The notes: generated by a model from the letters alone, not told the origin. 64,000 nucleotides of DNA from Candidatus Zixiibacteriota bacterium (GCA_049694315.1 JBAVQU010000015.1:53712-117711), one strand, 5' to 3'. Shown: positions 1 to 64,000, counted from the stretch's first letter. Numbers and translations: made by a program.

Positions 1-834
1 TTTCAAAAACTGTCTTATCCCCTCAAAAAGGGTGGAGTCTAAGACCTGGTAGCTTTTTTCTTTTCGGTCCAAAAGCTGGATCAGATGGTATCCCCTCTGG
101 TCCCTTACCGGCCTGGAGACCTGTTTTGTCTCTTTCAGCGAGAACGCCGCTGAATCAAACTCCGGGGAATACTGACCTCTCTGGATGAAGCCTAGGTTTC
201 CGGATGCATCCGGCACCACTCCCTGAGAATAGTGCCTGCAAAGATCCGCAAAGTCCTCTCCGGCCACCGCCCTCGGGTAAAGCTCTTCGATTTTTCTCTT
301 AGCCTCCTTGTCCGCTCTTTTAAGATTTTTCTTGTAGTTTTTCTGGGTGGAATCGGCCCATACCCGGATCAAGAGGTCTCTTACCTGCACCTTCTCCGGA
401 ATCACGAAATCCTGGTCTTTGACCTCTTGGTAGTGAGATCTCACCTCCTCGTCCCCCACCACTATCTTGTCCGCGATGTCCTTCTGATGCATCTGGTCTA
501 AGATATAGCCTTGCATGTGCAGGTTTCTGCTTTTGACAAACACGGAATCGGAGTCCAGATCCAACCGTGCGGCTTTTTGACTAATCAGGATTCTGCGAAT
601 CAGCTCGTGGAGTGCATCCTCTTTGGTCTTCTGATTCTCCTCCGGCTTTCCAGAGGTGGTCTTCGACTCCTTCATGAAGTCCAAGAATCTCCCGACGGTG
701 ACCGGGTCGCCGTTGACCTTGGCCAACACCTCCTCCCGGCTTACCGCCTTAGCAGGAGGTGCACTTGCGGCTAGGTTTGTCCGGAGAAGAATCATGAGAA
801 TGGAAAGGAAAACGGCCCACAGCGTTTTTCTCAT
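1..834 (-). CDS. PpiC/parvulin-type peptidyl-prolyl cis-trans isomerase (SurA/PrsA-like). Partial: the gene continues past the window start (3' end missing).
   Basis: Minus-strand translation from the ATG at 834-832 gives MRKTLWAVFLSILMILL (signal peptide), then ..VNGDPVTV.., ..HYSQGVVPDASGNLGFIQRGQYSPEFDSAAFSL... The ORF stays open to position 1. It is absent from the track because it is open-ended. Confidence 0.6.
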   Translation of the reverse strand, partial: MRKTLWAVFLSILMILLRTNLAASAPPAKAVSREEVLAKVNGDPVTVGRFLDFMKESKTTSGKPEENQKTKEDALHELIRRILISQKAARLDLDSDSVFVKSRNLHMQGYILDQMHQKDIADKIVVGDEEVRSHYQEVKDQDFVIPEKVQVRDLLIRVWADSTQKNYKKNLKRADKEAKRKIEELYPRAVAGEDFADLCRHYSQGVVPDASGNLGFIQRGQYSPEFDSAAFSLKETKQVSRPVRDQRGYHLIQLLDRKEKSYQVLDSTLFEGIRQFLK

Positions 835-947
835 CTTTGTTCCTTCCTTTCGGGTCAAAACTTAAGTTAGCAGGTCCTTTCTATGCAGCGCACATCCTGG
901 TGGTACGGTACCTATTGTCTAGACCACCATTTCCTTGAGTCCGCGTC

Positions 948-1919
948 TCAAAGTTTCAGAAGAAGCGAAACCCGGTACGTGTTATCCAGTTCCTGATGCG
1001 ACAGAAAAGCCACATCCAGGCTCAACTGCTTGATCCATAGTCCGGCACCGGCGGTGAAATTTCCCTGGTCGAAACCTATTCTGCCGGCTAACTTCCGCTT
1101 GTATGACACCTCCGCCCCATAGTGAGTATCCGCCGAGATATTTCCCATCCAGAACTGGGCGGCGGACTTCCTTCCCTCGTATCGAATGTCCGCATCCGAG
1201 GCCAAGGTCAAATCGAAATCCTGAACCTGATGATTCAAAGAGAAACCCAGCTTGGTGGTGGGATTGATGGTTTCGGTAGTGCCGTTATCGTAGAACAGAG
1301 GGCTGGAAGTCAGATCCATCAGATTCACGCCCACGCTCAGAAATGAATAGGGCTTTGCCAGAAAAGAAAAATCCGCCCCGATGCCAAAAGCAGAAGTGCT
1401 CACCACGTCTCGATAGATCAGCTTGAGATTCCCTCCCCAGAAAAGCTGGTGGCGCATCTGGCGTGAGTAAGAGAAAAACAGCGCATAGTCTGCGTGACTC
1501 TCTTCTCTTAGCAACAGCACCCGATTGGTATCGCTGATATCCAGACCTCTGTTCTCCAGATCGGTGATCTTCACTCCGCCGCCTCCCAAACGCTGAATGC
1601 TGAAAGCGATAGCGGAATTGTGAGCGTCTTCGGCTAATGGAAACGCAAATGCAATGAAATCCTGATCCAGAAGCGACCCGAAGGTCTCGGCATGCATTAA
1701 AGACAACTCCTTCCGGTCCAGCAAAGAAAGCCCGGATGGATTCCAGAAACAGGCGGTCGCATCATCCGCCACCCCCACAAAGGCCCCTCCCATTCCCAAC
1801 GCCCTCGCCCCCACCCCCAGGCTCAGGAATTCTCCTGCATATTTGGCGCCAAAAGCCGGAACTGAGAGGGCCAGCCAGAATCCCAGAATGTACAGAGATT
1901 TTCTATTCATAAGCTGCAA
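948..1919 (-). CDS. Outer-membrane beta-barrel protein, PorV/PorQ-like (type IX secretion-associated UPF0164 family)
   Basis: Signal peptide, then the motif LSLGVGARALGMGGAFVGVADDATACFWNPSGL that I recall as typical of PorV/PorQ-like barrels. Beta-strand-like alternating pattern. C-terminal aromatic residue. Confidence 0.5.
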   Translation of the reverse strand: MQLMNRKSLYILGFWLALSVPAFGAKYAGEFLSLGVGARALGMGGAFVGVADDATACFWNPSGLSLLDRKELSLMHAETFGSLLDQDFIAFAFPLAEDAHNSAIAFSIQRLGGGGVKITDLENRGLDISDTNRVLLLREESHADYALFFSYSRQMRHQLFWGGNLKLIYRDVVSTSAFGIGADFSFLAKPYSFLSVGVNLMDLTSSPLFYDNGTTETINPTTKLGFSLNHQVQDFDLTLASDADIRYEGRKSAAQFWMGNISADTHYGAEVSYKRKLAGRIGFDQGNFTAGAGLWIKQLSLDVAFLSHQELDNTYRVSLLLKL

Positions 1920-2414
1920 ACTAATATACGAGAAAAACGCTTCCGATCAAGCAGAAAACAGAATCACGTGCACCGGGACCAGGTGCTTACGGGAAGCAAG
2001 ATAACGTTCCCTGTTCGTTTTTTCAACAATGATTTCCAGTTCAATCTTTGGCCTCTCACTCAAGAGAAGAAACGACCGAGACCTGTTTCCTTCTAAGGAG
2101 TCTAATCTTGTCGTCCCGAGCAGGAACGAATTACTCAGATAGTTTCGAACGGAAAGTCTGGCACGTCCGTGCCGGTTATCCTAATGCGGACCGTGAAGCT
2201 GTTTTTGAAGAAACGGTAAATTTCGACTCTAAAATGAACGATAATAATTCATAGGGGCCTTAGGTGAACTGAGACTTGATGGGAGAGGGCTAAAGAAGTC
2301 TCCTATTCGGCCAGCTTGGGTTGATGGAGAGAATTCTCTACCGGAGGATCCTGCCAACGGCTGTTTTCCGCACCCGACCCTAAGGTGTAGGCGGGAGGAA
2401 GCAGGAACAGAGCC

Positions 2415-3095
2415 GTGACCCGAGAATTCTACTCCGAGAGGCACAAACTCATGGCATCGAGGACAGGCAAGATGATGATTCCTGGCGGTTTGTCGAGCGA
2501 AGCCAACTTTGGCGATGAGAAGTTTTTCGTCCAGACGGAGTTCGCTTTTCGGCCTAAACCGAGAGTCACTACCACCATCTCCGTAAACGGAGCCGTGGTC
2601 GAAAAGGTGGAAAACGTCTGGAAATGGTTGCCCCAAACCGAGGAGGACCAGGGGAAAATCGAGGAATTCGTCAAGAAACAACACCGACAGGTGATGAAAG
2701 ACATAGAAGAGAGAAAAGAATCCTTGGTTTTCGTCGAGCCGGTGAAGGAGGAAGCTTCTCCCGCGGGGCATGACCTGGTCTTGAAGGTGAGGGCGGAACT
2801 CTCTGCCACGGAGGAGGTTTTCGGCTGGGTCTTCCTCTCCAACGAACAGGGGCTGGTAACTCGCCCGGTTTCCGAGCCGGAGGACAAGAATGCTGAGGAT
2901 TTGCTCATTCGAATCCGAGACATTTGCAGCCACTTGAGCACGGACGCGGCCTTAGGAGAGTTTGCCGGAGGGATTCTTCGATTGCCACAACTTTCTGTGG
3001 CCTTCCTGCCGCTCCTCAAGCATCTTTTGGCCATTAAGTTCGACCCCAAGCTCGACGTGAAGAAACTGGTCCAGAGGGTAAGATCGATAACTTAG
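2415..3095 (+). CDS. Hypothetical protein, possibly with a Roadblock-like C-terminal part
   Basis: 226-aa ORF with charged K/E-rich composition, directly upstream of a Roadblock-domain gene on the same strand. The overlapping minus-strand ORFs look like junk. Confidence 0.35.
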   Translation: MTREFYSERHKLMASRTGKMMIPGGLSSEANFGDEKFFVQTEFAFRPKPRVTTTISVNGAVVEKVENVWKWLPQTEEDQGKIEEFVKKQHRQVMKDIEERKESLVFVEPVKEEASPAGHDLVLKVRAELSATEEVFGWVFLSNEQGLVTRPVSEPEDKNAEDLLIRIRDICSHLSTDAALGEFAGGILRLPQLSVAFLPLLKHLLAIKFDPKLDVKKLVQRVRSIT

Positions 3096-3107
3096 GACGG
3101 GATCGGT

Positions 3108-3863
3108 ATGGAGAAAATACTAACTGACATAAGGGCTGTTCCTGGGGTTACCGGAGCATTGGTGGTGGCAAAGAGATCCCGGGTGTGTTACCACCTTCTT
3201 CCCCCGGGTTTCACTGCCGGTTCAACTCAAGAAGTAACCACCAGGCTGCTGAAGCTGTCTGAGAAAATGCCACCCTCCAGCCGATTGGACTTGAAGTTTG
3301 ATAACGGCATCGGCTTGGTCTACAACCTGGAACGAAGCGTGGTCTTGATCTTCGGAGGAGCCAATCTGGACACTTCGCTTTTGGGGCTGGTTCTAAAATC
3401 AGCCCTGCAATCGATAGAGAGGAAACTGGAAGAGCTAATCCCCGAAGTCGACCAGGTGCCACAGGTGTCGACGATAACGGTTGACAAGGAGAGTCTCAGT
3501 TTGTTAATTGAGGCGATAAACCTAGTAGCTAAAGGCTACGTTAAGGAGCAGGGGACTTACCGGGTTACCAGAAATCTACGTAAGACCAAGGAAGACGTGA
3601 TCGTCGAATTCCCGCAGGTGTCAAGCTTCTATGTGGACAACGATGGTCGGGTTTCTGTGATGAAGGCCAAAGAAGACGCGCTTGATTCCAAAATCCCCAT
3701 AGCTTTGATCAAATGGATTGATCTTTTCGTCAGGAAGACTTCTCCTCCTTCCCGGCGCGATCGGGCGGCTGACGTCCGAAAACTGACCGCCCACATCAGC
3801 AAGCCTCTGGAGGGAATGGGATTTTATGACCTCTACAACAAGGTGACCAAGAAACTGCTTTGA
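3108..3863 (+). CDS. Roadblock/LC7 (MglB-like) domain protein
   Basis: The N-terminal ~100 aa (IRAVPGVTGALVVAKRSRVCYHLLPP...LVYNLERSVVLIFGGANLDTSLLGLVLKS) fit the Roadblock/LC7 fold pattern. A further 150 aa follow at the C-terminus. Confidence 0.45.
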   Translation: MEKILTDIRAVPGVTGALVVAKRSRVCYHLLPPGFTAGSTQEVTTRLLKLSEKMPPSSRLDLKFDNGIGLVYNLERSVVLIFGGANLDTSLLGLVLKSALQSIERKLEELIPEVDQVPQVSTITVDKESLSLLIEAINLVAKGYVKEQGTYRVTRNLRKTKEDVIVEFPQVSSFYVDNDGRVSVMKAKEDALDSKIPIALIKWIDLFVRKTSPPSRRDRAADVRKLTAHISKPLEGMGFYDLYNKVTKKLL

Positions 3864-4224
3864 CGGTTCTGAACTCAAAATAAAAGAGTCTCCCCGCTGT
3901 TAGCAGGGGGACCCTGCGGAAAGGGCTTTGATTTGAAAGGACTCTCTCTGCTACCAACAATAAAGGGCTTTTACAACCGCCTTCGGTATTTCGCTTTCGC
4001 TATCCGTCCGCCTTCGGCGGGGGGGTCACGGCGTACGCTCAACTTCAGGGGGTGACCTTCATCAGTTGATTGTTAAAGGTCTTTCAAATGCACCCTTTCC
4101 TTTCATATGGTACAACCAAACCTCACAAAAAGCAAGCACTTTTTGAACGCAGCAGAAAATAATCGACCCGGTCTATCTCGGTGGACAAACGCATTTTGAT
4201 GGTTCGATAGCGGAGAGTCCCGTT

Positions 4225-4602
4225 ATGTTAGCAGGTGTGGGAGTGGACATAATTGAGGTGCCCAGAATCAATCTGGCCATAAGAAGATGGGGAGATCGCT
4301 TTCTTAAGCGGGTCTTTACCACTGCGGAAAGAGACTACTGCATGAGAAAAGCCTTCCCGGAGCAATCTCTGGCGGCTCGTTTCGCCGCCAAAGAGGCGGT
4401 CCTGAAGGCAATGGGAACGGGTCTTTCGAGTGGGATAGGTTGGACCGAAGTGGAAATTGTAAACAGGGAAAGCGGAAAACCGGAGGTGAAGTTAGGGAAA
4501 AAGACCCTGGAACGAATCGGCAGCAAGAGAATCCTGATAAGCATTTCCCACACCAAGGGATTCGCCATCGCTTCTGCGATATTGTTGGAAGGACCAGATT
4601 GA
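4225..4602 (+). CDS. acpS: Holo-[acyl-carrier-protein] synthase (4'-phosphopantetheinyl transferase)
   Basis: 125 aa with GVDIIEV...RFLKRVFT..E......QSLAARFAAKEAVLKAMG...ISISHTKGFAIASA, the characteristic AcpS pattern. Confidence 0.8.
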   Translation: MLAGVGVDIIEVPRINLAIRRWGDRFLKRVFTTAERDYCMRKAFPEQSLAARFAAKEAVLKAMGTGLSSGIGWTEVEIVNRESGKPEVKLGKKTLERIGSKRILISISHTKGFAIASAILLEGPD

Positions 4603-5004
4603 AAAACCATCATCTGATTTGAGTTAGGTGCTGGTTTGAACTCTGGTCAACCTTCGACTTCTACCGTCCTAAACCAACCGAGAACATCCCATCCAGTGCC
4701 CATGCTCTGGTGCTGTCTAGGAGCGCAGCCGGGCAGGGCTGAACGCCATAGCTTCTAAGGGGTGACTTATTTCCCTCATAGCGGCGGGAATTTATCCCGC
4801 CTCGAAGTCTGACCCCTTTTCCACGGACCCCTCAGGTTTACCAAACAGAGAAGCTTTAGTCGGCTTCTCATCCTCAGAAATTCAAACGGCCTTCAAAAAA
4901 CTTCTTGACTGGACCAATGCCAGTTCAGAAATTAGGGTTCATTATGAACCAAGGGACGGAAATCAATTCGACCCTTGGGTTTCTAACATGTCAAAGGAGT
5001 GTTT

Positions 5005-5577
5005 ATGTCGAACCAGAAGGAGATTTTTGATATCTTCGAAAAAGCGGGCGCTCTTTTGAGAGGACACTTTCTCTTGAGCTCCGGACTTCATTCGGATCTG
5101 TATTTCGAGAAATTCCAGGTGCTGCAGTACCCGGAATACGTGCAGAGTCTGTGCCAAAAGCTCGCAGTCTTCTTCAAAGATGAAAAGGTGGAAGTGGTGG
5201 TCGGTCCCACTACCGGAGGAATCATCATCGCCTACGAGGTGGCCAAGAACCTAAAGGTTAAGTCCATTTTTGCAGAATCCGGCCAGGAAGGTCGGATCTT
5301 CAAAAGAGGATTTGCGCTGAACAAGGGTGATAGGGTCTTGATCGTAGACGACATTCTCACCACTGGAGGATCAGTCAGAGAGGTGATTCAACTGGTCGAA
5401 AGCTATGGCGCCCACATCCTGGGCATTGGAGTTCTTCTGGATCGAAGCGGAGGAAATGTGAAGTTTGATTATCCTCTGAAACCCCTGGCTGTGACTGCGG
5501 TCACCAATTACCGCCCTGAAGATTGCCCTTTGTGCAAAAAAGGTGCGCCACTGATCAAGCCCGGAAGCAGAAGATAA
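5005..5577 (+). CDS. pyrE: Orotate phosphoribosyltransferase
   Basis: LLRGHFLLSSGLHSDLYFEKFQVLQYPE...VVGPTTGGIIIAYEV...VLIVDDILTTGGSV. RBS AAGGAG at 4994-4999 and ATG at 5005. The track ORF begins at an upstream GTG. Confidence 0.8.
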   Translation: MSNQKEIFDIFEKAGALLRGHFLLSSGLHSDLYFEKFQVLQYPEYVQSLCQKLAVFFKDEKVEVVVGPTTGGIIIAYEVAKNLKVKSIFAESGQEGRIFKRGFALNKGDRVLIVDDILTTGGSVREVIQLVESYGAHILGIGVLLDRSGGNVKFDYPLKPLAVTAVTNYRPEDCPLCKKGAPLIKPGSRR

Positions 5578-5669
5578 ATCCGGATGACGAATGACGAAAA
5601 CCTCACACCCTGTCTCCTCCTCTCTATGAAGTGCAGAGTGGGATGGGGGGAGAGGTAGAAGGAGGACGT

Positions 5670-6014
5670 GTGAAGGTAACAAATTTCAAGAACATGGAAG
5701 CCAGAGAGGTCAAAGAGCCGGGAGCCACTGGAGTCACCATTAGATGGCTGATTTCGGAAAAGGATGGTGCTCCCAATTTTGCCATGCGCTTATTTGAAGT
5801 ACAGCCGGGCGGGTGCACTCCTTATCACAAGCACAAATGGGAGCACGAGGCATTCATCCTCGAAGGCAAAGGAAATCTGACCCTCGAGGAGAAAACCACT
5901 CCTCTTAATAAAGGTGATGCAGTATTTGTTCCGGGCGAGGAAAACCATCAATTCAAGAATGCGTCGCAGGAGAACTTGGTCTTTCTGTGCCTGGTTCCCA
6001 ACAAAATGCTGTGA
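5670..6014 (+). CDS. Cupin-domain protein
   Basis: The two-His/one-Glu cupin pattern (PYHKHKWEHEAFILEG...VFVPGEENHQFKN). The track ORF N-terminus overlaps an intergenic repeat, so the start is more likely the GTG at 5670 after AGGAGG. Confidence 0.55.
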   Translation: MKVTNFKNMEAREVKEPGATGVTIRWLISEKDGAPNFAMRLFEVQPGGCTPYHKHKWEHEAFILEGKGNLTLEEKTTPLNKGDAVFVPGEENHQFKNASQENLVFLCLVPNKML

Positions 6015-6080
6015 TTTCGCCCGCCTTATTATCGGGATAATTTTCTGTTGAAGTCGGACAAGACGAATTCGCTCTTTTGA

Positions 6081-6140
6081 CCTCACCCTCTATTCCCCCT
6101 CTCCATCTTATGGAGAGGGGGACAAAAGGGGGAGAGGTAG
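6081..6140. repeat. Intergenic nested-palindrome repeat, copy A
   Basis: CCTCACCC...TTCCCCCTCTCCAT-ctt-ATGGAGAGGGGGA...GGGGGAGAGG. Confidence 0.7.
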
Positions 6141-6151
6141 AGAAAGTCGAA

Positions 6152-6703
6152 ATGCTGACAGACATCCAAAGAAAATATGGCACGCCGCGTGCACTGAACA
6201 TGTCTTTTTCCATGAACCAAGAGGAATTCGACATGCTCAAAGATAGCATGAAGGACGGTCGCAATTCCGACGTCACCCTGTTCATTCTCAAGGATAATAA
6301 GGTTATCCTAATCGCCAAGCCCTGGTATCCCCAAGGGCTTTATCGTGCCCCCTCAGGCGGGATCAAACCGGATGAAGACACAGAAGCCACCGCAAAAAGG
6401 GAAGCGTATGAAGAGACCGGAACCAGAATCGAACTGGTCAGATATATATTGAGAATTCAAGTCACTTTTACGTGTGGACAGGAGAGCATAAACTGGACCA
6501 GCCACGTGTTCACCGCACGCCATCTTTCCGGCGAGCTGCGACCTATCGACACGAGAGAGATAAAAGAAGCGACTTGGCTGAGCCTGGAGGAGCTTTCTTC
6601 TATGAAGTCAAAGCTTCTGGGGCAAAATTCTGGTGGGCTTGCCTATCGCGCCGCACTAACCGAGGCGGCGATAAATGAGATTCTATCCGCACAAAAGAAG
6701 TAG
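6152..6703 (+). CDS. NUDIX hydrolase
   Basis: Nudix box GGIKPDEDTEATAKREAYEETG. The track ORF N-terminus overlaps the repeat element, and an ATG at 6152 follows a GGAGAGG RBS. Confidence 0.7.
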   Translation: MLTDIQRKYGTPRALNMSFSMNQEEFDMLKDSMKDGRNSDVTLFILKDNKVILIAKPWYPQGLYRAPSGGIKPDEDTEATAKREAYEETGTRIELVRYILRIQVTFTCGQESINWTSHVFTARHLSGELRPIDTREIKEATWLSLEELSSMKSKLLGQNSGGLAYRAALTEAAINEILSAQKK

Positions 6704-6752
6704 GGGCGTATAGCCATATGCCCCTACTCATGACACCATAGTTTATCTGATT

Positions 6753-8825
6753 TCACAAATCCTCTTTTCTGTCCTGATCTTCAGCTTCATCTATTTCTTG
6801 TGTTTCTTCTGTTGGTTCTTCCGGCTGATAATCTGCAAGCTCTCCCCGGGCAATCATCTTTTCGTAGTCCAACGGATGTCTTTTCATGTAATCTTCTTCG
6901 GTCATGGTCCCGGTGAGGAAGGAAAAGTTGACCGGATAGGTTTCGGGATCGACGATCATGTAAAAGAAGTGCCAGACCACGATGGCCAAAGTTGCCAGGC
7001 AGGCTTCGTAAAAATGAATTGCCTTGCAAACGTCCAAAAGCCATTTGGGCATAAACCCCAGAAAGAACGTCTCAAACCACAAAGGTATGCCGGTCAGCAC
7101 CATCACCACACCACCCCATACTAAAGCCCAGTATTCCGCCTTTTCGGCGTAGTTATATCGATCAAAAAGCGGCTCCCGAGGAGAGAAGCCTAAGCTCCAA
7201 ATCATGTTCTGAATGACGTTTCTTATGTCTGAGAGAACAGGGAATTTGGCTTTCATCTCCCCCCGGCCACGTCTGGTGAAAACGGAATGCCCGAAAGAGA
7301 ATACGAAAAGCCCGATGAACACTACTGCGGCCACCCTATGAGCCACCGCTCGCGCCGCAAAGGCAGCGGGTGAATGAGTCATCCATGAAGACCACCACGA
7401 GTCGGGGTATCTGAAGGCGAACCCGGTAATGGCCAAAGTGGTGAAGGAGACCATCAGAAGGAAATGCCATATGACCTCCACGATGGTGAATCTTACGACC
7501 GTTCCTCCCTTTGCTTGTCTGTATCTATCCCTTGCGTGCTTTATCATAAGCACTGCGTTATGGGCCAGCATCCCGCCGATCACTATGACGATGAGGCTCA
7601 AGTAAAGCCTTCTGATCCAGTATACCCCTATGTCTGTCTTGCGCGAAGGGATGATGTGGATCGACCCTTTGGCGAAGTTCGGTCCTGCCCCATGATGACA
7701 CTTTCCGCAAGTGTGTGGCAGATTGGCTTTGTTTATGGAAGAGAGTGGGTCCTCTTGAGGTCTGATGCTGTGGCTGGTGTGGCAACTGGCGCAGCTGGCG
7801 GTAGTGGTATCTCCCGCCATGCTTCCCACTCCGTGATAGCTATCCAAGTAAGTGGTGAACCTCTGAGAAACCAGTCCATATTTCTCTATGATCCTCTCCT
7901 GAGAGTGGCAGCGGGTGCAAGTTATTTTGGAAAGGTTCGCTGTAAAGGTGGAAGAAGTTTTGTCCCTCGAGGACTTAATGGCGTGTTCGGTATGGCAATC
8001 GGTGCAGACCGGTGCATCCGTCACTCCCCTCTTAACTCCGCTTCCGTGCGCATCCTGGGCATATTCCTCTTGCTCACTGGGATGGCACTGACCACAGGTG
8101 GCAGATATGTTAGTACGATAGGTTAAGGAACTGGGATCGGAAGCAGGCTTAATATCATGGCTTTTGTGGCAATCCGAGCAGACCGCCACACCGGGATTTC
8201 CGTCTTTCAACGACTTGCCGTGCACGCTTTCCATATAGGCTTGATATGGGGCGGGAAGCGGGATTTGGTATTTGCTTAGGCTTATGGGAGCGTCATGGCA
8301 CTTGGCGCACATCTTGGGCTGATTGGCTCGATAGGTGTCCGCTTCCGGGTCATCCGCCTTGTGGATGCTATGATAGGAATGACAATCGTTGCAGGCAGGA
8401 GCACGGGCTACCCCTTCGCGTTTTCTCTGACCATGAATACCCTCTTGGTAAAGTTTCGTCGCATCCTGGTGACAACTGCCGCAGTCCACAGGTACAGGTG
8501 GGGTGGCGTGTGGCTCAGGCAATACTCCTTGATGACAGCCAGTGCAACCTAAATCTTTGTGAATCGATTTGACAAAAACGGATTGATCCACAAAGAGTGA
8601 TTTTTCCTTTCCAGTCGAATCAGTCTTAGAAAGACCCTTATCTCCGTGGCACACCAAACATTCTTCGTCAGTAGCAGCGTACCCCCCATTTACCCAAAAG
8701 AGAGCCAAGGACAAAATCAGAAGCAGTACCGACAGACTCAGGCGATATTGTTTCATCAAACGATTTTTCTGTCTGGGCAACTCGATTCCCTCAGGTTTGT
8801 TAGGTGAAGATAAGCACACTTCCAC
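6753..8825 (-). CDS. Multiheme c-type cytochrome (11 CXXCH) fused to a HydC/FdnI-family diheme cytochrome b membrane domain (CbcL-like)
   Basis: Signal/TM anchor, then 11 CXXCH motifs (CLVCH, CTGCH, CGSCH, CNDCH, CAKCH, CSDCH, CGQCH, CTDCH, CTRCH, CASCH, CGKCH). The C-terminal ~300 aa carry 4-5 TM helices with conserved His (WHFLLM, FGHSVF, IHFYEA, VWHFFYM), typical of b-type hydrogenase/formate dehydrogenase cytochrome subunits. Confidence 0.75.
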   Translation of the reverse strand: MEVCLSSPNKPEGIELPRQKNRLMKQYRLSLSVLLLILSLALFWVNGGYAATDEECLVCHGDKGLSKTDSTGKEKSLFVDQSVFVKSIHKDLGCTGCHQGVLPEPHATPPVPVDCGSCHQDATKLYQEGIHGQRKREGVARAPACNDCHSYHSIHKADDPEADTYRANQPKMCAKCHDAPISLSKYQIPLPAPYQAYMESVHGKSLKDGNPGVAVCSDCHKSHDIKPASDPSSLTYRTNISATCGQCHPSEQEEYAQDAHGSGVKRGVTDAPVCTDCHTEHAIKSSRDKTSSTFTANLSKITCTRCHSQERIIEKYGLVSQRFTTYLDSYHGVGSMAGDTTTASCASCHTSHSIRPQEDPLSSINKANLPHTCGKCHHGAGPNFAKGSIHIIPSRKTDIGVYWIRRLYLSLIVIVIGGMLAHNAVLMIKHARDRYRQAKGGTVVRFTIVEVIWHFLLMVSFTTLAITGFAFRYPDSWWSSWMTHSPAAFAARAVAHRVAAVVFIGLFVFSFGHSVFTRRGRGEMKAKFPVLSDIRNVIQNMIWSLGFSPREPLFDRYNYAEKAEYWALVWGGVVMVLTGIPLWFETFFLGFMPKWLLDVCKAIHFYEACLATLAIVVWHFFYMIVDPETYPVNFSFLTGTMTEEDYMKRHPLDYEKMIARGELADYQPEEPTEETQEIDEAEDQDRKEDL

Positions 8826-9510
8826 ACTCTGTCAAGTTTTCACGGAACCATTTCCCAAAAGTGTCGAAATTATCAACACAAAAGGACCTGTTGCGTGATG
8901 GAATAGTCTACACCATTCTAAGAAAAGCCACGAGTGCCTAGCCTGCAGTCATCAACTGAACAAATTGACAAACCAGGAGGTCTGCGGCCAACAAAGAAGC
9001 TTGTAGGGGAGTCGCTTGTTGGCTCCCACTTCAGAACAATAACGGGAGGGGACAAGCACCTCCCCCACAGACATCTTACCCGTTTGTCGCAATAGGCTAG
9101 TTGCTGACTCCATATGCCAGGTCTTGGTCTTGCAAGCAAAAGCCTTTGCAAAAGACACTGCTCTCAATTAACACAAGATCAGCAACGGGGTTACAAAATC
9201 CCGTTGCAACAAGCGAAGAGAGCAAGGTAAGCCGGGAAACCCGCTTATAGACTTCTTGGATTACCGCCTTAAACATGATTATGCCGGGTTCAAAGAAAAC
9301 AGTTGTAAAAGATGATGAAGTCGTTCCTTAAGAAATCAATCCCAGACAGGTGACTTTAGAGGACTAGTGAACAGAAAACGGAGAGGCTGACCCCTCTTCC
9401 GTTCTTTTGTGCTCGCTCAGAAATCCCTACCCACCCTTATTGATCAATATCCTAACTTTCAAAAGAGATTCCTTTTCTTAACTAAATATTGAAAGAAATT
9501 GAAAGTTAAT

Positions 9511-9545
9511 AGAGAGGAAAGAGGCATGTAAGCCTCTTTCCTCAT
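9511..9545 (-). terminator. 12-bp perfect hairpin directly downstream of the lipoprotein gene
   Basis: GAGGAAAGAGGC-atgtaa-GCCTCTTTCCTC, followed on the minus strand by a T-rich stretch. Confidence 0.4.
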
Positions 9546-9562
9546 TGTCAGATTTCGGAAAA

Positions 9563-10189
9563 TTATGGCCTAGTCACCCATAGTCCACCAACCCAAGATT
9601 GGTTTAAGCAAAAGCCTCCGTAAACTGACATATAATAACATAAGTATGCACTAATGGCTCCGGCTACCCATCCAAAAGGGGGAATAAAATAACTTCCTGC
9701 GCTTCCTGCCACTGCTAAAATTGTTACAATCCGCCATCCCTCTGCGCTCCAGTAGCAGCAACGTTTCCCCCACCAGTACCACCAGCAAGCTGACCCTTGG
9801 GTTTCACATACCTTGCCTAAAGTCATGCCTTTTGATAAAGAATCATTGGCAGTGGGTATGCCATCTCTGAGTTCCTCAATTATCCTTGTCAGTTCAGAAG
9901 GTTGGCCATTCCCCTGGAAATACCTGGCCACTTCAGGATAAGACCCTTGGATTGAGTCGAGGAATTTACTCCAATCGATTGAGAAAGTGCCATTCTTGCT
10001 TTCAGTCACATACGGCTCCATACGCTCAATCCAGTCGACATACAGGTGGGCTTTGGCCTCAAAGTTTCCCAAGTCATCATTTGCTTTTTTAGGTGCGACT
10101 ATCTCTTTCTCTCTGCTACAGCCACTAATCAATATCACAGTAACTAGGAGAATAGCCGTTACCCTTGTCAGTCTATTTGTTCTTAGCAT
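9563..10189 (-). CDS. Hypothetical lipoprotein with a Trp/Cys-rich C-terminus
   Basis: Probable start at MLRTNRLTRVTAILLVTVILISGC (lipobox). C-terminal CWWYWWGKRCCYW. Lies in an AT-rich segment. Confidence 0.45.
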   Translation of the reverse strand: MLRTNRLTRVTAILLVTVILISGCSREKEIVAPKKANDDLGNFEAKAHLYVDWIERMEPYVTESKNGTFSIDWSKFLDSIQGSYPEVARYFQGNGQPSELTRIIEELRDGIPTANDSLSKGMTLGKVCETQGSACWWYWWGKRCCYWSAEGWRIVTILAVAGSAGSYFIPPFGWVAGAISAYLCYYMSVYGGFCLNQSWVGGLWVTRP

Positions 10190-10498
10190 TTTTCTCCTTT
10201 TTGAGAAAACTGGTTTAGTTTTCTCTTGGTTTTTTTGTGTGTCTTTGCTATATTGAGTTTGACGCACTTTAATAGCTTTTGATACTAGCTAACAAATGTG
10301 CGTTTTGGTTCTTTATGGGCTCGGTGGAGCTCGACAAGAGTGTGCGGAAAAATAGTCCGGTGGGAATGTGAAAATTCCCTTTCGTCGCCTGACGATCTCA
10401 GAGTATTTTTTCGCCTGACCCCGATAGTTGCAGCTACCGGGGTCTCTTTGTTTTAACTTTGTTTTTCTCTTCATCTTCGTCTCATGTCTTCCCGACAA

Positions 10499-10531
10499 GG
10501 AAAAAACCGCTCACGCCGATTTGAGCGGTTT
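10499..10531. terminator. Intrinsic terminator-like hairpin flanked by T/A runs (could act bidirectionally)
   Basis: AAAAAACCGCTCACGCCGATTTGAGCGGTTTTATT: a 10-bp stem with a T-run on the plus strand and an A-run upstream. Confidence 0.45.
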
Positions 10532-11083
10532 TATTCTCTAAAATCGATAGTTAGCCAGACCGCTCAAACGGTCTCGTCTGAGTTGTAGCTCATACTACTG
10601 TCCTGCCGATTCGCTTCCATGCCTAAGCGCAAGCAGATTCCCCTCACCTTCTTGGCAGGACTCGTAAGCTACACGTCCGTCTAACTTATATTACGTCCTG
10701 CTTGCGCTGCTTTCCTTCCATTCCAATAACAGCCCTTTACTTTGTAATTTAGACTAATATCGCAAAAAGTCAAGAAGAATTTTTTACGTGCCAGCCCCTC
10801 CTCTAGGGGGTAAAATCAACCCTGAAGTGAAATTGATCCTGTTTCTAATGGAAAAAGGGAAATATGGTGATGATATCCCAGCTTAATAAGTTGGATACAC
10901 CCTCAAGCCAGCGGAGATTAAGAAGATCATTTAGGCTTGCGGAAACTTCGGGGATACATGCATCCTGAAGGCTTTTGCCTAGACTTGTATCCAGACAGAC
11001 GAAATTTCCAACACGGATATCCATGACCTTAATTTTGACAAGAACCCCTTCCAGGTGAAGGAAAGAATGGGAAACAGTCCCAT

Positions 11084-13099
11084 TTAGTCTGTCATCTCCA
11101 GTTTTATTCCGGCTAAGACTTTTCTGCCGGGGTTGGGGTAATCCAAATCCGAGATCGAGTTTCCAAACTGGGTGGGAGTGTTATCATCAAAAAGATTATT
11201 CACTTTCAAGAAGAGGGTTAGCCTTTTGATCTTCTGATTAAGATTGACGTCAAGGTTAGCGAAAGACCTGATCTTCTTGGTCACATACCTTATTTCCGGA
11301 TAGAAGGAATAATCCGGATAATAGTTCAGTTTTTCACTGCGGCAATTGAATGCCAGTTGAGCGGAAAACGATGAGAAGATTTTTAGATTCAAATTCACAT
11401 TGAGGCTATTTTCAGGCAGAAAACGTGCCTTTTTTTTCAACTCTTCAAATCTCGTCTCCCCGGAAAAGAAGTCGTCATAGACCAATTCCTTTTTAGTCTC
11501 CTCTCCCCTGTTATAGGAGTAGTTCACCGCAAAATCGAAACGCTTGGAGATTCTGTAGTCCAATTCCAATTCTGCTCCCGAGGAGCTGAACCGATCCAGA
11601 TTGAAAGGCTGCCATAATCCGTTTTGACCTAATGGCTGCCAGGAGATCATGTCTTTCACCTCTCGATAAAAGAAGAAGACCTGAGAAGAGATTTTCCTGC
11701 CGGCAAAAACCAAACCACTTTCAAGACTTCCCCCCTTTTCCGGTCTTAAGTCCTTATTCCCCCCTTCAGGCCAGTAAAGGTCGTTGAAGGTCGGGGCGCG
11801 ATAGGCTTTTCCGTAGTTCAGTTTTAGCGAAAAACCATCGCTCAGATGATAGATCCAGCCTAAGTTCGGAGAGAGCATTTTTTCGAAATTACTGGGCAGG
11901 TCATATCTGGAGCCAAGCTGAAAGGTGAATTTCCCTAAATTCAATGAGAAATTTCCCCAGAGTCCTAAAGTATTGGAATTCGGATTCCAGGAAAAACTCG
12001 AACTGGTCTGTGAGGTCACATAAGAGGATTTCCTTTGGGCTTCAAGGTGGTCTATCGAGAAATCCAGGCCGAAAGTGATTCGGCTTCTCTCCTTGAGCAC
12101 AGAGGAATACTGCATGAATCCGCCCAGGCTCTTGGTCAGGTAAGAGTACACTTCGTCTACTTCTCCGGAGAAATCGTATCTGGTCGAATAGTCCATCCTC
12201 CTTCGGTCAAAGAAAAGTCGGGTTAAGACCTCCCGGGATTTTTCCGCAGATTGGAGATGGAAAGCCAAATCTAGGGAATAGTTCTTATCCTTCTGATGGT
12301 CGAAGAGGGAAGAGACCGAAGAGCTGCCAAACTTCGGGATATTCAAAGGGTCAGGCGCAGGTCCGGGTAGACCTAAATCATCCTTCTGTGTCGACAAGTA
12401 GAGTTTCAGATCGGCGTTGGAAGTGAAGCGATAAAGAAGGGTCGAATGAGAGAATAAGGCTGAATAATCCGAGTTTTCTCTGTTGCCGCCAGTCTGCTTT
12501 CTTTCCAGACCCGAGTCAAACCTGAGATTCTTGATTCCTGAGGCAAAATCCAGAGTGGAGATTACAGTTTTCTCATCCCCATATAGAATGGAAGAGGAGA
12601 GGCTGTTTCTCAAGGGAAGAGTGGGAATCAGGTTGACCACCCCACCCAAGGCATTGGCTCCGTACAGAGAGGAAAGAGGACCACGGACGATCTCCACTTT
12701 TTCCAGATTACCCAACGAGAAGTCGCTTAAGTTGAAAATGCCGTTGGTGAGGTAGTTCAACCTTCTCCCGTCTAACAAGAACAACACCTGTGAAGAGGAG
12801 CAACCTCTCAGACTGAGAGTCTGCACCTGGCCTAAGGAGCCGGAAGAGTTCATTTCTGCGCAGGAGAAATTCCGTAGAGCCTCACCCAAAGAGAGAGAAT
12901 TGAAGCTCTTTAGCTTGGAGTAAGCCAGTAGAGTGGAATGCGTGGGAATATTCTTAAGATGCTCCGGATACCGGGTAGCAGTCACAAAGACGGGCTCACC
13001 CAAATAGATTCTTCCGGTGGTGGAGAGTTCAGATGTTTCCTCCGCCCGTGCTCCAATCGCGAGAAGCAAACCGAGACACAGAACAAAGACCTGTCTCAT
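11084..13099 (-). CDS. TonB-dependent outer-membrane receptor
   Basis: Signal peptide, plug-domain motifs (VEIVRGPLSSLYGANALGGVVNLI) and a long beta-barrel region, 671 aa. Confidence 0.8.
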   Translation of the reverse strand: MRQVFVLCLGLLLAIGARAEETSELSTTGRIYLGEPVFVTATRYPEHLKNIPTHSTLLAYSKLKSFNSLSLGEALRNFSCAEMNSSGSLGQVQTLSLRGCSSSQVLFLLDGRRLNYLTNGIFNLSDFSLGNLEKVEIVRGPLSSLYGANALGGVVNLIPTLPLRNSLSSSILYGDEKTVISTLDFASGIKNLRFDSGLERKQTGGNRENSDYSALFSHSTLLYRFTSNADLKLYLSTQKDDLGLPGPAPDPLNIPKFGSSSVSSLFDHQKDKNYSLDLAFHLQSAEKSREVLTRLFFDRRRMDYSTRYDFSGEVDEVYSYLTKSLGGFMQYSSVLKERSRITFGLDFSIDHLEAQRKSSYVTSQTSSSFSWNPNSNTLGLWGNFSLNLGKFTFQLGSRYDLPSNFEKMLSPNLGWIYHLSDGFSLKLNYGKAYRAPTFNDLYWPEGGNKDLRPEKGGSLESGLVFAGRKISSQVFFFYREVKDMISWQPLGQNGLWQPFNLDRFSSSGAELELDYRISKRFDFAVNYSYNRGEETKKELVYDDFFSGETRFEELKKKARFLPENSLNVNLNLKIFSSFSAQLAFNCRSEKLNYYPDYSFYPEIRYVTKKIRSFANLDVNLNQKIKRLTLFLKVNNLFDDNTPTQFGNSISDLDYPNPGRKVLAGIKLEMTD

Positions 13100-13873
13100 T
13101 TCTCACTCCTTAGTTTTAAGGGTTCAAAGACTCAGAAGTTCAAATGCCATAAGAACAATACTGCGCGAAAAAAACAAAACCCAGCTTCACGGCGAAGCTG
13201 GGTGAAATGCTATTTCCCAAAGACCTCTTCCCGCGAAGAGCAATGGAATATGAGTGTTAGGGCAATTCACGAATTGCCCCACCGTTAGACCTAATTCCTA
13301 AATCAAGCCTAACTTACACGAATTCGATTTGATCGGTCTCCTGACTTTATGGCTTCGAACCTACTCGCTTCCCTTCCCGTCCCCCGGTTGGTTATTGGTT
13401 CGTGGTTCATGGTTCGTGGTTAAAAGCTTTCACCACGAACTACGAACTCCGAGCCACCAACCATCCCGCCTTCGGCGGAATAGAACAGTGGTTATTGAAG
13501 CTTTCGTAGCCACTTACAGTAGCGGGGCTGTGGCGGATTTTCACCGCCTTCCCTTTACCCCATTTGGGGCATCAAATCGCTGTTGGTTTTGTCAGAGATC
13601 AAATTCAACTACATTATGTCTGATCCAATATTTGAAGTCAAGAGAAAAACCATTTTCTTCTCAGGTCGTGGCGTCTTTTTCTGTCATCCTGAGGGAATCC
13701 CGCCTTTTGCAGGACCAAAGGTGAAACGTAAACCGTCCCTTCTTGGTCAAGCTGAAGCTTGACACTCCAAAAACCTTTCCTTGTTTACCTCTGAGAGCTC
13801 CTTTTGTAGTTGCCCAATTCATTGGGCGATTTTCCACTCGATAAGCAGACGCTCCCGTCCGGGAATCGAACAA

Positions 13874-14866
13874 CTACAACCAGCCTTTTTCTTTATACCA
13901 TTTCACTGTCTCCACCGCGCCCCTCTGCAGATCGTATCTTGGAGCAAATCCCAAGTCGGTCTTGGCTTTGGAGACGTCCAACCCCCAGTATCTTGAGGTG
14001 ATCTCTTTTGCTTTTTGCGTGTTGAATACGGCTGTCCTTCCCAGAAGGCGAGAAAGGCTCTCTGATAAGAAAGCAAGGGCGAACACCAGGCTTTTCGGGA
14101 TTCTCAAAGGCACAGTTCTTTTCTCCAGAGACTTGGCGATGATTTCGAATGCTCGTTTCCAGGTGTAAACTCTGTCGTCTGCAATGAAGTAAGTCTGACC
14201 TGAGGCTATAGGATTCTCAGCCACCAGGATAATCCCATCTACCAGGTCATTAACGCAGACGAGACTCAGGAGGCTTTCGCCACGCCCAAACGAAATCCGG
14301 AATCCCTTATTCACCACCTGAAAAAAAGCCAACACATCCGTGTCCCTGGGTCCATATACTGCTGGAGGACGGATGATGGTTATGGGAAGTTGGGCTGAGT
14401 AGTTTGAGACTATCTTTTCTCCTTCCATCTTGCTTTCGCCGTAATGGGTGATCGGCCGACAAGGCGCAGTCTCATTCAGCGGTCGCTCAGAATGACCAGG
14501 CCCCACTGCCGCCTGGCTGCTTATGTATATGAACCTTTGCAGCCGCGGATTTTCTTCTAAACATGCCTCCACCAAATTCCTGGTTCCACCTGCATTGGCT
14601 CTGAAATACTCTTCTCTGCTTTTGGCTTTCGTAAGGCCGGCAGTGTGAAAGACCAAGTCCACATTCCTGACGGCGCTTATTAGAGAAGCTTTCTCTGCAA
14701 TGTCGCCGTAGACGTATTCCACTTCAAGACCAGAGAGCCACTGCAGGTTGCTGGTTCTTCTGACCAGGCATCTAACCCGGTAGCCTTTGTGCAGAAGCCC
14801 CTCCACCAGATGGCTTCCCACAAATCCATTTGCGCCTGTTACCAAAGCTCTTGGTTTCTCGTTCAT
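13874..14866 (-). CDS. NAD-dependent epimerase/dehydratase (extended SDR family)
   Basis: ALVTGANGFVGSHLVEGLL Rossmann motif and a YxxxK-type catalytic region, 330 aa. Confidence 0.8.
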   Translation of the reverse strand: MNEKPRALVTGANGFVGSHLVEGLLHKGYRVRCLVRRTSNLQWLSGLEVEYVYGDIAEKASLISAVRNVDLVFHTAGLTKAKSREEYFRANAGGTRNLVEACLEENPRLQRFIYISSQAAVGPGHSERPLNETAPCRPITHYGESKMEGEKIVSNYSAQLPITIIRPPAVYGPRDTDVLAFFQVVNKGFRISFGRGESLLSLVCVNDLVDGIILVAENPIASGQTYFIADDRVYTWKRAFEIIAKSLEKRTVPLRIPKSLVFALAFLSESLSRLLGRTAVFNTQKAKEITSRYWGLDVSKAKTDLGFAPRYDLQRGAVETVKWYKEKGWL

Positions 14867-15080
14867 TGGACAATCCCGGCCGGATGAATCCGGCGATTTG
14901 AGTCATCAAGGACCCGTTCAATATAACGGAAGACTGTTTCAAAGCCAATACAAACTCTTGGTCAATTCGTTCAAGTCCATCACAAGAAAAAACCTTTGGT
15001 GCGTTTACACCAAAGGTCAAACAAAAAGAAAATCGCCATAGAGGACTATGGCCGTCTCCAGGAAATTCAGAAATCAACGC

Positions 15081-15224
15081 CTATTTCTTCTCTTCCTTCA
15101 TCCTTCTGACGCTATTGGACAGGCATTTGGGGCAGGCGCGCTCGATTAAAGGTGCTTTGGGATCAAAGGGCATCTTGAATTCATGTCCACAACGTAGGCA
15201 TTTAAAATTCGCTTCTTCTGGCAT
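15081..15224 (-). CDS. FmdB-family zinc-ribbon protein
   Basis: MPEEANFKCLRCGHEF...CPKCLS: two CxxC pairs. The start is taken at the internal Met of the track ORF. Confidence 0.45.
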   Translation of the reverse strand: MPEEANFKCLRCGHEFKMPFDPKAPLIERACPKCLSNSVRRMKEEKK

Positions 15225-15394
15225 ATAACTCTCTCCAATTATCACACGTAGCCAAGCCTTCACGGCCTGGGATCGAGCCGAGGGATGAACCCTCGGCTAC
15301 GCGCTACATTATTATGATGTTAAACTCTCCCCCTCACCCTATCCCTCTCCCCCAAGGGGAGAGGGTAACAAATCCTCGCTTGTCTATATTATAC

Positions 15395-17923
15395 TCACAC
15401 CACTGCCTTTTCCAACTTCGCTTTGTCCGCTTCCAGCTTGGCTCTTCTTTTTTCTCCTTTGAATTTGAGATCCGCCAGCGCTTTCTTGGTAAACTCTACC
15501 TCCTCTTTTGTGACTCTCTTCCTCATCTCCTCAACTTCTTTCATCACCTTAGCGAACTTCTGTCCTTCTGCCGCGCTGATCCACTCCAGTTGAAGTCTTT
15601 CCGGTCTTATTCCCATCTTCTCTAATTTATCCCACAGCTTCTCTACTCTTTTCACTGTCCAGCGATTCGCATCGATATAATGGCAATCCGCAAAATGACA
15701 GCCGGAAACCAAAACTATGGGAGCTCCCAGCTTGAAAGCATAGAGCACGAATTCCTCATCCACCCTGCCGGAACACATGGTTTTGATGATCCTCTGATTG
15801 GGAGGATACTGCAAACGGGATATTCCAGCCATGTCCCCTCCTGCATAGGAGCACCAGTTGCAGGCAAACACCACCGTCTTATCCTGAGGATTCTCGTCTA
15901 AGATGGCCTCTATCTGAGCGAGGATTTGGCTGTCCTTGAAGTGTCGCATGGTGACCGCGCCAAAAGGACACTCTGCTCCGCAAGTGCCGCATCCGGCACA
16001 CGCGGCTTCGATGATCTCCGCCGGTGTCTTCTTCTCCCGATCCACCAGGATACACTTGTAGGGACAGGCCCGATAACAGATCTCACAGGCAGTGCACATC
16101 TCCTTGTCCACCATTGAGGTTATCGCCTCTACCTTGATTCGATCTGCATTCAGGATGATCTCCGATCGGGCGGCAGCAGCGCCCGCTTGGGTAACGCTGT
16201 CCTTAACGTCCTTGGGGAATTCTGCACAACCCGCGTAGAAAACCCCTTTGGTGGGTGCATCCACCGGCTTTAGCTTGGGATGAGACTCCATGTAAAATCC
16301 ATCCGGGGTGCGAGAGAGGGTCAAAAGCTTCTGGATGGTGCTCCCGTCCAGTCGGGGCAAGACGCCTACGGAGAGCACCAGCATCTCCAATTCATGCTGT
16401 TCCACCTCACCGGTGGTGGTGTTCTCCACGGTGACGATCAGGTTTTTGGTCTTCGGATCCTCCATCACCTCTCCGGGCAAGCCGCGGATGTACTTGACTC
16501 CCTCCTCTTTGCTTCTCCGGTAGAGATCCTCAAACGCTTTCCCGAAGGCCCGGATATCCATGTAGAAAACTTTGATTTCGGTATCAGGATAATGGTCTTT
16601 CAAAAGGACTGAGTCCTTTATGGTGTTCATGCAGCAGATATTGCTGCAATAGCGATTGCCCCTTTTTTCGGACCTGGATCCCACACACTGAATGAACCCA
16701 ATGGTCTTGGGCGTTTTTTGATCAGCCGGACGGATGAAATGCCCCTGTGTGGCACCGCTGGCACAAATCAGGCGCTCAAATTCCATGGAGGTGATCACAT
16801 TCTCGAAGCTCCGATAGCCGTATTCATCCAGCTCCGTGGGATCATAAACATCCATTCCTGTCGCTACAATGATAGCTCCTACCTTCAGATCAATCATCTC
16901 ATCTTGCATGTCGTAGTCGATGCACTTTTTCTCACACACCTCCGAGCATTTGCCACAGGCAATGGGGTTGTTTCCTAGACAGGCATTCATGTCGATCAAA
17001 TAGGCAGAAGGGACCGCTTGAGGAAGCTGCAAGTAAATGGCTTTCCGAGAGGAAAAACCCTGTTGGAAACCATCTGGAACCGCCACCGGGCAGACCTTAG
17101 CGCATTCTCCACAGGAATTACAGTCCTTCTCCCTCACGTAGCGTGCTTTCCTTCTGACCTTCACTTCGAAATTGCCGACATAACCTTTAACCTCTTCCAC
17201 CTCGCTATAAGCCAAGAGCTTTACTCTGGGATGTCGACCGACATCCATCATTTTCGGTCCCAGAATTCATATGCTGCAATCCATGGTGGGATAGGTCTTG
17301 TCCAAAGCCGCCATGATGCCGCCGATGGATGGTTCCTTCTCCACCAGATAGACCTGAATGCCAGCATCCGCTAAGTCTAAAGAGGCTTGAATTCCCGCCA
17401 CTCCCCCACCAACGACTAATGCTGCTTTTGTAACAGGAACCGTCTTTTCGATCTGCGGCTCCAAGTATCTGACCCTGGCTACTCCCACCTTCACCATGTC
17501 CTTGGCCTTTTCTGTAGCACCCTTGCGGTCATGCAAATGTACCCAGCTGCAGTGCTCTCTTAGGTTCACCATCTCCAAGAGGTAGGGATTCACTCCCACG
17601 TCGGCCACACACGCTCGGAAGGTCGGCTCGTGCATACGAGGAGAGCAGGAAGCTACCACCACCCGATTGAGGTTGTGCTCCTTGATATACCGCTTGATCT
17701 CATTCTGTCCCGGATCAGCGCAGGTGTATTTGTTCAGAACCGACACCGCCACATCCGGCAGGGTCTCGGCGTACTTACGCACCGCCTCGCAGTCCAGCGA
17801 TCCGGCGATGTTCAAGCCGCATTCGCAGACAAACACCCCGATTCTTAGATCATTTTCCTTTCCTGGTGTTTTCTTGTCAGCCACCACATTCACCTCCTGG
17901 GCTTTGATACAAGAGCAAGTCAA
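15395..17923 (-). CDS. hdrA: Heterodisulfide reductase subunit A fused to a C-terminal MvhD domain. Selenoprotein with an in-frame TGA at 17267-17269.
   Basis: The track ORFs 17267..17923 and 15395..17251 share one frame and are separated only by the TGA. Read-through gives ...DKTYPTMDCSI-U-ILGPKMMDVGRHPRV..., the HdrA C-S-x-C/U motif. FAD motif [16 protein letters not shown]. Ferredoxin-type Cys clusters. The C-terminus [14 protein letters not shown]...SGCHFADCHY is an MvhD domain. Confidence 0.8.
17226..17263 (-). promoter_or_regulatory. Candidate bacterial SECIS hairpin downstream of the hdrA UGA
   Basis: mRNA CUGGGACCGAAAAUGAUGGAUGUCGGUCGACAUCCCAG, with apical hairpin GGAUGUC-GGUC-GACAUCC starting about 23 nt after the UGA. 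Confidence 0.55.
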
Positions 17924-18049
17924 ATTCAGAGATTCATTCAGTTCTCCGATCCAAACTTCCGAGGATAAATTGGAGTGTTCACCTTCAGGTGAACCAAGTC
18001 AAGCTGAAGCTTGACACTCCGGTAAATTCCTCTTGTGTATCTTCTAATG

Positions 18050-18481
18050 CTATGGCTCGAAAATTCTCCTTCCACCTTCCCAGCTATCCCACCATTCAAT
18101 TCTCTTTGGGTTAATCTTCAATAAGCAGAACTCCTCAGATTCGGGACCTTTCGGAAAGTGCTGGGAAATATCATAAGGAGCTAGCCCCCAGACTCTTTTC
18201 TTATGTTCCAAGTCTTTCGTAATCTCAGCTTCGCCGACTATGATGGCGGATTTGTCGCCAGACGGATGCTGGACAAAACTCAGGCAGATTTTGGGATTCT
18301 GTTTTATCTGTTTCACCTTCCTGGAGCTGGCGGAAGTCGCCACCCACACAGACATGTCATCTTCGACAATCGGAGAAACCGGGCGGACTTGCGGCTGATC
18401 GCCATCCGAAGTTGCCAAGAATGCAAAGAGACAACACTCTTTCATTATGTCGACCATTTTCTGTTTGTCAGAGGAACTCAT
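18050..18481 (-). CDS. Pyridoxamine 5'-phosphate oxidase-like FMN-binding protein
   Basis: 143 aa. The pattern (LATSDGDQPQVRPVS...VWVATSASSRKVKQIKQNPKICLSF) fits the PNPOx-like split-barrel family. Confidence 0.55.
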   Translation of the reverse strand: MSSSDKQKMVDIMKECCLFAFLATSDGDQPQVRPVSPIVEDDMSVWVATSASSRKVKQIKQNPKICLSFVQHPSGDKSAIIVGEAEITKDLEHKKRVWGLAPYDISQHFPKGPESEEFCLLKINPKRIEWWDSWEGGRRIFEP

Positions 18482-18575
18482 TCCTCACTCCTTCATTATA
18501 TTCATTATGAAAGTACCCGATTGCAACTTCTTGCGGTGACGGAGAAGTCATCCATTGTCACCAAACACTTCATGT

Positions 18576-18704
18576 CATCGCCCCAGCAAACAACGTGCTC
18601 AAATCGACAATTCTTAGTCTTAACTCCTCTGAATAGCCCTCGGCGTTCTGGGTGCAGGAGAAATGAATCTGGCATTTTGGACAGGCGGTGACCCAAACCA
18701 CTGC
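18576..18704. repeat. Direct repeat copy 1 (pseudo 3' end of the hdrD-like gene)
   Basis: About 129 bp at roughly 94% identity to 19276-19404, which are the last ~43 codons of the CDS at 19270..20400. Confidence 0.7.
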
Positions 18705-18724
18705 AACCTTTGACTTAATTGACG

Positions 18725-18934
18725 TTATTTGTGTGCAGTTGTAGATTGGTAATGAGCCACAAGCTCTCGAACTTTAGAGATAAGTTTGTTGGGAACCTCA
18801 ATGAAGGTTTGTCCCTTCTCCTCGAAAGCCGCTTCGTCTTCTGCCACCGCCTCTTCTTCAGTTTGTTGCTCGTAATGAGCTATCACCCGTCGAACGCGCT
18901 CTTCATCCCAACCTGGTGGAAATTTGCTCTTCAT
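18725..18934 (-). CDS. BrnA-like antitoxin (type II TA)
   Basis: 69 aa, acidic, downstream of and overlapping the DUF497-like toxin gene by 4 nt. That arrangement is typical of BrnT/BrnA. Confidence 0.45.
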   Translation of the reverse strand: MKSKFPPGWDEERVRRVIAHYEQQTEEEAVAEDEAAFEEKGQTFIEVPNKLISKVRELVAHYQSTTAHK

Positions 18935-19218
18935 CTCCTGAATCTCCTTCGTCTACGTCTTCTATACGCCATCAATGGTTTCCCTTTTAATTCGTACGCC
19001 GTTATGACGAATACGCTATCCGGCTCTGGATCTGGAACATAAACAACCCTAAGATATCGACCTGATTTAGTCTGCCCAATTGCTACACGTGAACCCTCAC
19101 GACCGGCCCGATCCTCACCCGACTTCATTAGGACTTCCTCAACTTCATTTTCTATGACTCCATGTTTATAAAAATGAGGCTGTCGTGTTTCTGGATCAAT
19201 ATAATAGCGTATTTGCAT
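18931..19218 (-). CDS. BrnT-like toxin (DUF497 family)
   Basis: 95 aa: MQIRYYIDPETRQPHFYKHGV..EVEEVL...RVAIGQTKSGRYLRVVYVPDPEPDSVFVITAYELKG, the DUF497 pattern. Confidence 0.5.
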   Translation of the reverse strand: MQIRYYIDPETRQPHFYKHGVIENEVEEVLMKSGEDRAGREGSRVAIGQTKSGRYLRVVYVPDPEPDSVFVITAYELKGKPLMAYRRRRRRRFRR

Positions 19219-19269
19219 AATCTTCCGTGATCAAGACGTCCTCGAAAACAACCTCAGTCATGCCCTTAT

Positions 19270-20400
19270 TTATGTTATCGCCCCGGCAAACAACGTGCTC
19301 AAGTCGACGATTCTTAGTTTTAAGTCCTCTGAATAGCCCTCGGCGTTCTGGGTGCAGGAGAAATGAATCTGGCATTTTGGACAGGCGGTGACCAAAACCT
19401 CTGCTTGGGTATTCTTTGCCTCCTTCAGCCGATTCGTCTGAATCATCTTGGAATAGACATCACAGTTCACCCAGGAAGAGGTTCCGCAGCAGGTGGCATT
19501 CTTTCTGTTTCTGGGCATCTCCACCAGCTCCGCCCCGGAAGCCTTGATCACTTCTCTGGGTGCGTCAAACACGCCACTGAACCGCCCCAACCTACAAGGG
19601 TCTTGATACGTAACCTTGGTATCCAGTTTCTTCAGCTTGGTCCTGTCTTTTGGGATCTTCTCGGAGATCAGCTCCGATATGTGAAGGACTTCATAGTCTT
19701 GCTTTCCGAACATCTCCGGATAGTCGAATTTCAGGCTGACCAGGCATTCGGGACACGAGGTGACGATCTTTTTCGCCCCGGATTCTTTTATCAGCTTCAG
19801 ATTGTGTTCTGCCAGCTTTTTGAAGTTCTCCACGTCCCCCATCCACAGAAGATCATGCCCGCAACACCTTTCGTTGGCCAACACCTGTGGCTGGATGCCC
19901 AAGAAGTTCAGAATCTTCAGAGTCGACTTTCCCGATTCGATGGAGTTTGCTTTGATGTCCGTGAAGAAAACGTCGAAATAAGGGAGGCATCCGACAAAAT
20001 AAAGATATTCGGACTTCTCTGACGTCTTCAGATCCGGGGTGATCCATCCTAATCTATTTTGTTTCAGCTCAGGTGCGGTCATGATTTTCATCAATGACTG
20101 CAGGGCCCCGCCATGAGAGCACTTGGCGTCTTGCCCGTTGTTACTGGCTTCAGCTCTGACTAACCGGGTGAACTGGATGTAATCAATGTCGGAAGGGCAT
20201 TTCTGCTGGCACTGCATGCAGGTCAAGCAGGTCCAGACCGTATTATCTTTCAGCAGATTTTCATTGGAGCCGGTCACCGCCTTGGTCATAAGTCTTCGCG
20301 GAGAATAGCCCTTATTAACTCTGGAGATAGGGCAGATGGCAGTACATTTGCCGCAGTCTAAACAGAGATAAGCTTTGGTGTTCTTGATGGATTCTTTCAT
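19270..20400 (-). CDS. HdrD/GlcF-like iron-sulfur oxidoreductase (two 4Fe-4S motifs plus two CCG domains)
   Basis: CLDCGKCTAICP and CLTCMQCQQKCP, then CCGHD...C and ...CCGTSSW cysteine-rich CCG-type motifs. Confidence 0.7.
   Translation of the reverse strand: MKESIKNTKAYLCLDCGKCTAICPISRVNKGYSPRRLMTKAVTGSNENLLKDNTVWTCLTCMQCQQKCPSDIDYIQFTRLVRAEASNNGQDAKCSHGGALQSLMKIMTAPELKQNRLGWITPDLKTSEKSEYLYFVGCLPYFDVFFTDIKANSIESGKSTLKILNFLGIQPQVLANERCCGHDLLWMGDVENFKKLAEHNLKLIKESGAKKIVTSCPECLVSLKFDYPEMFGKQDYEVLHISELISEKIPKDRTKLKKLDTKVTYQDPCRLGRFSGVFDAPREVIKASGAELVEMPRNRKNATCCGTSSWVNCDVYSKMIQTNRLKEAKNTQAEVLVTACPKCQIHFSCTQNAEGYSEDLKLRIVDLSTLFAGAIT
19276..19404. repeat. Direct repeat copy 2 (authentic 3' end of the hdrD-like gene)
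   Basis: Partner of 18576-18704. The two copies bracket the 571-bp segment that carries the BrnT/BrnA pair. Confidence 0.7.
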
Positions 20401-20508
20401 ATCATGTTAGCCTTTGCAAGTTCCAGAAGCGAAATTCAAAAATGTCGTCTGGGTCATCCCGGAAATAGTCTGCCCTTCTTTTCTTTTCGAATTTTGAATT
20501 GTACTTTT

Positions 20509-20952
20509 TCATTTTGCATTTTGAATTTTGAATTGTCTCAACGGGCTTGGTCCCACTTTCTTCACATCCTCTATGAATTGCGTGATCACCTGGGCAAATC
20601 TTTGACCTTCAGCGGCTGAAAACCACTCCAATCTCAACCGCTCCTTTTCTAAACCCAGAAGCTCGAAGAGCTTTTTGGTGATTTCGAACTGCTCCGCAGC
20701 TCGATGATTGCCAAAGGTGTAATGGCAATCGCCGAAATGTCACCCCGACCACATCACGCCGTCTGCACCTTTTTCAAATGCTCGGAATACGTGGGCTGGG
20801 CTGATCCTGCCGGAACACATCACGCGGATGAGCCTTACATTTGGTGGATATTGCATCCGGCCCACCCCGGCAGTATCTGCTCCTGCGTACGAGCACCAGT
20901 TGCAAGCGAAGACGACGACTCGGGGATCAAAATCATTCGATTGTTTTGTCAT
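20509..20952 (-). CDS. mvhD: Methyl-viologen-reducing hydrogenase delta subunit homologue (MvhD). Selenoprotein with an in-frame TGA at 20740-20742.
   Basis: Read-through of the track ORF 20740..20952 gives [17 protein letters not shown]...[18 protein letters not shown]...[13 protein letters not shown]. This aligns residue for residue with the MvhD domain of the hdrA fusion in this window (VLVSG-C-HFADCHY), with the UGA at the Cys position. Stop TGA at 20509-20511. Confidence 0.7.
20706..20730 (-). promoter_or_regulatory. Candidate SECIS hairpin downstream of the mvhD UGA
   Basis: mRNA GAUUGCCA-uuacaccuu-UGGCAAUC, an 8-bp stem starting about 11 nt after the UGA. Confidence 0.45.
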
Positions 20953-21066
20953 ATTACTATTTCCTTAATGGACATAATCTGTGTGATACATCGGCATTAG
21001 GAAATGTCGATGCCATAAAAAGCTTCAGCAATTTCCATTGTCGAAACATCGGGAATACTCGCTTCA

Positions 21067-22050
21067 TTATAAGAAGGCAACCGTTTTATTCAAACCTAAA
21101 TAGTTAAGTTCGTCTTGTGTAAAGGAATCCAAATTACTGAAGACTAATTCAACGAATTCATCACCATCTACAAAAGATATCTTCTTACACTCTTCCCTAT
21201 AGTATTTCTCAGCTAACTTCTTTGCGTCATCCGAAATACTACCCGACGTTACGATAATCCCCGTATCCCCTTCATCCATTGAATTTGCTAATTGCTCCAC
21301 TACCCAACTATCAAGGGCTCCATGCTCGGGATAAAAATGCTTAACTTGTATTCTAACAACAAGGTTCCCAGGTAGAGTTGTTTTTAGATCAGTGTCTCCT
21401 TGCTGGCTGTTTGTAGTTGCCAACCTTGTGAGACCAGGAAAGTACCTATTGAGAACAGTTCTTACGCTTTCCTCAAACCTGGATGAGTTGACGCCCGACA
21501 GTATCCCCTTTTGTAACTTGTCAAGATACTCTATTTTCAGATCTAGATAGTTTTGACAGCTGAACAAGTGCTTTTGGGTTTTGACAATATCGCTTATATC
21601 TTGATGATAAGTGGCAAAAAGCGTTTGTTGTCCTTTCAAAGAATCAAAAACTCGTCCAGTTAAGACCGACCGGGGAATGGCGCGTTTTTCATTCAGCCAT
21701 TCAACTTCTCGTTGATGTGGATAACCATCCGTATCATTGTCTTTGGAATTATCGTATCGATAATCGCTTTGTACATATCCAACAAATACAACTGGCCCAT
21801 CAGGAACCACAACATAATCTTCAATTTGCATTTCATTTACAAAGCGGTTAATAATGCCAACAGCTTGCCCTAAGGATTGATTAGAAGAATACGAATAAAA
21901 CGTTTGCAAAGCCTGTTTGATTTGCTCTCTGTTTTTTCCTACTAGATTCCCTATGTAGGGCCAACCAATTGCCACCAAGTTCCCCACCAAGAATTCTTTC
22001 ATTCTATATTTATCGTGTGGATAAGATCGTAATACCCAAGCATTACTCAT
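21067..22050 (-). CDS. Mrr-like restriction endonuclease-domain protein (type IV restriction-like) with an uncharacterised N-terminal domain
   Basis: The C-terminal region GDTDLKTT...VVRIQVKHF...DTGIIVTSGSISDDAKKLAE matches the Mrr catalytic-domain pattern (D...(Q/E)xK, IvTts.fs..A). The gene sits in a clearly AT-rich island. Confidence 0.5.
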   Translation of the reverse strand: MSNAWVLRSYPHDKYRMKEFLVGNLVAIGWPYIGNLVGKNREQIKQALQTFYSYSSNQSLGQAVGIINRFVNEMQIEDYVVVPDGPVVFVGYVQSDYRYDNSKDNDTDGYPHQREVEWLNEKRAIPRSVLTGRVFDSLKGQQTLFATYHQDISDIVKTQKHLFSCQNYLDLKIEYLDKLQKGILSGVNSSRFEESVRTVLNRYFPGLTRLATTNSQQGDTDLKTTLPGNLVVRIQVKHFYPEHGALDSWVVEQLANSMDEGDTGIIVTSGSISDDAKKLAEKYYREECKKISFVDGDEFVELVFSNLDSFTQDELNYLGLNKTVAFL

Positions 22051-22129
22051 TCCTTACCCTCGCTTCTAAGATAGAATTAAGGTGTAATTGATTAGCATGA
22101 CAATCTATCCCATGTTCGCTATTTGTTTA

Positions 22130-25100
22130 TTATTTATCCCAAACCAACAGCGTATCTATCATCACATCTATCTGCTCATCTGTGAAGTGGCGAGCTGTTA
22201 TTGCACCGGTGGGGCAGTATGCCGCGCAGGTGCCGCAGCCTTTGCACAAAGCTTCGTTAATCTCACAGACCAAAACGCCTTCTCCCTTATCTACCAATTG
22301 TGGCGCGTTAAATTGGCATATCTTCACACATATTCCGCAGGCTCGACACAGTTCTCTATTTACCACTTGACAGACCACCGGCTCAAGCTCGATGTGATCT
22401 CTGGACGTAAGGATAGCTGCTTTGCCCGCTGCTCCCTGGGCGGAGAACAGACTATCTGATATTCCCTTGGGGGAATGTGCACACCCACAGATGAATATCC
22501 CCGCGGTATTCGTCTCCACCGGTCCCAACTTGGAGTGCCTCTCCAAGAAAAATCCATCCAATCCCCTTGGAACCTTGAGAAGACTCTGAAGCTCGGCAAA
22601 ATCTTTCTCTTTCGGCACCATGCCCACGGAGAGTATCACCGCATCCACTGGCAGTTCCGTCTCGGCTTTGGAATGAGGCTGAAATAGCTTGATCTTGGTC
22701 GCTTTTCTGTCTCCAATTATCTCCGGCGGATGCTTCTCATCGTATCTTAAGAACAAAACCCCTGCACCTCGCGCCTCCCGATATGCCTCTTCCGCACCCT
22801 TGTCGAAAGTCCTGATGTCCCTGCAGTACACTATAACGTTGATTTCCTTTTTCTGAAGCTCGGTAGCTTGTTTGATGGCTACCTGACAGCAATATCGGGA
22901 GCAGTATTCGTTTCCGCCTTTCTCCCTTGATCCCACGCACTGGATGAAAGCAACGTTCTCCGGCTTCTGGTTGTTGATCTTCAACTCCTCCTGGTTCTCT
23001 GTCATCAGCTTTTCCAATTCCATGTTAGTGAGAACATTGGGGAATTGTCCATGGCCGAATCTGCCTTGGGGATCAAAAAGATCCGAGCCGACCGCCAGGA
23101 TGATGGCTCCGAACTTCAGCACCCCATTCTTGGTCTTCTTGCCCTTGGCGGATGCGGGCATCTCTAAAGTCACCTCAAAATTGCCGACAAACCCGCTTAC
23201 TTCCTTCACCTTAGAGGAAGTGAGCACCTTGACTTTTCTCTCCTTCAGCTCTTCTAATTTCTGTTTGATCAGCTGCTTACCCGTCAGCTCACTCCCCAAA
23301 AGACTACCCAGATCCTTTACCCTTCCACCCAACTCCTTGTCCTTATCGATCAAAGTCACTTTCTCGCCTTTGAGCGCCAAATCTAAGGCCGCCTGAATTC
23401 CCGCTATGCCGCCGCCGATTATCAAGATCTCTGGATTCATGGGGACCTGCCTTCTCTCCAAAGGCTCCAGATGATAAGCTCTGGCAACCGCCATGCGCAA
23501 AAGGTCTTTTGCCTTTGTAGTTGCCGCCTCTGGCTCCTGGGAGTGCACCCAGGAGCACTGGTCCCGGATGTTAGCCATCTCAAAGAGATATGGATTGAGG
23601 CCGGCTCTCTTGCAGGTTTCCTGAAAGATGGGCTCGTGCGTGCGGGGAGTGCAGGCCGCCACCACCACCCGGTTCAAGTTTTGTTCCTTGATCTTTTCCG
23701 CCATGAATCTCTGAGTTCCATCCGAGCACATAAAAAGGTCGCGACAGACATAGGTCACTCCGGGAAGCGACTTGGCATATTCCTCCACCTCTGCCACGTT
23801 CACCACTCCAGCGATGTTGATCCCGCAATGGCAGACGAATACTCCGATCCTCGGGTCTCCGCTTACGTCCAGAGGTTCGACTTTGATCGGCTCTTTCTTC
23901 AATTGCTGACCTTTCAGATGCTCTGAAACCTTCAACGCGGCGGCGGAACCCAAGGCTACTGAGTCGGTGATGTCTTTAAGTCCGGCAGCGCTGCCACAAA
24001 GATAAATCCCGTCTTTAGTCGACTCCATAAAGGAGGTGGAATCTCCCTGCTTGAAGAAGCCGGTTTTGTCCAGCTCGATTCCCAAAATCTGCGCCAGTTT
24101 GGCCGTCCCCTCAGCCGGGACTCCGGCAGACGACAGAATCACGATATCCGCTCTCACTTTCTCCACGGCCTTGGTATCCATGTTCTCAATGAAGAGCAAG
24201 AGGTCCTTGGTTTTTGGATCCTCTTCGATCTTGGCCGGCTTTCCCCTGTAAAATATGACATTCGGATCCTGCTGTGCCCGCAGGTACAACTCCTCGTATC
24301 CTTTGCCGAAAGCTCTTATGTCGTTGTAAAAGATGTAGATCTTCTCGATGTCCGGTTGATGCACTTTAGCTAAAAGCGAATTCTTGACGGTGTTCATGCA
24401 GCAGAAGTACGAGCAATAAGGATATCCTCTGTCGCCTACTGATCTGGAGCCGACGCACTGGACAAAAGCCAGAGTCTTGGGGGGTTTCATGTCGGCAGGA
24501 CGGACCAGGTGACCACCTGAAGGCCCGGAGGCATTCAGAATTCTTTCGAATTCGAGTCCGGTCAGAACGTTCTCGTAACGAGCGTAGCCAAAATTGGTCA
24601 GGCTTCGTGGATCGTACTCGTCGAAACCGGTGGCAACTACGATGGCACCGACGTCAACCGTCTCCTCCCTAGGCGGCATGTCGAAATCAATGCACTTGAG
24701 TTTGCAGGCCCGGTAGCAGTTTTCGCACACCAGGATGGTCTTGTTAAGGCAGGCTTCACGATCAATCACATAGGTTCGGGGGGATGCTTGAGGGAAAGGA
24801 GTATAGATGGCTTTTCTGGCTCCCATTCCTAAGTCGAAAGAGTTGGGAGCAATCACCGGACAAGCCTTGGCGCAATCACCGCATCCCACGCAGGCGTTCT
24901 CGTCCACAAAGCGGGGGTTTCGTCTAACCGTGGCCTTGAAATTCCCCTTTTCCCCTTCCACCCGGACCACTTCAGAATGGCTTAAAAGCTTTACATTGGG
25001 ATGTCGACCGACATCCAGCATGCGGGGACCCAGAATTCAGATGGCGCAATCCATGCTGGGAAAGGTTTTGTCGATCTGCGCCATCCTACCCCCCAGGGTG

Positions 25101-25207
25101 GAAGCCCTCTCCACCAAATAAACCTGAAAGTCGGCGTCGGCTAAATCGAGGGCCGCCTGAATTCCAGCCACCCCTCCTCCGATGACCAATGCACCTTTCT
25201 TTGTCAA
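22130..25207 (-). CDS. hdrA: Tandem-domain HdrA homologue (two HdrA-like modules). Selenoprotein with an in-frame TGA at 25037-25039.
   Basis: Extending the 963-aa track ORF upstream in frame gives (V/L)[74 protein letters not shown].... An AGGAGG RBS and a GTG/TTG start lie at about 25205-25210. There is a second FAD/ferredoxin module ([18 protein letters not shown]...) and a C-terminal ferredoxin motif. Confidence 0.75.
24999..25016 (-). promoter_or_regulatory. Candidate SECIS hairpin downstream of the second hdrA UGA
   Basis: The same 18 nt, GGAUGUCGGUCGACAUCC, as in the first hdrA, about 21 nt after the UGA. Confidence 0.55.
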
Positions 25208-25455
25208 CACAACCTCCTACAGGCAGTTCCGAGTTCAGAGTGTAGAGGAAGCAGTTCAAGGCCAAGAGCTTAGAGCAACAACCTTTGATCTCAAACTCGA
25301 AACTCTCTGCTCTTAACTCTATGCTATCGACTCTGGCTTGCCCATTTCAAAGCCTCTTCCCGAACTGTTGTCTTCGGTCGAAGGTTTGATGGTAGCCGCA
25401 CCCTTCAGGGTGCGCTTGCTTCGCAGGCTGAAGCCTGCGGCTGCGAATTCCTCCT

Positions 25456-26007
25456 CTAAGCGGTCTGCTTCAACAAACTCTTCCCGTATTGATAACCTTT
25501 GTCAAAGGCCTTTATATTGACGTCGATCAACTTTTCGCTAAAAGAATCCTGAATCGCCTTGCGCGCGGACTGCTCTGTGGTCAACTTGGTGACCGCGGTG
25601 AAGAAGCCAAACATCACGATGTTGGCCGCGATTCTTGCTCCCATCTCCTCGGCCAAGCGGGCGGATGGTATGGAAAAGAATTTGGCTCTCTTCTTCACCT
25701 GGTCCGGCTTGACCAAATCCTCATCGATGATTAAAGTTCCATCCTCTGTTATGTTGCTCGCATGTTTGGAATATCCTTCTTGCGACATGGCCACTACGAT
25801 ATGCGGTGTGGTCACATAGGGATACAGAACTCTATCGTCGGATATCACTACCTGGGAACTGCAGGCACTTCCTCTTGCCTCCGGTCCGAAGCTCTGGGTC
25901 ATGGTGGCGTGTTTGCCGTCGTATATGGACGCGGCCTTCCCCAAAAGATATCCGAAACGGATCACCCCCTGACCGCCGAATCCGGTGATCCTTATCTCTG
26001 TCAGCAT
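25456..26007 (-). CDS. 2-oxoacid:ferredoxin oxidoreductase, gamma subunit
   Basis: MLTEIRITGFGGQGVIRFGYLLGKAA..., typical of the Por/Vor/Kor gamma subunit. Confidence 0.8.
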   Translation of the reverse strand: MLTEIRITGFGGQGVIRFGYLLGKAASIYDGKHATMTQSFGPEARGSACSSQVVISDDRVLYPYVTTPHIVVAMSQEGYSKHASNITEDGTLIIDEDLVKPDQVKKRAKFFSIPSARLAEEMGARIAANIVMFGFFTAVTKLTTEQSARKAIQDSFSEKLIDVNIKAFDKGYQYGKSLLKQTA

Positions 26008-26888
26008 TGGGGACCTCCGTGTGCAATGAATTTCTCTTTAAGCTTGCCCTTCATCCAGTCGTTATGGGCATCCAAAAAGGTCGGTCTTTCCCGATCGATA
26101 AACTTGCCCACGATGATCTTTTTCTGAAACTCAATGTCCAGCTCCCGAGTGTCGGCCCCATGTTTGATCACGCTGTTGTCATGATAGAACTTCATCAGAT
26201 CCAGACCGGTGCCCAGCCTATTTCTCCTGGCGTAAATGGTGGAGCAGGGAGCGATGATCTCGATGAAAGAAAATCCCTTCTTGTTCATTGCCTCCGCCAT
26301 GGAGCGAGCCAGCCTTCGCACGTGCAGGCAGGTCCAGCGAGCCACGTACACCGCACCACAGGATGCGGCCAGATGAGGTAGATTGAAAGGCTGGTCGAAG
26401 TTCCCGTAGGGGGAAGTGGAAGTGTTGGCGCTGATCGGAGTAGTAGCTGCCACCTGTCCCCCGGTCATGGCGTATACGAAGTTATTGATGCATAATACTA
26501 CTAGGTCCATGTTTCTGCGCGCGGCGTGGATAAGATGATTGCCGCCGATTCCCACGATGTCACCGTCTCCGCTGAAAACCACCACTTTCAGCTCTGGATT
26601 GGCCAGCTTTAGCCCGGTGGCAAACGGTATTGCCCGTCCATGCGTGGAGTGAAAAGAATCCAGGTTGATGTAACCGGCGATTCTGCCTGAACAGCCAATT
26701 CCCGAGACCACACACACTTTTTCCAGGGGGGTCTCCACCTTCTTCAAAGCTTCGGCAAAGGAGGTGAGCGCCGTTCCTATTCCGCAGGTGGAACACCAGA
26801 TATGAGGAATCCGATCCATCCGGAGAATGTCCTTCATAGGATGTTCCATGAGCTCAGCCGGTTCGACTAACGTGTCCGTTGGCTTCAT
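26001..26888 (-). CDS. 2-oxoacid:ferredoxin oxidoreductase, beta subunit (TPP-binding)
   Basis: CSTCGIGT...GDGDIVGIGGNHLIHAARRNMD, a TPP-binding pattern. Confidence 0.8.
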   Translation of the reverse strand: MKPTDTLVEPAELMEHPMKDILRMDRIPHIWCSTCGIGTALTSFAEALKKVETPLEKVCVVSGIGCSGRIAGYINLDSFHSTHGRAIPFATGLKLANPELKVVVFSGDGDIVGIGGNHLIHAARRNMDLVVLCINNFVYAMTGGQVAATTPISANTSTSPYGNFDQPFNLPHLAASCGAVYVARWTCLHVRRLARSMAEAMNKKGFSFIEIIAPCSTIYARRNRLGTGLDLMKFYHDNSVIKHGADTRELDIEFQKKIIVGKFIDRERPTFLDAHNDWMKGKLKEKFIAHGGPQC

Positions 26889-28042
26889 TTCACTGCCTCC
26901 TTGATAGCTTTGTATATGTCTTCGGGATCATGTACCCACCCTCCTCCGTGCGGAACCAGAAGCACCTTGGCCTTGCCTCCCGCGCACCGCTCGACCTCAT
27001 AGAACATCTGCCCGTAATTCATCTCCACCACCACAAAGGCTTTCACCTTGGCAGCCAGTTGTCTTATCTTTTGCTCTGGGAAGGGCCAAACGATGATCGG
27101 TCGGAAAAGCCCCACCCTTATCCCCTCTTTCCGGGCCTTCTGAATGGCAGGTATGGAAACACGGGAACTTATCCCATAGGAGAAAATCACCACCTCCGCA
27201 TCCTGCATCTGCACTTCCTCTACGTCTACCAATTCGTCGGCATGCAGTCGGATCTTTTCCACCAACCGTCGGACCAGCTTCTCCTGGGCTTCCCAACTCA
27301 TGACCGGGTAGCCTTTCTGGTCATGGGTCAGGCCGGTAATGTGAATCTTGTATCCATCTCCGGCTTTGACCATCTCCGGCACTAAATCCGGACCAGGTTT
27401 GAATGGAAGGTACTCACTCGGAGGAAGCTTGGTATATCGACGGGGGTAAAGCTCGATCTCCTCGGCTTTGGGGATCACCACTTTTTCGGTCATGTGTCCC
27501 ACGCATTCATCCGCCATTACCAATACCGGTACTCTGTATTTTTCCGCTAGATTAAAAGCTTTTATCGTAACCTCGAAGCACTCCTGGGGAGAGTTGGGAC
27601 AGAGCGCAATGATCTCATAATCGCCGTGCGATCCCCAACGCGCCTGCATCATGTCGGCCTGCCCGGGAAGAGTGGGAAGCCCGGTGGAGGGTCCGCCTCG
27701 TTGGACGTTGATCACCACGCAGGGAGCCTCCATCATCGCGGCCAAGCCGATATTCTCCATCATCAAGGAAAACCCCGGGCCGGAGGTGACGGTCATCGCC
27801 TTAACTCCGCCCCAGGCCGCACCCACGACCGCGGCCATGGATGCCATCTCGTCCTCCATCTGGATGAAAATGCCTCCCACGTGGGGGAACCGCTCGGCTA
27901 TCCGCTCGGCTACCTCAGTAGATGGAGTGATGGGGTATCCGGCCAAAAAACGACAGCCTGCGGCAAGGGCCCCCTCCGAGCAGGCATGGTCGCCGTCCAG
28001 ATAGTGTTCTCCGGTCAAAACGCCTTTTGGATCAGCTTTCAA
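26885..28042 (-). CDS. 2-oxoacid:ferredoxin oxidoreductase, alpha subunit
   Basis: 385-aa pattern of the Por/Kor alpha subunit, overlapping its neighbours by 4 nt. Confidence 0.8.
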   Translation of the reverse strand: MKADPKGVLTGEHYLDGDHACSEGALAAGCRFLAGYPITPSTEVAERIAERFPHVGGIFIQMEDEMASMAAVVGAAWGGVKAMTVTSGPGFSLMMENIGLAAMMEAPCVVINVQRGGPSTGLPTLPGQADMMQARWGSHGDYEIIALCPNSPQECFEVTIKAFNLAEKYRVPVLVMADECVGHMTEKVVIPKAEEIELYPRRYTKLPPSEYLPFKPGPDLVPEMVKAGDGYKIHITGLTHDQKGYPVMSWEAQEKLVRRLVEKIRLHADELVDVEEVQMQDAEVVIFSYGISSRVSIPAIQKARKEGIRVGLFRPIIVWPFPEQKIRQLAAKVKAFVVVEMNYGQMFYEVERCAGGKAKVLLVPHGGGWVHDPEDIYKAIKEAVK

Positions 28043-28349
28043 CTTTGTCCACCTCCTGCTTGACTGGTTTTTCCGTTTTCTTCTCCGTCACAAATATGGC
28101 GAACTCCGGACAGAGCATCTCGCACAGGCCACAGAAGACGCAGGTGCCTTCTTTTGCCACCAGCGGAGGGTGATAGCCTTTGGTGTTGAATTCCGTGGAA
28201 AGCTCAAGCACGTCCAAGGGACAATATTCCACGCAGAATCCGCATCCCTTGCATCTTTCTTTTAGGATGTGCAGTTCGCCGTGTGGAATGTCCAATTTAT
28301 CATAATCCAAAGGCTTCCGCCAAAATTTCCCCATTGATTCAGGTGACAT
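28032..28349 (-). CDS. 2-oxoacid:ferredoxin oxidoreductase, delta subunit (2x[4Fe-4S] ferredoxin)
   Basis: CKGCGFCVEYCP ... CVFCGLCEMLCP. Confidence 0.8.
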   Translation of the reverse strand: MSPESMGKFWRKPLDYDKLDIPHGELHILKERCKGCGFCVEYCPLDVLELSTEFNTKGYHPPLVAKEGTCVFCGLCEMLCPEFAIFVTEKKTEKPVKQEVDKVES

Positions 28350-28740
28350 GGTTTCACCTCCGCAAGCTGGTAGGAAGAAGTGTGTTTTTGCTCGACATGT
28401 TCAGTGTAAACAAGATAAAGTTAATTCCCTTTAAGTCAAGGTCTATTTTCTACGAAATTCCGCCGGTTTTGAAGCATCGTGGGCTGTGTTCCACTATTGA
28501 GAATACGCAAAAACCGAATGGCTTTTAGCCTGAAGATGCCTACTTTTCTATATCCTTTGGCGAAGGGAAGTGACGGAGGAGTGCTCCAATCGGATAGAAC
28601 AGAAGAAACGGTGGCACCCATCGGAGTGTCATTTTCATCCCGAATGAGGCTGTCTTATGCTCCGACGTGCCCACCGCAGTGGACAAACTGACAGGAAGGA
28701 CTGCTGCTAAGGTTTGCAATATTTCCGGGATAGTGGGCTT

Positions 28741-29127
28741 TTACGCGTAAGCTACCGCTTCTATCTCGATTTTCACTCCCTTTGGTAGACGGGAAACCTC
28801 TAAGGTAGCCCTGGCCGGGGGATCGACCGTGAAATACTGGCTGTAGACTTCATTCATCACCCCAAAATCATCCATGCTCTGCAGGTAGACCGTGATCTTG
28901 ACCACCTTCTCCAGGCTGGACCTGGCAGCCTCCAGGATAGCCTTGAGATTTTCCAAGACTTGTCGAGTCTCTTGCACGATCCCGCCGTGGACCTTGTCAC
29001 CCGTTTTGGGGTCCAACGCGATCTGTCCGGAGACAAAGATCAGAGATTCCCCCTCCAGCCTGACTGCCTGCGAATAAGGCCCCACCGCCCGCGGAGCGTG
29101 CTCAGTTTGGATTATCGACTTGGGCAT
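28741..29127 (-). CDS. ridA: RidA/YjgF-family reactive-intermediate deaminase
   Basis: 128 aa, [12 protein letters not shown]...[10 protein letters not shown]...[22 protein letters not shown]. Confidence 0.85.
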
Positions 29128-29371
29128 ATCTCAGCCTCCTTGAAAATTGTAAGTTCAACGAATCATAAGCACTCATGACCCATCGATCTTAAGGGATTCT
29201 TATTTGCCCGTTGATCATCTAATAAAACAATATACCGCACCTATGTCAAACATTTTTAATGGCTTCTACCTATTTTGAATGTCCTACCTGTATCTCCTGG
29301 CGGTCATATAGGATGCATGCTTCGCGAAACGACGACAAGATTGACCCCATTTGTTATGTACTAAGACAATC

Positions 29372-30394
29372 CTAAGAACTGAAGTTCCGAGAGTCCGAAT
29401 GCAGAGATTCGGATGCCTCTTCTTTTTCTTCGTTGGGGGAAGCCATCTGAAGTTCGGTTTGGTGCGGAGTGGACTCTATTAAGCTCAGTTTGTCTTCAAA
29501 TTTCTGTAGCTTTCTGTCTGCGGAATCGTAACAGGTCACGGCATTCCGCAGATGGGTTCTGATCAGTTCAAAATCGCGGTTGAACTTACCGAAATCAATT
29601 CTTAGTCTATCCAGGGCGGAGATGATTTCCTGCGCATTTTTCTCTATTTCCAGCCCCTTCAACCCCAGAATGACGGTTTGCAGATAGGCATACAGCGTAT
29701 TCGGAGAGACCGGGATAACCTTTTTCTGCATGGCATGGCTGGCAATGCTTTTCTCGTCCTCCAAATCCTGATCTTTGATTATGGTCTCATAATATACATT
29801 TTCAGCCGGCACGTACATAAGCGCAAAAGGGAAGGTCCCTTCGTCAGGAAGGATGTATTTTCCGGCAATGGAGTCGATGTGTAGTTTGACGTCGGAGATG
29901 AACTTTCGCCGGCAGACCTTTCTTTCTTGTTCTGTGTGAACTTCCAGGAGCCTTCGGAAATTCTCCAAGGGAAACTTGGCATCCACTGGCACCAGCCTTT
30001 TCCCCAGATAGACAACCGCGTCCACCCTTTCCCCGCTTTTGAAGGTATAAGCCAGGCTGAAGTGCTTTGAAGGCAGAATCTGGCTTAAGAGATCGCCCAA
30101 GAGGAACTCGCCGATGCCTCCTCTGATTTTGGGAGCTTTCAATATCTCCTGAAGGCTGGAAATATCCTTGCCTACTTCGAATATTCTTTTGTTCGATTCC
30201 TCTAAGCGGGCCAAATTTACCTGCACGTCACTTACCGCTTTGCCGGTGGTTTCCAAGCGTTGAGAGATGGTCTGGTCCGAATTTTCCAGACTTCTGCGCA
30301 GTTGCTCACGCAAGCTGGACAATTGCTTTTGCATCAAGATGAGCAAAAGGATCAGGATAATGATTACACCACTACCGAAGACTAAATACTCCAT
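29372..30394 (-). CDS. rmuC: DNA recombination protein RmuC
   Basis: N-terminal TM helix, coiled coil, then IRGGIGEFLLGDLL...VDAKFPLENF, the RmuC pattern. Start set at MEYLVFG because the upstream part of the track ORF overlaps a repeat element. Confidence 0.7.
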   Translation of the reverse strand: MEYLVFGSGVIIILILLLILMQKQLSSLREQLRRSLENSDQTISQRLETTGKAVSDVQVNLARLEESNKRIFEVGKDISSLQEILKAPKIRGGIGEFLLGDLLSQILPSKHFSLAYTFKSGERVDAVVYLGKRLVPVDAKFPLENFRRLLEVHTEQERKVCRRKFISDVKLHIDSIAGKYILPDEGTFPFALMYVPAENVYYETIIKDQDLEDEKSIASHAMQKKVIPVSPNTLYAYLQTVILGLKGLEIEKNAQEIISALDRLRIDFGKFNRDFELIRTHLRNAVTCYDSADRKLQKFEDKLSLIESTPHQTELQMASPNEEKEEASESLHSDSRNFSS

Positions 30395-30412
30395 GAGAGT
30401 ATTTTCCGTTCT

Positions 30413-30475
30413 ACCTCTCCCTATGTTTCCCCCTCTCCACAAATGTGGAGACGGGGACTAAAAGGGGGAGAGGTT
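30413..30475. repeat. Intergenic nested-palindrome repeat, copy B
   Basis: CCTCTCCC...TTCCCCCTCTCCAC-aaat-GTGGAGACGGGGA...GGGGGAGAGG. Confidence 0.7.
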
Positions 30476-30522
30476 CTCTTTTTGTCTGTCAAGCAGGCTT
30501 CGCCATGCTTGACCTACGGCTT

Positions 30523-31485
30523 CTATGGATAGTTTTTCCCGTTGATCTTGGCACTTTTGAGAAGCCAGTGTCTATCTTCGCCGGGGCCTTCTGATTTGGC
30601 CAATCCTACATTCTTGGCATACCATTGATAGCTTGTCCCATTGTATTTTGCCATATTCCCTATCCATCCAGAAGCTACAGATTTAAACTTCAAACAGTCT
30701 TGGAAGGTTCCTGCAGGAGTGGTCAAATTTTCCACTGCTTCAAAAACTGAGAGCCAGCCATAAACACCCGAAGTGTCTATGTTGATTATAGTATCCCCCA
30801 CTTGAGTAATCGCATTGGCAATGGTAATAGGCATAAGTGTTGATAGAAGGTCGTTACTGCTCACTGGGTCAGTATGTCGATGCCAAAGAAGGCCGAGACT
30901 GTCATTGGAAAAACCATCCTCATCTCCCCATGTTCCTCCTGGATCACCGTCAGAGAAAATGCCTGTATACGAGCCCTCACGAATCATGACATGATTTTGT
31001 GGATACAGGATGCGACCATTCAGAGTAAGGGTAGTTGCCCTATTACAAATTCCGTTGCTATCAAGATCCAAGAAGAATTCACCTGGATCCCACTTCCCGT
31101 TGGGTGCATCGTATTGTCCATTAGAATTCCGATCTGTATAAGGTATCCCAGGTGTCCACGGATCATAAGGTCCATCGTATTCTCCGTTGAAGTTTAAGTC
31201 TTCATATGGCTCTCCAAAATCATACCGCCCGTTATGGTTTAGGTCAGTGAAAGGCTCACCCAAATTGACGTCCCCATCCGTAAATGGCTCTGCTATGGTA
31301 TCGCCAGCCACTTCCCAGGTCCATTCATCGCCTTCGTTCAATGGAAAGTAATCTCTCATAGGATATGCAGCTGGTTCAGTAGGTGTGGTACATTTTTTCT
31401 TGCCACAACTGCAAACCAGTATTAGTGGAATAATCATTCCAACCCAGACAGCCCCTCTCAAAAACCCGGTCCTCATTCTTATCAC
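30523..31485 (-). CDS. Secreted lipoprotein with repeated acidic Dx[DN]xNGxYD calcium-binding-like motifs
   Basis: Signal peptide and lipobox-like LVCSC. Repeats: DLNHNGRYDFGEPYEDLNFNGEYDGPYD...DRNSNGQYDAPNGKWD...DLDSNGICN. Confidence 0.4.
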   Translation of the reverse strand: MIRMRTGFLRGAVWVGMIIPLILVCSCGKKKCTTPTEPAAYPMRDYFPLNEGDEWTWEVAGDTIAEPFTDGDVNLGEPFTDLNHNGRYDFGEPYEDLNFNGEYDGPYDPWTPGIPYTDRNSNGQYDAPNGKWDPGEFFLDLDSNGICNRATTLTLNGRILYPQNHVMIREGSYTGIFSDGDPGGTWGDEDGFSNDSLGLLWHRHTDPVSSNDLLSTLMPITIANAITQVGDTIINIDTSGVYGWLSVFEAVENLTTPAGTFQDCLKFKSVASGWIGNMAKYNGTSYQWYAKNVGLAKSEGPGEDRHWLLKSAKINGKNYP

Positions 31486-31615
31486 CTTCCTTGCTTTCTG
31501 TTAATATACCTCACCAGGTGGAGGAAAAGGCGGGTGAAGCCTGCCAGCCATGGAACACCCGCCTTAAACAGAAAAGGTTTTTTCTTGACTCCTGCCCCTT
31601 GCTTTTCCAGTGTTG

Positions 31616-32386
31616 CTATTTGATCTCTTCAGCCTCCTTGGCCATCTTTTTTATAAACGGCATGAAGAGGTCTATGGGCACCGGGAAGATGATGGTGGAG
31701 TTCTTCTCCACTGCCACCTCCGCGAGGGTAGAGAGGAACCTCAACTGAATTCCCACCGGTGTTTTGCCGATCACTTCTGCGGCAGCCGCCAGCTTCTCCG
31801 ACGCCTGGTACTCTCCTTCCGCATGAATGACCTTGGCTCTTCTTTCTCTTTCCGCCTCTGCCTGGCGGGCGATGGCTCTCTGCATATTTTCTGGCAGATC
31901 TACGTTTTTCACCTCCACCACCGATACTTTGATTCCCCAAGGCTCGGTTTGTTGGTCAATGATGTGCTGAAGTTGCAGGTTGATCTTCTCCCGATTGGTC
32001 AAAAGATCATCCAGCTCCACCTGCCCCAGCACGCTTCTTAAAGTGGTTTGGGCAATCATAGAGGTGGCATACAGGAAATCCACCACCTCCACAATAGCTT
32101 TGTTCACATCTATCACCCGAAAATATACCACCGCATTGACCTTGACCGACACGTTATCGCGGGTGATAACGTCCTGGGGAGGCACATCCATAGTCACCAC
32201 TCTGAGACTGACCCGCACCATGCGGTCGACTATGGGAATCAAGAAGATCAAGCCAGGTCCTCTGGCACCCATCAACCTTCCCAGTCTGAATATTACGCCC
32301 CTTTCGTACTCTCTCAATATGCGGACCGCATTAGCTATGATAAAGAGTGCGATGATGATGATAGTTAACAATCCAGCACCAGCCAT
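31616..32386 (-). CDS. SPFH/band-7 (stomatin-like) protein
   Basis: [23 protein letters not shown]...[31 protein letters not shown]. Confidence 0.8.
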
Positions 32387-32420
32387 GACAACCTCCTTTG
32401 GTTGTTATTTGTTTATTGTC

Positions 32421-32600
32421 CGTGATTCATCATCCGTCATTGTGTCTTGCCTTTCGATTTTCCTTCTTCCATGTCCTTTCTTCCTTGTCATCTCATCCGT
32501 CATTCGTCATCGCCCATCTATCATTGCTTTTCCATCTTCCATCTTGTTTCTTCGTCGTGTCAACGTCCCCCTCACCCCGACCCTCTCCCCGGAGGGGTGT
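32421..32600. repeat. Composite repeat copy in reverse orientation, interrupted by the IS481-family element (left half)
   Basis: TCATCATCCGTCAT...TCATCCGTCATTCGTCATCG... then CCCCCTCACCCCGACCCTCTCCCCGGAGGGG. A near-identical arm (CCCCCTCACCCTGACCCTCTCCCCGGAGGGG) is the reverse complement of 42296-42326. The right half (CAAGGGGAGAGGG ... CCGTCATTTCTTATTTCTTCTTCGTCACC) resumes at 33887-33960. Confidence 0.6.
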
Positions 32601-32607
32601 ATAGACC

Positions 32608-33878
32608 GGAGACATGGGTAACGGGTGTTTGGGGACATGGGTAACACCATTATATTATACCCAAGGATCCTTTTTCTTTCAAGTTAATATGTGTAATCTT
32701 TTGTTTGCAGTAAAAGAGGTCCATAACTCCGTCCTCCTGTGGTCTGGGTCGGAGAGCCACGGGTTCTCCTCTAAAGGCTTTAGATATCTTATACTTGCCT
32801 CCCTTGAAAGAGATAAGTCCACCTGCCTGTACCTTACGCACTATATCATCTGGGGCATACTGTATCTCTTCAAGATTTTCTTTGAACGGACGCTGGCTGA
32901 CTTGATAAAGGCTGGCTGGTACCTCCATGTTCAGCGCTTCATGTGGCCTTTCACAGTTGTATACCATACGCCACTGGTCAAAACGACGCTGAGATTCTGC
33001 TCTCCTCCAGGGTATGCTTTCCCCCAAAAGCTCAGCTTTCAGTGTCTTATGGAAGCGCTCATCCTTGCCCAGAGTCTGAGGATGGTAGGGACGAGAATGA
33101 GAAATCAAGATGCCCACACGGATAAGCCATACGGTCAATGGGGTATAGATATGTTTTTCATCAGAACCCCAGGGGGAACCATTATCCATCAGCATCTGAT
33201 AAGGCAACCCATATTGTCGGAAAACCCCAATCAAGCACCCCTTCACCGTCTCTTTGGTTTCATCCTCACATGCTTTCAGAGCAATAACGTATCGGGAGTG
33301 ATCATCCAGCAGAGTAAGGGGATGACAGCGACCTTCGGGACAGGGAAGGTGTCCCTTAAAATCCATTTGCCAAAGCTCATTGGGAGCCGATCTTTGAAAT
33401 CGAACCAAGGGTTTGTGTTTCCCAGATTCCTCCGGAGTGATGCAATCCCCTCGCTTCAGGATGGCAGTGATGGTGCTGGGGAGGGGAACAGATTGGTAGC
33501 CCATATTCTCCAGACGACGTTTGATCTTGCGACCTCCCCAGGCGGGATGTTGTTGACGGACCATCAAAACTGCTTGCTCCATCTGCTGGGGCGTCTTGCT
33601 TGGGCTGTTGAGGGGTCGCCTAGATTGATCCAGCAGACCATCCTCACCATAATCAAGAAAACGTTTAATCCACTTATAACCCGTCTTGCGGCTGATGGCA
33701 AATCGGCGGCACAGACGACTAAAGTTACAGACATTACTTTTGGTTGCCAGAAAGACAAACTCTTTCTTAAGAGACATAACGCTTACCTCTTTCCAGGGTA
33801 TAATACCCTCCTTTCCAAGTTGGGTATTATACCTCAAAGTGTAACCTATGTCTCCGAACATGTGCTACCTATGTCCCC
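32608..33878 (-). mobile_element. IS481-family insertion sequence (~1.27 kb) with ~40-bp imperfect terminal inverted repeats
   Basis: Left end GGAGACATGGGTAACGGGTGTTTGGGGACATGGGTAACACC and right end (reverse complement) GGGGACATAGGTAGCACATGTTCGGAGACATAGGTTACACC. Inner TATAATACCC-type inverted repeats. A single DDE transposase ORF lies inside. Confidence 0.7.
32650..33861 (-). CDS. IS481-family transposase (rve integrase-core DDE)
   Basis: N-terminal HTH, then WQMDFKGHL...LLDDHSRY...MDNGSPW...HSRPYHPQTLGKDERFHKTLK, the integrase-core pattern of IS481-like transposases. Confidence 0.8.
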   Translation of the reverse strand: MFGDIGYTLRYNTQLGKEGIIPWKEVSVMSLKKEFVFLATKSNVCNFSRLCRRFAISRKTGYKWIKRFLDYGEDGLLDQSRRPLNSPSKTPQQMEQAVLMVRQQHPAWGGRKIKRRLENMGYQSVPLPSTITAILKRGDCITPEESGKHKPLVRFQRSAPNELWQMDFKGHLPCPEGRCHPLTLLDDHSRYVIALKACEDETKETVKGCLIGVFRQYGLPYQMLMDNGSPWGSDEKHIYTPLTVWLIRVGILISHSRPYHPQTLGKDERFHKTLKAELLGESIPWRRAESQRRFDQWRMVYNCERPHEALNMEVPASLYQVSQRPFKENLEEIQYAPDDIVRKVQAGGLISFKGGKYKISKAFRGEPVALRPRPQEDGVMDLFYCKQKITHINLKEKGSLGII

Positions 33879-33958
33879 AGTCTGTACAAGGGGAGAGGGA
33901 ATCTGTCGCTTCTCCCACTTTCTATTCTTCGTTCTTCCTTGTCCTTATCCGTCATTTC

Positions 33959-35239
33959 TTATTTCTTCTTCGTCACCTTCAAGGTCAGTTTTTCCACTCC
34001 GGTGACAATGACTTTTTCTCCCTTTTCAATGGGTTGATCTGCCTCCGCCTTCCAGATCTCACCGTGGATGAAAACATCCCCCTCCAGATTCAAGGGCGTG
34101 CGTGCCACTGCCACCTCGCCCACCAGGCCTTTGTCTCCGGTAGTGACTTTTCTCCTCTGCGCGCGGATAGCCATGGTCATGGCAAAGATGAAGAATGCAG
34201 CGGTAGCACCGACAACGGTGAGTATTACCACCAGGGAGGCCCGCATGTAGGGAACAGGAGATTCAAAAAGAAGCAAGGATCCTAAAACCATAGATATTAT
34301 TCCTCCAATGGTCAGTGCTCCGTGACTGACGATTTTTACTTCCAGAATGAACAAGATCAGCCCTAAGATCATCAAGAGCAAACCGGCATAGTTGATCGGC
34401 AGGCTCTGCAATGCAAAAAATGCCAAGATCAAGCAAATCCCTCCTACGATGCCGGGGAAAACCGCTCCCGGATTTGAGAGTTCAAAGAAAAGGCCCCACA
34501 TCCCCAGGGTGAGAAGGATGTAAGCGATGGTAGGATTGGTGATAACGTCCAAGATTCTGTCTCTGGCGCTTATCTGTGCTCTGTGGACCTCGATATTCTT
34601 GGTGTTCAGCGCCTTCTCGCCTGAAGGAAGGGCAACCTTCCTTCCGTCGCACGAATCCAAAAGCTCCCGGAGGCTAACGGATACGAAATCGATCACGTGA
34701 AGTCTCAAAGCTTCGGTCTCGGTGATGGACACGCTCTTTCTCACCGCCTCCTCCGCCCAAGCTTCATTTCTTCCTCTCTTGCTGGCGATGCTTTTGATGT
34801 ATGCCGCGGCATCATTGGCCACCTTTTCCGACATGGTGGAATCCAGCTGTCCCCCGATGGAAACCGGATGGGCCGCACCGATGTTGGTTCCCGGAGTCAT
34901 GGCGGCGATATGGGCGCTTAAGGTGACGAACACGCCGGCGGATGCCGCCCGTGATCCGCTGGGCGAGACATAGACGATCACCGGCACATCCGAGTTTAGA
35001 ATCTTCCTGGTTATTATCCGCATGGATTCATCCAGTCCACCCGGCGTATTCAGCTCGATAACCAAAGCTTCGGCGCTATCCTCTACCGAGGAATCAACGG
35101 CTTTGTCGATGATGCGAGCCGAGATTGGTCCGATCACTCCATCTATGGTGACTAAATTCACGTGGCGTTTAGAGGCGCAAAACGACCACGCCCCCAGAAA
35201 AAAGGCTAAGATCAAACAGATTAAGAAAGCTTTTTTCAT
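33959..35239 (-). CDS. NfeD-family membrane-bound serine protease
   Basis: Signal peptide, ClpP-like domain (VIVYVSPSGSRAASAGVFV), multiple TM helices and a C-terminal OB-fold-like domain. Normally co-operonic with stomatin. Confidence 0.75.
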   Translation of the reverse strand: MKKAFLICLILAFFLGAWSFCASKRHVNLVTIDGVIGPISARIIDKAVDSSVEDSAEALVIELNTPGGLDESMRIITRKILNSDVPVIVYVSPSGSRAASAGVFVTLSAHIAAMTPGTNIGAAHPVSIGGQLDSTMSEKVANDAAAYIKSIASKRGRNEAWAEEAVRKSVSITETEALRLHVIDFVSVSLRELLDSCDGRKVALPSGEKALNTKNIEVHRAQISARDRILDVITNPTIAYILLTLGMWGLFFELSNPGAVFPGIVGGICLILAFFALQSLPINYAGLLLMILGLILFILEVKIVSHGALTIGGIISMVLGSLLLFESPVPYMRASLVVILTVVGATAAFFIFAMTMAIRAQRRKVTTGDKGLVGEVAVARTPLNLEGDVFIHGEIWKAEADQPIEKGEKVIVTGVEKLTLKVTKKK

Positions 35240-35329
35240 GTTCCACCCGCTCTCAAAAGTGCTTCTCTTTTCTTTGCTACTAAGATACCTATCGGGCTTA
35301 ATAAAGCAACAAAAATGTGAAAAAAACCA

Positions 35330-35555
35330 TGAAGAATGGCGGATAAAGGATGACGAATGAAGAGGCGGGATGAATTGCCGCCCCCTTGGAGGTTGTGTAA
35401 CGGTCGCACGGACGTGCCCACCTCGGCATTTATGCGACCTACCTGTTCGATAAATCGAACCGTCACAAATAAGCTCGATGAATCGAGCAACTACGGATTC
35501 CCCCTCTCCATTTTATGGAGAGGGGGATCAAGGGGGTGAAGTCTACGGTTTTATC
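35330..35555. repeat. Composite repeat copy (GATGACGAATGA motif plus nested palindrome)
   Basis: GGATGACGAATGAAGAGG ... TTCCCCCTCTCCAT-ttt-ATGGAGAGGGGGA...GGGGGTGAAG. Confidence 0.6.
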
Positions 35556-36267
35556 CAAACAACGCCTTCATCTTCAACTTCGCAATAGCCAGCGTGGGGT
35601 CCAACGTCTTGGGGCATACTTTTTGACAGTTGAAGATGGTATGACATCGGAACACGCCAAAATCGGTGGCCACAAAGGCCAGTCTTTCCTTTTTCTTTCC
35701 GTCCCTTGAGTCGTCGATGAATCTCAATGCTTTCATCAGCGCGGCAGGCCCAAGATACTTGGGATCGGTGGCCTCGACCGGACAGGAACCGTAGCAGGCG
35801 GCGCAGAGAATGCAATCCACCCAGGGATCGATCTTTTTTCTTTCCTTCTCACTTTGGATGTATTCCTTCTTCGGAGGCTCCTGTTTAGGAATCAAGTACG
35901 GCATCACCCTCTTGTACTGGTCAAAGAATGGCTCCAAATCGACCACCAGATCTTTGATTATGGGCAGGTGGGCCAAGGGACGCAATACGATTTTGCCTCC
36001 GTACTTGTCGATCTGGGTTCGACAGGCCAAATTGTAAAGCCCGTTGATATGCACGGCGCAGGAGCCACACACTGCCGCCCGGCACATGGATCTGAAGGAT
36101 AAGGTGGGGTCGACGTTCTCAAAGATGTAAATCAATCCTTCCAGAACGGTCATTCCCTTGGGGCTATCAAAGGTGTAAGTCTGAAAATGAGGCTCTGCAT
36201 CCTTATCCGGATCGTATCGAAGTATTCTGAATTCAGTCATATCTATGTTCCCTTTCTTTAGATTCAT
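35551..36267 (-). CDS. sdhB: Succinate dehydrogenase/fumarate reductase iron-sulfur subunit
   Basis: 2Fe-2S motif (SMCRAAVCGSCAVHING) and 4Fe-4S/3Fe-4S motifs (CILCAACYGSCP, CHTIFNCQKVCP). True start may be the internal MTEF. Confidence 0.85.
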   Translation of the reverse strand: MNLKKGNIDMTEFRILRYDPDKDAEPHFQTYTFDSPKGMTVLEGLIYIFENVDPTLSFRSMCRAAVCGSCAVHINGLYNLACRTQIDKYGGKIVLRPLAHLPIIKDLVVDLEPFFDQYKRVMPYLIPKQEPPKKEYIQSEKERKKIDPWVDCILCAACYGSCPVEATDPKYLGPAALMKALRFIDDSRDGKKKERLAFVATDFGVFRCHTIFNCQKVCPKTLDPTLAIAKLKMKALFG

Positions 36268-36291
36268 CTCTCAGTGTCCGTCTCCGTCCGA

Positions 36292-37989
36292 CTAGTACTT
36301 CCTCTCCTCCGGTTGATACTTGGTGATGGAGGCCCCTTTGTAGGAGAGCTTTGGCCCCTCGGGAGAGTATGTAGCAACCGTATGCTTTAAGAAGTTGGCG
36401 TCGTCTCTGGTCGGAAAATCGTTGCGGAAGTGAGAGCCGCGGCTCTCCCTTCGAGCCAAAGCTCCAGCCACCACCACCTCGGCCACGTCTAAGTTACCCT
36501 TGATCTCCAAAAACCAAAGCTTATCAATGTTGAACTTCTTGCCGGGGGCTATGGGTCGAGACTTTTTGAACCTCTCCTTCAAGGTCTTGATCTGGGTCAA
36601 TCCTTCAGTTAACCGTTTTTCGTCGCGGAATATTCCGGCCTTGTCCGGCATGAGTTTTCTGAGCTCATTATTGATCTTGTGGGGATTCTCGTTGCCACTG
36701 GACTTGGCCATCTGATTGATGCCGTCGTCTTCTTTTCTTAGCGCTCGCTCCAACGCATTGGTTCTGGGCTGCTTGGGTTTGTCTTTGACGTATTCTGCGG
36801 CTTTGGCTCCGGCTCTTTTTCCGAAAACCAAAGTGTCTAAGAGCGAATTGCCACCCAGTCTGTTTGCCCCGTGCACGCTGACGCAGGCGCATTCTCCTGC
36901 TGCATAGAAGCCTTTAAGCATGGTCGCTCCGTCGATACCGGTGTCGATTCCTCCCATGCAGTAATGGGTGCCGGGTTGAATGGGGATAGGCTTTTCGATG
37001 GGATCTAAGCCAATGAAATCCAAGGTGATTTCTCTGATGCCGGGCAGCCGCTCCATGATCTTAGCTCTTCCCAGATGCGTTAAATCCAGATAAACGTACG
37101 ATTCCTCAAATCCACGCCCTTCAAGAATCTCCGTGGTTATGGCGCGGGCAACGATATCGCGTGGACCAAGCTCCATGGCTTTGGGAGCATACTTGGTCAT
37201 GAATCGCTCCCCATCTTTGTTGATCAGAGTCCCTCCCTCACCTCTACATCCTTCAGTCATCAGGATGTTGCTGGGATAAAGTGAAGTCGGATGGAACTGG
37301 ATGAATTCCATGTCTTTCAGAGGAACCCCGGCCCAATAGGGCATGGCTACTCCAAAGGCAGTGGAGGTGATACCGTTGGTGGAGTTGCCATAGATTCGGG
37401 CGGAGCCGCCCGTGGCAAACACCACCGCATTCGCCCCTATTGCCTGCAGCTCTCCGGAATGCATGTCCAAAGCGACCACTCCGCAGCAGGACTCACCATC
37501 CTTTGCCAGCCCGATCACCGTCCATTCATTGTAGACCTTCACGTTGTGTTTGACCGTCTGCTCATACAGGGTCTGCAGCATGTAATGGCCGGTTCTGTCG
37601 GAACCGTAACAGGTGCGAGGGTAGCCCGCTCCGCCGAACGGTCGCTGGGCGATCTTACCTTCCGGGGTGCGGCTAAAAGGACATCCCCAGTGTTCTATCT
37701 CGAAGATTATCTCGGGAGCCTGTTCGGTCATGAAAATGGAAGTCTCCTGATCGGCCAAAAAGTCGCTCCCTTTGATGGTATCAAATCCGTGTTTTTCGGG
37801 GGTGTCATCTGCCGCCTGGGGATTGTTGGCTAAGGCGGCGTTGACGCCACCCTGGGCCTGACCAGAGTGCGATCTGACGGGGTAAAGCCTGGAGACTATG
37901 GCGACGTCTGCCTTTTTCTCCGCGGCGGCGATGGCCGCCCTCAAACCCGCCAGGCCGCCTCCTATTATCAGTACATCATGAAATATCAT
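36292..37989 (-). CDS. sdhA: Succinate dehydrogenase/fumarate reductase flavoprotein subunit
   Basis: VLIIGGGLAGLRAAIAA...SHSGQAQGG...His-FAD region, 565 aa. Confidence 0.9.
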   Translation of the reverse strand: MIFHDVLIIGGGLAGLRAAIAAAEKKADVAIVSRLYPVRSHSGQAQGGVNAALANNPQAADDTPEKHGFDTIKGSDFLADQETSIFMTEQAPEIIFEIEHWGCPFSRTPEGKIAQRPFGGAGYPRTCYGSDRTGHYMLQTLYEQTVKHNVKVYNEWTVIGLAKDGESCCGVVALDMHSGELQAIGANAVVFATGGSARIYGNSTNGITSTAFGVAMPYWAGVPLKDMEFIQFHPTSLYPSNILMTEGCRGEGGTLINKDGERFMTKYAPKAMELGPRDIVARAITTEILEGRGFEESYVYLDLTHLGRAKIMERLPGIREITLDFIGLDPIEKPIPIQPGTHYCMGGIDTGIDGATMLKGFYAAGECACVSVHGANRLGGNSLLDTLVFGKRAGAKAAEYVKDKPKQPRTNALERALRKEDDGINQMAKSSGNENPHKINNELRKLMPDKAGIFRDEKRLTEGLTQIKTLKERFKKSRPIAPGKKFNIDKLWFLEIKGNLDVAEVVVAGALARRESRGSHFRNDFPTRDDANFLKHTVATYSPEGPKLSYKGASITKYQPEERKY

Positions 37990-38197
37990 GTTTTCTTCTC
38001 CTCTTTAGTAAGGCTGGAAGCTCGGTTGTGGGTTTCGATGCTCGCATCGAGTGTTGGGTTCCGAAGCTCGTGAATCGAGGTGAGAAAACGGACTTTCCAA
38101 CTTCGAATGACCGGCTTCGAGCATCGATGCGAGTTTCGACGCCGTTAAACGAGCTTCTAAAACCGATTTCCCTGTTGGGTTCATGTGGCGTCAAATC

Positions 38198-38599
38198 CTA
38201 ATGATGTGAAAACGCCCGCCCCAGGAAAACCACTAGAGTGATGGCCATTAGGATGACGAAAATGACCATAGCTATCCAGAAGATAGCCTTATGTGGCTTA
38301 GTCAAGAAAAAGAAGTCCGCGATGGTGATGCGCAGGCCATTCAAGAGATGAAAAGCTACCACCGCCGCCAGAGCAATCTCCAGAACGTGAGTAAGCGGGG
38401 TCTGAAGATGGGAAAGCCAGGCGTTGAAGGTCTGCGCTCCTCCGAGGGAGGAGCTTAAGACGAAGAGGTGCATAAAAAGATAAATCACCAAGATCACGCC
38501 GGTGATCCGATGCAAAAGCCAGGACCAGGTTCCCACATTCGGGTTTAGGCCGACCTCCTCTTGATACTTTCTGAAAAAACCTGACTTGGACTGATACAT
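38198..38599 (-). CDS. sdhD: Succinate dehydrogenase membrane anchor subunit (cytochrome b small subunit)
   Basis: 3 TM helices with conserved His. Start set at MYQSK immediately after the sdhC stop. Confidence 0.5.
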   Translation of the reverse strand: MYQSKSGFFRKYQEEVGLNPNVGTWSWLLHRITGVILVIYLFMHLFVLSSSLGGAQTFNAWLSHLQTPLTHVLEIALAAVVAFHLLNGLRITIADFFFLTKPHKAIFWIAMVIFVILMAITLVVFLGRAFSHH

Positions 38600-38601
38600 C
38601 T

Positions 38602-38958
38602 TTAGGCTCCTTTGGTAAACGTGATTATCAGATAGTATCCCCAGGCAGAGATGGCAATTCCCAGAATCCAGAGCAGGGCCTTGACCGCGCTCTGCATTCC
38701 CGGTCGGGGACGGTAGTCGTGGATAACTTGCCATGCTCCGTTGAAAGCATGGAACAGCCCCGCTGGCACGAAAATCAAGTAGAAGATCACCCATCCGGTG
38801 CTATCCATTCTTCGGGTCACCACACTAAAATCAATTCTCCACTCTTTAGTGAAGTGAAGCACCTGGAAGTGTAGGATTAGAAAAAAGGCCAAAAAGATGC
38901 CCGTGATCCTCTGCAGAAGCCAGCCGTATGCACTGCTTTTGCTGGTTTTCTCGTTCAT
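38602..38958 (-). CDS. sdhC: Succinate dehydrogenase cytochrome b subunit
   Basis: 118 aa, 3 TM helices, WLLQRITGIFLAFFLILH pattern. Confidence 0.6.
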   Translation of the reverse strand: MNEKTSKSSAYGWLLQRITGIFLAFFLILHFQVLHFTKEWRIDFSVVTRRMDSTGWVIFYLIFVPAGLFHAFNGAWQVIHDYRPRPGMQSAVKALLWILGIAISAWGYYLIITFTKGA

Positions 38959-39228
38959 GCCGGTCGCTCCTTGAAAGAGGTTTTAGGTTCTCTGGTTTGA
39001 GCTCTATAGCCGGAAAAGCAAGAAAGCTTTTGCGTTGGAGTCAGTTTTCGTTTGTGTCACAGAGCCGAAATTTAAGTACTTGTTCCACCGAAGTCAACAA
39101 CAAAATGCAAGATTCTGCGACGCTGACTGCTGAGCGGGAAACCGCCATCCCTCCTAAGACCGTGGCGATTCCAGCCTACAATGACTCATTCTGACTTTTA
39201 ATCATAAAGATCCAGCGAATTCTCTCCA

Positions 39229-40020
39229 ATGGAGATAAAGAACCACTCAGTTTTGCCGACAAAAGTAGTGCAGACTTGGACTGAACTGAACCTTTTGACC
39301 CAAATTCGCTTGCCCTTGAAAGATATTTTGCAAATAAAAGAGATTTCCTATGGGGTGTTTCCCGAAATCTGTGGCTTAAACCCAAGATTCAACCCTAACA
39401 GCAAGAAAGTCAAGGTGGTCTTGGACGTTCGGCTTCCCAAAGCCGCGGGCAATGGAAACCTCCCTTTGATTTTCAAGCAACTTACCAGGCTTTTGCCTTC
39501 TTTAGAAAAACATCAGTGCGGAGAGCACCTGCTGGATGAATTGAAATCGGGGAAGAGCACTCCACACCTACACGATTCTGGAAGCGCAACGGACATAGCC
39601 CATCTCATGGAACACGTGATGATCGATCTCCAGTCCAGACTTACCGGAATGAATTCCTGCAGCGGGATCACCTGTGCATACCGAAGTCCCCAGTCTCGTT
39701 TCGACATGTTCGTGGAATGCAGAGACCAGAAAGTCGGGCTGTTTACGGCCTTCTTTGCTGCCGAGCTGTTGAGCCGGTTGGTGAAAAGCAAGAGCCTCAG
39801 CCGAAGATATTCTGCTCTAATAGACTTGGCCAAATATCTCTATGCCAAGGAATCGTGCCCGCCCCGCAACGGCAGGCAGCAGATGGGAATGGAGCTTGAT
39901 CCTCTGGCGACTCAGATAAGTTCGACCTTCAACTGGAAGAAAAGTTTTGTTCTCCCGCTTCTGAGAACACTGAAAGACTTCGGTTTTCTCAATGGCAGGT
40001 TACCTGTGACCAGTCGATAA
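39229..40020 (+). CDS. Hypothetical protein
   Basis: 263-aa ORF. No family confidently recognised. Confidence 0.4.
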   Translation: MEIKNHSVLPTKVVQTWTELNLLTQIRLPLKDILQIKEISYGVFPEICGLNPRFNPNSKKVKVVLDVRLPKAAGNGNLPLIFKQLTRLLPSLEKHQCGEHLLDELKSGKSTPHLHDSGSATDIAHLMEHVMIDLQSRLTGMNSCSGITCAYRSPQSRFDMFVECRDQKVGLFTAFFAAELLSRLVKSKSLSRRYSALIDLAKYLYAKESCPPRNGRQQMGMELDPLATQISSTFNWKKSFVLPLLRTLKDFGFLNGRLPVTSR

Positions 40021-40044
40021 CCTTTCGAGTGAGGTGACGATAGC

Positions 40045-40293
40045 ATGACCGACAAATCCTGCTTCGATGACCCCAAGAATCTAAAGGCGAAGATCCGGAA
40101 ACTGATCTCTTTCGAAGAGGACACAGATTCCCGGAAGCCACGACAGAAACGGTCTCAAAGCAATCCGGAGTCCCCGGCATCGGTCTCAAAATATGCCAAA
40201 GTTCTAAGTTGTACTTTCATCGGCCAAACCGAGGAAACCCGATGGACCAGGGATACCCGCGAACAGAAGGAAGGGCTTTTGCAGGCCACTTGA
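40045..40293 (+). CDS. Small hypothetical protein
   Basis: 82-aa ORF, basic and low-complexity. Weak coding evidence. Confidence 0.25.
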   Translation: MTDKSCFDDPKNLKAKIRKLISFEEDTDSRKPRQKRSQSNPESPASVSKYAKVLSCTFIGQTEETRWTRDTREQKEGLLQAT

Positions 40294-40382
40294 GGCAGCA
40301 ATTCACCAGAAAAGCCATGTCGTAAAACGCATCCATTCAGTAAGGGAGCATGAGAAACAAAAATGAAAGGAGGTGAAAAAAC

Positions 40383-40595
40383 ATGACCAAATTCAACTTC
40401 CATGATTTCAAGAACATCGAGAGACCGACCATGTCTCCGTTCTATTTGCAGGCCAAGATCTGTGATTTGGTCTCTTGCTCTGTTTGCACCAAGGTGAAGG
40501 TGGATTCGATGAATCCGGAGACCGGTGAGTACCGGGTGGTTCTTCACGGCACCCTGGATTGGGATACCCCGGAAACCTGGTGGACCAATCACTAA
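40383..40595 (+). CDS. Small paralogous protein 1 (70 aa): conserved N-terminal part, divergent C-terminal 11 residues
   Basis: AAAGGAGGTG RBS 5 nt upstream. Shares IERPTxSP...LQ...DL....C..KVxSxNPxTGEYRxVLxGTLD with the next ORF. Confidence 0.45.
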   Translation: MTKFNFHDFKNIERPTMSPFYLQAKICDLVSCSVCTKVKVDSMNPETGEYRVVLHGTLDWDTPETWWTNH

Positions 40596-40698
40596 GATCA
40601 CTTGATCGTGTGTACGTTTGGAAGACATCCCCTTACTGAAAGATGGCACGTAATCTCAACCAGAACCAAAAACATGCAATAGGAGGAGGTGAAAAGAA

Positions 40699-40911
40699 GT
40701 GGTGAAATTCAGATGCCAAAACCTCCCGGTCATAGAGAGGACTCCAACTTCACCGGCGGCATTGCAGTACAGATTGAGTGACCTTCTATACAACTCAACC
40801 ACCTGCCGGGCAAAGGTGGAGTCGGTGAATCCGACCACGGGAGAGTACCGGATAGTGCTACAGGGCACACTCGATTGCTGGGATGAGACCAATACAACCA
40901 CCAATCAGTAA
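40699..40911 (+). CDS. Small paralogous protein 2 (70 aa)
   Basis: AGGAGGAGGTG RBS. Paralogue of 40383..40595 with a different C-terminal tail (CWDETNTTTNQ versus WDTPETWWTNH). Confidence 0.45.
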   Translation: MVKFRCQNLPVIERTPTSPAALQYRLSDLLYNSTTCRAKVESVNPTTGEYRIVLQGTLDCWDETNTTTNQ

Positions 40912-40942
40912 CACAGAAGGTCAAAGAGGATTAACCTTTTGG

Positions 40943-40970
40943 AAAGAGCCCCGCTTGTGGCGGGGCTCTT
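40943..40970 (+). terminator. Strong hairpin after the small-ORF pair
   Basis: AAAGAGCCCCGC-ttgtg-GCGGGGCTCTTT, a 12-bp stem. Confidence 0.4.
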
Positions 40971-41467
40971 TCAACTAATGTATCGGAGGGGCAAAGAGAT
41001 GAGAAGACGAAAAGTAGGTTCACCCGTCAAGAAAACTAGTTCTCACCGAACGGTCTCGCACACGACCGGAAACCAGGAGGCTTTTTGGACGGATCCGACG
41101 GCACCCATAACCAAGGTGTCAAAGCAGCGAAAGTTAAAACCGAACAAAAACCGGATGAAGAAAAACAGTTGTTGGTGGTTTGGTTAAAATCCAATTAGTC
41201 TCTTCCGAAAAGATTCGACTGAGGTGCCATATTTCAGAGGATAACTACGCCCGAAATGAACGTGAAATGGATTTCACGGTTGCCCAATCGTGCTGGACGT
41301 TTTTCCAATGCCTCCTCTGGGGCTGAGATCGTTTGTCGGCCTCCCATCTCTCAGATATAATACTTCTTACAAAATTCTTGCTCTTCGGTTTGATCTTTCT
41401 ATATTTCCTTCACAAGTAGAATATCTGTCCGACGCGAAAATCTCTTCGCGCAAGAAAGGAGTCCCCT

Positions 41468-42175
41468 ATGAGCGAAAGAATCAAGCTGCTTATCTTTCCT
41501 GCAATAATCTTCTTAGCTGGAGTACTATTATTCCTCTGGCTGAATGATCTGTCTCTGAGGGCAGACGAAACAAAACCTATGAATGGAGAAAACATGAAGC
41601 TACCACAGCCAAAATTCAAAAGCCAAACCAGCGTGGAAGAGGCACTGGTCAATCGTCGCTCGGTCAGAGAATACAAACAAGATTCTCTTTCTCTTGAGGA
41701 GGTCTCTCGGCTTCTCTGGGCGGCGCAGGGTGTGACGGCGAAATGGGGAGGCAGAACCGCTCCTTCGGCTGGGGCTCTATATCCCCTGGAAGTGTACTTG
41801 TTGGCTGGAAAAGTGAGGGGTTTGAAACCGGGATTATATCATTATGATCCGGAAAAGCACACCATTACTAAGAAGAAAGAAGGCGATCTCCGGGAAGAGC
41901 TGATCCAAGCCTCGTTGGGACAGGGACAGATCCTCAGCGCTCCGGCCACTCTCGTCATCACCGCGGTCTACGAAAGGACCACGAAAAAGTATGGTCAGCG
42001 CGGCGTGCGGTACGTCCACATGGAAGTTGGCTTAGCAGCCGAGAATGTATACCTGCAGGCCGAAAGTCTGGGTTTAGGTACGGTGTTCCTCGGGGCCTTT
42101 GAGGATGAGGAGGTAAAGAAGGCTCTGGGAATTGAGGAGGAGCCTTTGGCAATCATGCCGGTGGGCAAGAATTGA
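41468..42175 (+). CDS. SagB-type dehydrogenase domain protein (nitroreductase superfamily, FMN) with an N-terminal TM helix
   Basis: NRRSVREY...LSLEEVSRLLWAAQGVT...GRTAPSAGALYPLEVYLL...GLKPGLYHYDPEKH matches the SagB-type dehydrogenase domain signature. Confidence 0.6.
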   Translation: MSERIKLLIFPAIIFLAGVLLFLWLNDLSLRADETKPMNGENMKLPQPKFKSQTSVEEALVNRRSVREYKQDSLSLEEVSRLLWAAQGVTAKWGGRTAPSAGALYPLEVYLLAGKVRGLKPGLYHYDPEKHTITKKKEGDLREELIQASLGQGQILSAPATLVITAVYERTTKKYGQRGVRYVHMEVGLAAENVYLQAESLGLGTVFLGAFEDEEVKKALGIEEEPLAIMPVGKN

Positions 42176-42199
42176 ATGGAACAAAGAAAAGGGAAGAAG

Positions 42200-42410
42200 G
42201 AAAATGCAACAAACGATGACGAATGACTGATGATGGATCAAGGATGAAGACAGGGGAGAACCGAGAGTGGAAAATGGGAGAAGCGAAAGACCCCCTCTCC
42301 CCTCCGGGGAGAGGGTCAGGGTGAGGGGGGTTAACACAAGGAACATGGAAGGAGGAAAAAGGAGAACGTGAAATATCATGACGAATGATGAATGACGAAT
42401 CAAGGCAAAA
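42200..42410. repeat. Composite repeat copy (short ATGACGAATGA repeats on both sides of a CCCCTCTCCCC-tcc-GGGGAGAGGG palindrome)
   Basis: CGATGACGAATGACTGATGATGG ... CCCCCTCTCCCCTCCGGGGAGAGGGTCAGGGTGAGGGGGG ... CATGACGAATGATGAATGACGAAT. Confidence 0.6.
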
Positions 42411-42600
42411 ATCTTTTCCTTGCGGAAAGAGAAAGGGATAGATACTTACCAGGCAAAAGGCACGGGGAACAGTCAACACAGTCCGAGGAAGTGACAACTG
42501 GATGTCATTGCGAGAACCGCTCAGACGACCGCTCGCCCGGGCGAAGTGACGAAGCAATCGTTTTGCAGCCCTCAACTTTAACCTGCCTGACGAGCACTCA

Positions 42601-42660
42601 ACCTCTCCCCATCTGTCCCCCTCTCCATTTCATGGAGAGGGGGATATCGGGGGTGAGGTT
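42601..42660. repeat. Intergenic nested-palindrome repeat, copy D
   Basis: CCTCTCCCC...TGTCCCCCTCTCCAT-ttc-ATGGAGAGGGGGA...GGGGGTGAGG. Confidence 0.7.
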
Positions 42661-42671
42661 TCTACAGAGAG

Positions 42672-43418
42672 GTGGAGATGAATTTAGCAGATAAGATCGC
42701 ATTGGTAACCGGCAGCTCCCGGGGAATCGGTAGAGCCATCGCCCTGAAGTTGGCGAAAGACGGATGTGATCTGGCCGTCAACTACAAATCGAACCACTCG
42801 GCGGCAGATCAGGTCGTGGATCAGATAAGAAAGATGGGAAGAAAAGCCATTTCTTTCCAATGTGACGTTTCCAACTTTGCGGATGTGGAAGAAATGATAG
42901 GCAAAGTAAGATCGGAATTCGGCAGGATCGATATTCTGGTCAACAACGTCGGGCCGTTCCTTTACAAGACACTTTTCGACACCGCGATTGCGGAGTGGCA
43001 CGAAATTCTGAACTCGGATTTGAATTCAGTCTTCTACTGCTGCAAATCGGTGGTGCCGACAATGCGGGAGCAGAAATCCGGAGTGATCATAAACATCGGC
43101 GGGCCCAATGCGGAGAGAACACAGGGCTTCCTTCGCACGTGCGCCTATGCCACGGCTAAGACTGGGGTGGTGGTTCTCTCCAAGAGCTTGGCAAAGGAGG
43201 AAGCGAGCAATGGTATACGGGTGAGCGTAGTGAACCCGGGATTCATCGAGACGGAGAACTATACTGAAGAGATGAAAGAAAGCTGGTCAAAACAGGTGCC
43301 GCTCAAAAGACTGGGGAAGCCGGAGGAGATAGCCGACGCAGTTGCATTTTTGTGCTCGAATGAAGCCGGCTACGTCACCGGAGTTGTGCTTAACGTGCAC
43401 GGAGGTTTGTGGTGTTAG
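42672..43418 (+). CDS. SDR-family oxidoreductase, 3-oxoacyl-ACP reductase-like
   Basis: ALVTGSSRGIGRAIA...NNVG...YxxxK pattern (CAYATAKTG). Confidence 0.8.
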   Translation: MEMNLADKIALVTGSSRGIGRAIALKLAKDGCDLAVNYKSNHSAADQVVDQIRKMGRKAISFQCDVSNFADVEEMIGKVRSEFGRIDILVNNVGPFLYKTLFDTAIAEWHEILNSDLNSVFYCCKSVVPTMREQKSGVIINIGGPNAERTQGFLRTCAYATAKTGVVVLSKSLAKEEASNGIRVSVVNPGFIETENYTEEMKESWSKQVPLKRLGKPEEIADAVAFLCSNEAGYVTGVVLNVHGGLWC

Positions 43419-43420
43419 TC

Positions 43421-43480
43421 TGTAGGGACAACTCATGTGGAACATCCCGCCGAGGCGGGGAGTTGTCCCTACATTGCCGG
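43421..43480. terminator. Long palindrome between convergent genes
   Basis: TGTAGGGACAACTC...GAGTTGTCCCTACA (14-bp arms) with an inner CCCGCCGAGGCGGGG hairpin. Confidence 0.4.
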
Positions 43481-43515
43481 GCGGGGGTTGAACTCCCGGC
43501 CGGGCGAGGAAGGTA

Positions 43516-44727
43516 TCAGTGTGAGAGGCAGCAGCGATGGTGTCTGTGGTGCCGGTGGACACGGAAGGAATGAACGCGGCGAAACCCGTAGTGTCCGCTT
43601 GACCGGAATCCGAAATGATCTCGACGTCGGTGGAAATGTTGTCCCGGCCGAGACGGTCTGACGCGACCAAGCCAGGTGTGCTGGGATGACCTTGCTCCTT
43701 CTTGACCCGAGATGTCACCGTGACCGGGGAGTTGGGAATACCGCTTCGGCTTGGCCTTAAGCTCAACACAACCACTACCCAGCGCACCTACATCGGTGCC
43801 TCCTTGACCGGCACCCAGACAAGGCGATGACGGATTGAGGCGGTAGTCATCGTTTTCCGGGTCACAGAAAATCGGGTCTGTTGACATATTACTTTCCCCG
43901 GCAGAACATCCATTGCAGTTGGTTACATTCCCCCACACGTCGTTATGAGAAAACTCGGTCAGTGTGCCGCTCCGATTCTCAATGCCAACACCACCATCGG
44001 CCATTATGTTATTTTCCACCAATGCTTGCCCGTATAGCTCGACATTGAAACGGGGGTGTGAGCTGAAGGTATTGTAAACGATGCGGTCATGGCCGTGGCT
44101 ATCGATCCCGACCCAGTTTCGCAATATGAGATTCCTCGATACGCTAATTCTGCACGAATTGTCAAAACATAGTATACCGATTGCATGGGTGTTGTCTCTT
44201 ATCTGGTTGTTGGTGATGTTTGCGTAGGAGTTTTCAAGCCACACTACCGCGCCTTCAGAGCCAACATCTCCCCCGTTCCGAGTGAGAATATTGTTTCGAA
44301 TGGTGCACGAGGAATTCTGACATCGCACCGCCCCGTTTGATAGAGTGAAGATCTTGGCACCCTGAATGGTAAAGCCTTGAAGTATCGACGTGGTATCCTC
44401 GCCAGAGTCAAAAGTCACCAGCGGAACTCCGTCAGTAACCTCACTAATAATGGTGTTCCCAGGCTCATCCTCACTCTCAAGTAATATAGCTTTGCCATAG
44501 AAGCTGATGTGTTCACAGTAAGTCCCCGGTGCAACTAGGACGGTGTCGCCGCTTGCCGATGCATTAATTCCTTCTTGGATGGTGGATTGACCGCCCGGAA
44601 CGTGGATTATCCTTGCTTGCGTCTGTTGGAGACGAAAGAAAACGAGAACAACACAAAAAGCTGTGGCTAAGAAACGCACGAAACCTCCCGGGTTTGGAAC
44701 TCCACCACAGAAGACCAAGCCGTACAA
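43516..44727 (-). CDS. Right-handed parallel beta-helix repeat protein (secreted), with a His-rich C-terminal tail
   Basis: N-terminal hydrophobic segment. Repeated NNI/NNQ beta-helix-type repeats (ITNNQIRDN, ENNIMADGGVGIEN). C-terminal HRHHRHHR. Confidence 0.55.
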   Translation of the reverse strand: MYGLVFCGGVPNPGGFVRFLATAFCVVLVFFRLQQTQARIIHVPGGQSTIQEGINASASGDTVLVAPGTYCEHISFYGKAILLESEDEPGNTIISEVTDGVPLVTFDSGEDTTSILQGFTIQGAKIFTLSNGAVRCQNSSCTIRNNILTRNGGDVGSEGAVVWLENSYANITNNQIRDNTHAIGILCFDNSCRISVSRNLILRNWVGIDSHGHDRIVYNTFSSHPRFNVELYGQALVENNIMADGGVGIENRSGTLTEFSHNDVWGNVTNCNGCSAGESNMSTDPIFCDPENDDYRLNPSSPCLGAGQGGTDVGALGSGCVELKAKPKRYSQLPGHGDISGQEGARSSQHTWLGRVRPSRPGQHFHRRRDHFGFRSSGHYGFRRVHSFRVHRHHRHHRCCLSH

Positions 44728-45111
44728 AATAGCTTTGATGACGGATCTACTCTTTTACCTTCAATATATCCATTTTCCCTGGTTAGACAAGAGGATTTTA
44801 TCCCAAAAGGCCGGAAATACTGAAGGAATCGGCTCTATCCCTGGTTCCTGAGCCGATGCCCCGAATCTATCAGCGTCAGTAGGCCGCGCCACCGATGGAG
44901 ATAAAGACGACTATCGAGAGAGACTCATCCCGTCTAGGCAAGAGGATTCACCGCGGATGAGGCAGATCAAAGTAGCCGATACTAGCTTAACCCGATTGAT
45001 CTGCTGTGCAACACACTTCCCCCTCGCCTCAATCCTCTTTCCCGAGGGGAGAAGAAGAAAAAATCCCTTTCCTCTTGTGGGAGAGGGTCAAGTGTGAAGG
45101 GGATGTTTCGA

Positions 45112-45732
45112 TTAATGCAGGATGCCCAGCCAAGCAGTCATAAGAAAGAGTATCCTTCCGATAAGAAGGGACATACGAGACATCACCGTGTAACCGAAGG
45201 ATGCGCCAAAGGAGATCATCAAAAACCAGGTGCCGATTTTCGCTCCTGCACCGAGAGCTCCCTTGTGCTCCTTGGAGAAGAAAAAGTAAATCAGCCCGGT
45301 GATGACCCCCACGATCAGAAGGATGTTGTTCAACGATTCAAGCCACTTCCCCGTCCACAAGGGGAGCAGGTTGGCGTGAATCTGCAGGATCAGATCCCCT
45401 GAGCCATAGCCTACGATGGTAATTCCGGCGTAGATTCCGATTATCAGAGCCATGGACCAGCGGGAGAGCCAGCTGATTCTTGTGAAAAAGCGGCTGAAAA
45501 GCAGAATCCCGAAGATGAAGGGAACCAACAGAATCAGCTTTCCCTGCTGGGTCAGCGGTCTCCACAGATTAGGCAAAAAGACGTTGTAGATTTCCAAAGT
45601 CACGCCGTAACCGGCAGATATGCCTACGAACAGGTGCTCGGCGAATTTATAGAAGGGATTGTCTTTGTATAGAAATGAAAATGCGCACAGGGTCAACAAA
45701 GCGGCCACCCAGATTCCGAGTAGATCCCACAT
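45112..45732 (-). CDS. Cassette A, gene 4: polytopic membrane protein (paralogue family 4)
   Basis: About 6 TM helices. Conserved FSFLYKDNPFYKFAEHLFVGISAGY and LIYFFFSKEHKGA.GGAA.IG.W.LMI.FGA.FGYTVMSRMSLLIGR, shared with 48446..49072 and 52016..52675. Confidence 0.55.
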   Translation of the reverse strand: MWDLLGIWVAALLTLCAFSFLYKDNPFYKFAEHLFVGISAGYGVTLEIYNVFLPNLWRPLTQQGKLILLVPFIFGILLFSRFFTRISWLSRWSMALIIGIYAGITIVGYGSGDLILQIHANLLPLWTGKWLESLNNILLIVGVITGLIYFFFSKEHKGALGAGAKIGTWFLMISFGASFGYTVMSRMSLLIGRILFLMTAWLGILH

Positions 45733-45772
45733 TGAATTTGATCTCTTCTGTTGCCTACGTTTACCTCTCCCC

Positions 45773-45830
45773 TTTAGTCCCCCTCTCCTTGTCAAGGAGA
45801 GGGGGATACAGGGAATGAGGTTTAAACCTT
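45773..45830. repeat. Intergenic nested-palindrome repeat, copy E
   Basis: CCTCTCCCC...GTCCCCCTCTCCTT-gtca-AGGAGAGGGGGA...GGGAATGAGG. Confidence 0.7.
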
Positions 45831-46694
45831 CAATCTCTTTTTCGACTTCTTTAATACAAAGAAGGCGATATTGCCAATCACAATAAACAAAAACACGACT
45901 ATATGCGAAACGGATTGAGCGTCCATTCCCCTTGCGGCGGTTCCTGGTCTTTTCAGCAGCTTCTCATATTCCGCTGCTCCCTTCATTCCTCCCAAAAGCC
46001 CCACTAATTGACCAGACTGAACGTAAGGGTAGAACTCCGGAGCGCTCACCGCCGTGCATCCGGAGCCGAGCTTCACGTGATATCGGGACTGCACCTGAAG
46101 CACCCATTCTTTTGTTCCCGGCAGACCGCCGGAAATGTTCATCAATAACGCTAAGTCGTCAAAGGTGTTTACGCCTTGCATGATCGGCAGGGTTTCAACT
46201 CTGTTTCCCCGATAGTCCGTCGGAAAGGTCTTGGGTATGCTGGTCCCCATGGAGACCATCACCACCTCTCTTCCCTCCTTAAAGCCCAAATTGACGTAAT
46301 CCACACCATATTTCTTGTCCGGGAACTCTTTTAGAACCTCGGTCATGGCACGTTCCACCAGGAGTGTGCCGGTGGCCCACAGCTGGATGGTGATGATCTT
46401 GTCATTATTCTTTAGGAGATGATAAAAGACTGCTATGTTCATCGGATAAAGCTCCGGCATGGAGGCGGGGTCATAATCACATGAGACCAACACTTTGGAG
46501 CCGGGAGGAAGATTCTCTATGGCATCATAGAAGCTCTGCACCGGCGGAGTGATCGAGAAATCGAGATTCACTGGCAGAAGCAGAGAGACGACGATGGACA
46601 ACCCGACAAAGACGAATATAATCCTGCGATCTAAGCTCTCCAGTTTTTCCAGTAGCTTTTTCATGATATAGACCGTCCGCAGTCCGCGGTCCAC
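45822..46694 (-). CDS. Cassette A, gene 3: bitopic membrane protein with a central soluble domain (paralogue family 3)
   Basis: N- and C-terminal TM helices. Conserved ...DYDPASMPEL.PM......YGVDYVNLG...LPIMQGV.N.DD....PY.QS.QLVGLLGGMKGAAEYE shared with 49099..49926 and 52691..53587. Confidence 0.55.
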   Translation of the reverse strand: MDRGLRTVYIMKKLLEKLESLDRRIIFVFVGLSIVVSLLLPVNLDFSITPPVQSFYDAIENLPPGSKVLVSCDYDPASMPELYPMNIAVFYHLLKNNDKIITIQLWATGTLLVERAMTEVLKEFPDKKYGVDYVNLGFKEGREVVMVSMGTSIPKTFPTDYRGNRVETLPIMQGVNTFDDLALLMNISGGLPGTKEWVLQVQSRYHVKLGSGCTAVSAPEFYPYVQSGQLVGLLGGMKGAAEYEKLLKRPGTAARGMDAQSVSHIVVFLFIVIGNIAFFVLKKSKKRLKV

Positions 46695-46865
46695 AGTCCG
46701 CCGCTTTTAACCCTAACCTTCACCACTGTTCGCCTAAAGGCGAACACTCCGGCTTTTTCTTGACCCATGACCCTATTTTTCGCTCCACCGTACGCAGTTC
46801 ACTGTCCATAGCAACAGCACTTAATCTCGAAACCCAGTTCTCAGTTTTCAAATCTCAATCTTGGT

Positions 46866-47489
46866 CTACTCACCTCCTAAGTACGTTCTTTCCAATCCGA
46901 CCAGAACCTTGAGCGCGGTGGAGATCGCTCCCAGTGCCGCTCCGATCATTATGGCCCTTTTGCCTGCCAACTGGGGAACGTTCATGATCCATTCGGTGAA
47001 GCCGGGAAAACCGCTCCACAGTTTTTCACCCGCCGGCACCCTTCCGATCATCACCAAGATAGCCGTGACCGCCAGAAGCGATGCCTGGAACGTCCTCACC
47101 CGGAAAGCACGAAATGCAGCTGAGGCGATGAAGAAAGCCAAAAGCGCGAACATGGTGGACTGCAGAGGAGAATAAGCATTGTTGTACATCCAGAAGAAGG
47201 TAGTTCCCTCCCCAATCCCTCCGAAGAAAAGCCCCACTATGATCATGAAAAACAGACCCAGCACCAAAACAATCTTGTAGAGCCAATCTCTCCCTTTCCT
47301 TTGGATCACGTGATAGTTGACCCTCACGATATTGGCGATACCCAAAACGTAGGCAAAGGTCATGACGATGATGGCCCACTGCCGAAAGTTCTCGAAGATC
47401 GGTCGGACACTCTGATGCGGGATGAAATACTCGAGAATAAAAGACAAACCCGCCAGAAAGCAGATTACTATGGGTATCTCACGTCGCAT
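46866..47489 (-). CDS. Cassette A, gene 2: polytopic membrane protein (paralogue family 2)
   Basis: About 6 TM helices. Conserved MRREIP... and ..STMFALLAFFIASAAFRAFRVR......LKV.LG.ER.Y.GGE shared with 50008..50625 and 53616..54257. Confidence 0.55.
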   Translation of the reverse strand: MRREIPIVICFLAGLSFILEYFIPHQSVRPIFENFRQWAIIVMTFAYVLGIANIVRVNYHVIQRKGRDWLYKIVLVLGLFFMIIVGLFFGGIGEGTTFFWMYNNAYSPLQSTMFALLAFFIASAAFRAFRVRTFQASLLAVTAILVMIGRVPAGEKLWSGFPGFTEWIMNVPQLAGKRAIMIGAALGAISTALKVLVGLERTYLGGE

Positions 47490-47514
47490 AATACGCTTAC
47501 CATAGAAAAGTTGA

Positions 47515-48426
47515 TCACTCTATGTAGAACCAGCTTACAAAATGAGTTATTCCTGCTGTCTCTAGAATCGCTCCCAATGCTAAGATTATCATGATGACCG
47601 CCTTGGCTAAGTCGGAGCCTTTCAGGCTGCCCAGAAGCTTAGGCTCTTTGGAAAGATAGGCACTGGTGGCAAAAAGCTCCTCGCCGATGATGGTATAATC
47701 ACAGGCTACCACAAAGAAGGGCAGTTGGTGTATGTTGGCCGTGCCGGCCACCTGTATGGCGCCGGTGGAAAGCCCGGTCTCCGCCATCAACAGCGACTCG
47801 GCGTAAAATGAGCCGAACATCAGATTGGCAGCGGGCTGCTCTCTGAGCATTATTCCGTTCACTCCGGCGGCATAGGCAAACTGTTCGGAAGAGATAAAAC
47901 GGATGTTGTCCCGGTTATATGCATCCGGTTTGCCGGCTGCGGCATATCCTTCTTTTACTCTCTCCTCCGCTATGGGAACCACAAATGGCATGCATATGGG
48001 AACGTACAATGGTGTTTCGTAGATCGCCACCATCTTGGCCACGTTCCCCAAGATGATCATGGAAGCCACCGTCTGGATGTTGTCCACGTCCTCAATTCCG
48101 GAGATATAGAGCACCGGCTTGCCCATCTCCGTCGCTCTCCCTACCGCCTCCTCGATGGCGTCCAACCCGGCGATTCTTCGGATGAACAGGCTTTTGCCTA
48201 CCTTGGCCCGCTCGATGAAGACGACTATCGCGATGAAGAAGAGAATCAGAAACACCAGCATGTTCGCCCGGTGAGGATTAAACCAGGTGTGGGATAAGTC
48301 CTCCTGGGCATAGGAGAGGGAGGTGAAAAAAAGAAGGAATGAAACAGAAAAAAGCAGCCGCTTCGCGAGAGTGGAGGATTTCATCTGCCAACCAGTGATA
48401 AGAACCCTTATTATGTTCAGCGTCAC
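47515..48426 (-). CDS. Cassette A, gene 1: membrane protein (paralogue family 1, short form without the N-terminal beta-sandwich domain)
   Basis: Signal/TM, then RIAGLDAIEEAVGRATEMGKPVLYI...PDAYNRDNI...FAYAAGVNGIMLR...YAESLLMAETG...LPFFVVACDYTIIGEELFATSAYL, conserved in 50641..51888 and 54271..55521. Confidence 0.55.
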   Translation of the reverse strand: MTLNIIRVLITGWQMKSSTLAKRLLFSVSFLLFFTSLSYAQEDLSHTWFNPHRANMLVFLILFFIAIVVFIERAKVGKSLFIRRIAGLDAIEEAVGRATEMGKPVLYISGIEDVDNIQTVASMIILGNVAKMVAIYETPLYVPICMPFVVPIAEERVKEGYAAAGKPDAYNRDNIRFISSEQFAYAAGVNGIMLREQPAANLMFGSFYAESLLMAETGLSTGAIQVAGTANIHQLPFFVVACDYTIIGEELFATSAYLSKEPKLLGSLKGSDLAKAVIMIILALGAILETAGITHFVSWFYIE

Positions 48427-48445
48427 GGCGCCCTAAGTACGACGT

Positions 48446-49072
48446 TTAAAAGCCAAACAAGTGCTGAAAATAATCCTTGAGGAACGTGAGCCTTTCTATC
48501 AGAAGAGAAACCCGGCCCATCACCGTCATGCCGAAACCCGCGCCAAAGCCTATCATTATAGTCCAAATCCCGATTCTGGCCGCTCCCCCGAAAACGCCGA
48601 TATGCTCCTTGGAGAAGAAGAAATAGATCAAGGCGCACAGGACTCCGAGAGCCACCAAAAGACTGTTAAAAAGCGCGAAACTGGCGAAACCCGCTGGCTG
48701 CATGGTGGCGTACAGAGGCACCAAAATCATAGCCTGCATGGTCACAGGAATCGCCACCCCCATCCCGATTCCCATGTAAGCCGCAATGGGATAACGCGAA
48801 ACCCAGGACCATTTTCTGGAAAATCTGGTCCACATCATGAACCCCAGAATCGTGGGCACCAGATAAGAGAACTGGTGTTCGTGAATCACCGGCTGCCAGA
48901 CTTTGGGTATGAATGATGTGTAATAGAGGAGGATTGCAAAATAGCCGGCCGAGACTCCGACCACCAGGTGTTCTGCGAATTTGTAAAAAGGGTTGTCTTT
49001 GTACAAGATGGAGAATATGCTTAATGTCAAAAACGCCGCCAGACCGTTCCAGAGTATCGAACCCAAATCCAT
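48446..49072 (-). CDS. Cassette B, gene 4 (family 4 paralogue)
   Basis: See 45112..45732. Has SIFSILYKDNPFYKFAEHLVVGVSAGY...LIYFFFSKEHIGVFGGAARIGIW. Confidence 0.55.
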   Translation of the reverse strand: MDLGSILWNGLAAFLTLSIFSILYKDNPFYKFAEHLVVGVSAGYFAILLYYTSFIPKVWQPVIHEHQFSYLVPTILGFMMWTRFSRKWSWVSRYPIAAYMGIGMGVAIPVTMQAMILVPLYATMQPAGFASFALFNSLLVALGVLCALIYFFFSKEHIGVFGGAARIGIWTIMIGFGAGFGMTVMGRVSLLIERLTFLKDYFQHLFGF

Positions 49073-49098
49073 TTCACTTCCTCCGTTTCTGCGTTCCT

Positions 49099-49926
49099 TT
49101 ATATCTTCTGTTTCTTCTTTGACATGAAGAATCCCACATTCCCCACTATGATAAACAGAATCACCACCGCGTGGGTGATGGTCTGCACTTTCATCCCCTG
49201 GCTGGCGGTCCTCTCTTTGGCGTTGGCTAAAGTCTCATACTTGGCTGCCCCTTCCAGCCCTCCCATCAGGCCGAAGATCTGCTTGGATTGAACGTATGGG
49301 AAATAGTCCGCCGCCATCACTCCGGTTACTCCCAGAGCCACGGGGAGTTTATAACGACCGTTGCCGTCGGCTATCCAGGCGTCTGCCACCCACCCGGCCT
49401 CAAAGGCAATCACCGCCTTCATGTCATCGTAGTTGCGCACCCCTTGCATTATGGGCATGGAATCTACGGGGGTTCCGTAATAATCCATGGGAAAGGATAT
49501 CCGGAAATTCTGCCCCATGGACAAAATCACCAGACCAGGATAAGGCTTAAATCCCAAATAAACGTAGTCCACTCCGTTCTTCTTGTTAAACTCCTTGGAT
49601 ATTTTGGCTACTAATTGCTCCGCCATGCCCGGCGCGTTCTGAGACAGAGTAACAAAAAACAGCCTTATTCCTCTGGCGAAACACTGTCGGCTGATGGTCA
49701 ACGCCATGGGGTGAAGCTCAGCCATGGCTTGAGGATCATAATCTATGGCCAAGAGAAGTCGATCCCCCGGTTTCAGACTCTCTATGAAATCGTAGACGCT
49801 CTTCACCTCCGGAGTCACGTATACCGGAACCTGAAAAGGGATGAAAAGAGGAATGGCCACTGCCAGAGCCATGGTCAGATAGACTACCCTGCGGTCTATG
49901 GTCATCAGTTTTTCATAGAAACCCAT
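49099..49926 (-). CDS. Cassette B, gene 3 (family 3 paralogue)
   Basis: Paralogue of 45822..46694. Confidence 0.55.
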   Translation of the reverse strand: MGFYEKLMTIDRRVVYLTMALAVAIPLFIPFQVPVYVTPEVKSVYDFIESLKPGDRLLLAIDYDPQAMAELHPMALTISRQCFARGIRLFFVTLSQNAPGMAEQLVAKISKEFNKKNGVDYVYLGFKPYPGLVILSMGQNFRISFPMDYYGTPVDSMPIMQGVRNYDDMKAVIAFEAGWVADAWIADGNGRYKLPVALGVTGVMAADYFPYVQSKQIFGLMGGLEGAAKYETLANAKERTASQGMKVQTITHAVVILFIIVGNVGFFMSKKKQKI

Positions 49927-50007
49927 CTTCTTCTCCTCACTTTCGGCATGCTGAATCCGTTAAGTCAGCGAAAACACACATCATCACCATGCGCGGCTTG
50001 ACCGGAT

Positions 50008-50625
50008 TTAATCCTTGCCCATATATGATCTTTCTATTCCTAACACCACCTTCAAGGCTGTGGCTATTCCGCCCAACCCCACTCCCATAGCGATGGCTCT
50101 TTTTGCCGCCATGTTGGGGACGGTCAAAATCCACCGGGAAGCAGCCTGCATCGGGAGCGAGAGGAAACCCAAAGGAATCAACCTAAGCATGATGATCACA
50201 GCGGTAAGCAGAAGGATCGTCGCTATCAGCGTTCGCGCCCTAAAAGCCCGGTAGGCGGCAGAGGCAATGTAGAATGCTAAGAGGGCAAACATGGAAGCCT
50301 GAATCGGAGTGTAGATATACCAGAACAGCTTCATGAAGGGCTTCCCTTCCTCTATTCCCCAGATCAGCCCCAGAATGATCATGGCGAAAAGCCCGGCCAA
50401 AAGAATGAGATTATATCCCCAACTGGGGGCTTTAGTCTGGATTTTCGACACGCTGACTCTGAAGAGACTCCACAGTGCTAAACCCATGGCGAAAACGCCG
50501 ACGATTATGATCCAATCCAAAGCATACTCATAAATCCGCTCCGAAATCTCCAGCGGAACAAAATACTGAACTGCCATGAACACTCCACCCAAGAGAACGA
50601 TAAGCAAAGGAATCTGCCAGCGCAT
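50008..50625 (-). CDS. Cassette B, gene 2 (family 2 paralogue)
   Basis: Paralogue of 46866..47489. Confidence 0.55.
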   Translation of the reverse strand: MRWQIPLLIVLLGGVFMAVQYFVPLEISERIYEYALDWIIIVGVFAMGLALWSLFRVSVSKIQTKAPSWGYNLILLAGLFAMIILGLIWGIEEGKPFMKLFWYIYTPIQASMFALLAFYIASAAYRAFRARTLIATILLLTAVIIMLRLIPLGFLSLPMQAASRWILTVPNMAAKRAIAMGVGLGGIATALKVVLGIERSYMGKD

Positions 50626-50640
50626 GTATTTGCTCCTGAT

Positions 50641-51888
50641 CTATAGTTTGATGCGGAAAAGATTCACAATGAAGTCCAGATGGAAACTCGCGGCCAATGT
50701 CCCTAGAATCAAGGAGATCATGATCAAAATCTTCCCCCAATCCTGGGCTTTGATGGCGCCCAAAAGCAGAGGTTCTTTCCCCAAATATGCGGACGCGGCG
50801 TAAAGCTCCTCACCTATCAAGGTGTAATCCGTAGCCGCCACGAAGAAGGGAATTTGAGCTACTTGATCGGTTCCCGAAATCTGAATGGATCCGGCGACGT
50901 TTCCGGTCTCGGCCAAAAGCAGGGATTCGGCATAGAAGACCCCCATATAGATATTGGTGGCCGTTTTTTGTCGGAGCATCAACCCATTGACCGCAGAGAC
51001 GTAGGCAAATTGCATGGAGGTTAGATAAAAGACCGAATCCTCCTTGTAGGCATCGGGTCGGCCAGCCTCGAAATATCCCGTTCTGACCGCTTCCTGTGCC
51101 ACGGTCAACACCACTGGGTCCGACACCGGAACCAAAAGAGGAGTCTGATATTCCGCGGTTTTCTTGGCCACCCGACTTAAGATGGTCAGCGAGGCGATAG
51201 TCCCCAGATCTCCAGCGCTCCCCATACCCAGGATGTAGAGGATGGGTCTTCCCATCTCAGTCGCCCGGCCGATGGCATCGTCTATCGCATCTATTCCGGC
51301 GATGGGTCGAACATAGAGTTCTTTCCCCTTTTTGGCGTGCCGGATGAAGACCAGCACAAAGAGGGTGAATAAGAAGGTGGATATGAAAATAGAGGTCTTG
51401 CCGGTATGAAACCACTGGCCAAATGCATAAGCTGGGGCGGAGACATTCGATTCGGATAAAGAGATTGCACTTTTTGCTTTGATCTTGTAATAGAAGTTTT
51501 TGTGGCTGGGGAAATAGTTTTTGTCCTCCTTTTCCCTTGCACCTCGATCTAAGTACTGGTTGGTTCCCGCCGCTACCACCCCGCGAGATACAAAACCGGT
51601 ATCGGGATTGTCTGACCTCAGTATTTCATAAGAGAGTACATTATTCTTTCCTGCTCCATCATCCGCCGACAGTTTCCACCTGACCATGATAGCATGCCCA
51701 TTATCATTGGGAGCATCTTTTGCCACCACATCCATGGCAGGAGCAGGAGCTTGAGCAAAAGAATCGGGTATAGCTATAGCGTGTCCTAGTTCTTGAGCCG
51801 ATGAGATTTGCAACCCAATAAGGAAAAAGGAAAACAAAAGAAGGAAAATCAGAGAGATCTTGTTTCGAAAAACAAATCTGTCTTTCAT
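50641..51888 (-). CDS. Cassette B, gene 1 (family 1 paralogue, long form with an N-terminal FN3/Ig-like domain)
   Basis: Signal peptide, then a beta-sandwich-like segment (IMVRWKLSADDGAGKNNVLSYEILRSDNPDTGF...YYKIKAKS), then the conserved family-1 core. Confidence 0.55.
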   Translation of the reverse strand: MKDRFVFRNKISLIFLLLFSFFLIGLQISSAQELGHAIAIPDSFAQAPAPAMDVVAKDAPNDNGHAIMVRWKLSADDGAGKNNVLSYEILRSDNPDTGFVSRGVVAAGTNQYLDRGAREKEDKNYFPSHKNFYYKIKAKSAISLSESNVSAPAYAFGQWFHTGKTSIFISTFLFTLFVLVFIRHAKKGKELYVRPIAGIDAIDDAIGRATEMGRPILYILGMGSAGDLGTIASLTILSRVAKKTAEYQTPLLVPVSDPVVLTVAQEAVRTGYFEAGRPDAYKEDSVFYLTSMQFAYVSAVNGLMLRQKTATNIYMGVFYAESLLLAETGNVAGSIQISGTDQVAQIPFFVAATDYTLIGEELYAASAYLGKEPLLLGAIKAQDWGKILIMISLILGTLAASFHLDFIVNLFRIKL

Positions 51889-52015
51889 CGTGACTCCTCG
51901 AAAAAGCTGTCCAAGTATCTGTCAACGGATTAAGCGCCCAGACGGGCTCGGAAGAGTTCCCGGACGGACGGATGGAACGGATGTTATTCGCTTGATCCGT
52001 CACATCCGTTGACCG

Positions 52016-52675
52016 CTATCTTATCAACCTTAGCCATTCCCTGAAAAGATAGTCCATCCTCCCGATCAAAAGGGACATACGGCTCATCACCGTGTAGCCG
52101 AACATCGCTCCGAAGTTGATCATCAAAAACCAGATTCCCACTCGAGCTGCACCTCCAAAAGCGCCTTTGTGCTCTTTGGAGAAGAAAAAGTAAATCAAGC
52201 CGCAGAACGTCCCCACCACGATTATTATGTTGCCGACAGAAGCATGCACGTTCCCGCCTACTATCAAAGGCTTGATGGCTCCCACCACCTGTTTGATTCC
52301 GTTGCTTTCCAGATAGCGAGTAAACTGCAGGCCGGCGGTGGTTCCCACTATGAAAGCCAATGACCATCGAGACAACCACCCTATTTTGGGCACAAGCCTT
52401 AACAACATTAAAACTCCGAATAGGCCCCCCAAGAGGTATATCCAGTGATAGTCTATTCTTCCTTTGGTCGAAAGCTCGCTGTAAGCCAAAGCTAAGTTGT
52501 CCCAAAACTTTGGCAAAAAATACTGCCAGAAAGTGACCACAAACCAATAGCCGGCGGAAATTCCCACAAACAGAGCCTCGGAGAATTTGTAAAAGGGATT
52601 GTCTTTATACAGAAAGCTGAAGATGCCCAAAGTCAGTAGAGCACCAATCCACACTCCGATAACTTCACCACTCAT
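52016..52675 (-). CDS. Cassette C, gene 4 (family 4 paralogue)
   Basis: Paralogue of 45112..45732. Confidence 0.55.
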   Translation of the reverse strand: MSGEVIGVWIGALLTLGIFSFLYKDNPFYKFSEALFVGISAGYWFVVTFWQYFLPKFWDNLALAYSELSTKGRIDYHWIYLLGGLFGVLMLLRLVPKIGWLSRWSLAFIVGTTAGLQFTRYLESNGIKQVVGAIKPLIVGGNVHASVGNIIIVVGTFCGLIYFFFSKEHKGAFGGAARVGIWFLMINFGAMFGYTVMSRMSLLIGRMDYLFREWLRLIR

Positions 52676-52690
52676 TTTTCCTGTCTCCAG

Positions 52691-53587
52691 CTAGGCAGTC
52701 TTCTTTTTTCTCAGTGAGAAGAAAGCTACATTGCCTATGATGATGAAAACGCAGATCACCGCGTGCGATACGGCTTGGGAGAACATGTATCCCACGGCTT
52801 TATCCGGTTTACCAATAGCCATCTCATATTCGGCTCCACCCTTCATTCCCCCCAAAACCCCAACCAGTTGTTTGGACTGAATGTAGGGATACATAGAGGG
52901 GGCTTGAACCGCCGTGTTGCCCGCGGCTAATTTGACATGAAACACGTCCACCGCATACTGCACCCATTCCATGGTTCCGGGATAGCCGGCTGATAGATTG
53001 AATATCAAATCAATGTTGTCGTAGTTTTTGACCCCCTGCATCAGAGGAAGCTCAGCCAGTGGTGTGCCGTGGCTATCTTTGGGATAGGACTCCTCAAAAC
53101 TGTGTCCCATACGATCGATCACCACCTCGTTTCCGGCGGTGTATCCCAAATTGACGTAATCTATGCCATATTGCAAGTTTTTTGCCTTTATCTCCGGATC
53201 TCTAAGGACTTTCTCCAAAGATATGTTTGCCTGGAGCGGACCCTGTGGCCATAAGCCCATGATGATTACCTTCAGACCCTTCCGGAAACATTGCCTGAGG
53301 AACGCATCCGCCATGGGCTGGAGTTCGGGCATTGAGGCGGGATCAAAATCAAGGGAGACCAGCACCTTGGACCCGGCCGGAAGGTTGTCGATAGAGTCGT
53401 ATACCGCCTGGACCACCGGGGTGACCGGTATAGGCATGGATACGGTGAAAAACAAAGGGACGACGATAGCCGCGGTGACGAAAAGGAATATTATCCTTCG
53501 ATCAATGCTTAACAGCTTTTCCCAGAAGGACTTTCTTACTTGGTTTGACGTTTCATTCATCTTTAGATGATTCCCAATATGTGCCAA
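52691..53587 (-). CDS. Cassette C, gene 3 (family 3 paralogue)
   Basis: Paralogue of 45822..46694. Confidence 0.55.
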   Translation of the reverse strand: MAHIGNHLKMNETSNQVRKSFWEKLLSIDRRIIFLFVTAAIVVPLFFTVSMPIPVTPVVQAVYDSIDNLPAGSKVLVSLDFDPASMPELQPMADAFLRQCFRKGLKVIIMGLWPQGPLQANISLEKVLRDPEIKAKNLQYGIDYVNLGYTAGNEVVIDRMGHSFEESYPKDSHGTPLAELPLMQGVKNYDNIDLIFNLSAGYPGTMEWVQYAVDVFHVKLAAGNTAVQAPSMYPYIQSKQLVGVLGGMKGGAEYEMAIGKPDKAVGYMFSQAVSHAVICVFIIIGNVAFFSLRKKKTA

Positions 53588-53615
53588 GATTAGCTTTTGT
53601 CTGCCTACTGTCTAC

Positions 53616-54257
53616 TTACTCTCCTCCGGTATAAGTTCTCTCCAGACCGAGAATCACTCTTAATGCCGAAGAGACGACCCCCAAAGCGATACCTATCATA
53701 ATGGCCTTTTGTCCGGCGGTTTGAGGATAGTCCATGATCCAGTCTGCGGCATTTCCCAATCCATTTCCCAGCCAGGAGGAAATCCAGTATCCGATGGGAA
53801 CCCGGCCCAACATCAATATAAAAGCGGCACTCAAAAGCATGGTGGCTTCCACATTCCTTGCCCGGAAAGCCCGATATGATGCCGAAGCCACAAAGAAAGC
53901 CAAAAGAGCAAACATAGTGGCAGAAAGAGGATAATATATATGCGTGTAAAGATAATAGAAAGCCGTCCCCGGATCTTGAAAAGACCTCCCCTTAGAGAAA
54001 AACATCCCGATTATGGTCATCACCAGAAATCCAATAATCACCACCACGCCGAAGGGCCAACCCTTCTGCTTTTTATAGACCTTGTCTCCGTTAACCACAA
54101 TCAGGTTCAAAATCCCGAGATAGATGGCAAATGCAGCTATGATGAAAAACCAGTCTTCAAACAGATCCTTTAGAGCGTTGAGAGGGGGGATAAAGTGGGT
54201 AATTATCATGGTAAGCCCCACCAGGGCGGTCAAAATCAAAGGGACTTCTCTTCGCAT
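53616..54257 (-). CDS. Cassette C, gene 2 (family 2 paralogue)
   Basis: Paralogue of 46866..47489. Confidence 0.55.
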   Translation of the reverse strand: MRREVPLILTALVGLTMIITHFIPPLNALKDLFEDWFFIIAAFAIYLGILNLIVVNGDKVYKKQKGWPFGVVVIIGFLVMTIIGMFFSKGRSFQDPGTAFYYLYTHIYYPLSATMFALLAFFVASASYRAFRARNVEATMLLSAAFILMLGRVPIGYWISSWLGNGLGNAADWIMDYPQTAGQKAIMIGIALGVVSSALRVILGLERTYTGGE

Positions 54258-54270
54258 ATTCTGTCTCCGG

Positions 54271-55521
54271 TCATATTCCTTTGAAAAGCTCCCTTACGTC
54301 GGGAAGGTTCAATCCCAAAACCGAATTGAGCGTAAGCAAGATTGCGCCAACCAAGATCGCCAAAAGAAAGATAAACTTCCCTACGTCTTGTCCTTTTAGG
54401 CTTCCCAAAAGCTTAGGATCCTTGGAAAGATAGGCGGAAGCAGCAAAAAGCTCCTCTCCGATCAATGTATAATCGCAGGCGGCAACGAAAAAGGGAAGCT
54501 GGGTGACCATGGCAGTCCCGGCGATTTGGATGGCTCCTACGGAGTTGGCGGTTTCAGCCAAGATTAGGGACTCGGCGTAAAACTGTCCTTGTAGAAATAC
54601 CGCCGCCGGTCTTTCTCTTAAGAAAAGCCCATCTAAAGCCGCAGCGTAAGCAAACTGATCATTGGTGACGTAATAAACCATGTTATCATTGTAAGCATCC
54701 GGTCTTCCGGCGTTAAGGTATGCTTCTTTCACTACTTCTCTACAGGTGACCATCACCAATGACGTACAGACCGGAACTTCCAGCTTCGCCTCATACTCCG
54801 CCGCCAGCTTCGCCACCCTTCCTAAGATGGTAACACCAGCGATGGTCTGTATGCTGTCCATATCCATGATGCCAGGCACGAAGATTATTTTTCTGCCCAT
54901 CTCGGTCGCCCGTCCCACCGCATCATCCACTGCCTCCAGACCAGCGATCTTGCGGATAAAAACTCCCTTGCCCGATTTGGCTTTCTCTATGAAGTAAAAA
55001 ATGGCAAGCCCGATCACCAAGGAGAGGATAAAAAGGCTTAATCGGCTGAAATCGAACCACTGTCTCTTGGCAAAGGCGGGAGCGCTGGAGAGTGACTCGG
55101 ATGCGCCAGTTGGGGAAATCGCTCTGATCTTGTAAAAATATAGCACCTTGTTCTTAGCCGCGTTATCCGAGAAGGAAGTGGCGCCTGGTGCCGCGTTTCC
55201 TATGACTTCGTAGCCCTCATCTTTTCTGGTGGATCGGAGGATTTCGTACTTGGTAACGTTCTTCGTCCCCCCTCCGTCGTCGGCTGATTTTCCCCAACTC
55301 ACGGAGATCGCTCCGCCCTTGTCGTTGGGAATGTCCTTGGCCACCACATTGGTGGCCGGAGCAGGCGGAGCCTGAATCACCGCCGGGCTTTCAGCTTGAG
55401 CCACAGGATTTTGTTCTGCCCCTGAGGCAAGGGGGACAAAGAGAAAGAGGATGCTGGGGAAAAGGACCCACAGGAGCAATCTGGCTTTTAATCGAGCTGA
55501 ACAGCGATGCGTTCTGATCAC
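54271..55521 (-). CDS. Cassette C, gene 1 (family 1 paralogue, long form with an FN3/Ig-like domain)
   Basis: ISVSWGKSADDGGGTKNVTKYEILRSTRKDEGYEV...FYKIRAIS, then the family-1 core (FIRKIAGLEAVDDAVGRATEMGRKIIFV...). Confidence 0.55.
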   Translation of the reverse strand: MIRTHRCSARLKARLLLWVLFPSILFLFVPLASGAEQNPVAQAESPAVIQAPPAPATNVVAKDIPNDKGGAISVSWGKSADDGGGTKNVTKYEILRSTRKDEGYEVIGNAAPGATSFSDNAAKNKVLYFYKIRAISPTGASESLSSAPAFAKRQWFDFSRLSLFILSLVIGLAIFYFIEKAKSGKGVFIRKIAGLEAVDDAVGRATEMGRKIIFVPGIMDMDSIQTIAGVTILGRVAKLAAEYEAKLEVPVCTSLVMVTCREVVKEAYLNAGRPDAYNDNMVYYVTNDQFAYAAALDGLFLRERPAAVFLQGQFYAESLILAETANSVGAIQIAGTAMVTQLPFFVAACDYTLIGEELFAASAYLSKDPKLLGSLKGQDVGKFIFLLAILVGAILLTLNSVLGLNLPDVRELFKGI

Positions 55522-55925
55522 ACTTTTTCCCAGAAAAGAAAAACCTTCTTAAGGACTCTTCGTCCCAGAAGGTCTTGTTACGGCAGATCCTGTTCAGGTC
55601 TGGAGAGCAGACGGTTGATCAACGCCGATGCTTTCTTGATCCTCACTTGTTCCCACCGAAGGCAGGAGACGATCTCCAGGGTCATGTGGTTCCCAGAAAC
55701 AGATTCCAACCTCATACTTCGTTCATAACCACTCCTCAGCTTTTGTCAATTTACCAAACAGCCTCAGTTAAGTCAAGCGAAAACTATGTCGACCAGCCAT
55801 ATTCTTTGAAGAATTCTCGGGTCTGCGGGAGTTCGCATAAATCTGCGAACCTGCGGGTTAGGGATTCGCGCGGCGTGAGGGAATTTGGAGGAGTGAGGGC
55901 GATTCATGAATCGCCCCTACTTGAG

Positions 55926-57053
55926 CTATTCTTCCAGCATCTCCACGTTTGCTCGTGGAATCATGGCTCTGGTTCCGTCTTCGAATTCCACTTCCAGCAC
56001 TCGTGCGGATGACTCCGATTCGAGTTTTTGCAGGGCTGAAGGCAAGTCGCTCACCTTTCCCAGCCGCCCGAAATAAGGCTGGCGGATCACTCGCACCGGA
56101 TAACCGATAGTGATCCCGATGTTTTCCAATTCCTCTTTGTCTTCTCTCTTGTTCACGTCACCAGCGAACGGTATCACGACTTCCGGGCGAATCACTCCGG
56201 CACGAATCTGAGTGGCGCCGTTGAAGCAGGCCATCTCACCTTCTTTTGATTTCAAAAGCGCGAAGGTCTTCTCTGCCATGTTTATTTGTCCAAAGCCTTC
56301 GGTAACCACCAGGGTTATTCCCAACTCCTCCGATCCGGTGATCGCCACCCCCAGATCGTATCCCAAGAAATCTCTTAGGTCCTTGTCGCCGAATCCGCCC
56401 ACCACAATTCCTCTGGCTCCCAGGCTTATAGCTTTTTTCATCGCATCTGCGGTGACCAAGCTTCCCCCTACGATCACCTTGTCTCTGCAGTCCTTCTCGA
56501 TCAGACTGTCGGTCAAGACTTCGGCATTGTCCTTTACCACGACTTTGATCTCCCCGTGCGTCTCGCCACCGATGCCGAAGATCCCCTGAATAAAAGACCC
56601 CCAGGTGGAGACGGCTACTCCCTCTTTCTCGTATACCTCTACTACTTCGCCTTCGAGATATGCTTTGACCTCCACTGGGATCGGATTTCCTCTTATCAAC
56701 ACCTGCCCGGTGACCGAGGAGATGCTTTCCACCGTTCCCTCAGCCTTGGATTTGCACTCTGAGCTGAAGAGTCCAAAGAAGCTTTTGCTGCTGGCGACGA
56801 CTTCTCCTTCTTTGACCCTCTCTCCTTCCTTTCTAAGCATGTGGTGCATTATGTCTTCAGGTGGAATACCCAAGACGTTGGCCACGTTGAACGGCTCCAC
56901 GTTCCCCGGAAGCAAAGTTCGAGCCACCACCGTATCCGGCTTCACCTTGTCTCCCACCTTCACCAAAACCTCCCCTTTTAGCGGAAGTATCCTCTTTTTG
57001 GTCACCCGTATCTTTTCCGTTACCTTCAATCCGGGCGTATATGCATGACCCAT
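55926..57053 (-). CDS. Hypothetical protein (375 aa), co-directional with the GlmL/MutL-like gene and the cassettes
   Basis: ORF with good coding composition. No family recognised. Confidence 0.5.
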   Translation of the reverse strand: MGHAYTPGLKVTEKIRVTKKRILPLKGEVLVKVGDKVKPDTVVARTLLPGNVEPFNVANVLGIPPEDIMHHMLRKEGERVKEGEVVASSKSFFGLFSSECKSKAEGTVESISSVTGQVLIRGNPIPVEVKAYLEGEVVEVYEKEGVAVSTWGSFIQGIFGIGGETHGEIKVVVKDNAEVLTDSLIEKDCRDKVIVGGSLVTADAMKKAISLGARGIVVGGFGDKDLRDFLGYDLGVAITGSEELGITLVVTEGFGQINMAEKTFALLKSKEGEMACFNGATQIRAGVIRPEVVIPFAGDVNKREDKEELENIGITIGYPVRVIRQPYFGRLGKVSDLPSALQKLESESSARVLEVEFEDGTRAMIPRANVEMLEE

Positions 57054-57172
57054 AGTCCTACTCCTGTCATTTACAGATATTCACAATCCGCCGGCCTTAG
57101 CCTGCGCAATCATATTGGCCTAACCTGAAGGTCTCGGCTACGAATGAACACATCAGGCTCCACGAAAATGCA

Positions 57173-59017
57173 TTAGAGTCTCTCCAGACTCTCCTTGGTA
57201 TAAATATCCAGGGTCAACATCCATTCCTTCAGCTTTGCCACTCTGACTTTGGGGTCGGTGGGCAGGTTAAAAGGTCTTCCCCGGCAATCCATGATTATTC
57301 CGGTCACCCCTCCATGAATGGTGGTTTCCACTTTGTTCCCCTTTCCTCCCCCCACATCAAAACCACGATGGGGGTTTAATTCTGCTTTGCAGGTCAAGGG
57401 AATCCCGGTCTTTTCATCCAATCCCAGAGGAATCCTTCTCATCTCTCCATATTTTACCGAGCCCTCCAGGGTCTTGCCGTCAGGCATGGTAAACTTGTAA
57501 CTAAGGATATCTTTCTCATCTTTGGATTCGCCCACCGGAGCGATACAGGTGCCCAGATGGATTAGACAGTCCTTATCAAACACCTGGGTGGCTGCTTTGG
57601 GATGGACAGTAGAGAGAACCCCCAGTTGAGGCATCATGAAGATGGAATCGACTGCCAGACGGGTGATCGCTTCGGGCATGAAACCGTCTATCAGCATCAA
57701 AGCCGCCTGCTGTCTTCGGGGAGCATGAGAGAGCACCCCTCCGGAACCGATGAGCATGTTCAAAGTCATCATATTAACCAGAGTCAACCCGCCCATGGAC
57801 TGATCAAACGCATCGGCAATGGTTCTCTGCTGCTGGATGCCTTTCAAAGCAGTGGCGAATGACTTATGCTGGATGAACGCCAATCTCAACGCCTCTTTGG
57901 CTATGGCCTGTTCGAAGATCAGCTCTTCCATCATCTGGGGAATGGTAGTCGGACGGATCATCTTGTTTTTCACTCTATTCCGCAAGTCTCTTTCGTCCAT
58001 ATGAAAGGGAACCCATCTCATCACGTTATCCAAGCCCGCTTCCGCGAAAACGTTGGAGACCGAATAGCTCATGCCTAAATTAGCACTCACCGTGCGGTTG
58101 AAGACCCCCTGAAATACCGAGAAGATATCCGTAGTGGCCCCGCCGATGTCCACGCCCACCGCCTCGATCCCTTCCTGATCGGCAATGGTTTTGATGATAA
58201 GTCCCACTGCGCCAGGTGTGGGCATGATGGGAGCATCCGTCCAGCTCATCAGTTTTTTGTAACCGGGAGCCTGGGCCATCACGTGCTCCATGAACAGATC
58301 GTGGATCTTCTCCCGTGCGGGAAGGAGATTTTCCCGCTCCAACACCGGTCTTAGATTATCCACAATGTCCAGCGATACCTTATCTTTGAGCGTCTCCTTG
58401 ACGGCATCTCGGGCGTTTACGTTCCCCGCATAGATAACGGGAAGCTTATAGCCAATTCCCAAGCGGGGTTTTGGATCCGCCGCCGAGATCAACTCGGCAA
58501 TCTCCACCACATGGGTAGTGGTCCCTCCGTCGATCCCGCCGGAGAGCAGAATCATGTCCGGTCGCAGATGCCTGATCCTCTGAATCTGCTGATGCGGAAG
58601 TCTTTTGTCGTTGGAAGCGATGACGTCCATCACGATGGCCCCTGCTCCCAAGGCGGCACGCTCAGCAGATTCTGCGGTCATGCTTCTGACCACGCCTGCC
58701 ACCATCATCTGCAAACCGCCTCCGGCAGAGGAGGTGGAGATGTAAATGTCCGTTCCCACGTTGCCTTTGGCCGGCGAAATGATTCTTCCGTTTTCATCCA
58801 ACAGCTTCTTTCCGGTTAGTTCCTCCACCTCACCCACGGCATTCAAGACTCCCATGGTGACGTCCTCAAAAGGGGCCTCCACCGTAGTAGGCGCCTCGCC
58901 CCGGACGATCAGTCGATATTCCTCTCCTCGCTTCTCAATCAAAATCGCTTTAGTGGTCGTGCTACCGCAATCGGTAGCTAAAATCACGCTGATGTCTTCG
59001 GGCTTTAAATCTTTCAT
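57173..59017 (-). CDS. GlmL/MutL-family actin-fold (ASKHA) protein with a ~200-aa C-terminal extension
   Basis: N-terminal ILATDCGSTTTKAILIE, phosphate-1-like. A second ATPase-fold segment LLSGGIDGGTTTHVVEIAE. The overall pattern resembles the glutamate mutase accessory protein MutL family. This is a family-level call only. Confidence 0.45.
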   Translation of the reverse strand: MKDLKPEDISVILATDCGSTTTKAILIEKRGEEYRLIVRGEAPTTVEAPFEDVTMGVLNAVGEVEELTGKKLLDENGRIISPAKGNVGTDIYISTSSAGGGLQMMVAGVVRSMTAESAERAALGAGAIVMDVIASNDKRLPHQQIQRIRHLRPDMILLSGGIDGGTTTHVVEIAELISAADPKPRLGIGYKLPVIYAGNVNARDAVKETLKDKVSLDIVDNLRPVLERENLLPAREKIHDLFMEHVMAQAPGYKKLMSWTDAPIMPTPGAVGLIIKTIADQEGIEAVGVDIGGATTDIFSVFQGVFNRTVSANLGMSYSVSNVFAEAGLDNVMRWVPFHMDERDLRNRVKNKMIRPTTIPQMMEELIFEQAIAKEALRLAFIQHKSFATALKGIQQQRTIADAFDQSMGGLTLVNMMTLNMLIGSGGVLSHAPRRQQAALMLIDGFMPEAITRLAVDSIFMMPQLGVLSTVHPKAATQVFDKDCLIHLGTCIAPVGESKDEKDILSYKFTMPDGKTLEGSVKYGEMRRIPLGLDEKTGIPLTCKAELNPHRGFDVGGGKGNKVETTIHGGVTGIIMDCRGRPFNLPTDPKVRVAKLKEWMLTLDIYTKESLERL

Positions 59018-59101
59018 AAAACTCCTCTGTTATTGTGCAATTGAATATACTCGAAATAACTATCAATTGTAAAAAGCCAGATAAAAAATGAGCTTAAGAA
59101 A

Positions 59102-60749
<1,648 letters not shown>

Positions 60750-60830
60750 GGCTTTCCTCAGAACAGGACTTGCCGTGCACGTCGAATATGGTCGAAGACC
60801 TATTCGACATAAGGGTGGTTAAATTGCCTC

Positions 60831-61466
60831 TTACTCCTTCAGCGCCTGGGCGATGGCCTCCCCAAACTCCCGGGCGACCGGCGGACCGCTGGCCGTAATG
60901 ATTTTGCCGTCTCTTTGAACACCCTGACCGGTATATTGGGCCCCTTTGTCTTTGAGCTTTTGAGCCTCCGACTCAGATACGGTGGCCTTCTTTCCCGCCA
61001 GGATTCCGGCATTGGCACAGGTGACCGGAGCGATGCAGATGGCGCCCACTATTTTGTTTTGCTTGACCGCTTCGATCAACAGCAAGTGAACCGAAGGGTC
61101 GTTCCAATATCGGCTTGCCCCCGTGCCGCCTACTAAGATGATGGCATCCCACTGGTCCGGCTTTATGTCACTTATGAGCAGATCAGGCTTCACCTGGACG
61201 TTCAGCATTCCCTTGGCCGTCTCCAAGGATACGCTGGCGACCTTAACCTCGGCTCCTTTTCCGGTCAAGACGTCTTGAGGCTCAATCAATTCCTCGTCGC
61301 GGAAACCTTCCGGCGCGATGATCATCACCACTTTCTTTCCGAGTAGCTCCTTCTTTGAAACAATCTCTTCTTTGGCCAGCGGAGCTTCCTCTTTTTCACT
61401 CCTGCATCCGCCTAACAGCAAGCTCATCCATACCATCAAGCTAATGGTCAGAAGAACTCTCTTCAT
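60831..61466 (-). CDS. DJ-1/PfpI-family protein, lipoprotein
   Basis: Lipobox LLGGC. Then KKVVMIIAPEGFRDEEL...AIILVGGTGA...IVGAICIAPV (the nucleophile-elbow Cys). Confidence 0.7.
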   Translation of the reverse strand: MKRVLLTISLMVWMSLLLGGCRSEKEEAPLAKEEIVSKKELLGKKVVMIIAPEGFRDEELIEPQDVLTGKGAEVKVASVSLETAKGMLNVQVKPDLLISDIKPDQWDAIILVGGTGASRYWNDPSVHLLLIEAVKQNKIVGAICIAPVTCANAGILAGKKATVSESEAQKLKDKGAQYTGQGVQRDGKIITASGPPVAREFGEAIAQALKE

Positions 61467-61555
61467 CTTTTCCTCCTGCTTTGCTCCCCGCGCCAGCAAA
61501 TGACCTGACACTTTGGGCATAGCCCGTCCGGTACATGCTTTGAATTTCAGCGGTT

Positions 61556-61978
61556 CTACTTGCCTATCAGAAGATATCTTATCTTCTTCCTGATGTTCTT
61601 ACTTTTCCACTCGCTTTTCTTCTGTAATCTTCTCTCCTGCTTCAGCGCTTTCTCCTTGACCTGTGCTTCCGAATCGAGTTGTTCGATCTTTTGCAGGAGC
61701 TTTTCCACCGTGTCCCTCTCCTCCATCATCTTTCTGAACTCATCATAATCCTTCCATGAAAACAGAGTTTGAACAAAAGGCTCGAAGAAGGCCATCATCT
61801 GGCTCCCGATGTAATTCAAAGGCTTCACCGATTCCAGGAACAGGATGGCCGGAACCGACATCCTCCAGTAGATCACTTTCTGGGCAATCTTGATCAAAAT
61901 CTCCTCCTGTTGAGGAGTAAGCTCCTTTGTCCCACCCTCCGTCTTTCCCCATTGAAACATCTCGCGGAAGCTAACCAA
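61556..61978 (-). CDS. Hypothetical protein
   Basis: 140-aa ORF with a K/E-rich C-terminal half. Confidence 0.4.
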   Translation of the reverse strand: MVSFREMFQWGKTEGGTKELTPQQEEILIKIAQKVIYWRMSVPAILFLESVKPLNYIGSQMMAFFEPFVQTLFSWKDYDEFRKMMEERDTVEKLLQKIEQLDSEAQVKEKALKQERRLQKKSEWKSKNIRKKIRYLLIGK

Positions 61979-62028
61979 AAATCACCTCTTGTTCGAAATC
62001 CTAACCGGGCTATTCGACCAGACCTCTC

Positions 62029-62481
62029 TCATTTCCCTATCTTTGATCTGACGAAATCCACCACCTCATCTTTGTTTTGATCAAATCTTAAGTAAAGCCC
62101 GCGGAAATTCTCCAATCGGGATGGCTTTTCGAACGGGGACAGCAAGATCCCATTCTTGTCCACGTAGAACGATCGAAACAAGCTCCATTCTTTCTCCCGC
62201 GTGGAAAAAAAGTACTTAATCTTTACCTTCGTTTCGTCCAACTCATAATAAGTGGGCAGAAAGAAAGATGACAAAGACCCCAGCAGGATCACCACGGACA
62301 AGCCGGTAAAGAAAACGCTCAAAGTGGTCACATATACCAGTATCCAGATGACGAGCAAGAACACCAACACCGAGATCGAGACTAAAGTCCTCTTCTTCGC
62401 TGGATGCGCTGACCATTTGAGAATTCTTTCGTCACTCATTTGCTCATTCATTGACTCAAAACCGATTTCACTCCCCCTCAC
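62029..62481 (-). CDS. Hypothetical membrane protein
   Basis: 150 aa with two predicted TM helices (LVSISVLVFLLVIWILVYV, FFTGLSVVILLGSL). Confidence 0.4.
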   Translation of the reverse strand: MRGSEIGFESMNEQMSDERILKWSAHPAKKRTLVSISVLVFLLVIWILVYVTTLSVFFTGLSVVILLGSLSSFFLPTYYELDETKVKIKYFFSTREKEWSLFRSFYVDKNGILLSPFEKPSRLENFRGLYLRFDQNKDEVVDFVRSKIGK

Positions 62482-62530
62482 CCTTCATTCCCGGTCAATC
62501 CGCAGAGGAGGACCGCCCGCTGTCTGAGAC

Positions 62531-62758
62531 TCATTTGCCTGGGGGCAGATCTCCTGGTGACCGGTATCTTTCTTTTCTTACCTGCTCCATCTCCTGCAAC
62601 AGCTCTTCCGGCTTGAGAATCTGTTTCTTGACCAGAAGACGCACTAAAGCCTCCTGGGCCAGGTTGTTGGACAGGCACAGCTCATCGAACGTCACCTGTC
62701 TCTCCTGGTCACCGATTCTTATCCGCAGAGCTACTTTTCTGTCTTTATCGCTTTCCAC
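62531..62758 (-). CDS. Small hypothetical protein
   Basis: 75-aa ORF. Confidence 0.3.
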   Translation of the reverse strand: MESDKDRKVALRIRIGDQERQVTFDELCLSNNLAQEALVRLLVKKQILKPEELLQEMEQVRKERYRSPGDLPPGK

Positions 62759-62835
62759 ATTATCCCTTTGGATTATCGTCTAATTAAGAATCACGGTACT
62801 CAGATGACCTATCTTTACGTCCTTTCGGCGCCTTT

Positions 62836-64000
62836 TCACCATAACCTTTTGACCTGTCCATTCTCCATCTTGAAGATCGGGACGTAGATGTTTTCTCCCT
62901 CCGGATCAAAACCGATCTTTCCCCAGACTCCCTTGAAATCCCACGTGCCGACCAGAGCTACCTTTATCTTTTCCGGAGCGGAGGCGTTTTCAAGAACCGA
63001 CAGCAAAAGCCTCATGGAATCGTAACCCAGCATTCCGAGACGGTCCGGTTCTCGTCGGTAGCGATCATAATAAAGCTCTGAGAAGTCCTTTCTCTCAGGC
63101 GCATCGTTCTGTGGATAGTCCTCCGAGGCAAAAACCATGTCCTGGTGTAAGCTGTCGGCTAAAGCCGAAATGCTTGGGTCTTTCCACCAGTCTGTGCCGA
63201 TGATGGTGGTATAGATATGAAGGTTAACTATGCCGGTCAGAAGACTGAGCATGCTCTTGTCCTCTGCCAAGACCAAGAAACCATCCACCTTAGCCGGCAT
63301 CTGGTCAAAGAATGAGCCGGATGCGTCCTGAAGGGAGGACGGAGCCAGCTCCAGAAGCGCGCTTTTCAGCCTCCTTAGGTATGGCGAGAAATCGTCGGTT
63401 TCGGGTGGATAATGCTCCACCGCCAGAATTTTCCCTCCCAGTTTCTCTGCAGCTTGCTCAAAGCTCAAGACCTCTGCCTGGCTTTTCAACTCCTCCGGGA
63501 GCAGCATGACAAAATCCCTAAAACCCTGATTCCGCACCAAGACCTCTGCTATACTCCTTCCCTTTCTCTGGGTGGAGGACGAAAGCCGAAACACAAAACC
63601 CCCGGAACGGGTCAGGTTCTCTTCGGCAGCCGTCGGGGTAATAAGGGGAGTCTTAAGGCTCTCGGCCACTGTCTCCGCTTCCTTCAGACAGTCTCTTTTC
63701 AGCGGACCCAGTATGCAAATAACGTGGTTTCGCTCTATCAACTCCGCACAAAGAGGTCCGGTCTTCACCGGGTCTTCTTCGGTGTCCTTTACTACTAACT
63801 CCACGGTTGCTCGGGTTGCCGGTTGGGAGGAAAGAGCCAGCTGGATGCCATCTAAGAAGTCGCCGCCGTCAGGGGACGAATCCTCGCCTAAGGTGGCCAA
63901 CACTCCCACTTTGACGGTTTCAGTCGAGGACGCGGATGCGTTCTCTGAGAGAGATAAAACCTCCCGCAGGTCCTCCCCTTCAGGAAAATGATCCCGATAG
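62836..64000 (-). CDS. Periplasmic binding protein (type I / Peripla_BP_6-like; Liv/LpoA-like). Partial: the 5' end lies beyond the window end.
   Basis: The frame stays open upstream of the track start to position 64000 (...FPEGEDLREVLSLSENASASSTETVKVGVLATLGEDSSPDGGDF...). VKVGVLATLGE is typical of the start of type I PBP domains. Confidence 0.5.
   Translation of the reverse strand, partial: YRDHFPEGEDLREVLSLSENASASSTETVKVGVLATLGEDSSPDGGDFLDGIQLALSSQPATRATVELVVKDTEEDPVKTGPLCAELIERNHVICILGPLKRDCLKEAETVAESLKTPLITPTAAEENLTRSGGFVFRLSSSTQRKGRSIAEVLVRNQGFRDFVMLLPEELKSQAEVLSFEQAAEKLGGKILAVEHYPPETDDFSPYLRRLKSALLELAPSSLQDASGSFFDQMPAKVDGFLVLAEDKSMLSLLTGIVNLHIYTTIIGTDWWKDPSISALADSLHQDMVFASEDYPQNDAPERKDFSELYYDRYRREPDRLGMLGYDSMRLLLSVLENASAPEKIKVALVGTWDFKGVWGKIGFDPEGENIYVPIFKMENGQVKRLW

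Follow-up and report, generated by a model that had tools for sequence, protein, structure and literature searches.

A tandem four-gene membrane cassette found across diderm phyla and its possible coupling to a MutL-like actin-fold ATPase

A 64,000-nucleotide stretch of DNA from Candidatus Zixiibacteriota bacterium (the window) encodes, at 45112-55521 on the minus strand, twelve ORFs that make up three cassettes of the same four mutually unrelated protein families, F1 to F4, and on sequence evidence these four proteins very probably form an obligate hetero-oligomeric inner-membrane complex. The cassettes are transcribed in the order c, b, a, each reading F1-F2-F3-F4, as the initial annotation of this DNA had described, and all twelve ORFs are present within the outer limits that it gave:

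F1c, 54271..55521, minus strand: 416 aa; DUF6754 (PF20539), E 3.5e-122
F2c, 53616..54257, minus strand: 213 aa; about six TM helices, both termini cytoplasmic; no known family
F3c, 52691..53587, minus strand: 298 aa (289 aa from the NCBI start); TM helix, periplasmic Rossmann-like domain of about 204 aa, TM helix
F4c, 52016..52675, minus strand: 219 aa; about six TM helices; invariant YKDNPFYKF and FFFSKEH motifs; no known family
F1b, 50641..51888, minus strand: 415 aa; DUF6754, E 8.4e-115, with FN3 domain; b-type cassette
F2b, 50008..50625, minus strand: 205 aa
F3b, 49099..49926, minus strand: 275 aa
F4b, 48446..49072, minus strand: 208 aa
F1a, 47515..48426, minus strand: 303 aa; DUF6754, E 9.1e-115, without FN3 domain; a-type cassette
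F2a, 46866..47489, minus strand: 207 aa
F3a, 45822..46694, minus strand: 290 aa from a GTG start; an alternative ATG at 46664 gives 280 aa
F4a, 45112..45795, minus strand: 227 aa from a TTG start; an alternative ATG at 45732 gives 206 aa

The F1c sequence is identical to NCBI P0001, and the 206-aa form of F4a, starting at ATG 45732, is the one that aligns with its paralogues. With longest-ORF starts the genes are separated by 13, 28, 15, 127, 15, 81, 26, 19, 25, 171 and 26 nt; gaps of 12-30 nt had been reported, which does not hold for those of 81, 127 and 171 nt, and the reported 10-nt overlap does not occur among the gaps measured in this way. The motifs GRATEMG, FS.LYKDNPFYKF, LIYFFFSKEH and LG.ER.Y.GGE are present as quoted, except that F1c continues as GRATEMGRK and so departs from the proposed (K/R)P ending.

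Within each family the a, b and c paralogues align over their full length with 37-55% identity (BLASTP, E 1e-47 to 1e-121), whereas neither BLASTP nor hhalign found similarity between families; F2 and F4, compared with each other by hhalign, reached a probability of 0.3% and are not mutually homologous. The within-family similarity greatly exceeds what chance would give. F1c, F1b and F1a match the full 257-position model of PF20539 with 407, 383 and 383 bits (gathering score 27; E-values of 1e-115 to 1e-122), while F2, F3 and F4 have no match in Pfam, NCBIfam, PADLOC or PDB, and HMM and fold searches revealed no resemblance of the module components to known transporter, secretion or lipid-trafficking families. 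The statement that none of the four families could be placed therefore needs amending for F1, which is Pfam DUF6754, but stands in that HMM and profile searches assign none of them to a characterised transporter or secretion family. F2 gave scattered ABC-related matches, to TMD0_ABC in 8 of 39 members (best E 8e-5) and to ABC2_membrane_3 in 2 of 39 (E>0.3), not enough matches to assign it to a permease family, and no module protein matches ABC_tran; we rejected an ABC transporter on these grounds. DUF6754 itself is uncharacterised: no record ties it to F2-F4, to the MutL-like and P375 genes described below or to Tol/Ton genes, it is not mentioned in the literature searched, and no description of a function for the four-gene module was found there. 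The F4 family alone comprises 2,662 clusters at 50% identity.

Topology prediction agrees with the descriptions in the initial annotation, although calling all four proteins membrane subunits is too simple, since F1 and F3 are bitopic and each has a large soluble domain, which in F1 lies in the cytoplasm and in F3 in the periplasm. F1c is predicted to consist of a signal peptide, a periplasmic FN3 domain (matching titin, E 3.9e-8), a TM helix, a cytoplasmic alpha/beta domain of about 195 aa and a second TM helix; the predicted F1 structure is poor (pLDDT 56). In the AlphaFold model the periplasmic domain of F3 is a generic Rossmann-like fold. The soluble alpha/beta domains of F1 and F3 lie on opposite membrane faces, the F1 domain and the F2 N-terminus apparently facing in, the F3 domain and the F4 N-terminus apparently facing out. 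Periplasmic decorations vary: F1 carries FN3, an F2 loop has an insertion of FG-GAP-like repeats (L035), and F4 bears additions that are helical or FN3-like. Each cassette carries two unrelated polytopic six-TM subunits, an observation that we counted, with the opposed soluble domains, the varied decorations and the Tol/Ton neighbours described below, towards a transport or envelope theme.

The order F1-F2-F3-F4 is fixed in 79 fetched loci (583 confirmed stretches), which hold one to three copies and come from at least 10 phylum-level lineages, among them Zixibacteria, Ignavibacteria, WOR-3, Fermentibacteria, Poribacteria, Planctomycetota and Acidobacteriota. Paralogue typing indicates that whole cassettes are inherited without shuffling (1b is always found with 2b, 3b and 4b), and in a tree of 106 cassettes the cassettes fall, as whole units, into ancient clades, named a, b, c and c'. 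This bears out the view that the duplication is old; "three rounds of duplication" is imprecise, however, as the copies belong to separate ancient clades of different ages. Natural F3-F4 fusions (P0457, P0470) arose independently, and in them a linker TM helix preserves the topology. Because the cassettes duplicate as whole blocks and F3-F4 fusions exist, a hetero-oligomeric inner-membrane complex is well, if indirectly, supported, and the earlier suggestion of an obligate one is strengthened by the fixed gene order. As had been claimed, the triplication is not an assembly artefact, since the layout MutL-P375-c-b-a recurs in assemblies made independently: L001 lies on a JGI contig of 520 kb, L002 comes from Logan, and L004-L006 are further examples.

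Upstream of the cassettes, on the same strand, the window has a spacer and four further protein-coding genes:

Spacer between P375 and F1c, 55522..55925, minus strand: 404 nt; sequence not conserved; hairpin-plus-T-run elements
P375, 55926..57053, minus strand: 375 aa; cytoplasmic; barrel-sandwich-hybrid, alpha/beta and KOW-like domains
MutL/GlmL-family ASKHA (actin-fold) ATPase, 57173..59017, minus strand: 614 aa; PF13941, E 2.6e-129
S136, 61556..61978, minus strand: 140 aa; small membrane-hairpin protein
S150, 62029..62481, minus strand: 150 aa; small protein with two TM helices

The remark that there is no ATPase or energy-coupling subunit is thus correct only inside 45112-55521, as the MutL-like ATPase and P375 lie immediately upstream and are syntenic with the cassettes across phyla. 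The MutL-like protein matches PF13941 end to end and retains both ASKHA phosphate-binding motifs, as do the GlmL/MutL, EutA and DdrA reactivases; phosphate-1 (DxGxT, here D.GST.TK) and phosphate-2 (DxGGxTxD, here D[IVL]GG[AG]T[TS]D) are intact in all 23 full-length orthologues. NCBI annotates 57173-59017 as GlmL (glutamate mutase L), yet the protein stays below the NCBIfam cut-offs for GlmL (NF040745, 233 versus 475 bits), Or-4 (NF040744, 227 versus 600) and the glmL_fam subfamily (TIGR01319, 176 versus 204). It further differs from GlmL by a C-terminal extension of about 130 aa and in its partners: no B12-dependent mutase subunit (glmS/glmE) was present among the window neighbours tested against Pfam, which were P375, the cassette proteins, a 204-aa protein without a match, an M15 peptidase, DJ-1 and DUF433, and the partners conserved at other loci are P375, S136 and the cassettes. 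P375 is highly conserved, with 47-80% identity between proteins as distant as those of Zixibacteria and Planctomycetota. In 17 loci, spread over several phyla, S136 lies ahead of the MutL-like gene, and in nine loci S150 lies ahead of S136.

MutL-like and/or P375 genes adjoin the cassettes in 33 of 80 loci, or in 22 of the 51 with at least 5 kb of upstream sequence, with one pair for every one to three cassettes. No such gene lies nearby in over half of the loci whose flank is long enough, and we counted this against a shared ATPase. In ten loci of single-cassette phyla (L046, L050, L051, L056, L059, L061, L062, L070, L075 and L079) P375 and F1 are spaced by -23 to +24 nt. In the window the 404-nt spacer is possibly a transcription-unit boundary, because of the hairpin-plus-T-run elements within it.

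Proton-motive-force motors are also recurrent neighbours, which makes the absence of any known energy-coupling subunit a misleading description: 14 of 80 loci, from several lineages, have TolQRAB-type or ExbBD-TonB genes next to the module. In one (L084) the MutL-like gene, a 251-aa gene and P375 run co-directionally, directly upstream of tolQ-tolR-tolA-tolB, a small gene and a YfiO/TPR gene; in another (L009) the MutL-like gene and P375 are followed by a Tol-Pal-type cluster of ExbB, ExbD, TonB_2-domain and TolB genes; and in two others (L025, L043) ExbB/ExbD follow P375. ExbB-ExbD-ExbD-TonB flanks the cassette in WOR-3, Fermentibacteria/Aegiribacteria and Gimesia loci, with a TonB-dependent receptor also present in L056. 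Both these genes and the module concern the diderm envelope, and the module would be a partner of the Tol/Ton systems, not a variant. The proteins of the cassette share no homology with TolQ/R/A or ExbB/D/TonB; the MotA_ExbB, ExbD, TonB_C and TolB domains are found in the separate neighbouring genes and in none of the cassette, P375 or MutL-like proteins. The adjacency covers no more than those 14 loci, involves two different systems and could partly be inherited synteny, which we counted against the proposal made below. As clues to a substrate, neither a riboswitch nor a consistently linked metabolic gene was found.

We tentatively propose a trans-envelope machine for transport or translocation, in which the cassettes serve as interchangeable membrane modules and have a single ATPase module in common. 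Each cassette would yield one inner-membrane complex with about 16 TM helices, assuming 1:1:1:1 stoichiometry: six of these helices would come from F2 and about six from F4, two from F1, which adds the cytoplasmic alpha/beta domain and in most cases a periplasmic FN3 domain, and two from F3, on either side of its periplasmic Rossmann-like domain. The shared cytoplasmic module would comprise the MutL-like ATPase and P375, accompanied by S136 and S150. ATP binding or hydrolysis by the MutL-like protein would act, by way of P375, on the cytoplasmic domain of F1, and this would drive or gate a change of conformation in the transmembrane core made of F2 and F4; a substrate would then cross between the periplasm, in which F3 and the FN3 domains would handle it, and the cytoplasm or the inner membrane. 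The process may be tied functionally to Tol-Pal or TonB systems, which link inner and outer membranes, and clades a, b, c and c' may differ in substrate or periplasmic partner. The families with their topologies, the F3 fold, the gene order, the block duplication, the fusions, the synteny with MutL-like/P375/S136 and Tol/Ton genes and the intact ATPase motifs are observed here; the docking of MutL-like/P375 on F1, the coupling to ATP, transport as such, and which substrate moves in which direction, are inferred. Modular primary transporters built around a common energising unit, such as group II ECF transporters, offer an analogy of working principle only, with one soluble ATPase module and, here, one to three paralogous membrane modules, but the module has no homology to ABC ATPases, EcfT or S-components, its ATPase is of the actin fold, and transport is its putative activity. 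Against the proposal, ASKHA ATPases are not known to energise transport, and GlmL relatives are thought to be chaperone-like reactivases.

It is also conceivable, if somewhat unlikely, that the machine is not a transporter but an accessory to envelope maintenance or cell division. F1-F4 would then form an inner-membrane scaffold whose periplasmic domains (FN3, Rossmann-like, propeller or coiled-coil insertions) touch peptidoglycan or outer-membrane components, while on the cytoplasmic side the MutL-like protein, with its actin fold, and P375 organise or remodel this scaffold, alongside Tol-Pal. The two loci with Tol-Pal-type genes beside MutL-P375 and the two with ExbB/ExbD after P375 fit such a role, as do the variable decorations, which are of binding or spacer type, the diderm nature of all listed carrier phyla and the fact that the ASKHA fold is common to the cytoskeletal and divisome proteins FtsA, MreB and PilM. 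However, GlmL-family proteins are not known to polymerise, a genome with as many as three or four paralogous cassettes and one soluble module is more typical of specificity modules than of a scaffold, and the TonB-type neighbours in other phyla, with the TonB-dependent receptor in L056, point to uptake. Distinctly unlikely is what the initial annotation implied, a stand-alone secondary transporter or channel with four membrane subunits and no ATPase of its own, driven by ion gradients, to which MutL-like/P375 would be merely syntenic and separate in function. It would account for the absence of these genes from the neighbourhood in 29 of the 51 loci whose upstream flank is at least 5 kb, for cassettes standing alone in WOR-3 and Poribacteria and for the 177-404 nt, non-conserved P375-F1 spacers of Zixibacteria with terminator-like hairpins. 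Yet the genes lie side by side in six or more phylum-level groups, both co-directionally and divergently and in places overlapping, a pattern that would be difficult to account for if they were not functionally coupled; moreover, P375 has no other recognisable role, and a cytoplasmic domain as large and as highly conserved as that of F1 implies a partner in the cytoplasm.

A cofactor-less relative of Rnf/Nqr, with P375 as RnfC/NqrA, F1 as RnfD/NqrB, F3 as RnfG/NqrC and F2/F4 as RnfA/E or NqrD/E, is highly improbable. Gene count and subunit sizes resemble those of nqr and rnf operons, and the N-terminal barrel-sandwich-hybrid domain of P375, like that of RnfC and NqrA, gives weak RnfC_N and NQRA_N matches (best member E 1.2e-6). 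The identity is nevertheless largely refuted by hhalign of every family against E. coli RsxA, C, D, G and E (at most 1%, save for 4.5% over 40 residues between the generic barrel-sandwich of P375 and RsxC), by the two TM helices of F1 against about ten, and by the absent cofactor motifs, with no cysteine in F2c and no [ST]GA[TS] flavinylation motif visible on direct reading of the sequences; F2 and F4 are also mutually unrelated, unlike RnfA/E, and an equivalent of NqrF or RnfB is absent. The slightest probability of all goes to PTS-like group translocation, to an island of anti-phage defence genes and to a metagenomic assembly that is chimeric or collapsed. Kinases are among the proteins of ASKHA fold, and EIIA-Glc, like P375, has a barrel-sandwich fold, but P375 and F1 have no invariant His or Cys and hhalign against PtsI and Crr gave at most 1%, so PTS was rejected. 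Tandem multigene paralogues and the nearby DUF433 gene recall defence islands, yet PADLOC returned no match for 10 proteins, which rejects known anti-phage defence. The source is a MAG, but a chimera was rejected on the independent assemblies, in which each paralogue of the window has its own one-to-one orthologue, and on the uniform base composition.

In its fullest form, our proposal of a trans-envelope machine describes a new class of primary-active envelope transporter or translocase, in which an ASKHA ATPase, acting via P375, would power a 16-TM hetero-tetrameric core of two bitopic-plus-polytopic pairs in apparently opposite orientation, cooperating with Tol/Ton motors. We consider this strong version unlikely; if true, the new class would occur widely in Acidobacteriota and in the FCB and PVC superphyla, and its specificity would come from the paralogous cassettes.

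Twelve intact open reading frames occupy positions 45112-55521 of the window, all on the minus strand, as three cassettes of the same four protein families (F1 to F4, with the suffixes a, b and c for the three copies):

55521 down to 52016, minus strand: cassette c, transcribed in the order F1, F2, F3, F4
51888 down to 48446, minus strand: cassette b, transcribed in the order F1, F2, F3, F4
48426 down to 45112, minus strand: cassette a, transcribed in the order F1, F2, F3, F4

Paralogues within a family align along their full length with 37-55% identity (E 1e-47 to 1e-121), which bears out the initial annotation of three cassettes with four families in one order. Some of its details need correction: the intergenic gaps, given as 12-30 nt, range from 13 to 171 nt, the 10-nt overlap was not found among the cassette genes, and the core described as GRATEMG(K/R)P in F1 holds for GRATEMG but not for the (K/R)P ending in F1c, which reads GRATEMGRK. 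No sequence alignment was obtained between the window's four families, and profile-profile comparison of F2 with F4 and of F1 with F3 uncovered no hidden relationship; an internal duplication of the cassette (F1 with F3, F2 with F4) was rejected because this profile similarity is absent. The window belongs to a 283-kb contig of a Candidatus Zixiibacteriota metagenome-assembled genome (MAG), base composition is uniform over the cassette region, and NCBI product names here are "hypothetical", "fibronectin type III domain-containing" and "glutamate mutase L". Directly downstream of cassette a, at 43516-44727 (minus strand), lies a gene for a 403-aa protein with a DUF1565 (right-handed beta-helix) domain, whose position is not conserved in relatives.

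The initial annotation could place none of the four families. F1 is now assigned to Pfam DUF6754 (E about 1e-115 to 1e-122), while F2, F3 and F4 remain unplaced: scanning 34-45 diverse members one by one assigned them to no Pfam or NCBIfam family, and a profile search found them no relative among solved structures. Topologies were derived from hydropathy and charge bias. F1 is predicted to carry a cleavable-looking signal peptide, a periplasmic FN3 domain, a TM helix, a cytoplasmic alpha/beta domain of ~195 aa and a further TM helix, the N-terminal FN3 domain being present in F1b and F1c and missing from F1a. F2 is predicted to have six TM helices with both termini in the cytoplasm, F3 an N-in TM helix, a ~204-aa periplasmic domain and a second TM helix, and F4 about six TM helices. 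The idea that F1 is oriented opposite to F3, and F2 to F4, is speculation.

Periplasmic decorations vary among homologues, in the form of the F1 FN3 domain, F2 loop insertions and F4 additions. In some F2 homologues the loop between TM3 and TM4, predicted to be periplasmic, is enlarged by a big insertion (L035:14935-16713; L061:4182-6020). In locus L035, and likewise in L044, the insertion holds FG-GAP/VCBS-like DxDxDG repeats, identified by eye in L035; that of the Phycisphaerae locus L061 is helical and ~400 aa long. Some F4 members are lengthened, either by an anchored domain at the N-terminus or by helical insertions of 260-350 aa in loops, and the extra domains of these long forms have no match in Pfam.

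Upstream of the cassettes, on the same strand, we found the following genes, of which those outside the block 59102-61520 recur in relatives:

55926-57053, minus strand: P375, a conserved 375-aa protein, directly upstream of the cassettes
57173-59017, minus strand: MutL/GlmL-family protein of 614 aa (PF13941, E 2.6e-129), hereafter MutL-like
59102-61520, minus strand: block between the MutL-like gene and S136
59102-59716, minus strand: unannotated 204-aa open reading frame, in this block
59713-60066, minus strand: DUF433, in this block
60006-60749, minus strand: PG-binding M15 peptidase, in this block
60831-61520, minus strand: DJ-1/PfpI, in this block
61556-61978, minus strand: S136, a small membrane protein
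62029-62481, minus strand: S150, a small membrane protein

The MutL-like protein scores under every NCBIfam GlmL cut-off, and both ASKHA nucleotide-binding motifs are kept in all 23 orthologues compared. The absence of an ATPase or known energy-coupling subunit, as stated in the initial annotation, therefore does not hold once context is considered, since an ATPase of this family with intact motifs lies directly upstream and is a recurrent neighbour. Cassettes have MutL-like and/or P375 genes next to them in 33 of 80 loci and, among the 51 loci whose upstream flank reaches 5 kb or more, in 22. These genes are co-directional or divergent, and there is one pair for one to three cassettes. In relatives the S136 and S150 genes directly precede the MutL-like gene, and because S136 and MutL-like genes adjoin in relatives such as L001, the intervening block of about 2.5 kb in the window looks like a lineage-specific insertion.

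Between phyla, P375 sequences share 47-80% identity; their alignment shows many invariant motifs of Gly, Arg, Glu and Asn, but no His or Cys is invariant. The retrievable P375 homologues are 67-98% identical. Its N-terminal part is a barrel-sandwich-hybrid domain (17 of 20 members match Biotin_lipoyl weakly; the best match to RnfC_N has E 1.2e-6), followed by a faintly RraA-like alpha/beta domain and a KOW-like C-terminus. Some Zixibacteria- and Ignavibacteria-type lineages have a gene of ~250 aa between MutL-like and P375 (L009:5305-6078, minus; L025:6891-7646, minus; L084:9218-9973, plus), which has no Pfam family and is missing from the window; the L009 and L025 products are secreted, with a C-terminal anchor. 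A different, 240-aa gene takes this place in L050.

P375 is separated from the first cassette by a spacer (window 55522-55925, minus strand; L001:9609-10000; L004:1667-1843) of 177-404 nt in Zixibacteria, versus -23 to +24 nt in most loci with a single cassette; in ten loci of the single-cassette phyla the two genes abut or overlap within this range. The spacer is not conserved in sequence but holds hairpin-plus-T-run elements, and may be a terminator or attenuator between the ATPase genes and the cassettes. A promoter/terminator scan gave nothing above shuffled expectation. A riboswitch or leader as a clue to a ligand was rejected, as the P375-F1 spacer lacks sequence conservation and Rfam gave nothing in seven distant loci and, in the window, only an unrelated cobalamin riboswitch 30 kb away (13314-13591, minus strand; RF00174, 85 bits). 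This riboswitch lies upstream of a BtuB-like TonB-dependent receptor gene (11084-13099, minus strand; PDB BtuB match, E 1e-24), and the two make up a conventional locus for B12 uptake that has nothing to do with the cassette.

A scan of one genome per GTDB species gave at least 599 pattern matches, of which at least 583 were confirmed, and 79 loci were fetched. These come from Zixibacteria, Ignavibacteria, WOR-3, Stahlbacteria, Coatesbacteria, Aegiribacteria/Fermentibacteria, Poribacteria, Planctomycetota (Gimesia, Isosphaeraceae, Phycisphaerae), Acidobacteriota and MAGs labelled Deltaproteobacteria. Clustered at 50% identity, F4 by itself yields 2,662 clusters at E<=1e-3 and 1,913 at E<=1e-10. 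With HMMs built from the window's proteins, the order F1-F2-F3-F4 was recovered in essentially all loci; untruncated loci have one cassette (36 loci), two (6) or three (8), and L012 shows the beginning of a fourth. When every protein was typed against the window paralogues, cassettes proved to be inherited as blocks, 1b always occurring together with 2b, 3b and 4b. A neighbour-joining tree of 106 concatenated cassettes gave four clades. Clade c unites the cassettes that stand first in Zixibacteria and Ignavibacteria, and clade c' those that stand second there, close to the single copies from Planctomycetota and Acidobacteriota. In clade b the second cassette of the window joins the third cassettes of other loci, close to Poribacteria, and in clade a the third cassette of the window sits on a long branch, close to the single copies found in WOR-3, Fermentibacteria and Coatesbacteria. 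Best-match typing placed full a-type cassettes nowhere but in close relatives of the window, L001 and L004-L006. In L001 (17740-19148), and at the same position in L006, the a-type cassette has five genes, with an extra divergent F2-like gene (228 aa), missing from the window, between F1a and F2a.

The clades and the block typing imply that the copies stem from duplications or transfers older than the divergence of the major lineages, and the shared layout of independent assemblies rules out an assembly artefact; the copies are old, as proposed initially. Pyruvate phosphate dikinase lies downstream of the cassette block in eight loci (L009:18433-21207; L085:20086-21002; other Zixibacteria/Ignavibacteria), probably by inherited synteny and not through a functional link. 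Two F4 family representatives, P0457 and P0470, are F3-F4 fusions in which an extra linker TM helix keeps the topology, a Rosetta-stone argument for physical association. A direct F3-F4 fusion in L048 was set aside as topologically awkward; long F1, F3 and F4 reading frames in high-GC contigs were rejected as fusions, being ORF-calling artefacts, as was one F1 frame in L024 which crosses an assembly gap.

In 14 of 80 loci, from several lineages, the module has genes of the ExbB/ExbD family beside it, in differing relative positions. ExbB-ExbD-ExbD-TonB lies downstream of the cassette in WOR-3 and Stahlbacteria and in Aegiribacteria/Fermentibacteria-type loci (in L056 with a TonB-dependent receptor in between), ExbB-ExbD-ExbD lies upstream in Gimesia, and ExbB/ExbD follow P375 in L025 and L043 (Ignavibacteriales MAG). 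In L009 (Zixibacteria) and in L084, a metagenome contig arranged alike, the genes after P375 encode MotA_ExbB, ExbD, TonB_2 and TolB domains, and in L084 a small gene and a YfiO/TPR gene come next; the set is a Tol-Pal-type cluster. In the WOR-3 locus L023 (13162-16004, plus strand) five small genes separate the cassette from ExbB-ExbD-ExbD-TonB, the first encoding a DUF4388 protein and the other four without family; these may be lineage-specific components.

We consider it very probable that F1-F4 form a hetero-oligomeric inner-membrane complex within a conserved module of ASKHA ATPase, P375, S136 and S150. The initial annotation had proposed an obligate hetero-oligomer; this is well supported, if indirectly, by the fixed order, block inheritance and F3-F4 fusions. 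The sizes of the subunits and weak matches of P375 to RnfC_N/NQRA_N had pointed to an Rnf/Nqr-like complex, which was rejected on the grounds of hhalign against E. coli RsxA/C/D/G/E, the unrelatedness of F2 and F4 and the topology of F1. The lack of invariant His or Cys and negative hhalign comparisons with PtsI and Crr led us to reject a PTS-like phosphorelay; a defence system was rejected as PADLOC gave no match for 10 proteins, and an ABC transporter was tested and rejected.

As to the function of the module, which we infer from context, our favoured reading is tentative: the cassettes would be alternative membrane modules of a trans-envelope transport or translocation machine, each plugging into one common ATPase/adaptor module, and the machine would cooperate with Tol or Ton systems. 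The linkage to Tol-Pal could also reflect an envelope-maintenance or division scaffold without transport, the main rival, which we hold to be rather unlikely. A stand-alone secondary transporter would fit the many loci without MutL-like or P375 genes in the flanks examined; given beside it the recurrence of these genes at other loci, we regard it as improbable.

Only F1 has a database identity, as a DUF, and we found no paper on DUF6754, PF13941 or this gene cluster in the openly searchable literature. By sequence, and for F3 also by fold, none of the components is similar to a transport, secretion, respiratory or defence system that has been characterised. We rate the module as new as a system, though good models of F1, F2, F4 and P375 might yet show a known fold. 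The seven- to eight-gene module is conserved from Zixibacteria to Planctomycetota and Acidobacteriota, and its linkage to Tol-Pal offers a concrete, testable phenotype. Even if the proposed mechanism is wrong, the gene set, topologies, paralogue clades and partner genes open the system to experiment. Should the module be a machine for envelope transport or maintenance with an actin-fold ATPase as its motor, it would represent a new energy-coupling principle in bacterial membrane biology, and would account for a group of conserved "hypothetical" genes shared by many uncultured phyla.
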